A stretch of 64,000 nt of DNA from NCBI GenBank assembly GCA_020184695.1, contig JAANOX010000238.1, positions 186,001 to 250,000 on the forward strand, given 5' to 3'. Each line of letters opens with the position of its first letter. Positions within the stretch are counted from its first letter, which is position 1. Position numbers and translations under genes: made by a program. Positions 1 to 64,000 of the stretch are shown one piece after another. The notes beneath the pieces were generated by a model that was given only the letters and a program-made list of their open reading frames with translations, was not told where the DNA came from and made no database searches. This stretch comes from Histomonas meleagridis 2922-C6/04-290x (lineage: Eukaryota > Protista > Parabasalia).

Positions 1-10869: not shown

Positions 10870-11211
10870 TTAATAAATTAATAATAATTCTAACATAAAA
10901 TATTCTGGTTCAATTTCTTTACCATTCATTTCTTTAAACCATATTTTAAAATTTGGTTTTCTACTTTTATATTCATATTTCTTATATTTAGTTCTATTTT
11001 CATTCGTATAAATACAAAAATAATCTTCATAATGATCACGTTCAATGAAATCAGCATGCATTGAAACATCAGATACTAAATAATCCTTAAATTTACACTT
11101 ACATTGTTGTACTACTATATATCTAGGATTTTGAGAATCCACAAATTCAGGCGGAAAACGGTTTTCTTTTTGGGAAGTACAAAAATACGTTTTAATCACT
11201 GGTTTAAGCAT
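10870..11211 (-). CDS. Small beta-rich viral protein, possible minor capsid/penton-like
   Basis: 113 aa; C-terminus KIWFKEMNGKEIEPEYFMLELLLIY resembles the terminal strands of single jelly-roll minor capsids; a homologous relic lies at 19636-19790. Confidence 0.4.
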   Translation of the reverse strand: MLKPVIKTYFCTSQKENRFPPEFVDSQNPRYIVVQQCKCKFKDYLVSDVSMHADFIERDHYEDYFCIYTNENRTKYKKYEYKSRKPNFKIWFKEMNGKEIEPEYFMLELLLIY

Positions 11212-11348
11212 TTATAAAAATAAAGGTTGTGATGAGACCAAACAATAACCGTCGCTTTTTGACTACTAACCTCCGATCAAAGATAAATTAAATAGGATAA
11301 ATGTCCGACCAAAGATAATCGGGGACAATTCGTGTTGGTAATGTGATG

Positions 11349-11405
11349 TTTTTGATAGGTTTATGCGAAAAGTGGTGCTAAAAGTGCTATCGTTCCTATC
11401 AAAAA
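11349..11405. promoter_or_regulatory. Conserved non-coding inverted repeat at the virus right end
   Basis: TTTTTGATAGG (11349-11359) and CCTATCAAAAA (11395-11405); homologous pair at 19410-19465. Function unknown. Confidence 0.5.
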
Positions 11406-11463
11406 GTTTCGCGTTCGATCAAAATTGAATGTGTATTCAAATTTTCAGACTAATTGTATGGCT

Positions 11464-11549
11464 TACAAAAATCATTTTGATTTTTGTAGCGAGCGGAGCG
11501 AGCACACTCTGGGGATTGGAGGGGTCTGAGGCCTCCAATCCCCCGAGTG
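11464..11549. repeat. Two adjacent hairpins flanking a GAGC-like repeat
   Basis: TACAAAAATCA-ttt-TGATTTTTGTA (11464-11488, perfect 11 bp); GCGAGCGGAGCGAGC; CACTCTGGGGATTGGAGG-9 nt-CCTCCAATCCCCCGAGTG (11505-11549, 18 bp with one mismatch). Confidence 0.85.
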
Positions 11550-11898
11550 AAAACTTAAGGTCGGGACTGATCACGAGGACCCTAGGGGCCCCGCCCCCCA
11601 GTACACTATATACTGATCACCTGTCTACGCCTATTTATAAAAAAAGTGCTCCGCGGAGTCGGGCTACGGCAGGTTTGTGATAAATGCACTCATTCGCCAT
11701 TAGGGCTCTCTTTGGGGGAGGGGGTACCTTGGTTTAAAGAAAAAGAAAAAAAGAAAAAAGTTCTCAATTGCCCATAGAGTGAACAAACTTTGTTATTATC
11801 ACTTATGTGCTGAGTCGAAAAGAGAAAAAAATTAACCAGAAAAACCGATAGAAAAAAGAAAATATCTTAAAATCAATTGAATGGTTTAATTTTTACAA

Positions 11899-12544
11899 TT
11901 AAAAATTAAATAAATAATTAGAATTAGGAACATATATATTACTAGGTGCAGCAACACTAAAATTAGTATCTTGTGAAATAAATATAATAGAATTAGTAGT
12001 AGTTGCAAATGATACAATACAATCATCATTGTCTGGTTGAGTTGTATCAAAATCATATAAATATATATAAATAATAATACATAGGACCTGCTTGAGATAC
12101 TTGACCTTGTTTAATAAAATTAACACGTATAAGAGTATAAATATCATTAGGAGAATTGGGTTGGATACAAATAAAGACATAATAATGAGTACCATCGAAT
12201 GTCTGATTTAAACCATTAGAATAAGTAAATTGAGTTAAGGGAATAACATTAGAATTATCAGAACCAATAATAACTGATGAAATTGGTATAAATACCTTAA
12301 TAGTAGATCCAATTTCATATGCAACACGTTTAGTACTAGTACCACCAGGATAATAAACAATGTCTTCTTGAATAGTATAATCAGGAATTTTACCATTGTT
12401 CTTAAGAACATCGTATGCTCTATCTAAATCATACTTAGTCATAGGAGGATTAAGAGGGGGCACCAACTTACGTTGTAACACACGTCCCTTATTACGTGAA
12501 TAATAAGATTCACTAATAGGTCCAATGCGATGAGGATCAAACAT
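11899..12544 (-). pseudogene. CRESS-virus accessory ORF downstream of capsid, frameshifted
   Basis: ORF 12053-12544 (MFDPHRIGPISESYYSRNKGR...) continues in another frame (YDFDTTQPDNDD...NYLFNF*) after a TA-run near 12060. Confidence 0.5.
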
Positions 12545-12570
12545 AAAAATAACAGTGGGAAAATTTTTTA

Positions 12571-13082
12571 TTAATAAGTGATAGCATAATTTAATTGAAC
12601 CCCTAAGAATTTATCATCAATAACAGTGCCGGGCATAGAATCTTTAAACATAAAGCGATATCATCACCAGAATTCAAATTACGTGCTAAGCGAGTACGAA
12701 ATACTTGAGTTTGCTGGGCATTGGGAGTAAGGTACCCTGACATAATAACATTTCGATTAGGTTTATATAATGATACAGGGGCAGCAGGGGTACCAAGTGA
12801 CATCGGTTGTACAGCAGTACCATCAGGAACATAAACTAGAGCTTATAATATCGGTATATCAACATCAGTAATCATTTTTAAAGTAAAATTCTTTACTTTA
12901 CGCATACATTGAGTAGCAACGGCACTAATCAAGGTTGTATTTACTTGATCACCAACAGCAGAATCTCCAGAACCGGTATTGAATGTGATATTCCCAGAAC
13001 AGTTGAAAGTCTCATTAGAATACTTTACAGTCTTCAATGGACGTCCACGTGAATAACTACGTCTACGTAACCTACGAGGCAT
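12571..13082 (-). pseudogene. CRESS-DNA virus capsid protein
   Basis: MPRRLRRRSYSRGRPLKTVKYSNETF...MRKVKNFTL...PIL*ALVYVPDG...LYKPNRNVIMSG...FRTRLARNLNSGD; after a frameshift ...GVQLNYAITY*. About 170 aa, with one in-frame TAA (12843-12845). Confidence 0.8.
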
Positions 13083-13095
13083 AACAATAAAAAAT

Positions 13096-13455
13096 TTAAT
13101 GTTGTGGGAGATTTATTAATTGAGGGTGAATAAGATATGAAGGAACATCCTTACGGCGACGATCATAACGGATGGCACCTATCGAGACTATTGGAAGTAC
13201 AATAACCCAATTCTCAACCAACTGAGGATTCTCCTTAATAAAGCCCTTAAGTAGGTCAACGTTGCTGAAATATATGGATTTAACTTGACCTTCATTGTCC
13301 GGCATAAGGCATGGAGCAGGGGGAGTAAAAACTGGTGGAGGGATCTGATACGGTTTTTCATCGTCTTCCGAATGTATTGATTCAGGACAAACATTAGAAA
13401 AATCAAAATCATTGTCGCTAAAGCCAAAATTTTCAAAAGAATCATCATATTCCAT
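13096..13455 (-). CDS. CRESS-virus accessory ORF upstream of capsid
   Basis: 119-aa intact ORF with acidic N-terminus and Pro-rich centre; ends 13 nt before the capsid ATG. Confidence 0.55.
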   Translation of the reverse strand: MEYDDSFENFGFSDNDFDFSNVCPESIHSEDDEKPYQIPPPVFTPPAPCLMPDNEGQVKSIYFSNVDLLKGFIKENPQLVENWVIVLPIVSIGAIRYDRRRKDVPSYLIHPQLINLPQH

Positions 13456-13609
13456 TGGACAAAAAAATAAAAATGATATTCCCGCATAGTGTCAAGTAGG
13501 AACTTGCTTGTGACATTTGATATGAAATATCTTTGATATTTATCATTATCAATTGAATACTTTATTTAAAATAGTGGTGGCATTAATAAATTTAGATAAA
13601 AATGCCAAA

Positions 13610-14311
13610 TTATCGAAATAAATGCCAAAATATGTCAGGACCCTCAATCATACCTGTATTGATTATGCAATCATTAATGTATACATCAGAGTTGACATTA
13701 CTCTGGATAGCAATTAATGGTGTTTTGTACTCATAGTTGATTCCACCAAACATTAAAACTTTGGGGGTGAACTTTCTATGATGATTAATAATATCATCAC
13801 AGTCTTCCCCTCGCCTTCTCCAAAGCCACCTATGGCTATCGCTTAAATAAATATAAGATTCATCAACAAACAATACTTTTTTCCAATCAGTTTAATTTTG
13901 GATATGAAATTGAGCAAAATTTATTCGATCTTGCTTTTGAGAATCAGTTAGAAAAAAGGTATTGCGAAGTGGAAGATAGCCGAATTATTGGCTCTTCCGA
14001 ATGTTGTATACAGTCCCATGGCTAATAGGACTTGTTTCTGAAAGGATATTGGAAATTGTTCTTGTTCCCCCCATTCTTCTATTATTTAGCGTCATGCTGT
14101 TGACTCTATCGATAGTGGCATCATTTACAATAGATGGTCTTCCAATTGCAGTAAATACAGTTTTATTGTTTGAATCATTTCTAACTTTTCTCACAAATTT
14201 TCGACAATGCCCAGTTTCCCTGAAAATTTGAGTATTGTTTTTTCCTTGGGATATCAGCTGAATGATTTCCAAACGATTCTTCATCATAGATTCTGACATC
14301 TTGTATTCCAT
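13610..14311 (-). mobile_element. Tc1/mariner (IS630-Tc1) transposase relic
   Basis: N-terminal HTH with GRP motif, QKQDRINFAQFH, DWKKVLFVDESY (first catalytic D), KVLMFGGI; in-frame stops; truncated before the second D. Confidence 0.8.
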
Positions 14312-14710
14312 GATTTATAAAATAAACGGTACCCTTTCAAATTGGTGGAACAACCTTTTTGATCGAGCTTTAGAAAGTCAACAATTCTTATATAAAAATT
14401 TGATTATTTCTAATATACAAAATAATATATAATGGAATAAATAAAACTTTTAAAATCATGTGCGTGAACCAATTTTATATGAAGATATATTTGTTTTATT
14501 TATAAATGTCAAATCTTTAAATAAAAATTTTTGTCTTATAAAGATATAAGAATATTATCTACTGTTATTATTAATCTTTGCTATATATATTATAAGGATT
14601 AATATAATGAAAACAACGAGATAATTATATTCTATTTGGTGTCAAACGACCGTTCAGAGAATAGGATCCGTTTGTTTCATTTTTTTATAGCTTTTATTAC
14701 GCTAAAGCAC

Positions 14711-17060
14711 ATGCTTAATGATGATACTGCCATAAACACAGGAGATAAATAATTGGGTGATCTGTCAACTAGCTTGAAATTCCTAATCGAGCTTGAGAAA
14801 ACTATATTCGGTTTAACCGAAGAAAACTGCGAGGCATCAGTTAAAAAAATATTGGAATTATTCGATTCAAATTTTCCAAATACATTTAATTTTATCATAA
14901 TAAACATAATTTATAATGCATTTTCGTCAAGAAAACAAGTATTCGATATTAACTTAAATTTTTTAAAGACACTTCAAATGAAAGAAGAAGAAATTAATCA
15001 AAATATCGTTAAATTAATACCAATTTTTATCAAACGTATATCTACAACAAACACACAAGAATCATATTATTTAATCGTACAAATGATTAAACAAAATTTA
15101 ATTGATAAAAATATCACAAAAAATATTAATTCAAAATATTTTTCTCATTATAAAACAAAAGAAGAAAACCAAAGCCAAAATCATTTTGTATTTGGGTCTA
15201 ATGGAAATGATACAGTAGAAAAATCCTTTATGGATCATTATGAAGAACTTTCAGAGAATGATTGGGAACTTCATAATAAATATATTAAAGAAGGAGTTAA
15301 TCTGAATGAAATTGCAAAAATAATTCGAAATGATGAAATAGAAAAACTTCAAGAAATATCATCACAAGCAAACTTTGATTTTAATCAGACAATTGAACCA
15401 TCACTTTATGAAAGATGTTCATTTATTAATCAAAAGAATGTTACATTAATTGATTATTCAGCATTTTTTTCTTCTATTAAATGTTTTAAATATTTACTTA
15501 TGAATGGTGCAAAAGTAGAAAACACAGGTAAATATGCAGTTGCAGGTGGAAATGAAGAAATCATTCATTTGTGTGAACAAAATCATTCGACATTTGAAGA
15601 TGCATATGAAGCTGCAATTGAATTTCATCAAAATGATATATTTAAATATATTTATTAAAATAAATTAGAAAAAACACAATCAATTCCAAAAATGTCTAAA
15701 GTCACACATTAAAAAAGATAATTATGAAATTTTAGCATTTTTGGTAGATAAAGGAGTTAATGTTAATGCTGATAATATAAACGAATCAGCAATAAAGATG
15801 GAAATTTATATCTCGTTAAATACTTCCTTCAAAATAACCAAATTCCGGAAAATATTTTTCCATTTGCTTCAGAATCAGAAAATATTGAACTTGTGAAATA
15901 TGTTTTAGAACAAAAAGGAATTGATGTTAATGCAAAAACCATTCATTTGAATAATTTTGGATTTATTTTTATAATTTATAACATGTTTTAATAATTTGAA
16001 ATATGTTTTAATAATTTGAAATATGTTCTAATAATTTATAATATGTTTTAATAATTTATAATATGTTTTAATAATTTATAATATGTTTTAATAATTTTGG
16101 ATATGTTTAAATAATTTGAAACAGCACTTCATATAGCAGTTAGAAACAATAATATAGAAATAGTAAAATTACTTTTAGATAAAGGAATTGATGTGAATGC
16201 AAAAACTATTCATTTGAATAATTTGATATATGTTTTAATAATTTATAATATGTTTTAATAATTTATAATATGTTTTAATAATTTGGAATATGTTTTAATA
16301 ATTTTGGATATGTTTAAATAATTTGAAACAGCACTTCATATAGCAGTTAAAAATAATAATATAGAAATAGTAAAATTACTTTTAGATAAAGAAGGAATTG
16401 ATGTTAATGCAAAAAATATTTATTTGAATAATTTGATATATGTTTTAATAATTTGAAACAGTACTTCATATAACAGTCAAAAACAACAATAGAGAAATAG
16501 TGAAATTACTTTTAGATAAAGGAATTGATGTTAATGCAAAATATATTCATTTGAATAATTTTATATATGTTTTAATAATTTGAAATATGTTTTAATAATT
16601 TATAATATGTTTTAATAATTTATAATATGTTTTAATAATTTATAATATGTTTTAATAATTTATAATATGTTTTAATAATTTTGGATATGTTTAAATAATT
16701 TGAAACAGCACTTCATATAGCAGTTAGAAACAATAATATAGAAATAGTAAAATTACTTTTAGATAAAGGAATTGATGTTAATGCAAAATATATTCATTTG
16801 AATAATTTTATATATGTTTTAATAATTTGGAATATGTTTTAATAATTTGGAATATGTTTTAATAATTTGAAACAGCACTTCAAATTGCACAATAATTAGG
16901 TTACATAGAAATAATAAATTTACTCCTTGAAAAAAGTACAAACGAAAATTCTAATTCAGATTCCTCTTCTACAAATATCAAATCTTCACTTTCAAGAAAT
17001 AGAAATGAAGCGTATATTGCTAATAATCAAAATCAACTCAAAGATGTAATGTTCGTATAA
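14711..17060 (+). pseudogene. DUF3447-type ankyrin-repeat gene, disrupted, with repeat inserts
   Basis: ATG 14711, in-frame TAA at 14750-14752 and 15656-15658; IIRNDEIEKLQ...TLIDYSAFFSSIKCFKYLL...AVAGGNEEIIHLC; then five TALHIAVxNNNIEIVKLLLDKGIDVNAK-type ankyrin units. Confidence 0.8.
15951..16871 (+). repeat. 20-nt tandem unit (ATAATTTATAATATGTTTTA) arrays inside ankyrin linkers
   Basis: Five arrays of 8, 5, 1, 7 and 3 units, each between GCAAAA..ATTYATTTGA and ATAATTTGAAACAG(C/T)ACTT. Confidence 0.9.
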
Positions 17061-18232
17061 AACAATCGAAATCATTGTCTCAAAACAAAAGTTGATATTA
17101 ACATACAAACATATGAAAATCATCAAAATAGCAATATACATTATCCATTTTACCTATTAAAAAACGTGTTGGCAAAGCAAAATTTAAATACATAAATACA
17201 ATAATATTATAAATTACACTATAAGAAAAACTTCAAAAAATTGTTGGAAACAACATGATGATATCATACAGCATTTCTATAAGAATCTATTCGATTTCAT
17301 TGATTTTTACATCTACAATTGTTCTAGCTGAGCTAGCCAAAGTCCGGCCTTCTTTCATTAAAGCAACAAATTCATGCAATCCGTACTCCTCGTTTTCCAA
17401 GGTCTACATTTCATACATTAAATTTATGAACAAATTTCTTCGTATATTTCAAAAAGAATAAACAAAGAAAAAAATATTTTCAATGACCAAAAGCAAAAAT
17501 TAAGAAACAAATATTTTTATCAACCGAAGATCTTCTGAAAATTCTTGCTTCTATTCGAATAATAAATGCATCAACGAGTTCCCAATTTGCAATGATTGTT
17601 ATATACTTTTAAAATCAATTAAAGCAAATAAGAAACATTAAAAAGCACATTTTAATTATGTATCAAAAACAAAAAATAAAACATTCTAAAAAAATAAAAT
17701 CATATAAACAAGAAATTTTCACATTAAAAAATGATATCAGTTTACTTCAAAAGAATAATCAAATTACTAAAGAAATTATATTCCATAAAATTAAATAAAA
17801 TAACAATGTTAGTTTTTGCGTTCAAATTTTTTGAAACTATTACCACTAAAAAAATAAGTTTATGCCAAATTAGAGTATATAAATAAAAAATATTATTAAG
17901 TTTTCATCTGATGGTATCAAAAGATTTCATAAATTCAAAAATTTTAATGTGATCATCCCTTTTAATTATATATTTTACATCATCTGACTGATTTTTTGCG
18001 AGAATACCCCTACGATGTTATAAAAATATTACGTACTTGCGATTATTAAGAAGAAAAAATTATTAAAATTTTTTCCCTCTTATTTTTGTTTTTTAATACT
18101 TCATAAGATCATTATTTTGGATATTTTGAATGCAATATGATCGTTATAGAACTGAGCTCGGTCATAAAATTTGAATATATTGATAAATAAAACAAATGAA
18201 ACACAAAACACATCCAATTTTAGATCTATTTT

Positions 18233-19207
18233 TTATTCAAAGTAGATATTCCACGCATCTATAATAGAAGAATCATGGATTTGGTTCCACGATTTGATCA
18301 TGTCTTGACAAGCATTCAGCTCAACAACTAGCCCTTTTGATTCTTTTACCCTTAGGCGATGATATCTTTTGGCATGCGCTTTGACTATACCAAATATTTT
18401 TCGATCCAAAAGTTGAAAAGCATCTGTCGTTCCCGGTGGGATAAAGCGCCAATAAGGACTTATGTCACCGATCTGCGAATCTTCAACTCTCTCAGTTTTA
18501 CAACGCCCTACGAACATTAATGGTAGTTTCTGCCCGTCTGCAGTTATACTTGCCAAAACAGTGATGTTGTCTTTTTCCTTTTTACGAATTAAAGTTTTAA
18601 TATTGTCTTCCCCAATTATAGCCCAGGTTAATAAACTTTTGGGATAAAGGCAATAAGAAGTTTCGTCGCAATTGATTATTCGATAAATGTGGTACAGTTG
18701 TTAACAAATTAGTAATTTCATTTATCCACATTATTTTTTGTTCTGTTGTGACATTTGGTCTTCTTTTATAATGAAACTTCTTAGATGTGAATTTATGTTG
18801 TTTTTAAAATCAGAAATAAACCCATTTGAACAATTAAACTGTTTAATATTTTCATGTATGCTCATATAAAATTCTATAGCTATTTCTTTAATATCATCGT
18901 TAGTAAAGAGATTTCCTTCATCAATAACACTAGATATATAATCAGCTAACTCATTTTCTTCGTCTTCAGTAAAAATTCTTCTATCTTGGTTTTTGTAATT
19001 ATTTTGAGGTGACGAGTAAGGGTCATTTCTGTAGCAATTTCTCCAGGTATAAAGTGTTAACTTTGGAATATATGTTCGAATACTAATTGATGGTATTTTC
19101 TTCTCATTTTGGAACTCTTGACCAATTAGCATCCATATATCGTTTGTAATAAGACAGTGATGATTTCGATAAGGGTTTCTGAAATAAAGCTTTAATAATC
19201 TTTTCAT
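18233..19207 (-). mobile_element. Pogo/Tc5-like (CENP-B HTH + DDE_1) transposase relic
   Basis: IFTEDEENEL...FNCSNGFISDFK (HTH), IINCDETS, ITVLASITADGQKLP, IPPGTTDAFQLLDRKIFG; stops and an internal deletion. Confidence 0.8.
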
Positions 19208-19404
19208 AATTTTTTCATTGTTTTTGTCATAATGGTAATTACCATTGAAAACAAAAAGATTTAACTCAAATTTAATAATGTTTACAAAAGTTATAGTTTA
19301 ATGAAGTATTTGAATATGGTAAAAAATTACGAAATGGAGCGACTGATAAATAATTGTTGTGAGTCATTTCGGAATGTTGTTCGTTTGAAATATTGAATAA
19401 TTGG

Positions 19405-20022
19405 GAAACTTTTTGATAACAGTGATAGCACTTTTATGTCGCTTTTCATATAAACTTATCAAAAACATTGCCTAACCAGCACAAATTGTCTTTTCACCTG
19501 ACCATTTATTTTATTCAATATTTCATTAGTGTGTCCACTACAATAAAAATTCTAGAGCGATCGAATACTTCATAGTATAGAAAAAGTTCAAACGCTCAAA
19601 TACCATTGACAAAAAATTTTAATTGATTTTTTTTGATGAACGAACCAGTAACTAAAACATATTTTTGTACTTTTGTAAAAGAAAGAAAACCGTTCACCTC
19701 TCGAATTTGTTGATTTCCAAAATTCTAGATATATTGTTGTTCGACAATGTAAATGTAAGTTCAAAGATTATTTAGTGTCTGATGTTTCAATCATATCAAT
19801 GTTTATTTAATAACCATCTTTGGTTCCATTGGCATGATATTTCAATTAGTTATGTAAATCTAATGTGAAATAAGTATCACAACAAATGAATAATTGAGGA
19901 GGTGGTGGATGATTTCCAGCATTATCTACATTATAATAAGTATCATTAGCTTGTGTATGAATTGGTTGTCCTTTAATTTGCATTGGTATATTTTGACCAT
20001 TAGAATCTAAACCATCATAACC
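19405..20022. mobile_element. Inverted, internally deleted relic of a related Maverick-like virus
   Basis: 19405-19490 resembles the reverse complement of about 11320-11412; 19636-19790 encodes MNEPVTKTYFCT...RYIVVRQCKCKFKDYLVSDVS (homologue of 10870-11211); 19807-20022 on the minus strand encodes the capsid C-terminus (GYDGLDSNGQNIP...HPPPPQLFIC). Confidence 0.85.
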
Positions 20023-22126
20023 AACACATTCAAGAGGTACTTCAACTCTAAATTCCTCAATAGTTTTTCGTTGAAAATCAAAATATATGGGCAACTTCGG
20101 GTGTTTAGTATAAATATAAATTTTTGAGCAATTTCGACTGCTGAATTTTGAGATCTCGATCTGATCAATTTTTCTCTTTTTTCTAAAATCCTTCAAAATA
20201 ATAAAACCCTTCAATGTCTCCAATGTAAATATCAAAAAATTTGCTTGATTGTTATTCAATATTTGGAGAAAAAGTGAAAATACGTGAAAAAATTAAACAT
20301 TTAAATGTTAATTCGGATGAATTCTAATATATCGAGTAGCGACGTGATTTTATTTTATATATATTAATATAAGTGATATTTTTTTCATAAATACATATTT
20401 TTGAGTATTATTTAAATTGTTAAGAATGAGAAATTTTTGTTTCAAAATAAGGTTAAGTGACAAATTAAGGTATGATTTTATCTATTTTTTTTATGCAATG
20501 TTATTATAAATTGCATTGCATAATAATAATTTACTTTTCTATTTCTTTGAAATGCCTAGGTATTTTTGTTAAATCTCAGATGAGATGATGAAAACAAACT
20601 CTTTTTCGATTTTTCATTATTTCTATAAATTCTTCGATAAATATCTTCTAAATCCAATTATATTAATTATTCAAGTAAGTAAAATTGAATTTTATGTCTT
20701 ATTAAAATATATTGGCATAATCCAAATATATTATCATTTTTAATTTTGTTATAACATTGCGCGGTTATATAACCCGCCCCTGTTTCTTCCTGTTTGCCGA
20801 CCAATTAATGATAGAAATAAACATAAAAAACATAAAATTAATATATTTTTATGTACATAAAATTGAGTACTTTCCTCGAAATAATCTATTCTAGTAAATG
20901 TATGTAATATATATTTAATATATATCAAATTATATAAATAAATTTACCAATTCCATTTTCAAGAAAATTTAAATATGATACAAAAAGGTATCGTCTTTAT
21001 CAAAAAGTCATCATTTTTTGAGTTTTCAAAATGGAGTGTTATTTAACAAAACACTTAAAAAAAAAGCACAAATTCAAAAAAACTAGCAGTTGAATTCAAA
21101 TAAAAATCTAAGCATAAATAGAAGACTTATAATATTTTAATTTTTGCTTGGTCACATTAAAAATCTATTAACGAATTTTTATTATCGGTCAAATATTTTT
21201 TTAAAAAATGAACAATTTTTTATAAAAAATTAAAAAATGAAAATTTCTCGGCAAAAGTTTGTTTATAAAATCATTTATATTTAATTTTCATCATATTGTG
21301 TTATAATCAAATTGAAAAAATGTTCAAAAAAAACATAAAATATGTCTGATCATTTATTATTTTTATCGATAAAAATAAAAATTCATTATTTTCTAATATA
21401 TAATACGATGACATAAAAGAATTTGATTGTTTTGGTTGTTGTATTATTATTTTTATTATTTATTGCAAAAAATGAATATTTTGAAAATTATGTCACTTTT
21501 TTGATAATAAAATTTTTTTATTTTCATTTTTCAATTAAATTTATTTATATAATTCATAAAACAAGGATTCTAAGTTGTGCTAAAAATAAATATCTAAAAT
21601 AAACCAGGTCGCCACTTTATATAATTTTTTGCATCAATTTTTAAAAAAATGGGAGAAAAAAATGAAAAATTTGAATGAATTTTATTTCCTGGTAGGTTTC
21701 AGGTTCTCAAATCAATACAATATAAAATTCACCATAAATTAATTATGAATGACTGGAAAATATAAATCTTTTAAAAAAATTGATTTAAAAAATATATTCC
21801 ATGAGTTTATAAATTTTTTCGATTTAAAATAAAATTATTGTATAAATCATGGAATGCTTACATATGGAATGAAGAAAGAAGATAAAAAATCTGTTTTTTG
21901 GGAGTTGAAGTACCTCTTTTCAAACAAAAAATAACTTTTGAGTTAAATATCTTATGTCAAATTTTTTTGAATGTGAGAGGTACATTCATAATGTTATTTA
22001 TTAATGTTCTAAACGTAAGCTATTCACTTCAGTTAATCTCCATCCGGATTTTAACTGCAGATGCAACTGAATTTTAACCCCCTGAAGAAACACAGACGTT
22101 TAAATTTAATCGGTGTTTAAATTGAA

Positions 22127-22591
22127 TTGAATTTGGCTGTTTGCTTTTTCCTTTTGAGTTTAATTTTTGCCACCAAAACCATGCAAGTTGAAAGTAATGA
22201 CATAGTCGAAATACGCAGCCTTTTCTCTGATATCGAAAAGGAAATAGAAATGTATGAACAGGAAAAAAAAGATAAAATTCAGCAACAATTAATCATTGAG
22301 TATCGATCCGTTTTAAAAGATATATTTAAAGATCAAACAATAGAATCGCTTACTGTAAATGAAGGCGAAAATGAAATAATTCAAAGAATTTGTCAAATTG
22401 TAAAAAAGTGGAAAAAGAAACCCGGAAATATTCCCGAGCTTCGCTTTAAAGCAATTAAACTTTCACAAGAACTAGGCCTCAAGATTACAACAGCAACAAG
22501 AAATCACAGAGAAACACTATTAAAGTGGTACCAACTTTACTGGGATGAAATTATTCCTTTCTTGGATAAAGTGGAAAAAACAGATGAATAA
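22127..22591 (+). CDS. Hypothetical protein (small parabasalid-type family, ...RNHRETLLKWYQLYWDEI...)
   Basis: Intact ORF; the true ATG is probably 22181 (MQVESN). Confidence 0.55.
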   Translation: MNLAVCFFLLSLIFATKTMQVESNDIVEIRSLFSDIEKEIEMYEQEKKDKIQQQLIIEYRSVLKDIFKDQTIESLTVNEGENEIIQRICQIVKKWKKKPGNIPELRFKAIKLSQELGLKITTATRNHRETLLKWYQLYWDEIIPFLDKVEKTDE

Positions 22592-22878
22592 GTGTCAAAT
22601 TATCAGATGTTACAATAAAACATTTTTCAAAACATGTTTTGAATTCACAAATCCCTTCATTAAGAGATTTTTCGGTTTTTATAAAATTAATATAATGATA
22701 GGCTTTTAGCTGAAATTGTTTTAAGCTTTTTTGGTTCAAGACTTACTTAGGCTAATTGTTTGAATGATTCATTTGGATTTTTTTTTTAAAATGATTAGTT
22801 ATTAGAAAAAAGGAAAATATAAAATAAATATAGCTTTGCGTGTTGTAACACTAAAATTCATTTTTTATGCAAAAAATT

Positions 22879-23859
22879 TTATTTAAAACAATATTTTGTT
22901 TCGAATTCTTTTCCATTTACTGAAAAAGAAATCTCGAATTTTTGATTTGATGGATTGCTAAAGTTTGGACTTAATCGAAACACTCCCTTTATTACATCAC
23001 CTGGTTCTACATTCACAGGTTCCTTTAAATAAAATATGGTTTGATCCCAATGTGTTTTCTTGCTGAATGGAGATGTTGAAAATTCAATTGTTGTTTGCTT
23101 ACCAACAAACATAACATCAAACCACATTACAAAAGCATGCATAGTCTCTTTTCTACAAATTTTAAGGGAAAATTCAGAATTTACATTAAAATCATCAAGT
23201 GAACAATTTCTTAGATCGAACTCCGCAATTTTATATGAATCACTAATGACATTTTTTTGAAAACAAATATCGATATATGGTTCAAGAAAGACAAGGTCCA
23301 ATAAAGAATTAAAGGAAAACCCGTAAGCGCTTTTGTAAAAGCCAAATCTTTCTTCATAATATTTTTTATCTTCCATTGCTGACATATATAAAAATGCTTT
23401 TGTAGGAAAAATTGTTCCATCTGGCTTGAGATATCGGTTTCTTGCTAAAATGACAGAAGGAAGAATTGTGTCGTAAAGAAGACAATCACTTATCCAATTG
23501 CTTATTATTAAATCAACTTTTTCTGGAATAATAATAGACTCTATTTCTCCTTCAAGTAGTTCAATCTTATGAGAAAGATTATTAACTTCAATAATTTTCT
23601 TTGTATACTTACTAATAGAAGATTGTTCAATTGAATATACTTTTTTAGCTCCAAATTTTGCTGCAAAAAGAGATAAAATTCCGGTGCCACATCCTACATC
23701 AAGTACAACTTTACCATAAAACACAGATGGATTCATAATTATAGCATTTCTAAAAGCACTTACATGAATTTTATCCCTCAAAAATTCTTCATGGAAACTA
23801 AAATGAGAGTATTTGTTGTAATAATAGTCACATGATTGTTCTTCTTTTGTTTTTTCCAT
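22879..23859 (-). CDS. Protein arginine N-methyltransferase (PRMT1-like)
   Basis: VLDVGCGTGILSLFAAKFGAKKVYSIE, KVDLIISNW, THWDQT. Confidence 0.92.
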   Translation of the reverse strand: MEKTKEEQSCDYYYNKYSHFSFHEEFLRDKIHVSAFRNAIIMNPSVFYGKVVLDVGCGTGILSLFAAKFGAKKVYSIEQSSISKYTKKIIEVNNLSHKIELLEGEIESIIIPEKVDLIISNWISDCLLYDTILPSVILARNRYLKPDGTIFPTKAFLYMSAMEDKKYYEERFGFYKSAYGFSFNSLLDLVFLEPYIDICFQKNVISDSYKIAEFDLRNCSLDDFNVNSEFSLKICRKETMHAFVMWFDVMFVGKQTTIEFSTSPFSKKTHWDQTIFYLKEPVNVEPGDVIKGVFRLSPNFSNPSNQKFEISFSVNGKEFETKYCFK

Positions 23860-23909
23860 TTTTTGCCGAGATTTTCACATAACAAGTCAATAACAAAAAA
23901 AAATAAGTT

Positions 23910-24277
23910 TTATTGTGCATAATATATTGGTCCAGGCCTAATTTCTGGCGGTACCGGCATTGTTGGTTCGAAGTTCGGCATTTGCTGCTGGAATCTTGGA
24001 TCAATTCCTTGCATTTGCTGAATCGGTGGTTCACATGGAGAAGCTTTTATTGAGCGTCCACCTAAAGAAATGTGGTTTAATTGGTTTACTGCTTCATAAG
24101 CATCTTGTAGTGATGGAAACCCCAAAAAACAAAATCCTTGGTAAAGATTTTCACCACCAGCAAACTCAATAAAACGAACAGCTCTTAATAGTTCCTCTAA
24201 GTTAGAATGAAAAAAAACTGAATTTGTTGTGGGTTCACATCAAAAGGAAGGTTTGAAACCCTTACCCACGCAAGCAT
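23910..24277 (-). CDS. RRM RNA-binding protein (apparent 1-nt frameshift in a T-run)
   Basis: MLAWVRVSNLPFDVNPQQIQFF (RNP2); adding one T to the T8 run near 24210 gives HSNLEELL...QGFCFLGF (RNP1) ...LGGRSIKAS. Confidence 0.75.
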
Positions 24278-24433
24278 TTTAGTTAAAGTTTCTACTTAAA
24301 CGAGAGCACTTTTCCTATTTTAAAAAGTTTCTATCCAAGGGCGCTCTAAAATAACGTTCTCCATCAATTCAACAAATTATTAAAAATATAATTTGATAAT
24401 GTTTTCCAACAAATTTTTATTTATGAACAACAT

Positions 24434-25873
24434 TTAGTAAAAAGGTTTCCTAGATCTTAAACTTACAACTGTTTTTTCCCGCATTCCTTTTTTGTTTGTT
24501 TTTGCTTTGTATTCTTCCAAATCCGGCTTACTTGACTCTGCTTGTCTAATTTTCTTCAAGAGCATTTCTCTATTTATATCTGTTGTTTTAGGTTGTATTG
24601 CCAAATCATCGAACACATCAATTTCCAAAGCATCGATAAACTTGACGCCATTAAATTCGAAATCGTAACCATTTTCGTCTCTAAACTCATATAAAAGTTG
24701 CAAAAGCTTCTTTTGAAGCTTTGGAAGTTGTTCTATTTCTTTTCTTCTTTTTCTTTCTTCTTCTATCATTTGTTTTGCCGAAGAAATTTTTTGTGTTTTC
24801 GAAATTATATTTTTGTTCTTTAATGTGTCTTTAATTCGCTCTATTTGTGTAATTAATTCGATGATTGGCTGTGATTTGATTCTTTGCTGATTTAATTCGT
24901 CGTATTTCTTACGTAAATAAACAACTTCTTCTTCAATCGATGTATTCCCTTTAAGTTTCGGTCTGTTTCGATTCGGTACTCTTAAATCATCACAAAGTCG
25001 AATGATTTCTTTACGCAATGCTTTGGCAACTTGTGGTAAGCGTGAATCTTGTTGATCTTGAAGAAACGAAACTTCGTTTTTGAGTGTTTTAATTACGTCA
25101 ATTGATAAATCTGTGGGAAATTCAATTTGATCATTTTTATCAATCGCTAAAATGACATAAAGATATTGGATCTGTTCAATGAGTTCTTGTATCTGTTGAC
25201 TTCGTTCTTCTTTCGTTTGCTCTAATTTATTTAAAGCTTCGTTAAGAATCGAAATATTAGAATCTGAAAAAATTTCGTTTTCGAAGATTTGCTGTATATC
25301 AGTGGGAATTTCTTCATTAAGTTGATCGCATATATCAATAATATGTTTTTTGTTTGAGTAAAATAATTTTTTGTTTTGATCTTTTGTATCTTTAAGATTT
25401 GAAATCCGTCGATAATATCGTTGAAGTCTTTCTTTGGTTAAATCTGTGTCACCTACATAAGCAAGGTCATCTTTTTCTTCTTCTGTAAATCCTAATTTTT
25501 GGAATAATTTATCAATTTTGATTTGAACATTATTAAATTTTTGAATCCTTGTTTGATATTTTGCTTCGAGATCTTCAATGGCTTTTTTTGTTTGCTTAAT
25601 TTGATGTTTTAATGAGCCAGAAAATCTTGGACATTTTAAATTTTCGCCAAAAGCAAATTGTCGTTGTTCGTATGCATCTTGGAGATTACTTAATTTTTCC
25701 TTGATTTTTTCTTTTCTTTCGGTAGCCTCTTTGATAAAATTTTGGTATGATTGATTGAGTACCAAATTTAACTTTTTTATTTCTTTTACTTGCTCTTCTT
25801 CTGAATATCCGATTGCTTTCCATGTACTTATTAATGAAGGATCAATTTTGAATTTAATCAAAGAATCCTCCAT
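24434..25873 (-). CDS. Ase1/PRC1/MAP65 microtubule-bundling protein
   Basis: N-terminal W..IGY.EEE, coiled coils, and conserved EEE.KR..IEQLPKL.KKL...L.EF..ENG..F.FNG core. Confidence 0.8.
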   Translation of the reverse strand: MEDSLIKFKIDPSLISTWKAIGYSEEEQVKEIKKLNLVLNQSYQNFIKEATERKEKIKEKLSNLQDAYEQRQFAFGENLKCPRFSGSLKHQIKQTKKAIEDLEAKYQTRIQKFNNVQIKIDKLFQKLGFTEEEKDDLAYVGDTDLTKERLQRYYRRISNLKDTKDQNKKLFYSNKKHIIDICDQLNEEIPTDIQQIFENEIFSDSNISILNEALNKLEQTKEERSQQIQELIEQIQYLYVILAIDKNDQIEFPTDLSIDVIKTLKNEVSFLQDQQDSRLPQVAKALRKEIIRLCDDLRVPNRNRPKLKGNTSIEEEVVYLRKKYDELNQQRIKSQPIIELITQIERIKDTLKNKNIISKTQKISSAKQMIEEERKRRKEIEQLPKLQKKLLQLLYEFRDENGYDFEFNGVKFIDALEIDVFDDLAIQPKTTDINREMLLKKIRQAESSKPDLEEYKAKTNKKGMREKTVVSLRSRKPFY

Positions 25874-25967
25874 AAAGAAGAGAAGGAAAAAGGATTGGTA
25901 TAACGGTCGTTATTAGACTACTTAACGTACAAACAATAGGGGTGGAGTAAACCGTTTATACTTTTTT

Positions 25968-28574
25968 GTGATCTCTACGATCAGCTTTTGGGGCGCCTCA
26001 ATTGTATTTGGAAGAATGATCTCAGTAAAAGAAAAGGAAATAATTAGAATTCAAGAAACAAATTCTTCCAAAGGATACACTTCATCATACTTTAAAATTG
26101 GGAGATCTTCTTTTTATTTAATTTATAAAAATACAGAAGTATTATTATTCCTATGTTCTTCATCATGTATTAGCGATAGAGATCCCAAAGCGTTTTTTGT
26201 CGAAATAAAATCCCAAAATGTATTTTTATCAGTCGTAAAATTTTCAAAATCCCAACCATTCTGCAGAATCGAAAATGTTTCTTTACCATTTACTATCCGA
26301 ATATGGAGTAAAAATCCTAACAAAGTTCCTTATGTTGGGATTACTAATGTTTTTGCAACATGTTACATTGCGTCAGCAATTCAATTTTTATCCAGAGTTA
26401 CACCTTTTGTTGACCTAATTCTTAAGCAAACACCAGAGCCGGATACAACATGCAGTGAACTTCAAGAACTTTTTATTAATTCTGCAAAAGCAGAATCACC
26501 ACTTAAAATCAGAAAATTTGTTTCAACCTTTGGAAAAGGCGCATCTCAAATGCTTTTTCAAGAACACGATGCACACGAATTCATCCTAACGTTATTTGAC
26601 AAATTAGACAAAGATTTAGGAAAAGAATTTGAAAAATTAAGAAACGAAATTTTTGGTGTTATTGGAACACGTACCATCGAATGTGAATCTGTGGACATCA
26701 AAAGTTCATCAGAAGAGCTTGCAAGTGATATTGAACTTCAAATTCTTGGATTTTCAAATATGATTGATTCTCTCAAAAGTCTCACAGAATCTGAGCCACT
26801 TAAGGGAGACAATCAATGGGATACTGGAACAGAGCATGGAAAGCAAGATGCGGTTCGTTATTTTCTTTACAAGCAGCTTCCACCATTTTTAACATTTCAT
26901 CTTTGTCGATATGCATATATCCCATCTTCTCAAAATTGCGAAGAGGTAACAACAGCATTTGATTGTCCAGAGACGATTGATATGAAACCTTTTTGTATCC
27001 CTGAATATAACGGGCCAACAAAATATGTTTTAATGAATGTTATTGCGCATAGAGGTAGTATGCAATCAGGGCACTATGTAACATACTCCCAACCTAAGCT
27101 TGATGGAAATTGGTATCTGTTTAATGATTCTGTAGTTTCTCAAACAACTCACGAAAAAGTGCGTGACACTTTTTCTGGAAGCGGTGGATTTTTTTCAATG
27201 ATTTACTCATTCTTCTCTGCAAGTGATTTTATTGCTTACTTAGTTGGATATGTAAGAGAAGATTGGATTCCTAAATTCAAAAAAGGACCTACGTTACCTG
27301 CATCAATTGCTCCTCATATGTCAGATAAGCATCAAGCAAAAATTGTTTATTCAAAAGATGTAACAAGCTATCATATTTATGATAGTGGAAAACAAGTTGA
27401 ATGGGAAGATGATGATAAGACATTTGATGATTTATTCGAAGAAAAAGATGTTGATATATTCATTGAAATTCCTTATCAACATAATCTAATTGGTCCTATC
27501 AACAGAAACGAAAGAGCTTCTGCATATACTATTCCTGGATTTCTTACAACTTTTATTGCCATTCCCAACGATCAATCAACAGATCCTATCTTTTTCATTA
27601 AAGATAATACGTATGCAGGTGCATTTAACAAAAACGAAGTTATTCAGAAATTTGATCAAGAATATCAATTTCGAGTCGATGGTATTCCAATCGAAAACGT
27701 AAACGGTCTCCCACTGGGGACCGTTATTTTTGGGGTACCCCTAAAGCCGATAAAGCTTACGATATCAAAAGTAGAATATGAAGTATCACCATGTACAACA
27801 TATGAAGAACTTCAATCAATGATTGATCCAACACACCCAGAAAATATTCTCTTTTATAGTGGTCATACAGAACTTCTCCCTAAAGAATATCCTACTGCTC
27901 TTCAGCTCCATATGATGGGACCGTTAACTTTTGAACGGTTTGAAGCGACCGTTAATTCTTTAGATTTATATTTACAACTTACGCTTAATTTATATGATTT
28001 AAATCATGTTCAACATAATAAATCATGCCTATGGATCAAGAAAGGCTCAACTATTACTGACTTAATTCAACGTATACCAAATTGGTTTAATCTTAAAACA
28101 GATAAATCATTACATTTTAACATATCAAAAGCAACGCCTTATGGCATCTCTAGTATAATGAATTCGGCTGACATTGTTACGTCAAATAATTTACGAGTTG
28201 ATATCCTTAAATGTAATGTTCCCTTAACAACTCGTGAAATTACAGATGAGCTTGAAGAGAATAACCTGTCAGCGATAGAAGTCCGAAAGTGTATTTACGA
28301 GGGGCAACTCCTAAGAATGAGTACGCTTGGGTTCTTCATGGCAACAAGCATAACAACCGCCAAGTCAATTGCCAAAAGTGCCATATCAAGCAAACCGATA
28401 AAATTTCTGATAACTCAAAGGGGAACGTTTATGGGCGGTTATCAAATTGAGGGAAATTACCCAATATCAGAGCTTATGCAGAAGCTGCTTGAAAAAAGAG
28501 GTTGGGCTGATGAAAGGCCAATTTTGTTGTTACAAATGAACGAACCGAAAATAGATGAAAATTGTGATGAATAA
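25968..28574 (+). CDS. Ubiquitin-specific protease (C19 family, USP7-like architecture)
   Basis: Cys box YVGITNVFATCYIASAIQ, QEHDAHEF, His box HRGSMQSGHY, WYLFND. Exact start uncertain. Confidence 0.88.
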   Translation: MISTISFWGASIVFGRMISVKEKEIIRIQETNSSKGYTSSYFKIGRSSFYLIYKNTEVLLFLCSSSCISDRDPKAFFVEIKSQNVFLSVVKFSKSQPFCRIENVSLPFTIRIWSKNPNKVPYVGITNVFATCYIASAIQFLSRVTPFVDLILKQTPEPDTTCSELQELFINSAKAESPLKIRKFVSTFGKGASQMLFQEHDAHEFILTLFDKLDKDLGKEFEKLRNEIFGVIGTRTIECESVDIKSSSEELASDIELQILGFSNMIDSLKSLTESEPLKGDNQWDTGTEHGKQDAVRYFLYKQLPPFLTFHLCRYAYIPSSQNCEEVTTAFDCPETIDMKPFCIPEYNGPTKYVLMNVIAHRGSMQSGHYVTYSQPKLDGNWYLFNDSVVSQTTHEKVRDTFSGSGGFFSMIYSFFSASDFIAYLVGYVREDWIPKFKKGPTLPASIAPHMSDKHQAKIVYSKDVTSYHIYDSGKQVEWEDDDKTFDDLFEEKDVDIFIEIPYQHNLIGPINRNERASAYTIPGFLTTFIAIPNDQSTDPIFFIKDNTYAGAFNKNEVIQKFDQEYQFRVDGIPIENVNGLPLGTVIFGVPLKPIKLTISKVEYEVSPCTTYEELQSMIDPTHPENILFYSGHTELLPKEYPTALQLHMMGPLTFERFEATVNSLDLYLQLTLNLYDLNHVQHNKSCLWIKKGSTITDLIQRIPNWFNLKTDKSLHFNISKATPYGISSIMNSADIVTSNNLRVDILKCNVPLTTREITDELEENNLSAIEVRKCIYEGQLLRMSTLGFFMATSITTAKSIAKSAISSKPIKFLITQRGTFMGGYQIEGNYPISELMQKLLEKRGWADERPILLLQMNEPKIDENCDE

Positions 28575-28699
28575 GTAAAATAGTAATTGGAAATTGATGT
28601 ATTTTATTAAGAATTCGATTTATATTCATTGATGTTTCTATGTTTAATTGATGGTTTTTCAATTTCATTACATAATATTATGTCTCCTCTATTTATTAT

Positions 28700-28960
28700 C
28701 ATGAGAGAATCAATTCCTTCGTAATATGCAACATTTCAACTTACAGTAATAATCTGATTATTTCTGTATAACCACTTGAAGATGTTTTCATAAGTGCTGT
28801 ACTAAATAATTTAAATAATTTTCGAATATTATTTTGAAATATAAAATTATTGAAATAAATATAAAATAAAACAAATAAATATTTTTGGCATTAACATCAA
28901 TTCCTTTTTGTTCGAGAAGTAAATAAAACATATTAATGCTAAAAATATTTAATTGTTTTC
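28700..28960 (-). pseudogene. Isolated ankyrin-repeat fragment with AT-rich insert
   Basis: LLLEQKGIDVNAKNIY-[insert]-FSTALMKTSSSGYTEIIRLL. Confidence 0.7.
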
Positions 28961-29066
28961 TTCGATTATTTCGGAACGAAACATCACTTAGTGACGAAGA
29001 ACTCAATGAAGTTCATTTTTTTCGTAACAAAAACGTCAATTTGTATACAGTTTCTTTAGAATCAAA

Positions 29067-30323
29067 TCAAGAGAAGTAGTTCAAGAACTTCTTTTTCTTT
29101 GCCTGCACCTGTGCTATTCCCTCCACGTAATCCTCGTGCGATATCACGTCCGCGTTTCTTCTCAATGCGACCATTCCCGCCTCCACGCACACAGCCTTCA
29201 GCATCGCGCCATTAAAGTCCTCTGTACTTCGCGCGATTTCCCGAAAGTTAACGTTCTCGTCTGTTTTCATGTTCTTCGAATGGATTTCCAAAATTTGCAC
29301 TCGCGCGTCCTCATTCGGCATTGGCAACTCGATTTTCCTGTCCAGCCTTCCGGACCTGAGCAACGCCGGATCGAGTACGTCGGGCCGATTGGTGGCGCAG
29401 ATGACTTTGACATTGTCCAATGATGTGAATCCATCAAGTTGATTCAGAAGCTCCAACATCGTTCGCGAGACTTCTCGTTCGCCGGTGATGTTATCAGAGT
29501 CATTACGCTTGCCGCCGACTGCGTCGATTTCATCGATGAAGATAATTGTCGGCGCTTTACTTCGCGCTAATTCAAACGCTTCACGAACAATCTTCGCACC
29601 TTCCCCAACATACTTTTGGACAAGCTGTGGGCCTGCTAAACGTAAAAACGTGGAATTGGTGTTTGCAGCACACGCACGCGCTAACATTGTTTTGCCTGTG
29701 CCGGGTGGGCCATATAATAGGACACCTTTGGGTGCTTGAATTCCAATCTTTTTAAGACGCTCGGGCTCCATCAATGGTAATACAATTGCTTCTTTGAGTT
29801 CTTGGATTTGTTTGTCTAATCCACCACATTGCTCATATGTTTCGGTTGGCTTGGAATCAACTTCCATGGCTTTAACACGAGAGTCGTAATGTGGTGGAAG
29901 CTTCTCGTAGATTGTATATGTGTCGCGACTGACTGCAACTAATTCTGAAGGTTCAAGATCTGCTGCTTTAAGTAAACCTGATATTGGAAGGAAGACCGTT
30001 TCACGTCGAGAAGTCTTAATGACGGCTGATAATTCTTCCCCAGATCCTTGATAAATATCTTCATCATCTCCTTCAACAAGTTTGAGAGTTTCCACAACAG
30101 AGGATATAAGATAAGGGGTTTGCTTCAAACGTGAAATGATCTCCTTATTTTGTTTAGCATGCTCTTCAAGTTCTTTACGTTTATTGGTTAATGAGGATAA
30201 TGTACGTTCTGAAATTCTAATGTTGTTCTCAAGTAGCTGTGTGTTGTACTTGATTTCTGAAACAGATTTTTGTGACATTTCATTGATTAATTCTTGATCA
30301 ACTTCGACTTCTTCGTTAGTCAT
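29067..30323 (-). CDS. RPT5: 26S proteasome regulatory ATPase subunit 6A
   Basis: [54 protein letters not shown]-like [19 protein letters not shown]. Confidence 0.93.
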
Positions 30324-30589
30324 GAAAATATGGAATTGACTAACTTTGTTTCATTTATAGTTGGCCAATTAAAGAAACCGTTAAATATTTTTTGAATGCA
30401 TTTTTAACGTTATTATTATCAAAACATTTCTTTTTTTCTGCATTTAGATGTGTTGGCCACTCAGATGTTATTTTATGGAAATATCACAATATCTGGAATC
30501 CTAAAAATATTTTTATACAAATTATTACAATGTTTGGTAATTTCATTCATGATGTGTTTTATATTTCTGCTGAGGATTGTATCAACATG

Positions 30590-30870
30590 AAAAAACCTTT
30601 TATTGGAGAGGATTGTAGCATCCTTTAATGGTTATATTGAAATATTTAAATTACTTCTTGAAAAAGAAGGAATTGATATTAATGCTGAAGTAATTTATAT
30701 TAATTATCTGATATTTCAAAATAATATTTAGAAATTATTTAAATTTTTTGATTCAGCACTTATAAAAGCATCTTTATATGGTCGTACAGAAATCGTTAAA
30801 TTACTTCTTGAAAAATAGAATATTGATACTGATGCTAAAAATATTTTTTTGTTTTATTTAAAATTAGCTG
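30590..30870 (+). pseudogene. Isolated ankyrin-repeat fragment with AT-rich insert
   Basis: GYIEIFKLLLEKEGIDINAE-[insert]-SALIKASLYGRTEIVKLLLEK*NIDTDAKN. Confidence 0.7.
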
Positions 30871-31193
30871 ATAAATTTGGTGAAAAAAACATGAAAAATG
30901 CAGCACAGCATATTATTTCATTTAATGACACCAAAAAATTATTTAATATTCCTAAGATGTTTATAGAATTTTTTACTTTTAAAGTTTAATGGAAGTCTAT
31001 AGAGTGCATATAATCATTATCAGTCATATAAAAAAAATATTTGTTCTTGAGTCGAAATACAATGTCAATAATACGTACTGTGACGCGAAATTCCTTAAAT
31101 CCTCAAGCACGACAAACTTAACAATGTCAACTTGTTAACATAAAATTTAAAATTAAATTATAAAAAGTATAGATCGCAAATTTATATTATTAT

Positions 31194-32669
31194 TTATTGA
31201 AGTAAATTCATTTTAGTAACAGATTTTTTAAACTTTGGACCTATTTCTGTAATTTCATTCAAGAACTTAGTACAAGCAGCTTTGCATTTTTCCTTCGCAA
31301 CAGTCACCACTCTTTCCAAAGAGCTTTGTAAATTCTCGAAGAAATCCAAATCCGAAGTTATTGACAAATAAAAGCCAATCAAATCGAACACGATCTCAGC
31401 CTTATCCTCATCTCTCATTAATTCCTCAAATTGCGGCAATAATTGCGCGAATAATCTTTTCCACGTTTGAGCTGAATTTGAGTCCATTGGTTGTTTTAAT
31501 AACAATTTACAAAGCTCAAATTCTACGTCCCAATTTTCGAGTGGAATTGATTTTATATGCGAAATCAAAGCCTCATTAATCGCAGCGCTATTCCAAGTGC
31601 TTGTTAACTTTCCAAGTTGTATTTGCCCTACAACAGATTCAATTGTGCATCTTTCAGTACAAACATTTTCGATGTTTTTACTTCCGATTCTTTTAAATAA
31701 ATCAATGAGTAAGTTTGATGAAATTGTACCTAATTCTGATATCATATGAAGTGCTAATGACATTACGTCAATGCTTTTTGTATGATCAATGATTTTGGTA
31801 ATTAATGTTTCTTCATTTATATCAACTAAAAGTTGTATTAAGGCAACTTGAAGTGTAGTTCGATCATCTTCAATTAATGAATTGATTTTGTCCATATACG
31901 AGGAAATGATATCAGGACTAATTGGTATGAGATATCGAAGAATATGAATCGAATATGGTTGATAATCTTCGATTTCGATCCCATGTTTAACATATCCCGA
32001 ATACAAATCGCATAATTTCGTGGTAAAAATTTTTTCTTGAATGACGGAATATGATAATATGACATATTTAAGTTCTTCATCATCACAACATTCAAGAATT
32101 TTGGGTAAACGAATGTCACGTGAAGATTCATCCGATTCTGTATATGAATAAATAAGTTTTACTAAGTTGGGTATGAGTGAACGATCATTTAAATATTTAC
32201 GATATAATGGAAATGCTTGGTTCATGAAAAGAGTTGAAAGAATTTGTTGTTCTTTTTCAGAAAATGCTTGCGCAATCGAGAAAAGAAAATCAAATATGGA
32301 GGGATTATGTAAAATGTTCTTCGATATTAATGAATGGAATAACCAAAAATCAGAAACATTGTTACAAATACTTTGAGAAATACTTCTAATATAATGCGAT
32401 TTAAGGTGATTGATATATTGTGGAAAAATATCAGATGATGAAGTAGTACTAGAAGAAAATATAAATAACACTGGATCGATTGCAGAAGGATTAGATTTTT
32501 TATTTGCAATCAATTGATCAACCAATTGAACAAAGGATGATTGAAGATTTTCAGAATGTGCGAACTCAAAAAGCGCTTGATTAAGAATTTCAAAAAGAGA
32601 TGTGTTCTGAGTTGTTTGCTTAGTAGTTTCTGTATTTCTTTTGCTCCTCTGTGTTTTTGTTTTCCTCAT
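31194..32669 (-). CDS. Hypothetical alpha-helical (ARM/HEAT-like) protein
   Basis: Intact 491-aa ORF, Leu/Ile-rich helical pattern; no family recognised. Confidence 0.7.
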   Translation of the reverse strand: MRKTKTQRSKRNTETTKQTTQNTSLFEILNQALFEFAHSENLQSSFVQLVDQLIANKKSNPSAIDPVLFIFSSSTTSSSDIFPQYINHLKSHYIRSISQSICNNVSDFWLFHSLISKNILHNPSIFDFLFSIAQAFSEKEQQILSTLFMNQAFPLYRKYLNDRSLIPNLVKLIYSYTESDESSRDIRLPKILECCDDEELKYVILSYSVIQEKIFTTKLCDLYSGYVKHGIEIEDYQPYSIHILRYLIPISPDIISSYMDKINSLIEDDRTTLQVALIQLLVDINEETLITKIIDHTKSIDVMSLALHMISELGTISSNLLIDLFKRIGSKNIENVCTERCTIESVVGQIQLGKLTSTWNSAAINEALISHIKSIPLENWDVEFELCKLLLKQPMDSNSAQTWKRLFAQLLPQFEELMRDEDKAEIVFDLIGFYLSITSDLDFFENLQSSLERVVTVAKEKCKAACTKFLNEITEIGPKFKKSVTKMNLLQ

Positions 32670-32750
32670 TTGTACGTTATTTGATGAACTTTATATGAAC
32701 TTTATTTGGAATCATTGATTATCCTATTGACTTAGCAAAATGAGTTCAGA

Positions 32751-32832
32751 GGCACGATGGCCGAGTGGTTAAGGCGTGGGATTTGAGTCCCCATGGGTTT
32801 ATCCCTCATCAGTTCGAATCTGGTTCGTGTCG
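32751..32832 (+). tRNA. tRNA-Ser(UGA)
   Basis: Acceptor GGCACGA/TCGTGTC plus G73, D-arm TGGCCGAGTGGTTAAGGC, long variable arm, TTCGAAT T-loop, downstream T-run; anticodon loop TT-TGA-GT. Confidence 0.82.
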
Positions 32833-32933
32833 TTTTTTTGATTTTTTTTTTCAAAGGCAATTGCCGATATAAATTTCAATATAGAAAAAATCATATTTCA
32901 CTGAAAATTCCTTATCGTCAACTTAGTTGTATT

Positions 32934-33968
32934 TTATTTATTAAATAGCTTCGAGAAAAATCCTTTTTTCTTTTCTGTTGCCTTTGCGATTATTCTTTCC
33001 CAGGGAGCGAAGTGTGCATCCAAGTGATCTACAACCTTTTCGACCACTCTAATTTCGAATGGCTTTGATCCTTCTAAAATTTCTCTATCCTTTGTCCAAT
33101 CGAACAAAGCGCTTCCTGTTGATACGCCATAAGGGTTTAGTTCCACGACGAAACATTTTCCTTTAATCAATGCAAAATCAATAATGCAGCTTTGCTTTGC
33201 TCTTTCAGGAAGAATCGGTAATAAAACGTCATTGAAATACTTTTGGAATGTTTGCCCTATCTCGTCTTTGTGTGCAGCAATTTCTGGGAAATAGCACTCT
33301 GTCTGGTAGTGGGAAACCGCCGTCAGTTTTCGGTTGTACACAAAACCTCTGTACTCTTGAGAGCACTCGAGGTCCTCGTTGAACGCACGGACGACGAGTT
33401 TGATGTCAAACCAATCACCATCCCCGCTTGCGTCAAGGAAAATCTTGAGGTCAGAAACAATTCTAGAGCTCCATTTCATCATTTCAAATGCTTCATCAGA
33501 ATTATGAACGCCAGAGGCTTTGATAAATGAGTTACGAAGGGCTATCATCTTTTGATTATCATCTTTTATGTTAACTTTGTTAAATTCAGCTTGAAGATAT
33601 GGAAGAAATCTTTTTTCCATTCGTGAAACTGCATCTTTGGCACTACGACTGGAAAGCTTAACGAAAACTCGCTTGACTTTATGCGTGGATTTGATTTTAT
33701 TGATGGCTTGTTCAAGTTCACTTTTCAATGAATTAAATGCAGATTGTTGTTCTGGTGTCATTTCTTTGTCAATGTTAAAACACCTCCATGCAGCAGCTTG
33801 CTCTTTTGAAACAGAGATAAAGCAAGTTGGAAACATTTCAGTCTTGATTTGATCATAATAAAGATGCATGCCAAAATCTAATAATTTTTCTACTTGCTCT
33901 CGCTTTTGTTCAGGTGTTCCATGGAGTTCTCCATCTTCTGCAGGGAGAAAAGCAACAGTTCCTTGCAT
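32934..33968 (-). CDS. CDC123/D123-like ATP-grasp protein
   Basis: VFVKLSSRSAKDA, EYRGFVYNRKLTAVSHY, IIDFA, VVELNPYG...GSALFDW. Confidence 0.8.
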   Translation of the reverse strand: MQGTVAFLPAEDGELHGTPEQKREQVEKLLDFGMHLYYDQIKTEMFPTCFISVSKEQAAAWRCFNIDKEMTPEQQSAFNSLKSELEQAINKIKSTHKVKRVFVKLSSRSAKDAVSRMEKRFLPYLQAEFNKVNIKDDNQKMIALRNSFIKASGVHNSDEAFEMMKWSSRIVSDLKIFLDASGDGDWFDIKLVVRAFNEDLECSQEYRGFVYNRKLTAVSHYQTECYFPEIAAHKDEIGQTFQKYFNDVLLPILPERAKQSCIIDFALIKGKCFVVELNPYGVSTGSALFDWTKDREILEGSKPFEIRVVEKVVDHLDAHFAPWERIIAKATEKKKGFFSKLFNK

Positions 33969-34107
33969 CTTTTTCAGAAAAAATGATATAAAACCGTTTT
34001 TATTCAAACGTCGACTTTTTCTGTTGCATAAACGATTACGAATTCAAGTTTCACATCACCATGTAAATAAAACTGAATTTTTTTTCTCATTGAGTGCGCA
34101 TGAATTC

Positions 34108-34111
<4 letters not shown>

Positions 34112-34150
<39 letters not shown>
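34112..34150 (+). repeat. (CT)n microsatellite
   Basis: Uninterrupted CT run upstream of the CDC123-like gene. Confidence 0.95.
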
Positions 34151-34151
<1 letters not shown>

Positions 34152-35002
34152 AAGGCCATGTGTCATTAATAAGCTTAAATATTTTATACAAAAATTCACA
34201 TCAAAGCTAATGATCTCAAAGATTGTGCAAGAAAAATCGCTTTTATGATTTCTGGTGATCATTTTCTTTTCGAAATTTTATATCATAAATTTATTATTAA
34301 TATACACTCTGTTTTTGATGCTTCTTGAACTCTTTATATCGAGATTTTTTTTTTTTGTTTCTTCATCTAGTCTATTTTTTATAATTTCTCATATCGACTG
34401 ATCTTGAAGCATTACCTGAGATTGATCCTTGGACAGGAATTCCTTGATCATTTTTAAATTATTAATTTTTGAAATCTTCCTGAAAGCTCATCATAATTCA
34501 GTTCATGATCCGCACGCCTCATCAAAAATCGTATTGCGGATCGATTTCTATAAAAATACCTATAAATTCTTTATCTTCATCTTTGTTAAAACAACATTTG
34601 ATGAAAATAAAAACATTTGTTATTTTGCATGGATGTAACTAAAGAGCTGCTTGTGCCAATCCCAATCCCAATAATTGGCTGATTTTCCAAATTCCAGTGT
34701 TAAAAACAATAATATATTAGGGCAATTTTACATCTATATACATAAAGTGCTGCTAGATTGGAAGTTTTTTGCATCAAAAACGGTGCAAAAAAATCACAAT
34801 ATTTTCATATTGTTCGATTCATAATTACATCCGAACGTACAATGTACTTATTTTTGAAATCTGACTTTGCGAAATTGTAAAAACTTTGAAAAATCAATTT
34901 TAACCAATTAAAGACGCTTTTAGTGAAAAAATTATTTTTATTTGTTTAATCCTTTAAAGGCTTTGCATAATGACCATATTCGTAGCTTTAGATCTGTATC
35001 TT

Positions 35003-35335
35003 TTATTTCTTTTTTAGAATTTCTTCAATCGTTTTTTCAAAAATTTGTTCTTTTAAATTTTTTCCTTCAATTTTTTTTTCTTTTTGATAATATATTTCTG
35101 TGTTCTCATTCTGTAACAATTTTGAAATGTTGTCATTAAGTGAATGGATCTGAGATGATTGGTAATTTATATAATTTAATAGTTGTTGACATGCAATTTC
35201 GAGTAAATTCTTGGAAGCCGAAACATCTTTATATTCTTGATGAATTTCGGATAGGAATTTTTTGAATTCTACAGCTGTCATATATGTCATCGCAACTTGG
35301 CCACTAAAAAGGATAACGTTTAAAATTCTTATCAT
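35003..35335 (-). CDS. Hypothetical small coiled-coil protein
   Basis: ORF with helical pattern (MTYMTAVEFKKFLSEIHQEY...); start uncertain. Confidence 0.4.
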   Translation of the reverse strand: MIRILNVILFSGQVAMTYMTAVEFKKFLSEIHQEYKDVSASKNLLEIACQQLLNYINYQSSQIHSLNDNISKLLQNENTEIYYQKEKKIEGKNLKEQIFEKTIEEILKKK

Positions 35336-35537
35336 TTGGATTTGTGTGTTTATATGGTCATTTCAATAAAGATTTGTTTATTTAATGGATATACAAAAAT
35401 GTTGGATAAAATGATTTCTTTGAAAACTTTCAAACATTTTTTAGAAGAGTAATGGAATTTATTGAAACAGAGAATCGATTTTGAAATCAATTTCTAATAA
35501 AAATATTATTATTATTTTTTATTTTGAAATTTGCAGA

Positions 35538-35609
35538 GGGTGATTGGTCTAGTGGAATGATTCTCGCTTTGGGTGCGAGAGGTCTCGGGTTCGATTCCCG
35601 AATCGCCCC
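35538..35609 (+). tRNA. tRNA-Pro(UGG)
   Basis: GGGTGAT/ATCGCCC acceptor, anticodon arm CTCGC-TT TGG GT-GCGAG, GGTTCGATTCC T-arm, downstream T-run. Confidence 0.95.
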
Positions 35610-35932
35610 TGAATTTTTTTCTTTTGATATTTTTTACTAAAGTAAGTAAAGCAATTTTGTTATTTAATTTATTTTTTATATAAACCAAAAACTTGAGAAG
35701 ATCAAAGATAAATTTTGGGTATTATATTGGGTCATATTTTTTTTTTAAATTTTAAATAATGAACTCATCCATAATTCGAATTTGATGTTGTGCTTAGTGT
35801 GTTGACCTTAAACCAAAAGCTACCAATGAAGTTAAGCTTTTGCAGCATTTAAATGCTATATCTGAAAAGTGTAGCTTGTGATTCTAAACAAACCCCTTTG
35901 AAAAAAACGGTTTGGTCCTACCTTTCTTCATA

Positions 35933-36265
35933 ATGCCTCTTTTCCACACAAAGCAACAAGAACCAAAGAAGATTGAAACTACAGTACACATCCAAAAGCT
36001 TGTGTACGATTCACGTCGTAAATTAAAGGCCCAAAAAGCTATCAAAGAAATCGTCAGGGTAGGACAAACCCTTATGGGCACTAAAGAAGTTAAAATTGAT
36101 CAAGAACTCAACAGCCGCGTTTGGTACAGAAGCAGAGCAAACCCACCAGCACGTGTTCGTGTTCTTTATGAGCGCAAGGTTGATGATGATGGCAAAATGA
36201 TTACGACAGCATCATACGTCGATGTTCCATCATTCAAGGGTCTCCAAACGGAAAAGAAAGAATAA
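35933..36265 (+). CDS. RPL31: 60S ribosomal protein eL31
   Basis: TVHIQKLV...KAQKAIKEI...TKEVKIDQELNSRVWYRSRANPPARVRV; TCA initiator-like motif just before the ATG. Confidence 0.88.
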   Translation: MPLFHTKQQEPKKIETTVHIQKLVYDSRRKLKAQKAIKEIVRVGQTLMGTKEVKIDQELNSRVWYRSRANPPARVRVLYERKVDDDGKMITTASYVDVPSFKGLQTEKKE

Positions 36266-36481
36266 ACAATTCCTTTGAAAAGAAATTTAACATATTCTCA
36301 TTATTTGTAGTACTACGACTACATATTTTTCCAATCCCACAAACAACTTCCTCTAAAAGCAAAAAAATAATTTTACAAATGTATAAAAGCTGCACATAAA
36401 TTTTAACAAAAACAATAAGAAAATATGATATCCACACTTTATTGCAATAGGGATTTAGAAACACACCATTAAAACAAAACG

Positions 36482-36688
36482 GAAGCTGGTACTTACAGCA
36501 AAGGGAAACGCACAGGTCTGATCAGATGTTACTTAGTGGCCATATGGAACGAGGAAATCGACAAGTTCCAGGCAACATGCGAAGTCGGAATGAGTTTCTC
36601 CGACAATGTCCTGAAGGACTTCACCGAGAATTCAAGGCTGATTGTGACGAAACCCAATGTTAAGAGCTGTATCATATGTATTTCCTGA
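36482..36688 (+). pseudogene. ATP-dependent DNA ligase (ligase I-like) OB-domain fragment
   Basis: EAGTYSKGKRTGLIRCYLVAIWNEEIDKFQATCEVGMSFSDNVLK matches the G.GKR.G...L.A......F...C..G.GFSD..L motif; no start codon or catalytic domain. Confidence 0.7.
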
Positions 36689-36739
36689 AGAAATGATAAA
36701 TTATTATAGATGAACAAGAATAAAATGCAAACATAAATT

Positions 36740-37934
36740 TATTTGTATTTATGTTTTTGTTTACTTTCTTCTACAAAACATATTTTGATCAGAAAAGCAT
36801 TCATCAAAAAATCAAATGTCTCCAAATTTTATTGATTATATTTTTTGTTAACACAAAACAAGCATAGGATACAGATACAAAAAATCTCACAATATATTTC
36901 AGATGATTTTTCAAATGATTATAAAAATGTTGCAAAACATGTTGTAATTATTAATGTAGGAGAGCTTGAAAATAATGCATTCAGATTTTATTAACATCAG
37001 CAATAATTGGTGAAACTGTTAAAACTATAAATAATGGAGCATTTGCATCACTTAAAAATTAGAACACGTACCATTTCCAGAGAAAACATTGAGTGGAATT
37101 GGAGATGGAGCATTTTATGAAGTATTTCATTAATTAATATTACAATTCGATGTAATAGCATTGGTGGTAATGCATTTTATATATGTACAGGACTTGAAAC
37201 AATAACTTTAGATGCAGGCGAAGTATTGGATCTGATGCATTCAGAGGATGTACAAAACTTATGAATATTCATATACCAAGTTTTGTTACTTCAATTGGAA
37301 ATTCATTTTTAGAATGTACAAAACTTCAATTTATTAATGTTTCAGATGAAAATATTGAATATTTGAATTACGAAAATGATGGCGTTTTATATTCTAAAGA
37401 AATTACACATATTATTAGTTATACGAATGGGAAAAGTAAAACATTTACAATTCCTAATTCAGTCACTTCTATTATGAATTATACATTTGCTTGTTGTAAT
37501 AATTTAGAAAGAACTGATAGCTTCTATGGGTTCTGGTAAATCATATACTTTCGTAGAAATTTCACCAAATCTAAAAATAATGATGCATTATATATCATCC
37601 AGAATATTTTACTTATCATTCAAATTTCATTATTATTACTTATATCGAAAATGTAATAATAAACACTGATGATAATAATACATTAATTATCATTATAATC
37701 CTCATTGTTATTGTAATATTTATAAAATTTGAAATGATAAAATAATTTATATGATCAAATATCAAAATAAGAAACGAAAACAAAATGAAGAAGAAATGAA
37801 TATTTCAGATGAAAATAATTATAAAATTAATGAAATAGATAGATACATTTTCAGTTGGGATTAATAATTCAAATATTGAAGAAGATCTATTTGCAGACGA
37901 TTTCAAAGAAGAAAAATTTATAAGTCAGATATAA
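36740..37934 (+). pseudogene. BspA-like leucine-rich-repeat surface protein, decayed
   Basis: TpLRR-type fragments (IHIPSFVTSIGNSFLECTKLQFINV, FTIPNSVTSIMNYTFACCNNL), a hydrophobic segment and an acidic tail EEDLFADDFKEEKFISQI*; many frameshifts. Confidence 0.75.
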
Positions 37935-38398
37935 ATAAACATATTTTAAGAACAAAATAATTTTTTATTTATTTATTTATTTCATACAAACATTTTTGTT
38001 ATTTAGCAAATATAGATTATTTGACACGTTTACATATTATTATATAACATTAATGTATGTATTAAATTAATAAAAGACAAAGAATTTCCAAATGCTTATA
38101 ATCTTACACCTAATTGGCTGTAGATCTCATTTTTGAATATCAAATAAATAAATGAAAATTATGTTCGTAAACCATATTTAAAATTAAGTGTTAAATCTAG
38201 TAATATAAGTTTTTTATTATAAAGCTGTAAAAATACCTTTGCTATTATTATTGTCCATCATATATTTTTTAAGGAGCATGATCATAAGAATAACAAGATA
38301 ATTTTATTTTGCTTGATCTCAAATGACCGTTTAGAGAATAGAATACGTTATGCGTTTAGTGTAATTAATTCGAACAAACATAGTGAATATACATTCAA

Positions 38399-39406
38399 AT
38401 GAGAGTAGCTAGCAAAAAAGATGTTTACTATCCTTGGCTAATCTATTTTGCAGTAGTATTCTTTAGCATTCTCTTAGTTAGGGGATGCTACAAATTTGAA
38501 TATATTAAGGAAATTTCCACTGAATTACCAACTCAGCCAATTCCATCAAGTTACCTCTGTAACATGAATAGATCTTCGGGTATTGGAAGCACAGCTCGAG
38601 ATGTTGTTCTTCTCTTTGGTTCTCATTTTGCACCTGGACTACAACTTTGCATAAAATCACTACGTTCCACAGGATGTAAAGCTCGTATTATTTTATTTGG
38701 AGGTTCTAGCATTACATCAGATCAAACAGCGCTCAACTTTTTCAAGTTAATGAATGTTGAATTAATACCAAATTGTGATGAACCCAATAAGAGAGAATAT
38801 GTTCCACATATGCTTCGTTATGAGTATGAACTTAACTGGCTTCTTAAGAATTCAGGAACCATTGATCGAGTCTTACATACAGATTCATTTGATGTGTTTT
38901 TCCAAGGCGATCCTTTTTCGGAGCATGTTCCTCATGATTCTCTTAAATTTGTTGTTGAGCCACATCAAGTCAGGAGTTGTGGTTGGAACTATGCATGGAT
39001 ATATTCATGCTATGGTGAAGAAGGACTTAAAAAGCGCTTAAACAACTTCATCATTTGCAGCGGTTCCATCAGCGGCGGTTATCTATCGTACGTGGCACTT
39101 TTGAAACTAATGATTTCACAAAAGGAATGGAGCACATGTTATAAGGCGAGTGAAGATCAAGCTATTCTTAATTATTTGGTTTGGAATCAGGACGTAAGAA
39201 ATGCCGGTATTAAATATTCGTTCACTGGATGTGACGATGGATTTTTCACTGTTCAATGGTGCGCAATTGAAAAAAAGGTGAAATTTAATGAATACGGACA
39301 AGCTATAACAGAGGCGAATACGGTGCCAAGTTATATTCATCAATACAATAGAATTCAATCATTCACAGATTTCTTGTTCCAAAAGTGTGGAGTTCAACAA
39401 AAATAA
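38399..39406 (+). CDS. Type II membrane protein, putative GT-A glycosyltransferase-like
   Basis: N-terminal TM helix; RVLHTDSFDVFFQGDPF (DxD-like), CSGSISG, DQAILNYL, IHQYNR. Confidence 0.65.
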   Translation: MRVASKKDVYYPWLIYFAVVFFSILLVRGCYKFEYIKEISTELPTQPIPSSYLCNMNRSSGIGSTARDVVLLFGSHFAPGLQLCIKSLRSTGCKARIILFGGSSITSDQTALNFFKLMNVELIPNCDEPNKREYVPHMLRYEYELNWLLKNSGTIDRVLHTDSFDVFFQGDPFSEHVPHDSLKFVVEPHQVRSCGWNYAWIYSCYGEEGLKKRLNNFIICSGSISGGYLSYVALLKLMISQKEWSTCYKASEDQAILNYLVWNQDVRNAGIKYSFTGCDDGFFTVQWCAIEKKVKFNEYGQAITEANTVPSYIHQYNRIQSFTDFLFQKCGVQQK

Positions 39407-39697
39407 AAATGTTATAATTTCATTATGTTTTTAATAATAAGTTTTTAATATAAAATTTTATTTATTTGTTCATTTCATATTATGTTTATTAACATTGTTA
39501 ACTTTGGTATTGCAAAGAAGCATTATTAACCGATCCTTAAGTGGGAAAAATTATGTAATTTCATCTTTTCTTGTTTTAGAAGTAATTATATTTCGTTTTA
39601 CAAGGCACATTCATAAGTACTGTTCGAAATAATTTTATTTATTTACACCATATATAATAATAATCGAATTTATTTTAACAAACATTTTATTTATTTA

Positions 39698-41269
39698 TTA
39701 AAAATCAAAATCGAATCTTAGTTTCTTTGCTGTCTTCGGCGTGTTCTGTATTTTATCAACGAAATCCACCAAGTTTTCTGGCGGCTCTATGCCTGACGCC
39801 ATAAAATGCTGCAACAAGTCCACTGCGAACTGTCCGTCTCTTGGCGTCATAAGTGTATATGCAACGCCGCTCCTCCCAGCTCGCGCAGTTCTTCCAACTC
39901 TATGGATGTAACTTTGTGGCTTTTCAGGTATGTCCAAGTTTATTACAGTGTTTATGCCATTGATATCAATTCCACGAGCTGCAATTTCTGTTGATATCAA
40001 AAATCTGATTTTCCCAAATTTGAACTTATTGAAGGCTTCATCTCTTTCTTGTTTAGTAAGCTGTCCATGAACATAACCAATATCATTAGTTTCGAGTTTT
40101 AATTCTTCATATAATTGTTCACAAAATTTTTTGTCTTTGACGAAAATTAAAACAAGGCCTTCATCAAACTTGTTTAAGTTTTCCTTTAACCATTCGCGTT
40201 TCTGTTGTGGTAGGTCAAAAATTAGAAAATTATGTTCAATGTTCTCTTGGGGTGCCCCTGTTCTTCCAATTTGCACTTTTGCAGGGTAATGAAGCGAATT
40301 ATTCGAGAGCTCATTGATTTGTGGAGGTAATGTAGCTCCGAATAACATCGTTTGTCTGTCTGGCCTAATGTAGTCGAATATAGAACGAAGTTGTCTGAAA
40401 AATCCAGATTCAAAGATTTTATCAGCTTCATCAACAACAACAAAAGTACAAAATCGCCAATCTATTTGTCGAAGGAACTTAATGAGTCTTCCAGGAGTAG
40501 CAATTATGATATCTGTACCTTTAATGATTGAATTTATTTGTTTAAATTTGAGATTACCACCTGTTATTTCAGTGGATTTGATTGTGGTTGATTTGATGAG
40601 TTGGTGTAGAACAAGTGCTGTTTGATGTGAAAGAAGTTCTGTTGGTGCAAGGATTAAAGATAATGGACCTGTAACATTTTCACTTTCTTTTTGTTCCTTA
40701 CATTTTTTGACGTGGTATATCAAAGGAAGAAGAAAACAAAGAGTTTTACCTGTGCCTGTTGGTGATACAACAATGAGATCTTTTCCAGTAAAAGCAATTG
40801 GTATTGCTTGAGCTTGAACAGGAGAAGGAGAATTTATTTTATTTGCTTCCAAAAATTGGTCAAATCCAGGAAGTGTTTGAATAAATGGTTCAAATGAAAG
40901 AAGTGGTGAACAATCACTATTTGTTACTGTGATTTCGTTTTTAGTTTGGAATTCTATTATTTCATCTTTGTTTGTTTTGTCAATAAAAGCTTGCATTTCT
41001 GGAAAAGTAATAACTCGTTGAAATGGTGGATATTGGATTTTTGAATGATCAGGAGGTAAAATATATTCTGGCTCATTATCATCAGGTTCTATTTCTTCAT
41101 TTATTTGATCATTGTATGCTTCAGGATTTACAAATGATCGAATTTTTTTTTCTGGATCTTCAGAATCTGATTCATCAGAAAATTCACCAATATTTACTTC
41201 TTGTTTTTTCTCTTCTAAATTATCAAAAAAACTATCGAATGGGTCAATTTCTTCATTTTTATCACCCAT
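39698..41269 (-). CDS. DEAD-box RNA helicase, DDX42-like
   Basis: Q motif PSPVQAQAIP, PTGTGKT, DEAD, HRVGRTAR; N-terminal IDPFDSFF and PDHSKIQYPPF as in DDX42. Confidence 0.88.
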   Translation of the reverse strand: MGDKNEEIDPFDSFFDNLEEKKQEVNIGEFSDESDSEDPEKKIRSFVNPEAYNDQINEEIEPDDNEPEYILPPDHSKIQYPPFQRVITFPEMQAFIDKTNKDEIIEFQTKNEITVTNSDCSPLLSFEPFIQTLPGFDQFLEANKINSPSPVQAQAIPIAFTGKDLIVVSPTGTGKTLCFLLPLIYHVKKCKEQKESENVTGPLSLILAPTELLSHQTALVLHQLIKSTTIKSTEITGGNLKFKQINSIIKGTDIIIATPGRLIKFLRQIDWRFCTFVVVDEADKIFESGFFRQLRSIFDYIRPDRQTMLFGATLPPQINELSNNSLHYPAKVQIGRTGAPQENIEHNFLIFDLPQQKREWLKENLNKFDEGLVLIFVKDKKFCEQLYEELKLETNDIGYVHGQLTKQERDEAFNKFKFGKIRFLISTEIAARGIDINGINTVINLDIPEKPQSYIHRVGRTARAGRSGVAYTLMTPRDGQFAVDLLQHFMASGIEPPENLVDFVDKIQNTPKTAKKLRFDFDF

Positions 41270-41394
41270 TTGTTATTGGCTAAAAAGAAAATTATCAAAT
41301 ATTATTGACAGAAAATTTTTTTGTCAAATTTTTTTTGATCAGGTAAAAATAACGGTTTCTAGGGGTTTTTGACTGCTTTATATAAAATAACAAG

Positions 41395-44300
41395 ATGCCT
41401 TCAGACAACGATGATTTTGTTCCACAAAAAGATTCTAGAACAAGATCAAACTCATTGACTAAAGTCAATAGTATGAATCAAGATGATTTTAAGCGTAAAA
41501 AACCCGAAAAACCACCTGAACAATCTCCATCACCAAAACCTAAACAAGGAAGATCACGTACAACTGCGCCAAAGGCACAAGAAGTTGGGCCTATTCTTCA
41601 CTTTGATAATGATGGGAAGGATGATGGTTTTTCGAATATTTTTGCATCAAAAGAGCCATGTGTTATTCCTCCAGTTATTCAATTACTGTACTCTCCAAGC
41701 ACTGAAATTGGAAGGCTTGATGTTCCTATTGATAAATTAGATTGTTTTGATCAAATTAAAGATATTAACGAAATAATTTCGCTCACTAAAATAGCAAAGG
41801 ATTATATCCCATTCTTGTATAGCTATCGTTCCATCATGAAAGCTATTAATTCTGATAACCTTCCTCCTGACCAAAGATTAATTGATACTTCCATGTCTGA
41901 TAAAACGAAAAGTGGGCCAATTACAAAAATCTTTAGGGAAACTTTCAAAGGCACAATTGAGCGTCTATGGAACTTAAAAGAATTCTGTACCCAAATATCA
42001 GAAACCATCAAAAAAATGTTCCTTTCAATACAATATGAGCCATCCGATGTTTTCTTCCGTTACCTCACAGATCTTTTTGATGTTGTTTTCAACATTGATT
42101 ATCTTAAACTTGTTAAAACAGGATTTCTTAATGATTTAGCATTTGTTAAAAGAGATACTGAACAAGATGAAGAAACTAAAGACAAAATCTTTAACCTACA
42201 ACCTTGGGTTCCATCACCATATTCTACTCTTAGTTCAATTCGAGATGCAATAAATAATGAGCTTGATAAAAGTAAGCCAAAACAATCCAAATATTTACAT
42301 GTCTTTTCCAAGTATCTCAAATATTGCGTTAGTTTCTTTTCAGGCAAATATGTTTTACCACAAGAAAAGAATGCATTAATCATTGGTATGATCTCAACTA
42401 TATATATTCAATCCAATCCAAAGAACCCGCAATATGATATCTTTGCGCAAGCGGACCTTTCACAAGTCTATTCCATCATTGAAGGTAATCCAATTATTCC
42501 ATTATATGGTGAAAATAGTTTTGCGCCAGGATATATCTTAGCAGGTATCCAAGGCTTTAAAGCTGAAGAAACTAACATAGCTACCACCGCAGAAAAGCTT
42601 AAGTCTAAAGAAACGCGTTGTCTTCTCAAATATAGGCTTAACGAATTCCAAGAAAAATACAGAACTTTACTTCAGATCACTACTTCACTAGTGAAGGATG
42701 AACCTGCTACAACTCAAGACCTCTTGCAACTCCTCCAAGGTATTGCAGAGATGTCCATAGCCATCACCAGACAATCTGCCTTTAAATCTATTGTTGTAGC
42801 TCAAGTTAGTGATGAATCGATCAAAAAATTTGATCGAGCTGTTCGTTTTAATTATACGAAAGATGACTTAAATGCACTTATTGAAGTTATTGGATACATT
42901 AAAACACTTAGTTGTGCGATTATTAAAGCCGAAGAAAAAATTGTTGATTATGCAAATACAACTGTTAATCGAGGAATTCAACAATTCATCCAAAATGAAA
43001 TAGAACAACAACTTGTACGAGCAATTGCAGCCAAAGATAAAACGTCCATTAATATATTACGCCAATTACGTGATGCATTAGGACATTGGGGCAATAATGA
43101 TCCGAATCAAAAGCTTGCCAGCAAATCATCCAAAATTGTTAGTCATAAAATTGATGATTCAAATGCCACAGTTACAATTAACCAAATTGATATTGTCCGA
43201 ATTGAAGCCATTAAATTCATCACCAAAGATAGTCCATTTATGAAGAAGATTAGTACCTTTACGCCAGCACATATTCGTTCTAAAGATGTAGAAGAATATC
43301 AAAAGTTCATTAATGGATCTAATGAATGGTATTATCTTATTAAGTATATTGATTTAGTCAAAGAATCAACAAACTTAGGCTCATTATGGTTTAGAGAAGT
43401 TTTCTTAGATATGGATAAAGTATTACAATTTCCAGTACGTTCATCATTACCATTTATTTTAGTTGAACATTTACTTACAACTGATAATCCATCATTACAT
43501 GACTCAATGTTATTTGCATTTGAAATATATAATGATGCAGCATTTACTGCATTAAATACATTTAAGTCACGATATTTATTTGATGAAGTTCAAGCCGAAG
43601 TTAGTTTATGTGTTGATATGATTGCATTTACATTTTCTGAAACATTTTATAAATCTTGTCGAGAAATAGCAGCACAAATGGAATTACCTAATGAATATGT
43701 CTCTAAGAATACATTACAACCAATGCGTTATAATATTATCTTAAGACAAAATCGATTAGAAATCTTAGGTGCAGCTGTTGATTTTAATCAAATTGCTACT
43801 GGAAAACTTAATCAAAAGATGCGGAAAGAATTAGAAAGTTATATTGAATTATTAACTGATTTTAGATTAGCTCCATATGTAGCACATTTAATTAAAGTTG
43901 CAAAGACTACACATGAATTATTATTACAATATCATTTACAAATGGATCCATTTGATACTATATGGCAACGCGCATGTCAATTTACACAACCATTAGTATT
44001 ACAATCACGTTTAAGTACATTATGTATTGATTCATTTGATTTTGATCATATGGTGTTTAATGTATTATCACAACGATTTATCTTTAGCAAGTCAATTAAT
44101 ATTAATCCAGTTACATTAGAGAGTTGGGCCAAAGAATATGTCCAAATTCATACACATGAAACTAATTATGTTGGCCAAGAACATTTCGAAGCTTTAGTTT
44201 ACTTATTAAGTCCAGGAGAATTAAGTATTTTAGTACAACGATTAATGTTAACATTCCAAGAAGAAGTTATGCAAATGTTTACTAATTATTCACATGTAGC

Positions 44301-44928
44301 TACATCGATACGATTACTTAAACCAGGTACACGTGATGACTTATTAGGATTTTATTCATTTATAAGTGACGCATATAACCAATTTACACATCCATCATTA
44401 GGAGCGTTATTAAATTCGATGCGTGTCGTAGGGAATATGATTGCATTCATATGGTGTTTAGATAATCATATACCATATAAAGGGAATACTTCATTAATAT
44501 CACCATTCTTTAATGTGCTGAGTGAAATGTTAAGTAATACAAAGGATTTGTTCATACAAGAAGGTCTGAATCTGGATGAAGAAAATACACATTTGAACTA
44601 CACGTTTAGTATCATATGGTCTGTGTTGGAATTCATCATATGTTCGCCAGGTACAATTAAATTGGGTGAGAATGACGTGCAGTTAATGAATAGATTCGGT
44701 GATGGCCCAATATTTTGTGCTCATACGTTAATTACAATTTGTAACCAACAAAAATATTACGAATTTTATTCTTTGTGCTCAAGAGTAATGATGTTGTCAA
44801 AGGCTGAAAATACAAAAATGGAACAAACAGAGTTGGAGGAGTTCTTGAAGAAGGCAAAGGTGGTGAAGCAAATAAAGTTGTTCGCAAATGTAGTGGCAGG
44901 ACCGTTCTCTATGCAAAATAATAAGTAA
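41395..44928 (+). CDS. CYFIP/Sra1/PIR121 family (WAVE complex subunit)
   Basis: AVRFNYTKDDLNALIEVIGYIK, LGSLWFREVFL...QFPVRSSLPFILVEHLL, FEIYNDAA..AL..FKSRYLFDEVQAEVSLC, FGDG. Confidence 0.88.
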   Translation: MPSDNDDFVPQKDSRTRSNSLTKVNSMNQDDFKRKKPEKPPEQSPSPKPKQGRSRTTAPKAQEVGPILHFDNDGKDDGFSNIFASKEPCVIPPVIQLLYSPSTEIGRLDVPIDKLDCFDQIKDINEIISLTKIAKDYIPFLYSYRSIMKAINSDNLPPDQRLIDTSMSDKTKSGPITKIFRETFKGTIERLWNLKEFCTQISETIKKMFLSIQYEPSDVFFRYLTDLFDVVFNIDYLKLVKTGFLNDLAFVKRDTEQDEETKDKIFNLQPWVPSPYSTLSSIRDAINNELDKSKPKQSKYLHVFSKYLKYCVSFFSGKYVLPQEKNALIIGMISTIYIQSNPKNPQYDIFAQADLSQVYSIIEGNPIIPLYGENSFAPGYILAGIQGFKAEETNIATTAEKLKSKETRCLLKYRLNEFQEKYRTLLQITTSLVKDEPATTQDLLQLLQGIAEMSIAITRQSAFKSIVVAQVSDESIKKFDRAVRFNYTKDDLNALIEVIGYIKTLSCAIIKAEEKIVDYANTTVNRGIQQFIQNEIEQQLVRAIAAKDKTSINILRQLRDALGHWGNNDPNQKLASKSSKIVSHKIDDSNATVTINQIDIVRIEAIKFITKDSPFMKKISTFTPAHIRSKDVEEYQKFINGSNEWYYLIKYIDLVKESTNLGSLWFREVFLDMDKVLQFPVRSSLPFILVEHLLTTDNPSLHDSMLFAFEIYNDAAFTALNTFKSRYLFDEVQAEVSLCVDMIAFTFSETFYKSCREIAAQMELPNEYVSKNTLQPMRYNIILRQNRLEILGAAVDFNQIATGKLNQKMRKELESYIELLTDFRLAPYVAHLIKVAKTTHELLLQYHLQMDPFDTIWQRACQFTQPLVLQSRLSTLCIDSFDFDHMVFNVLSQRFIFSKSININPVTLESWAKEYVQIHTHETNYVGQEHFEALVYLLSPGELSILVQRLMLTFQEEVMQMFTNYSHVATSIRLLKPGTRDDLLGFYSFISDAYNQFTHPSLGALLNSMRVVGNMIAFIWCLDNHIPYKGNTSLISPFFNVLSEMLSNTKDLFIQEGLNLDEENTHLNYTFSIIWSVLEFIICSPGTIKLGENDVQLMNRFGDGPIFCAHTLITICNQQKYYEFYSLCSRVMMLSKAENTKMEQTELEEFLKKAKVVKQIKLFANVVAGPFSMQNNK

Positions 44929-44988
44929 AAATCTTTAAATATGAAATGTAATGAATTTGTTTGTAAATTATGAAACATAACGTGAAAA

Positions 44989-45905
44989 ATGAATGTGTTT
45001 ATATATGAAGTGATGAAACAATGTAAATGTATTTGATGAATGTGTTTATATATGAAGTGATGAAACAATGTAAATGTATTTAATGAATGTGTTTATATAT
45101 GAAGTGATGAAACAATGTAAATGTATTTGATGAATGTGTTTATATATGAAGTGATGAAACAATGTAAATGTATTTGATGAATGTGTTTATATATGAAGTG
45201 ATGAAACAATGTAAATATATTTGATGAATGTGTTTATATATGAAGTGATGAAACAATGTAAATGTATTTGATGAATGTGTTTATATATGAAGTGATGAAA
45301 CAATGTAAATGTATTTGATGAATGTGTTTATATATGAAGTGATGAAACAATGTAAATATATTTGATGAATGTGTTTTATATATGAAGTGATGAAACAATG
45401 TAAATGTATTTAATGAATGTGTTTATATATGAAGTGATGAAACAATGTAAATGTATTTGATGAATGTGTTTATATATGAAGTGATGAAACAATGTAAATG
45501 TATTTGATGAATGTGTTTATATATGAAGTGATGAAACAATGTAAATGTATTTGATGAATGTGTTTATATATGAAGTGATGAAACAATGTAAAATGTATTT
45601 AATGAATGTGTTTATATATGAAGTGATGAAACAATGTAAATGTATTTAATGAATGTGTTTATATATGAAGTGATGAAACAATGTAAATGTATTTGATGAA
45701 TGTGTTTATATATGAAGTGATGAAACAATGTAAATGTATTTGATGAATGTGTTTATATATGAAGTGATGAAACAATGTAAATGTATTTGATGAATGTGTT
45801 TATATATGAAGTGATGAAACAATGTAAATGTATTTAATGAATGTGTTTATATATGAAGTGATGAAACAATGTAAATGTATTTGATGAATGTGTATAAGTA
45901 TGAAG
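44989..45905 (+). repeat. 47-nt minisatellite, about 19.5 copies
   Basis: Unit ATGAATGTGTTTATATATGAAGTGATGAAACAATGTAAATGTATTTG, head-to-tail with no spacers; two units carry a 1-nt insertion. Confidence 0.97.
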
Positions 45906-46024
45906 TGTTACAAAGCGGACAAATTTTTCGTGTCCAACGGTCAAATTTTTGTGGCCTGCACTGTATTTACTGAAAATATAATAGCGACGATTACAAAATT
46001 ATTAAGAAAGTATTTTTATTATAT

Positions 46025-48283
46025 CTAATAATCAGCCTCGTAATCATAATATGGGGAATTATTCGGGAATGTCATATTTAACTCATTACCCATATTAATA
46101 TCCGATGCCGCGGTATGAATTCTACCCAAAACATTATCTACTTTTCTACCGAAAGGCTTTGATATCAGAGATACCACTTTCACGATCAAAGGTCTGCACG
46201 GTATTCTCACTAATTTCGATAAGTCATTAACTATTACTTCTATGAAAGACAAATCCAAATTTCCGACTTCAGCAATTTGTGAAATTAAAACATTTCCATT
46301 TTCTGCGTCGCTTTTTATTGCGTTACAAATATCGAACACTAATTTTAATGGTAAAATATCATTAACATTTACGCTTATAGTTTGTGGTTGTCTTGTTTCG
46401 ATTACAATCGAATCAATTACATTACCTAATGATACTATATCTAATTTACAAAATTTTTCGAGTGATGTTAATAAGTCACAAAACTCTTTCGGTAATGCAT
46501 CGAGGACATTTCTAAGAGATGTTTCTTTCGTCATTTCATTTAATGGATCAAGCATCATAAAGAATGCTTCTCCAAGTTTATCATTAATTACATTTAATAC
46601 ATCAGAAAGTTTAAAATCGGATTTAATAATGTTTCCTATTTCGTTAATTCCTTTTGTTAATATGTTATATGTGTTACCAAGTTTTAATGAGTTAAATATT
46701 GGTGCTAATAAATTAATAATTGGTGGTATTGCTTGGCCAACAAGATGTACAATCATGTCGATTGCTTTACTATTTATTATATATAAATTCGCAAATTCGG
46801 TGGTCTCATGAATTGTGTTCTGTAAATACGTTGTTAAAGTTTGATCTTTAAGTCCTGCAATAACATCATGGAAACTTTTAATGTTATTAAATGATGCTTC
46901 ACTATAATTAATCATTTTAGTATTGATAGAATAATTTGTGAGATTTTGTATCATTGTGACGTTTTCTTTAGTAATTGTGTTATTAAGATTTCGTACTATG
47001 AAATAATCCTCGATTGGAATAGTCTTGTCTGAAAGATCTTTAATTGTTTCACATAAAATTCGATAATATAATGCGCCTTCGAGAGTGGCATTGAAATATT
47101 GTGCTAATGAAAAAATGTCTTTAAGATTGGTAGAAAGGGTATATCGCTCGGCTGCATCAATTACTTCTTGACAGCCTTGAGCTATTTGTATAAGTGTTTC
47201 ATTTTTAACAAAATTGGCACAAATTTGAAAAACATCAAACGTATCGTTAACCGTTGATGTACAGTAGTCAATTGCTGTTAGATAAAAAGTGACATTAGTT
47301 TCATCTAATCCAAATGAATCAACTAAAAGAGTTTTAAGATTAGGATGCCCAGTAGCAAGTTCCTTGGCAAGTGGAATGATGTACTTTTCGGCATCTTCTT
47401 TATATGTAGTCCAACCACAGAGAGTAACAAGAAATGAATAGAGATTACTTCTTTCTGTCATATTAAGAACTCTATTACCAAAATCTTCAAGATGATGCAT
47501 ACGGCCTTCAAGAGGAGAACTATTGAAATCAAAGATCTTAGAAAATGGTCCTTTGAGAATTCCCCATAAATCTGATATAAGATTAAGAGCAATAGCAAGA
47601 AGATCAACAACACCTAATAGACCGTGAAGAATTTGGTTTCCAAAAATACTTGCATTCATATTGTTATCATTATTGGCTGTTGATAAAGCATACGAATATT
47701 CATAAAGATCTAAGTAGTTTTGGATACACTTCTCAGCACCAAGGAATTCATATATTTGCGGCCATGTTATTTTTGTTTTAGATAATAAATTTATTACAAT
47801 TTTGTACACACCTGAAAGTGGAGCTGCATCAATACCAAGAGACTGTATAAGATCTTGAAGTGAAATTTGGTTTGACATGGTGATGTTGTCAATTGCTTTT
47901 TTAAATGAATCCCAATATGATACATTCCAATTCAAAAGACCGAAAAAGTCATATCCAATTTCGATGATTGGATAAATCATTGTGTCTTTAAAACCAATTA
48001 ATCCAACTGTAAGAAGATAAGATTTTTCTTCAATTGTTTGAGGAAGAATTCCTAAAACTTGTGTAATCATTTGGTTGTCTATAATATTAATAAGGGTTGA
48101 TACGTCAAAATCAGGCGCAATTGTATTAGTAAAATTCTCAAATTTTAATTGAAAATCTTCTAAACCAGCAGCCTTGAAAAATTCTCCTACAGTGTACTCT
48201 TTTCCTGATAGGCGGATCAGAACATCGAATATATTTTCTTTGGCTAAAGAAGGAAAACAAAATATGGAAAAAAGAAGAAGCAT
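46025..48283 (-). CDS. Hypothetical secreted/surface protein
   Basis: Signal-peptide-like MLLLFSIFCFPSLA; about 750 aa intact, helical, many N-x-S/T sites. Confidence 0.7.
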   Translation of the reverse strand: MLLLFSIFCFPSLAKENIFDVLIRLSGKEYTVGEFFKAAGLEDFQLKFENFTNTIAPDFDVSTLINIIDNQMITQVLGILPQTIEEKSYLLTVGLIGFKDTMIYPIIEIGYDFFGLLNWNVSYWDSFKKAIDNITMSNQISLQDLIQSLGIDAAPLSGVYKIVINLLSKTKITWPQIYEFLGAEKCIQNYLDLYEYSYALSTANNDNNMNASIFGNQILHGLLGVVDLLAIALNLISDLWGILKGPFSKIFDFNSSPLEGRMHHLEDFGNRVLNMTERSNLYSFLVTLCGWTTYKEDAEKYIIPLAKELATGHPNLKTLLVDSFGLDETNVTFYLTAIDYCTSTVNDTFDVFQICANFVKNETLIQIAQGCQEVIDAAERYTLSTNLKDIFSLAQYFNATLEGALYYRILCETIKDLSDKTIPIEDYFIVRNLNNTITKENVTMIQNLTNYSINTKMINYSEASFNNIKSFHDVIAGLKDQTLTTYLQNTIHETTEFANLYIINSKAIDMIVHLVGQAIPPIINLLAPIFNSLKLGNTYNILTKGINEIGNIIKSDFKLSDVLNVINDKLGEAFFMMLDPLNEMTKETSLRNVLDALPKEFCDLLTSLEKFCKLDIVSLGNVIDSIVIETRQPQTISVNVNDILPLKLVFDICNAIKSDAENGNVLISQIAEVGNLDLSFIEVIVNDLSKLVRIPCRPLIVKVVSLISKPFGRKVDNVLGRIHTAASDINMGNELNMTFPNNSPYYDYEADY

Positions 48284-49759
48284 CCTTCTTACCAATGAAC
48301 TCGATCAGATCGCTATTCAAAATTCAGTGTAAACACCCATCAGTATGATGAGAATTTGGATCATATTTGAAATAAACGTTCGTGCGGTTATTCTGCGAAT
48401 TGAGAAGGGGTGCCTCACCGAAAGCTGGAATGCACATATATTAAAACAGGAGATAAATTTATCATTCAGCCATGGTTCCGTAATTAAAGTACCGTTAAAC
48501 TTTTGGATGAATTGTTATCGTACAAGCAATCATATAACTATTACTACATTTAATAATAATAATATTTCTAATTTATTAAATTTTAATAGTTATATATTTA
48601 GCAATATAAATAATAATAATATACCAAAGTTAATGCTTATTCAATCATCTTCATCAAATTCGGTGAAATTAGGATTTGTAATATTTCCATCAAATAAGAA
48701 AAGTTTGATACAAATATATTATAAAATAATTAATCGTTAAAGGTTCAAGATATCCAATCTCAATACCGTTAAAACCAAATGAAATTGGACTTAATAAATT
48801 ATACACAATCGAATTCATGAATACAAAATTTATTTAAATAAAAATGATGAAGATGAAACTTTCGATGATAAAAAACAAAATTTGTTATATAACTTAAGTC
48901 GTAATTTAATGAAAAATGAATTAACAAAAGAAGAAAATATTAAAATTATTAAACATATTTACCAATATCCAAATTATGCAAAATATTGTCGAACAATTAT
49001 ATTAAAATCATTGAATGATAATAATAAAAATAAGATAATAAATGATTGGCGCGATGCTTAAATTGAAGTAGTGAAAGAGAAAAAAAAAATAAATGATTGG
49101 AACACATTGTGGAGAGATGTTATGGTACTGCCTGATGAAAAAAGAAGTCGTAACAGAAAATATTAGAAAATTACAGCCGGTGATAGAATGAGAATTTGCT
49201 ATTGTAAATGCTTTCCTTTGATAATGAAATATTTTGTAAAAAAATGAATAAACAGAAAAATAATAAATTTGTTATCGATATGCAGAAAGATAAAATTTGA
49301 TTTAATTTGTTGATAATGAAAATATTTTATTGAGAATAAAAAAATAATTTGTTATCTAAATGATACCTCATAGCTGCACCTATAAGTACAAATGGTTGGA
49401 AATAACTTATTTTTGAAGAGGGAAGAAGATGAATGGATATATAAAATTATACTGTTTTCGATAATATTGAAAATATACAATATTGGAATTAAAGGATTTT
49501 CTTCTCATAATAAATATTTTTCTTCATATAATTTGAACACTGGGGTTCTGACATTAGATATACTTTATCACTCTTTATCGAATTATATGTAGAGCAAAGT
49601 TTTCTTTTGCTTTCACTTTTAAATACAAATAAAAGTCATGAATTTTATTATTTACATGTAATTGCTATTGGAAAACTTGTTTATTCAATTAAAAAATCTA
49701 CTCATTTACTTCAAATAATCGAGCATCTTATGATGAAATTCCTGATGTTATACTTTTCA

Positions 49760-50740
49760 CCAAAGAATGATTGGGAATTACATAAGAAATTAATTAGAGA
49801 AGGACATAATCCAAATGAAATTGCAAAAATAATTCGAAATGATGAAATAGAAAAACTTCAAGAAATATCATCGCAACAAAATTTTAATTTTAATCAAAAA
49901 ATTGAGCCATCACTTTATGAAAGATGTTCATTTATTAATCAAAAGAATGTTACATTAATTGATTATGCAGCATTTTTTTCTTCTGTTAAATGTTTTAAGT
50001 ATTTACTTATTAACAATGCAAACGTAAATAACACAGGTAAATATGCAGTTGCAGGTGGAAATGAAGAAATCATTCATTTGTGTGAACAAAATCATTCATC
50101 ATTTGATAAAGCATATGAAGCAGCAATTGAATTTCATTGGAATGATATCTTTAAATATTTTTATGATAATAAATTAAAAGAAATTAATAATTTAGATGAA
50201 TTAGGAAAGCTTTGTATTTTATATCATAATTATGAAATATTTTCATTTTTACTTAAAGAAGGAATGAAAATCAATGATGATATTGTTAATGAATCAGCAA
50301 TGATTGGAAATATTTTTTTAGTTAAATATTTTCTTAGAGATCATACAATTCCCCATGATATATTGGTATTTTCAGCTGAATCAATAAATATTGAACTTGT
50401 TGAATACATTTTAAAGCAAGATGGAATTGATATTAATGCTAAAGATATTTATTCGTTTTATTTTCTATTTCAAAATAATATTTGGAAATGATTTAAATTA
50501 TTTAAAACAGCACTTATGTATGCATCTTCAAATGGTCATATAGAAATAGTTAAATTACTTCTTGAACAAGAAAGAATTGATATTAATGCTAAAAATATTA
50601 ATTTGTTATATTTGAAACTTATATTAATAATAATTTAGAATTTCAAAATAATATTTGGAAATCATTTAAATTATTTAAATCAGCACTTATGTTGGCATCT
50701 TTTAATGGTTTTACAGAAATAGTTAAATTACTTGAACAAA
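49760..50740 (+). pseudogene. DUF3447-type ankyrin gene, 5'-truncated paralogue of 14711-17060
   Basis: Near-identical NDWELH...IAKIIRNDEIEKLQEISSQ...AVAGGNEEIIHLCEQNHS block; two ankyrin linkers interrupted by AT-rich inserts. Confidence 0.8.
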
Positions 50741-51499
50741 AATAATTAAACTTAATATTCGACACTAAATCGACATTAAAACCAAAATGATATTAAATCT
50801 ATTACTATAATAGCAAATAAATATATATTTTTTATTATTGGATTTGCTTGCAAATGTAATTTAATTGAGAGAAAAAGTTCTTAAGTATTCGAAACTAATA
50901 AGAATATTGATATATAACTAATCGCAATATTCGAATTAATTTCATTTGCATTTTGCAAAATGATGTAATATAATAATGTATAGCCATACCGAAAAATGAT
51001 TCAACAAATTGCATTATTTTTTCTTGTTGTTTTAATGAAAACTTAAGCAAAAATTGCGAACTAACTTAATAAATATATATGTAAACTAATTTACATTTCA
51101 AAATAATGGATCAATTACAGAACAATTCTAATAATATTCAAATTTAAGAATTTGGGATATGTCTTGAAAAACATGAGCAGGCACAGGTGTTAATATAAAA
51201 TAATTTAGAATAATAAAACATGCGATTTTCTGTAAATCGGGATAAAATTTTGATTCTACTTTTCATTAAGGAAAAATGAAAAATCATGGAATGTATTTCT
51301 AAGTATCTTATAATTCTTTCTTAAAATCAAATAAAAAAAGCTTTTTTTTAAATACATTGGTTGTTTTTATTCTATGAAACCTAAAAATTATTAATTTTAT
51401 ATGACAATAAATGAATTTTAAATTTCATCTCATTATCAATGTAATTTAGCAAAGCAAATCACTAATAAATAACTATATGATTATTTATATGAATAATTT

Positions 51500-51636
51500 C
51501 CAGCTTTATTGCTGTTTTATTGGTATTTTGTAGAGAGACCACGAATACATTTGGAACATGAATTTTTCTAACAAGTATTGCTGAAGATCCATTTGCGGTT
51601 GACCTTCAAGAAGAAAATTTCATTGAACAAATGTGA
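51500..51636 (+). pseudogene. Remnant cytoplasmic tail of a surface-protein gene
   Basis: SIAEDPFAVDLQEENFIEQM*, similar to the tail at 37870-37934. Confidence 0.45.
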
Positions 51637-51885
51637 CTTTGTTTCATTTTATTTGAATAAATAAATTTCATATATTCGAAATAAAATCATTTTTTAAGTG
51701 TTACTGCTTTTTGATTATCTTTTTATAAATTTTTTAGAGCTTATAATATATTACAAGGCAGATATGTCGTTTGAAAGTCATCTAGATTAATGATCATTTT
51801 GAACGTTCCAATAAATTTGGGGCTACCCCATATCACACGCAGTTTTCAATTCAAAAAGTGTACTTCATCCATACGCAAGTCTTCC

Positions 51886-54795
51886 ATGGAAGATTATTAT
51901 TTAATCAATCAAATTGGTGAAGGATCGTTTGGACGTGTTTACAAAGCAAGAAGGAAGCATACAGGGAGGATAGTAGCGATTAAAATGATAAATAAATTAG
52001 GTCAAACTCCTGATGATATACAATCTTTCCGACGAGAAATTGACCTTCTCCAAAAAGTAAATCATCCAAACGTCATGCGCATGCTTCATGTTTTCGAGAC
52101 TGATACAGATTTTTGCGTTGTTTCTGAGTTAGCTCGAGGAGATTTATTCCAAGTTATTGATGATAATCAAACACTCCCTGAAAGTGTTCTAAAGAACATA
52201 GCAGCTCAGCTAGTTTCTGCTTTAGCCCATCTTCATTCCAAACATATTATCCATAGAGATATGAAACCACAAAATATTTTAATTGCGAACAAAAGTTCGC
52301 TCAAATTATGTGATTTTGGTTTTGCCCGAGCTCTTTCACAGACTACATTAGTACTTACATCCATTAAAGGCACACCATTATACATGGCACCCGAACTTGT
52401 TCAAGAACAACAATATGACGAAAAAGTTGACATATGGGCATTAGGTGTCATATTGTATGAACTATATTATGGGAAACCACCATTTTATACCAATTCAATT
52501 TATAAGTTAATTCAAATGATCGTTAGTTCACCCATCCAATATCCTGACGAAATATCGCCGCAGTTCAAAAAGTTTCTTAATCGCATGTTACAAAAGGATC
52601 CCTCCAAACGAGTTTCGTGTCAAGAATTAATATCTGATCCGTTTATCGCTAATGTTCAATTAGATCAATTTGATGATCACGTGATGCAATTTAAGACCAA
52701 GCAATTCGAAAAGGCTATACATGATTCCCTTTTAGGCTCACGAAAGCTTAAATTCCATCCCCCTAAATCGAAAATTCCTGATTACCAAATGATCTTTATG
52801 AATCCATCAGAACATTCTAATGATGAATTATCACAAGCTCTGAAGTATTTAATCGAAAAAGACATTTCATCTGATTCACCATTAGCCACAACTTTTGCGT
52901 TACATTTCGAATCGTTTATATCGAACAATTCCATTTTAGAACAAACGTTAATATTAGCGACTAATTTACTCAAGAAAGAAAGCGAAAAATTTTCGCCTTA
53001 TTTTTCATCATCGATTTCATTATTCGGTACGAATAATATGATACCATTATCAATAACATTTTTCGTACAACTTTTAGCTATACCATATTCGAAAAATGTT
53101 ATTAACTCAATCGATACACAAATCGGCGACTTAAAAATCGACGAAAAGAAAAGCAAAAAGTTAAGAGACTCATTATTAAGTTTCTTGTTTTCTTCTGATG
53201 AAGAAATAATCGAAAAGACATTTGTCTTAATGTCGTTTTTCTCACAGAACTCCGAAATAATGTTAAAAAGTTTCTCCGGCTCATTCTCACCACAAATTAT
53301 ACCGATATTAACATCCGCAATATATACCAAAACATCAATATTAATACGATGTTCAGCGTTTTCGATACTGTCGAAAATCATTGAAGCAAATAATGATGCG
53401 ATACATTATATTCAACCATTCTCCAAGTTTTTGGAAACTTTTGATCAAATCGTTTCTTCAAACATTAAAACTATTGAAGAATTTTGTCTGTTCTCTGCTG
53501 CTTTATCATTCATAGCAGTGTCAATTTATCCGTTGTCTCAAATGGAAGAGTTTTCAAATCGTTATTCTGTGCGTGAATCATTATCAACATTGCCAACATT
53601 CTTACAAATGGTATTTAAAGGGAAGCATGGAATATATGAACGACTTCAAAACTTTTTGTTAATCGGATCAATGGAACCTAAAACGGAGTCTGAGATATTA
53701 TGTTATGGCACTGTTTTATCTTCACCATTTTGTCATATACCAATTCAAGAAGAATTTCTCGAGCCATGTTCAAAATACATTATAAAATTAATACCGTTCC
53801 ATCAGCCTTCGCTCTTATCTTCTATCTTTGCTTTACAGCCTGAAAAGAGCATCAAATATTTGACAAGTTTCATTTCGTTTTTTTCGAAGCCGTCTTGTGC
53901 TAACATAATTAGTGAATATGTTTTAAATATATTATCCGAGAAGTCAAACCAATATATAGTGGAGCCCTTATGTGAAAATGGTATCATATTGTCGATTTCG
54001 AGCTTGATCTGCGATATGGGACCCGATGTGCCCCCAAACGTTGTCATAGTTTTAGTTCAAATCATTCTATCGTTCAAGCAACCGACCCGTTTATTGATCG
54101 AGGAAGCAACCGAAATGCTGAATTCAATTTTTTCTGTTGATTTGGCGGTTGAGTCCGGGATGATAATAGCGTCACATCTCGCAAGGCTTTCTAAAGACTT
54201 TTTACCAGCTTTGAATGAGTGTGGCGCATTAAACTTGGCAGAACGTGCTATACAATCCGATGTACATCAAATTCGATCAAGAACAATTGACTTTATTGGG
54301 AACATTTGTAAGTATGAAGCTTTGCCTGATCAATACATTAAGACAATCGTACCATTTTTAATAAAGAATTTAGGCGGCAATGAAGCTAATTGTCGGAAAT
54401 TGGCTGCATTTGCACTTGGAAATGTTTTGTTTTGGTCACCTGAAGTTAGCGACTTAATAATGGAAAATATCGATGATGTTAAGTCGATTCTAACTTCGGA
54501 CGATGCGAAAGCAGTGGAAAACGCTGCGGGATTATTGGCAAACATCGTAAGGAAATCGGATAAATACGTTTCCAAGTTGATCCTTAATGGGTGCTTGGAA
54601 CTGCTGGTTTCATCATTGGAAAATTTCCCCGAATTAGAGGGAAAAACAATTTTGCCGATTGCGGTGTTCTGCCAGTATAAAGACGCGTGCGAATACTTGA
54701 AAAGAATTAACGCGAAAAAAATATTCGCAAAGTTTACGAAATCAAAAAACGAAAGGATACAAAGATATGCATGTAAATTGGAAAAATTGGTATAA
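51886..54795 (+). CDS. Fused/STK36-family Ser/Thr kinase with C-terminal ARM repeats
   Basis: MEDYYLINQIGEGSFGRVYKARRK, HRDMKPQNILI, CDFGFARALS..TLVLTSIKGTPLYMAPELVQE; C-terminal AAFALGN. Confidence 0.9.
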   Translation: MEDYYLINQIGEGSFGRVYKARRKHTGRIVAIKMINKLGQTPDDIQSFRREIDLLQKVNHPNVMRMLHVFETDTDFCVVSELARGDLFQVIDDNQTLPESVLKNIAAQLVSALAHLHSKHIIHRDMKPQNILIANKSSLKLCDFGFARALSQTTLVLTSIKGTPLYMAPELVQEQQYDEKVDIWALGVILYELYYGKPPFYTNSIYKLIQMIVSSPIQYPDEISPQFKKFLNRMLQKDPSKRVSCQELISDPFIANVQLDQFDDHVMQFKTKQFEKAIHDSLLGSRKLKFHPPKSKIPDYQMIFMNPSEHSNDELSQALKYLIEKDISSDSPLATTFALHFESFISNNSILEQTLILATNLLKKESEKFSPYFSSSISLFGTNNMIPLSITFFVQLLAIPYSKNVINSIDTQIGDLKIDEKKSKKLRDSLLSFLFSSDEEIIEKTFVLMSFFSQNSEIMLKSFSGSFSPQIIPILTSAIYTKTSILIRCSAFSILSKIIEANNDAIHYIQPFSKFLETFDQIVSSNIKTIEEFCLFSAALSFIAVSIYPLSQMEEFSNRYSVRESLSTLPTFLQMVFKGKHGIYERLQNFLLIGSMEPKTESEILCYGTVLSSPFCHIPIQEEFLEPCSKYIIKLIPFHQPSLLSSIFALQPEKSIKYLTSFISFFSKPSCANIISEYVLNILSEKSNQYIVEPLCENGIILSISSLICDMGPDVPPNVVIVLVQIILSFKQPTRLLIEEATEMLNSIFSVDLAVESGMIIASHLARLSKDFLPALNECGALNLAERAIQSDVHQIRSRTIDFIGNICKYEALPDQYIKTIVPFLIKNLGGNEANCRKLAAFALGNVLFWSPEVSDLIMENIDDVKSILTSDDAKAVENAAGLLANIVRKSDKYVSKLILNGCLELLVSSLENFPELEGKTILPIAVFCQYKDACEYLKRINAKKIFAKFTKSKNERIQRYACKLEKLV

Positions 54796-54904
54796 TTGCG
54801 GTTTGATAGATCAATTTAATAAATGTAATGTTTGAATTAATTATTTTTTAATATTAACATCTATTTATTGTTGTATTTCCTTTTTGAGAATTTTTTTTAT
54901 TCGA

Positions 54905-55080
54905 TTTAAAATATGTTTTAATAATTTGGATTATGTTTTAATAATTTTATATATGTTTTAATAATTTGAAACATCACTTCATATAGCAGTTAAAAACAAC
55001 AATATAGAAATAGTAAAATTACTTGAAGATAAAGGAATTGATGTTAATGCAAAAACTATTCATTTTAATAATTTTGGATA
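54905..55080 (+). pseudogene. Orphan single ankyrin unit flanked by the 20-nt repeat
   Basis: Three 20-nt-type units, then ETSLHIAVKNNNIEIVKLLEDKGIDVNAKTIH, then a partial unit; near-identical to modules at 16111-16870. Confidence 0.85.
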
Positions 55081-55172
55081 TCACAACTATTTGCATCATG
55101 TTCATTTTTTACTCTTTTGTTTCTTTCATTTACGGTTAAATACGTTTTTTGTGACCGTTTGAACAAATTTAA

Positions 55173-58100
55173 ATGGAAGATCCCCAATCCCCAGAATCTA
55201 AAAGATTAAATGATGACTCAACCAATAGATCTGAAGTTACTTCTAACAGTGAAATAGATCAAAATAATTTTAGTTCAAATTTAAATTCATCACGAGATGA
55301 ATTTCAACGTGCAATTGCTTGGTTTAAATCACATATAACATTAACAGGATTTAAGGGAGAAAATATGTGGACAGAAATTCATGATCAAGCAGTTTATGAT
55401 TTTTTAACAGGATCTGATAAATTTCGTCTCTTTGCCACAATACGTGGGACTCACTTCTATCTTACAGACATTCCTCCACCACCTGAAACACGCGAAATTG
55501 TATATTTTTTAAAAAGAAATCAAGAAGATATCAATTTTGAAGATCTTACCAATTCAATTCAATGGGGTCAAATTCATGGGCGAGCTCTTAACACATTACT
55601 TAACTCGTTAGAAAGCTTCATGATGCCATTATTTGTCAAATCGGATTATCTTCATGAGTCAATTCGTTCTGATCTTATGCCTGGGATGAACAAATTTCTT
55701 GGGTATGCCACAGAAGCCGCCAATTTATTTTATGGGCAAACAGTTTTATATATTCCACAAGAAGATCTCTCCAACATTGTACAATGTTCACAAAACAGAG
55801 CTCTTATTCAACGTCTTGAATCAGTTGTCATCCAATGGACCTCTCAGCTTAAGACGCAAGTACCATTTAAATATGATTCTGTTGGACCACTTGCCGAGAT
55901 TGAATATTGGAATTTCCGATATAAAAATTCACAATTCCTAAAGCAACAAATCGAAAGTGCACCAGCACGACAAGTTATAGAAGTTCTTAAGTATGTTAAA
56001 TCTCGATATTTAACTGATTTTCAAACTCATTATTTAAAGATGAAAGAAGAAAGTACAATGGCGCAATCTATCATTCAACATTTACAAGTATTAATTGAGC
56101 CATGTAATCAATTAATTAATGGGGAAGTCTCAGATTGTACCATTTATTTACGGAAGATATTATTTGCAATTCGATTTATATGGGAACGATGTCAATATTA
56201 TCAAGATGAGAATCAATTGTCAGCGTTATTAAAACGAGTTAGTGATTTAGTTATGCATTTCATTACATCTAAAATTAACTTAGATAATGTATTTAAATTA
56301 GATGGGGATGTTAATAATGGATTAGAAATATTAACAATAGCTGTAACTGTTGGATCAAGTTGGAATAAAACTTATGAAATAGCGATGAAAGCTGTTCAAG
56401 CTAAAGATCCAAATGCGTGGAAATTTGATCACACTGAACTATTTGCTAATTTCGATGCATTTATTTCAAGGTGTGGAGATTTAAAAGAGATTTGTCAAAA
56501 CACTATACAATTTACTAGGAAAAAAGGTACTGAAATTGAACCAATTCCAATTTTTCCTGGTTCTTTAGGTAATACTATTTCGGCTTCATTACAAGAAATT
56601 CAAGATTCTTATATTAGTATACTTAAGAAACTTGAAGAAGGTAATTGTAATGTATTTGACGTATCGGATAATAGTTGGCATACTAAATTTAATGAATATT
56701 GTGAATCTTGTACTAATTTAGAGTCAACTTTATTAAACACAATTCAAACTCAATTCGAAGCTATTAAAACACCAATATTAGCTTTACAATTGCTTGAAAT
56801 ATTTGATTCATTAGCTATTAGAGATAGAGTTAAACATATAGTATCTGTTAAATGTGGTGAATTATGGAAATTATTCGAACAAGAAGTAATATCAGTACGA
56901 CGAGAATTCGAAAATCTTAAAACTAATCCTCCAATACCTATATATCAACCTATTCGATCAGGTACATTATTATGGGCTAAATCATTATTATATCGAATTC
57001 AAAAACCTTTTGAATTAATTGAAGCTTCTTCTTCTTGGTTACCACCATTTACATATAAAAATGAAATTATAGAATCATCGAAAGGTATAATGTCATCAAT
57101 TCAAGATTTCATTAAGAATACTTTTAATGATTTCCATAAGAATTTACAAGAAAGTATTAAATTATCATTAAATAAACCTGTTTTAATGAAGCCAACATCA
57201 AAATCATTACGTTGTAATTTAGATACACAATTCATTATATCTACTGAAGAATCGACACGATTTTTATTTATGGATTATGAAATATCAAAAGTTGCATTAG
57301 AATTAACTCAACTTAGAGAACGAAATCATTTACTTTCTGAATCTGTTTTATTAGTTGTACGTGATTATAATGCTATTTATGAATGTTTAAGTAATGAAGA
57401 ACAACAATTATTTACTGATCATTTTAAATTAATCGAACAAAAAATTCGAAATGCTTTAATACCTAAAACTATTTGGGCTAATCCTCAAGTAGTACAAACA
57501 TTTGTTAATACTACTGTTAAAGATTTACATAATTTACATATAATAATTGTAGGATTTAAAAAGACAGAAAAAGATATCATTAATGTATGTAAAAATATTT
57601 CTCATATTAATTTCATACAATTACAACAAACTAATAAACATATTTATACATTAAAAGAATTTAATGAAGTACAAAATAAACAACGTCAAATAGCATTTGA
57701 TTTTATACAAGAAAATTATCAATTAGCTTCAAATACATTAATTTCAATGTTTAAACAATTCACTGTTAGTTCATTACAAGTTAAAGAATATTGGTTAAAT
57801 TATTTAATAAATATTGATCACCAAATTAAAATATCATTTAAACATGCAATTATTAAAAGTTTAAATGATATTAAACATTCTATTACTGATGAAACAACTC
57901 AATTATTTATAGCAGAAACTAATTTATTAAATGATAAATGTATAATAGAACCTTCTTATGAATTAATTAATGAAACTATAATAAATCTTGTTAAAGAAAT
58001 TATTTTAATATCAAATGATTTCGCACCACTTTATTGGAAATTAAAAGATAATATTAATTATAAAAAAGAAGAAGAAGATTATCTTTCAGATTCTTCATCA

Positions 58101-61100
58101 GAAGAAAATGAAGTCATTGAAGCAGAAGTTACACATTTTCATTCATTTTATGAAGAGATTGAAAAAGATGAAGAAATACAACAAATTATTAATGAAATTA
58201 ATACCATTATTCAAATTATTGATCAACCATTTAAAGATCATGTTAATAAATGGAGCAAATATTATAATATTTGGGGAATTAATAAATCAGAAGAATTACA
58301 AAAGATAATTGAAACTTCAAAGACTTTAAATGATTTTGAAACTAAAATTAATTATTATAAAAATGAAAGTATTGAAATCCAAAATATTAAATCATTAAAT
58401 ATAATTTCATTTATACGTTTGGATTCTTCACCACTTCAAAATACTTTACTTTCACATTGTTCTGATTGGATTAATTCATTAATTAAATTATTAAATAAAG
58501 TTTCACATGATCAATTAATACATTTATATGATATGTTTAAAGATAATACAATTCATTTAAGTAAAATACCTACAACAATACCTGAACTTTCAGAATTACT
58601 TAAATATTTATCAAATATTAAAGAAGAAATTCCTAAAATTGAAAATGAATTCCAACCATTAAATGAGAACTTTGAAGCTTTAATTAAATATGAATATGAA
58701 ATAGATCCAAAAGATTCCGAATTATTGAATTCTTTAACTAATAAATGGAATGAATTTAAAGAAATGGTAAATTCATCTGAAAAACAAATAGAACAATATC
58801 GAGATCAATTTAAGAAACAACATTTAACAGAAGTTGAAGAAATTCGTAATCTTCAAGTAGAAATGTATAATAACTTTATATTAGATGAACCATTTAAATC
58901 ATCTTTAGGTGTCGAAAATGCTCGTAATATAATACATAAATATCAATTACAAGTTAAATCATTACGTGAAAGAGAAGCTAATTTACGACCTGGTTGTGAA
59001 TTATTTAAACTTGATCCACCAGTATATAAAGAAATTTCTACTGTTGAAACAGATTTAGGTTTATTAGAACAAATTTGGAATCTTGAAGATGAATGGAATA
59101 TAATGTGGGAGAATTGGAAGAAAGAATCATTTAAGAATATCGATGTATCTTCAATGGAATCAGCAGCACAAGCACATTATAAATCTATTTTATCACTTGG
59201 TATTAAGAATTGGGATGTATGTGATTCATTAACTAAGAAAATCCAATTATTTAAACGAACAATGCCATTAATATCTAATTTAAAAGAACCTGCAATTAGA
59301 CAACGACATTGGAATATATTAATGAATGAAATTGGTATCCAATTTGATCCTTATTCTGATAATTTCACATTAAATAATATCTTTGAAATGAAATTTAATG
59401 AATACTCAGATAAAATTGCAACTATAGCAATGATAGCACAAAAAGAATTTGAAGTAGAACAAGGATTAGAAGTTATTAATAATCGATGGGAAACTTTACA
59501 TTTCGATATTCAACCACATCGAAATTCATATAAAGTTGTTGGATCAGATGAAATCTTTGAAATCATCGAAAAAGATCAAACTTCATTATCAAACTTTAAA
59601 GCTACTTTATCATCAATGAAAGAAGCTAGTGTATTTATAGTATTTGATCAACAACCTATAATGAAATTAGAACAAAACTTAACAAAAGTTTTAGAATTAT
59701 TAGATTTCTTACTTACTGTACAAAGAAAATGGATTTATTTGGAATCAATATTTAATGGTTCTGAAAGTATACGTAAACAAATACCTAATGAGGCTAGTGA
59801 ATTTGGTAAAGTTAATACTAAATGGAGAGAAGTAATGGAATTTTTACGGAGAGAAAATACAACTGCTTTAAAAGGTGCACAAGAACATGATATATTTAAG
59901 AAGTTACAAGAAATGAATGAGAAATTAGAAGAAATCCAAAAAGTTCTTGAATCATTTCTTGAAACAAAACGTCGTTTATTCCCACGATTTTACTTTATAT
60001 CTAATGATGATTTACTTGAAATCATTGGGAAACAAAAAGATCCAAAATGTGTATTACCACATTTAAAGAAAATGTTTTCAGCAATTAATTCATTAAAATT
60101 CGATACAATAACTATTGATGGTAAATCACAAATTCATGCAACTCAAATGATTTCATCAGAAGGAGAAATTGTTGAATTTAAACCTACTGTACCTATTCAA
60201 GGAGATGTTGAAAAATGGTTATTAGATATTGAAAAAGAAATGCGTCATTCGATACGTATTCAATTAGGTAAATGTAAAACGGATTTACTTAAATCGAATT
60301 TACAACAAAAAATGCAAATTTTAACTCAAGATCAATATCCTGGACAAGTCTTTCTAACAAGTTCACAAATTAAATGGACTGCTGATTGTGAACGAGCATT
60401 AGATTTAGCACAAAAATCTAATGTTAGAATTACAGCACAATCACATCCATTAACCCAATTAATAGCTAATCAAATATTATATTTAGGTGAATTAACTTCA
60501 TTAGTTCGAGGTGAATTAAATTCTTTATTACGTAAGAAAGTTAAAGCTTTATTAATCATTGAAGATCATGCTAAAGATGTAATACAATCTATGATTCAAT
60601 ATGGTATTAAACATGAAGGTCAAGTAACTAAAGATGATTTTATATGGTTAATGCAATTACGTTTTTATTGGTTAAAAGAAGAATCGAAATGTCAAATCCA
60701 ACAAACATTTTCACAATTTAATTATGATGAAGAATATATAGGGAATAATCCACGTTTAGTTATAACTCCATTAACTGATAGATGTTATTTAACATTAACT
60801 TCTGCTTTACATTTTAATTGTGGTGGTAATCCTCAAGGACCTGCAGGTACAGGTAAAACAGAAACAGTCAAAGATTTAGCTAAAGCATTAGGTAAGTTTT
60901 GTATCGTATATAATTGTTCAGAAGGTTTAGACTTTAAATCAATGGGTAATATCTTTAATGGATTAGCTCAAACAGGTGCATGGTCATGTTTTGATGAATT
61001 TAATCGTATAGAAGTAGAAGTATTATCTGTTGTAGCACAAGAAGTTTCACGTTTATTAGATGCTATAGCTTCTAATGCATTAGAAGTATGTTTAGAACAT

Positions 61101-64000
61101 ACATTTGTACCATTAAATAGGACTTGTGGTATATTTGTTACAATGAATCCTGGTTATGCAGGACGATCTGAATTACCTGATAATTTAAAGACTTTATTAA
61201 GACCTATATCTATGATGGTACCTGATTCTTCATTAATTGTAAAAATAGAATTAATGTCAGAAGGTATTGGAGCTAGTGAATCATTAGCTAGGAAAATTGT
61301 TACTTTATATGATTTAGCAAAAAGACAATTATCAAAACAAGATCATTATGATTTTGGTTTACGTGCAATTAAATCTGTTTTAATACAAGCAGGTAAAATT
61401 AAACGTGAATTTAGTGAACAATCAGATGAATTAATTTTATATCGTGCTTTATATGATATGAATATCGCTAAATTTATTGCTGAAGATAAACCTTTATTCC
61501 AATCAATAATGAATGATTTATTCCCTGGAATTACATTAGAGAAAAAGCCTCAAAGTACTTTAGAACAAGCTATTATCGAATCTATTGCTGAGAAATATTT
61601 ACAACCTGAACCTGGCTTAATAGAAAAAATTTTACAACTTTATGATACAATGCAAACTAGACATGGTAATATGCTTGTAGGGAAAACTGGAAGTGGTAAA
61701 ACTACAAATTGGAAAATATTATCTAAAGCTTTAAAGAAAATAGGAATTAATGTAATTAAATTTATATTAAATCCAAAAGCTTTATCATTGAATGAACTTT
61801 ATGGTTGTTATGATTTAAATACTAGACAATGGAGTGAAGGAGTTTTATCTACTTTAATTAAAGAAGCTTCAACTATGGAAAGTGATGATTTAAGATGGGT
61901 AATATTTGATGGACCTGTCGATACAATGTGGATCGAATCTATGAATTCTGTACTTGATGATAACAAAGTTTTAACATTAATTAATTCTTCTCGTATTTCT
62001 TTACCTCCACAAGTAGGTTTATTATTTGAAGTTGAAGATTTATCTGTAGCTTCTCCTGCTACTGTATCACGTTGTGGTATGATATATATGGATGAATCAA
62101 TTATTAGTTATAAATCATATATAGAATCTTGGATATTAAAAACTATTGATAATGAAAAACATCGAAATAAAATCACTACATTAATTCATAAATTCTTAAT
62201 TCCATTTATCGACTTTAAACATCAAGTTTTACATGATATAATATCAACTAATGATTTAAACCTTGTAATATCATTTTGTAATTTATATGAAATTTTGGCG
62301 ACACCTGAAAATGGTTTAGATCCTTCTGATGAATTACAATTTGATCCAATGATAGAAATATGGTTTTGGTTTTGTTTAGTTTGGTCCGTAGGTGGTTTAT
62401 TAGATGAAGAAAGTCGGAAAGAAGCAGATTTATGGGTACGAGAATTAGAATCACCATTTCCACCTAAAGATACAATTTATGATTATTATGTTGATATAAA
62501 TAAACATTGTTTATCTTCTTGGGAAGATAAATTATCATCGACTTGGAAACGACCACCAAATACACCATTTAATAAGATATTAGTACCTACAATTGATACA
62601 TTAAGGAATTCATTTATATTACAAACAGCAATTCAAGGAAAGAAGAATATATTATTTATAGGGAATTCAGGTACAGGTAAAACTTCATTTATTGAAAATA
62701 CATTTTTAAATAATTTGGATTCTAATACTTCATCAATGACAATAAATTTATCATCTAGAACTACCTCAAATAAATTACAACAAATCATAGAAAATGGTTT
62801 TGAAATTAGAACTAAAGGTACATTTTATCCAATCGGTGGTAAACATTTAGTAGTTTTTATTGATGATTTTAATATGCCACAAAGAGATTTATTTGGGTCT
62901 CAACCACCATTAGAATTATTACGTCAATGGATTGAAACTAATTCTTGGTATGATCGAGAGAAATGTACATTAAAGAAATTATTAGATATGCAAATAGTAG
63001 GTGCTATGTGTCCACCATCCGGAGGTAGACAACCAATTTCTAATCGATTAAAATCGAAGTTTATATTAATATCAGTACCTCAACCTAATGATTCACAATT
63101 AAAACGAATTTATACATTATTATTAGAGAATCATTTAAATAATTTTAGTGATGAAGTTAAATCAATAATTGAACCGATAACTAATGCTACTTTAGATTTA
63201 TATCAATCAATTTTAAAGAACTTTTTACCAACACCTAAGAAATGTCATTATATATTTAATTTACGTGATATGAATAAAGTTTATCAAGGTTTATTAGATT
63301 CAAATACTACATATTTCGATGATAGGAATTCATTTATTAAATTATGGTGTCATGAATGTTATCGAGTATTTTCAGATCGTTTAATTGATAATGAAGATCA
63401 TCAATTATTTGATCGATTAATACAAAATCAATTAAATATTACTTTGTCAACTACATTTACTGCATTATTTAAAGATTTAGGTGAGCCTACACCTCATGGA
63501 GCATTTGTACAAGAAGGTTTAGATTTCCCTTATAAAGAATATCCAGATATAGAAGAATTACGTAAATTCTTAAATGAACAATTAATCGATTATAATGAAA
63601 CAGGTAATCGAGTACCAATGAATTTAGTAATGTTTAAAGAAGCTATATATCATATATGTAGAATCATGAGAATTATAGGTCGACAATTTGGTCATGCTTT
63701 ATTAATAGGTTTAGGTGGTAGTGGTAGACAAAGTTTAACTCGATTAGCTACACATATTTTAGGATATGAATTTTATCAAATTCAAATGTCCAAAAATTAT
63801 AATGAAAAAGATTTCCATGAAGATATGAAGAAATTAATGGATATGACTGCTATTGAACAAAAGAAAGTTGTTTTTTATTTCCAAGACACACAAATTATAC
63901 AAGAATCATTTATGGAAGATATTAATTCTTTGTTATCAAGTGGACAAATACCAAATCTTTTTGAAGATGATGAAATTCAACAACGTTGTGAATCAATGAG
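55173..64000 (+). CDS. Axonemal dynein heavy chain (DNAH2 / inner-arm I1-beta-like), truncated by the window end
   Basis: ATG 55173; LYIPQE...LESVVIQWT tail motif; AAA P-loops GPAGTGKT, GKTGSGKT, GNSGTGKT, GLGGSGRQS; FPRFYFISNDDLLEI. Absent from the ORF track, consistent with no stop before the edge; I did not check every codon. Confidence 0.9.
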   Translation, partial: MEDPQSPESKRLNDDSTNRSEVTSNSEIDQNNFSSNLNSSRDEFQRAIAWFKSHITLTGFKGENMWTEIHDQAVYDFLTGSDKFRLFATIRGTHFYLTDIPPPPETREIVYFLKRNQEDINFEDLTNSIQWGQIHGRALNTLLNSLESFMMPLFVKSDYLHESIRSDLMPGMNKFLGYATEAANLFYGQTVLYIPQEDLSNIVQCSQNRALIQRLESVVIQWTSQLKTQVPFKYDSVGPLAEIEYWNFRYKNSQFLKQQIESAPARQVIEVLKYVKSRYLTDFQTHYLKMKEESTMAQSIIQHLQVLIEPCNQLINGEVSDCTIYLRKILFAIRFIWERCQYYQDENQLSALLKRVSDLVMHFITSKINLDNVFKLDGDVNNGLEILTIAVTVGSSWNKTYEIAMKAVQAKDPNAWKFDHTELFANFDAFISRCGDLKEICQNTIQFTRKKGTEIEPIPIFPGSLGNTISASLQEIQDSYISILKKLEEGNCNVFDVSDNSWHTKFNEYCESCTNLESTLLNTIQTQFEAIKTPILALQLLEIFDSLAIRDRVKHIVSVKCGELWKLFEQEVISVRREFENLKTNPPIPIYQPIRSGTLLWAKSLLYRIQKPFELIEASSSWLPPFTYKNEIIESSKGIMSSIQDFIKNTFNDFHKNLQESIKLSLNKPVLMKPTSKSLRCNLDTQFIISTEESTRFLFMDYEISKVALELTQLRERNHLLSESVLLVVRDYNAIYECLSNEEQQLFTDHFKLIEQKIRNALIPKTIWANPQVVQTFVNTTVKDLHNLHIIIVGFKKTEKDIINVCKNISHINFIQLQQTNKHIYTLKEFNEVQNKQRQIAFDFIQENYQLASNTLISMFKQFTVSSLQVKEYWLNYLINIDHQIKISFKHAIIKSLNDIKHSITDETTQLFIAETNLLNDKCIIEPSYELINETIINLVKEIILISNDFAPLYWKLKDNINYKKEEEDYLSDSSSEENEVIEAEVTHFHSFYEEIEKDEEIQQIINEINTIIQIIDQPFKDHVNKWSKYYNIWGINKSEELQKIIETSKTLNDFETKINYYKNESIEIQNIKSLNIISFIRLDSSPLQNTLLSHCSDWINSLIKLLNKVSHDQLIHLYDMFKDNTIHLSKIPTTIPELSELLKYLSNIKEEIPKIENEFQPLNENFEALIKYEYEIDPKDSELLNSLTNKWNEFKEMVNSSEKQIEQYRDQFKKQHLTEVEEIRNLQVEMYNNFILDEPFKSSLGVENARNIIHKYQLQVKSLREREANLRPGCELFKLDPPVYKEISTVETDLGLLEQIWNLEDEWNIMWENWKKESFKNIDVSSMESAAQAHYKSILSLGIKNWDVCDSLTKKIQLFKRTMPLISNLKEPAIRQRHWNILMNEIGIQFDPYSDNFTLNNIFEMKFNEYSDKIATIAMIAQKEFEVEQGLEVINNRWETLHFDIQPHRNSYKVVGSDEIFEIIEKDQTSLSNFKATLSSMKEASVFIVFDQQPIMKLEQNLTKVLELLDFLLTVQRKWIYLESIFNGSESIRKQIPNEASEFGKVNTKWREVMEFLRRENTTALKGAQEHDIFKKLQEMNEKLEEIQKVLESFLETKRRLFPRFYFISNDDLLEIIGKQKDPKCVLPHLKKMFSAINSLKFDTITIDGKSQIHATQMISSEGEIVEFKPTVPIQGDVEKWLLDIEKEMRHSIRIQLGKCKTDLLKSNLQQKMQILTQDQYPGQVFLTSSQIKWTADCERALDLAQKSNVRITAQSHPLTQLIANQILYLGELTSLVRGELNSLLRKKVKALLIIEDHAKDVIQSMIQYGIKHEGQVTKDDFIWLMQLRFYWLKEESKCQIQQTFSQFNYDEEYIGNNPRLVITPLTDRCYLTLTSALHFNCGGNPQGPAGTGKTETVKDLAKALGKFCIVYNCSEGLDFKSMGNIFNGLAQTGAWSCFDEFNRIEVEVLSVVAQEVSRLLDAIASNALEVCLEHTFVPLNRTCGIFVTMNPGYAGRSELPDNLKTLLRPISMMVPDSSLIVKIELMSEGIGASESLARKIVTLYDLAKRQLSKQDHYDFGLRAIKSVLIQAGKIKREFSEQSDELILYRALYDMNIAKFIAEDKPLFQSIMNDLFPGITLEKKPQSTLEQAIIESIAEKYLQPEPGLIEKILQLYDTMQTRHGNMLVGKTGSGKTTNWKILSKALKKIGINVIKFILNPKALSLNELYGCYDLNTRQWSEGVLSTLIKEASTMESDDLRWVIFDGPVDTMWIESMNSVLDDNKVLTLINSSRISLPPQVGLLFEVEDLSVASPATVSRCGMIYMDESIISYKSYIESWILKTIDNEKHRNKITTLIHKFLIPFIDFKHQVLHDIISTNDLNLVISFCNLYEILATPENGLDPSDELQFDPMIEIWFWFCLVWSVGGLLDEESRKEADLWVRELESPFPPKDTIYDYYVDINKHCLSSWEDKLSSTWKRPPNTPFNKILVPTIDTLRNSFILQTAIQGKKNILFIGNSGTGKTSFIENTFLNNLDSNTSSMTINLSSRTTSNKLQQIIENGFEIRTKGTFYPIGGKHLVVFIDDFNMPQRDLFGSQPPLELLRQWIETNSWYDREKCTLKKLLDMQIVGAMCPPSGGRQPISNRLKSKFILISVPQPNDSQLKRIYTLLLENHLNNFSDEVKSIIEPITNATLDLYQSILKNFLPTPKKCHYIFNLRDMNKVYQGLLDSNTTYFDDRNSFIKLWCHECYRVFSDRLIDNEDHQLFDRLIQNQLNITLSTTFTALFKDLGEPTPHGAFVQEGLDFPYKEYPDIEELRKFLNEQLIDYNETGNRVPMNLVMFKEAIYHICRIMRIIGRQFGHALLIGLGGSGRQSLTRLATHILGYEFYQIQMSKNYNEKDFHEDMKKLMDMTAIEQKKVVFYFQDTQIIQESFMEDINSLLSSGQIPNLFEDDEIQQRCESM

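What the first reader, a model, noticed from the sequence alone, without database searches (positions are those of the whole stretch)
11460..13460. Rep-less ssDNA (CRESS) virus capsid cassette abutting the dsDNA virus end
Seen: ORF - capsid - ORF - structured intergenic region, about 2 kb, starting within about 50 nt of the conserved end module of the Maverick-like element; no Rep motifs found nearby. Known: CRESS viruses have no integrase, and Kirkoviridae have been linked to parabasalid hosts. Inference: either a helper-dependent segment or satellite captured by or integrated alongside the Maverick-like virus (an ssDNA/dsDNA virus partnership), or a chance insertion into a silent region with Rep lost.
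Basis: partly seen in the sequence, partly recalled or inferred. Interest (0 to 1): 0.85.

Follow-up and report, generated by a model that had tools for sequence, protein, structure and literature searches.

The report
Decayed kirkovirus-like insert in Histomonas genome
The "Rep-less capsid cassette" is a decayed piece of a small circular DNA virus (kirkovirus-like) fossilised in the Histomonas meleagridis genome, a class of insert already published for this genome; it looks Rep-less and end-joined to a larger virus-like element only because that 12-kb element later inserted into the fossil.

Summary
The window is Histomonas meleagridis JAANOX010000238.1:186001-250000. Bases 11590-13631 are an endogenous cressdnavirus fragment: conserved non-coding block Y, ORF3 (broken), Cap (broken) and ORF1 (open), in the gene order of free relatives. 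Cap is real: named Po-Circo-like and Histomonas Cap relatives, and a jelly-roll model matching CRESS capsids.

The satellite/partnership reading fails.
- Seven of eight related virus contigs carry Rep beside these genes, including one with overlapping ends (3281-nt circle); the eighth is an incomplete contig.
- Sibling inserts in the same genome hold Rep contiguously, one as a >1-unit tandem copy with all four ORFs open.
- The "structured intergenic region" (11427-11588) is the right terminal inverted repeat of an 11.9-kb element whose left repeat lies just outside the window.
- That element's two flanks are contiguous in intact copies, so it inserted into an existing insert. A Rep fragment and the likely origin hairpin lie on its far side.
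- Two other Rep-less Cap fragments sit far from any such element.

The neighbour encodes an A32-like packaging ATPase but shows no polymerase or integrase, so "Maverick-like" is only partly supported. Kinsella et al. 2022 already reported 104 Rep-like and 41 Cap-like inserts in these assemblies. Low interest.

The parts
11590..11885 (.). Block Y: conserved non-coding region of the cressdnavirus genome, lying 3' of ORF3. It begins with a C-run followed by an AGTACAC motif. This is the left boundary of the viral insert.
   Evidence: It is 81-88% identical to the same block in L006, L008, L012 and the metagenomic contig L004. Its folding energy is not unusual (z = -1.1).
11902..12544 (-). ORF3, a conserved kirkovirus-like protein of about 210 aa and unknown role. 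Broken: 3 frameshifting and 2 in-frame indels against the intact L008 copy.
   Evidence: Relatives of 190-230 aa all begin at residue 1. tblastn outer bounds come and break counts.
12574..13082 (-). Cap, a capsid protein of about 170 aa with an arginine-rich N-terminus. Broken: 1 frameshift and 1 premature stop.
   Evidence: Named relatives include 'Cap protein [Histomonas meleagridis]' and 'Capsid protein, Po-Circo-like virus'. The window's pieces are 97% and 80% identical to the intact P0140. The P0140 model (pLDDT 83) is a single jelly roll matching CRESS capsids in BFVD (TM up to 0.83) and nanovirus, STNV and PCV2 capsids in PDB.
13096..13455 (-). ORF1, 119 aa, open, function unknown. It is the first gene of the ORF1-Cap-ORF3 module.
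   Evidence: It is 91% identical at protein level to L008 ORF1 with no breaks. Against L008, pN/pS is 0.14. It is 49% identical to ORF1 of contig L004.
13456..13631 (.). Part of the ORF1-Rep intergenic region. Viral homology stops at about 13631, some 50 nt short of where the Rep start codon lies in intact copies. This is the right boundary of the insert.
   Evidence: Matches to L007 330-822 and to window coordinates -2910..-2802 end here. No Rep remnant is found further right.
11217..11589 (.). Right terminal inverted repeat of the 11.9-kb neighbour element, including the GC-rich hairpin at 11505-11549. This is the 'structured intergenic region' of the finding.
   Evidence: It is an inverted copy of L012 12405-12818 (window coordinates -352..61) at 84.6% over 415 nt. 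Folding z = -6.6 for 11427-11588.
1..11589 (.). Window part of an 11.9-kb virus-like element bounded by terminal inverted repeats; its left end is at window coordinate -352. It is inserted into the viral insert between segments X and Y.
   Evidence: The repeat pair is shown. The flanks are contiguous in intact viral copies. At least 7 genes are shared with the 12,073-nt metagenomic contig L013. Pfam found no polymerase, integrase or capsid.
5385..6177 (+). Packaging-ATPase gene (A32-like, FtsK-HerA type) of the 11.9-kb element. It is split into at least two pieces, whereas relatives are single proteins of about 267 aa. Breaks were not counted.
   Evidence: Relatives are 60-75% identical and the piece mapping is. 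The model of P0260 (pLDDT 84) matches A32-like packaging ATPases of medusavirus, mavirus and Sputnik in BFVD (E down to 2e-11, TM 0.5-0.6).
13610..14311 (-). Remnant of a Tc1/mariner-type transposase (HTH plus the start of the DDE domain), abutting the right boundary of the viral insert.
   Evidence: Weak Pfam hits, below the curated cut-offs: HTH_29 (E = 2e-4) and DDE_3 (E = 0.011). Relatives lie next to other inserts in L006.
19405..20016 (.). Internally deleted, inverted remnant of the same element family. It matches window 11060-11410 and 3254-3472.

Best explanation
Bases 11590-13631 are a non-functional endogenous viral element: a partial copy of a kirkovirus-like cressdnavirus genome of about 3.4 kb, fixed in the Histomonas meleagridis chromosome.

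**Genome layout.** The free virus is a circle carrying Rep on one strand and ORF1-Cap-ORF3 on the other. Two non-coding segments lie between the 3' ends: X, which holds a strong hairpin with a 12-nt loop and is the likely origin of replication, and Y.

**What is shown.**
- The window's copy keeps Y-ORF3-Cap-ORF1 and stops about 50 nt before the Rep start, where a Tc1/mariner remnant begins.
- On its left, an 11.9-kb virus-like element with terminal inverted repeats, encoding an A32-like packaging ATPase, inserted into the viral DNA in the C-run at the X|Y boundary.
- That insertion separated the cassette from X and from a Rep fragment, which now lie 12-14 kb away just outside the window.

**What is inferred.** The locus began as one or more head-to-tail viral copies, as seen intact in L008. 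It was later broken up by transposon and virus-like insertions, deletions and point decay.

The cassette does nothing today. It has no Rep and no origin hairpin, and Cap and ORF3 are broken.
For: **Source and assembly**
- The window matches JAANOX010000238.1 at 100%, and the second assembly at 99.9% across both junctions.

**The genes are viral**
- ORF3 relatives are 190-230 aa and start at residue 1.
- Cap has named Cap/Po-Circo-like relatives and a jelly-roll fold.

**Free relatives carry Rep**
- L005 has 30-nt overlapping ends (a 3281-nt circle) and holds Rep plus the three ORFs.
- L001 and L020-L024 all carry Rep.

**Sibling inserts carry Rep contiguously**
- L006 runs ORF3-part, Cap, ORF1, Rep, X, Y.
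- L008 is a >1-unit tandem copy with a 3366-nt period and all four ORFs open.

**The neighbour inserted into the virus**
- Viral homology begins where the neighbour's inverted repeat ends, at 11589/11590.
- The neighbour's left flank is X' and its right flank is Y. The two are adjacent in intact copies and overlap by a few bases of a C-run.
- Rep (P0107) and X' lie just left of the window.
- The origin-type hairpin is in X (z = -5.0).

**Decay and independent precedent**
- Rep-less Cap fragments occur elsewhere with no such neighbour (L017, L018).
- Kinsella et al. 2022 (PMC9615429) report 104 Rep-like and 41 Cap-like inserts in these two assemblies, with 102 Rep sequences placed in Kirkoviridae.
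Against: - The target-site duplication of the 11.9-kb element cannot be read cleanly: it falls in a C-run, and there is an extra 65 nt with a 32-nt inverted copy of the terminus at the left end.
- A second, unrelated 3.2-kb transposon carrying an rve gene sits within about 25 nt of the equivalent X|Y position in the neighbouring viral unit. That is an odd coincidence for random insertion.
- A copy of the same element family also abuts the insert in L006, at a different internal point. So 2 of 6 sampled loci show adjacency, and I could not test this genome-wide.
- The stretch between the left Rep fragment and X' (about 1.2 kb) is rearranged and not fully explained.
- Whether this exact locus is among the 41 published Cap-like inserts could not be checked, because no supplement is held.
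Confidence: 0.85

Rival explanations
1. The cassette is a helper-dependent Rep-less segment or satellite of an ssDNA virus, captured by or integrated alongside a Maverick-like dsDNA virus.
For: - The cassette lacks Rep and directly abuts the end of a virus-like element with terminal inverted repeats.
- The same element family abuts another insert in L006.
- A distant Cap relative (35% identity) does occur as what looks like a 795-nt Cap-only circle with an origin-type hairpin, L025.
- Two contigs of about 2 kb (L004 and the P0003 contig) show ORF1-Cap-ORF3 without Rep.
Against: - L004 has no overlapping ends, and it ends inside segment X, so it is an incomplete contig.
- Every relative with a contig of 2.3 kb or more and Cap identity of 40% or more carries Rep.
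- Sibling inserts in the same genome carry Rep contiguously.
- The cassette has no origin hairpin, and Cap and ORF3 are broken.
- The neighbour's flanks are contiguous viral sequence, so the neighbour inserted into the virus rather than capturing it.
- Metagenomic relatives of the neighbour carry no CRESS genes.
Confidence: 0.03
2. The order of events is reversed. The 11.9-kb element was resident first, and separate cressdnavirus DNAs were joined to each of its ends, for example linear replication intermediates ligated at a break. This would imply a real affinity between the two kinds of DNA.
For: - Viral sequence lies on both sides of the element, and both junctions fall near the origin region.
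- A second mobile element sits at almost the same viral position in the adjacent unit.
- Adjacency recurs in L006.
- The left end carries an odd extra inverted copy of the terminus.
Against: - The two flanks join into one continuous viral sequence with a short overlap, as expected for an insertion with a short target duplication.
- The junction lies about 100 nt away from the loop of the origin hairpin in X, not at a plausible nick site.
- In L006 the junction is at different points of both partners.
- L017 and L018 show no such neighbour.
Confidence: 0.08
3. The junction is an assembly artefact, or the viral sequence is contamination from an episomal virus.
For: The fullest copy (L008) lies at the very start of a contig as a >1-unit tandem copy with all ORFs open, which is the pattern an episome could produce.
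Against: - For the window locus, both assemblies agree at 99.9-100% over 14 kb spanning both junctions.
- The copy is decayed and is interrupted by host repeats.
- Kinsella et al. showed that insert-bearing scaffolds are homologous between the two assemblies.
Confidence: 0.01

Closest known systems
Kirkoviridae-type endogenous viral elements of Histomonas meleagridis (Kinsella et al. 2022, Virus Evolution 8:veac087, PMC9615429)
   Same: - Same genome assemblies.
- Same kind of sequence: Cap-like and Rep-like cressdnavirus fragments integrated in the chromosome and shared between the two assemblies.
- Cap relatives are annotated 'Cap protein [Histomonas meleagridis]'.
   Different: - The paper counts inserts and places Rep in a phylogeny. 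In the text I could read, it does not describe the ORF1-Cap-ORF3 module, the X/Y non-coding segments, tandem copies, or nesting with other mobile elements.
- I could not confirm that this exact locus is in their list.
Free kirkoviruses / Po-Circo-like and Bo-Circo-like viruses from animal faeces
   Same: - Cap is 44-47% identical to a UniRef 'Capsid protein, Po-Circo-like virus'.
- Rep of sibling copies has the Viral_Rep and helicase domains.
- The genomes are circular, 3.3-3.9 kb, with several extra ORFs.
   Different: The window copy is chromosomal, lacks Rep and the origin hairpin, and has broken genes. The Histomonas lineage has a unit of 3366 nt.
Geminivirus-related DNA in Nicotiana and other integrated ssDNA-virus tandem copies (from my own knowledge, not tested here)
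   Same: Partial and more-than-unit-length head-to-tail copies of a rolling-circle virus integrated in a host chromosome and then decaying, as in L008.
   Different: Different virus family and host. No junction at an origin nick site could be shown here.
Maverick/Polinton elements and polinton-like viruses (the neighbour, not the cassette)
   Same: - Terminal inverted repeats of about 0.4 kb.
- Size of 12 kb.
- An A32-like/FtsK-HerA packaging ATPase.
- A short target overlap is possible.
   Different: - No protein-primed polymerase, rve integrase, protease or recognisable major capsid protein was found.
- There is no room for a polymerase gene in the 11.9 kb.
- A metagenomic relative carries a mariner-type transposase instead.

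Membership tests
Kirkovirus-like cressdnavirus (endogenous copy) | Capsid protein homologous to kirkovirus / Po-Circo-like Cap | tested here: met
   More than 1150 relatives, including 'Capsid protein, Po-Circo-like virus' and 'Cap protein [Histomonas meleagridis]'. The window's pieces are 97% and 80% identical to the intact P0140.
Kirkovirus-like cressdnavirus (endogenous copy) | Single jelly-roll capsid fold | tested here: met
   The model of paralogue P0140 (pLDDT 83) matches CRESS capsids in BFVD (TM 0.63-0.83) and nanovirus, STNV and PCV2 capsids in PDB. The test was run on the intact paralogue, not on the broken window gene.
Kirkovirus-like cressdnavirus (endogenous copy) | Gene order ORF1-Cap-ORF3 shared with free circular genomes | tested here: met
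   Seen in L001, L004, L005 and the P0003 contig.
Kirkovirus-like cressdnavirus (endogenous copy) | Rep (HUH endonuclease plus SF3 helicase) contiguous with the structural genes and falling in the Kirkoviridae clade | tested here: not met
   No Rep remnant is in the cassette or elsewhere in the window. Rep is present in sibling copies L006, L007, L008 and L012. I did not redo the clade placement; it rests on Kinsella et al. 2022.
Kirkovirus-like cressdnavirus (endogenous copy) | Origin stem-loop | tested here: not met
   The strong hairpin with a 12-nt loop lies in segment X (L008, z = -5.0). In this locus X' is on the far side of the 11.9-kb element, outside the window. Calling this hairpin the origin is an inference.
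Rep-less satellite or segment of a multipartite ssDNA virus | Own origin hairpin on the Rep-less molecule | tested here: not met
Rep-less satellite or segment of a multipartite ssDNA virus | Closely related free Rep-less circles exist | tested here: not met
   None was found among contigs of close relatives. Only a distant 795-nt Cap-only repeat unit turned up (L025, 35% identity). The sampling is limited.
Rep-less satellite or segment of a multipartite ssDNA virus | Intact coding capacity | tested here: not met
   Cap has 2 breaks and ORF3 has 5 indel events, 3 of them frameshifting.
Maverick/Polinton (the neighbour) | Terminal inverted repeats | tested here: met
   415 nt at 84.6% identity, between window coordinates -352..61 and 11217-11589.
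Maverick/Polinton (the neighbour) | Target-site duplication of 5-6 bp | tested here: inconclusive
   The flanks overlap within a C-run. The exact length cannot be read, and the left end carries extra sequence.
Maverick/Polinton (the neighbour) | Protein-primed family B DNA polymerase and rve integrase | tested here: not met
   Pfam gives no hit on any ORF of 100 aa or more in the element, and the 11.9 kb has no room for a polymerase. The nearby rve gene belongs to a separate 3.2-kb transposon. Sensitivity is limited to Pfam profiles.
Maverick/Polinton (the neighbour) | A32-like/FtsK-HerA packaging ATPase | tested here: met
   The model of P0260 (75% identical to the window ORF) matches packaging ATPases of giant viruses and virophages.
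Maverick/Polinton (the neighbour) | Double jelly-roll major capsid protein | tested here: inconclusive
   Candidate broken ORFs within 1838-3292 give no Pfam or PDB sequence match.

The most novel reading that the evidence does not exclude
Kirkovirus-like inserts and this family of A32-ATPase virus-like elements are associated non-randomly in the Histomonas genome. One form of this would be that the region next to the viral origin is a preferred landing site for mobile elements: two different elements sit within about 25 nt of the same viral position in adjacent units. Another would be that the two kinds of viral DNA tend to integrate together. The same element family abuts 2 of 6 sampled insert loci, and a distant relative lies 2-5 kb from a third.
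Probability: 0.12. Interest if true: 0.55.

Novelty: already known. Interest (0 to 1): 0.22.

Why it matters
As a class, this is published evidence that kirkoviruses infect parabasalids, so the cassette adds no new kind of element.

What this locus adds is anatomical detail:
- A conserved ORF1-Cap-ORF3 module shared with free genomes.
- The position of the likely origin hairpin.
- Tandem, more-than-unit-length integration.
- A worked example of how nesting by a later virus-like insertion can make a viral fossil look like a Rep-less satellite joined to a dsDNA virus end.

It is a caution for scans that read one window. The missing Rep and origin lie just beyond the window edge, on the far side of the inserted element.

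Tried and rejected
**Searches that gave nothing**
- Pfam, PHROGs and PDB sequence searches on the cassette's ORF pieces gave no meaningful hit.
- An Rfam scan of 10500-14500 gave nothing relevant.
- An IMG/VR scan with the ORF3 piece found nothing.
- Pfam and PDB sequence searches on the neighbour's ORFs gave nothing.
- A profile of the ATPase family against PDB found nothing, and Pfam gave only weak P-loop hits (ATPase_2, Zot). Only the structure comparison was informative.
- The other half of the truncated Tc1/mariner remnant was not found nearby.
- The Kinsella supplement with insert coordinates is not held.

**Ideas considered and dropped**
- One long broken capsid gene spanning 11900-13080. 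Relatives show two separate genes, Cap and ORF3, each starting with its own methionine.
- The hairpin at 11505-11549 as the viral origin. It belongs to the neighbour's inverted repeat.
- The rve gene left of the window as the neighbour's integrase. It lies in a separate 3.2-kb transposon with its own short inverted ends.
- The 489-aa gene of contig L013 as a counterpart of a window gene. It has no match.

An early script printed per-segment match coordinates for the broken Cap and ORF3 genes. Both bracket the breaks approximately. From then on I printed only outer bounds and counts.
Full report
**1. Where the window comes from**

The window is AT-rich and intron-poor, with typical eukaryotic housekeeping genes and DUF3447/ankyrin genes. 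The 163-aa ORF of the finding occurs with the same sequence in two Histomonas meleagridis assemblies. Locus L010 (GCA_020184695.1, JAANOX010000238.1) equals window 22544..2053 at 100%, which places the window at 186001-250000 of that record. The second assembly (L009, WSYJ01000025.1) matches at 99.9% over window 8204-22544. Both junctions of the cassette are therefore reproduced in two assemblies, and misassembly is very unlikely.

**2. What the cassette is**

- **ORF3.** An exhaustive protein search with the 163-aa ORF found 16 relatives of 190-230 aa, all aligned from their first residue. It is a gene of its own, truncated at the C-terminus, and not the tail of one long capsid gene.
- **Relatives' contigs.** They show a fixed order of about 120 aa, about 165 aa and about 210 aa on one strand.
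  - L005 has a 30-nt terminal overlap, which gives a 3281-nt circle. It carries a 354-aa Rep (Viral_Rep plus helicase) on the other strand.
  - L001 carries Rep cut by the contig end.
  - L004 (2051 nt) lacks Rep but has no overlapping ends and stops inside the non-coding segment that leads to Rep.
- **Mapping on the window**:

| Gene | Window coordinates | Identity to the intact Histomonas copy in L008 |
|---|---|---|
| ORF1 | 13096-13455 | 91% |
| Cap | 12574-13082 | 87% |
| ORF3 | 11902-12544 | 68% |

- **State of the genes.** ORF1 has no break. Cap has 1 frameshift and 1 premature stop. ORF3 has 3 frameshifting and 2 in-frame indels.
- **The middle gene is the capsid.** It has more than 1150 relatives, including 'Cap protein [Histomonas meleagridis]' and 'Capsid protein, Po-Circo-like virus'. 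A confident model of the intact paralogue P0140 (pLDDT 83) is an eight- to nine-stranded jelly roll. It matches CRESS capsids in BFVD (TM up to 0.83) and nanovirus, STNV, PCV2 and geminivirus capsids in PDB.

**3. The boundaries, and what the 'structured region' really is**

Comparison with sibling copies shows that viral homology runs from 11589/11590 to about 13631.

- **Right boundary.** It lies in the ORF1-Rep intergenic region, about 50 nt before the point where Rep starts in L007 and L008. A Tc1/mariner-type remnant follows (weak HTH_29 and DDE_3 hits, below Pfam's cut-offs). No Rep remnant exists anywhere in the window.
- **Left boundary.** The GC-rich stretch 11427-11588, with the hairpin at 11505-11549, folds far better than shuffles (z = -6.6). 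It has no counterpart in any other viral copy.
- **Identity of that stretch.** 11217-11589 is an inverted copy (84.6% over 415 nt) of a stretch just left of the window, L012 12405-12818, which is window coordinates -352..61. It is the right terminal inverted repeat of an 11.9-kb element.
- **The true viral non-coding block.** Y (11590-11885) folds no better than chance (z = -1.1).

**4. The neighbour inserted into the virus**

- **Layout of intact copies.** In L006 and L008 the order is Rep, segment X (about 300 nt), block Y, then ORF3.
- **Layout in this locus.** X' lies at window coordinates -707..-448, immediately left of the element's left repeat. Y lies immediately right of the right repeat.
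- **Flank alignment.** Aligned to the intact sequence, the two flanks are contiguous and overlap by a few bases of a C-run just before the AGTACAC motif. So the 11.9-kb element is an insertion into pre-existing viral DNA.
- **Further left**:
  - a Rep fragment (P0107, 278 aa) at -2756..-1935;
  - a second Y plus the ORF3 C-terminal part at -3647..-2914;
  - a further Rep C-terminal fragment plus another X at -7392..-6898.
- **A second insertion.** A separate 3.2-kb transposon carrying an rve gene sits between that last X and the second Y, within about 25 nt of the equivalent position.
- **Overall picture.** The locus looks like a decayed multi-unit viral array broken up by later insertions and deletions. 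That it began as a head-to-tail array is an inference. L008 shows such an arrangement intact: a >1-unit tandem copy with a 3366-nt period and all four ORFs open.
- **Origin hairpin.** Segment X of L008 holds a strong extended hairpin with a 12-nt loop (z = -5.0). X' keeps it. I take this as the likely origin, and the window cassette does not contain it.

**5. Is the neighbour Maverick-like?**

- **For.** It has the terminal repeats and the right size. Its P-loop ORF (5385-5870, continued to 6177) belongs to a family of 267-aa proteins. The model of that family (pLDDT 84) matches A32-like/FtsK-HerA packaging ATPases of medusavirus, mavirus, Sputnik and others (E down to 2e-11, TM 0.5-0.6). At least seven of its genes are shared with a 12,073-nt metagenomic contig, L013.
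- **Against.** Pfam finds no protein-primed polymerase, integrase, protease or capsid. PDB sequence searches are blank. The ORF map leaves no room for a polymerase.
- **Verdict.** It is a virus-like element of the packaging-ATPase (polinton-like) kind. Membership in Maverick/Polinton proper is not shown.

**6. Is the adjacency special?**

I sampled six insert loci.

| Locus | Nearest copy of the 11.9-kb element family |
|---|---|
| Window locus | Abuts the insert at the element's terminus |
| L006 | Abuts the insert at an internal point of the element, in the opposite relative orientation |
| L008 | A distant relative of the element's fibre-like gene lies 2-5 kb away |
| L007 | None seen |
| L017 | None within 10 kb |
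| L018 | None within 10 kb |

- L017 and L018 are themselves Rep-less Cap fragments. L017 lies among host genes, and L018 is split by a mariner-like element.
- Mariner-type remnants flank most of the inserts.
- Metagenomic relatives of the neighbour carry no CRESS genes.
- This pattern fits co-residence and nesting in repeat-rich DNA. A real enrichment cannot be excluded without a genome-wide test.

**7. Age and origin of the copies**

ORF1 of the window and of L008 differ at 12% of bases, with pN/pS = 0.14. Most of that divergence therefore arose under selection, that is in replicating viruses, and points to separate integrations of different lineages. The element's two inverted repeats differ by 15%, and the two Y blocks of the locus differ by 19%. 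All the events here are old.

**8. Comparison with what is known**

- Kinsella et al. 2022 (PMC9615429) report 145 cressdnavirus inserts in exactly these two assemblies: 104 Rep-like and 41 Cap-like, with 102 Rep sequences in Kirkoviridae. They used them to confirm parabasalids as kirkovirus hosts.
- The cassette is thus a member of a published set. I could not check the coordinate list.
- Papers on Po-Circo-like viruses state that no typical Cap is expressed. The named UniRef entry and the fold result here say otherwise.

**9. Verdict**

The satellite/partnership interpretation is not supported, and simple truncation plus nesting explains the locus. Novelty: already known. Interest is low.

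A script printed per-segment match coordinates for the two broken genes. Both bracket the breaks approximately. Afterwards I printed only outer bounds and counts.

Noticed in passing
L008:1-4700 (GCA_020186115.1, WSYJ01000160.1, start of contig): A more-than-unit-length head-to-tail copy of the kirkovirus-like genome with a 3366-nt period. All four ORFs are open: Rep 319 aa, ORF1 119 aa, Cap 170 aa, ORF3 210 aa. It lies at the very start of a contig, so a recent integration or an episomal form joined on during assembly cannot be told apart here.
   Followed up: partly
L025 (IMGVR_UViG_3300022239_000001), whole contig: Six head-to-tail copies of a 795-nt unit. Each holds only a Cap-like ORF (35% identical to the Histomonas Cap) and a 12-bp stem with a 12-nt loop. 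The contig has a 227-nt terminal overlap. It looks like a Cap-only mini-circle, either a segment of a multipartite virus or a satellite, and is only distantly related to the window's lineage.
   Followed up: partly
L012:5890-9098 (window coordinates about -6870..-3660, left of the window): A 3.2-kb transposon with an rve-domain gene and short inverted ends. It is inserted at an AT-rich site within about 25 nt of the position where the 11.9-kb element sits in the next viral unit. Two different mobile elements at nearly the same viral position is unexplained.
   Followed up: partly
L012:12361-12436 (window coordinates about -396..-321): Just outside the left inverted repeat of the 11.9-kb element there is an extra 32-nt inverted copy of the element's terminal sequence. 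It forms a hairpin with the true terminus around a 13-nt loop. The origin is unknown; a fold-back or end-to-end junction remnant is possible.
   Followed up: no
window 4574-4859 and L012:11237-11519 (window coordinates -1520..-1238): A 286-nt inverted pair at 97% identity, much younger than its surroundings. It straddles the left end of the 11.9-kb element and segment X', so it cannot be the two ends of a simple nested insertion.
   Followed up: no
window 15941-16884; also 44837-46078: Two long tandem-repeat arrays. The first has a 20-nt period and lies just right of a DUF3447/ankyrin-type ORF (14753-15658), which has a paralogue at 49607-50491. The second has a 47-nt period and very strong G-over-C skew.
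   Followed up: no
window 9549-10849 (minus strand); L006:4357-6268; L008:6328-10044: The neighbour element and its relatives encode proteins with a repeated short histidine- and asparagine-rich motif, reminiscent of fibre or spike proteins. Pfam gives no match. Copies are 46-93% identical across the loci.
   Followed up: partly
L009 versus window 6689-8193: The two Histomonas assemblies differ inside the 11.9-kb element by a local rearrangement with about 170 extra bases. It turns two window ORFs (142 and 277 aa) into one called gene of 489 aa in the other assembly.
   Followed up: no
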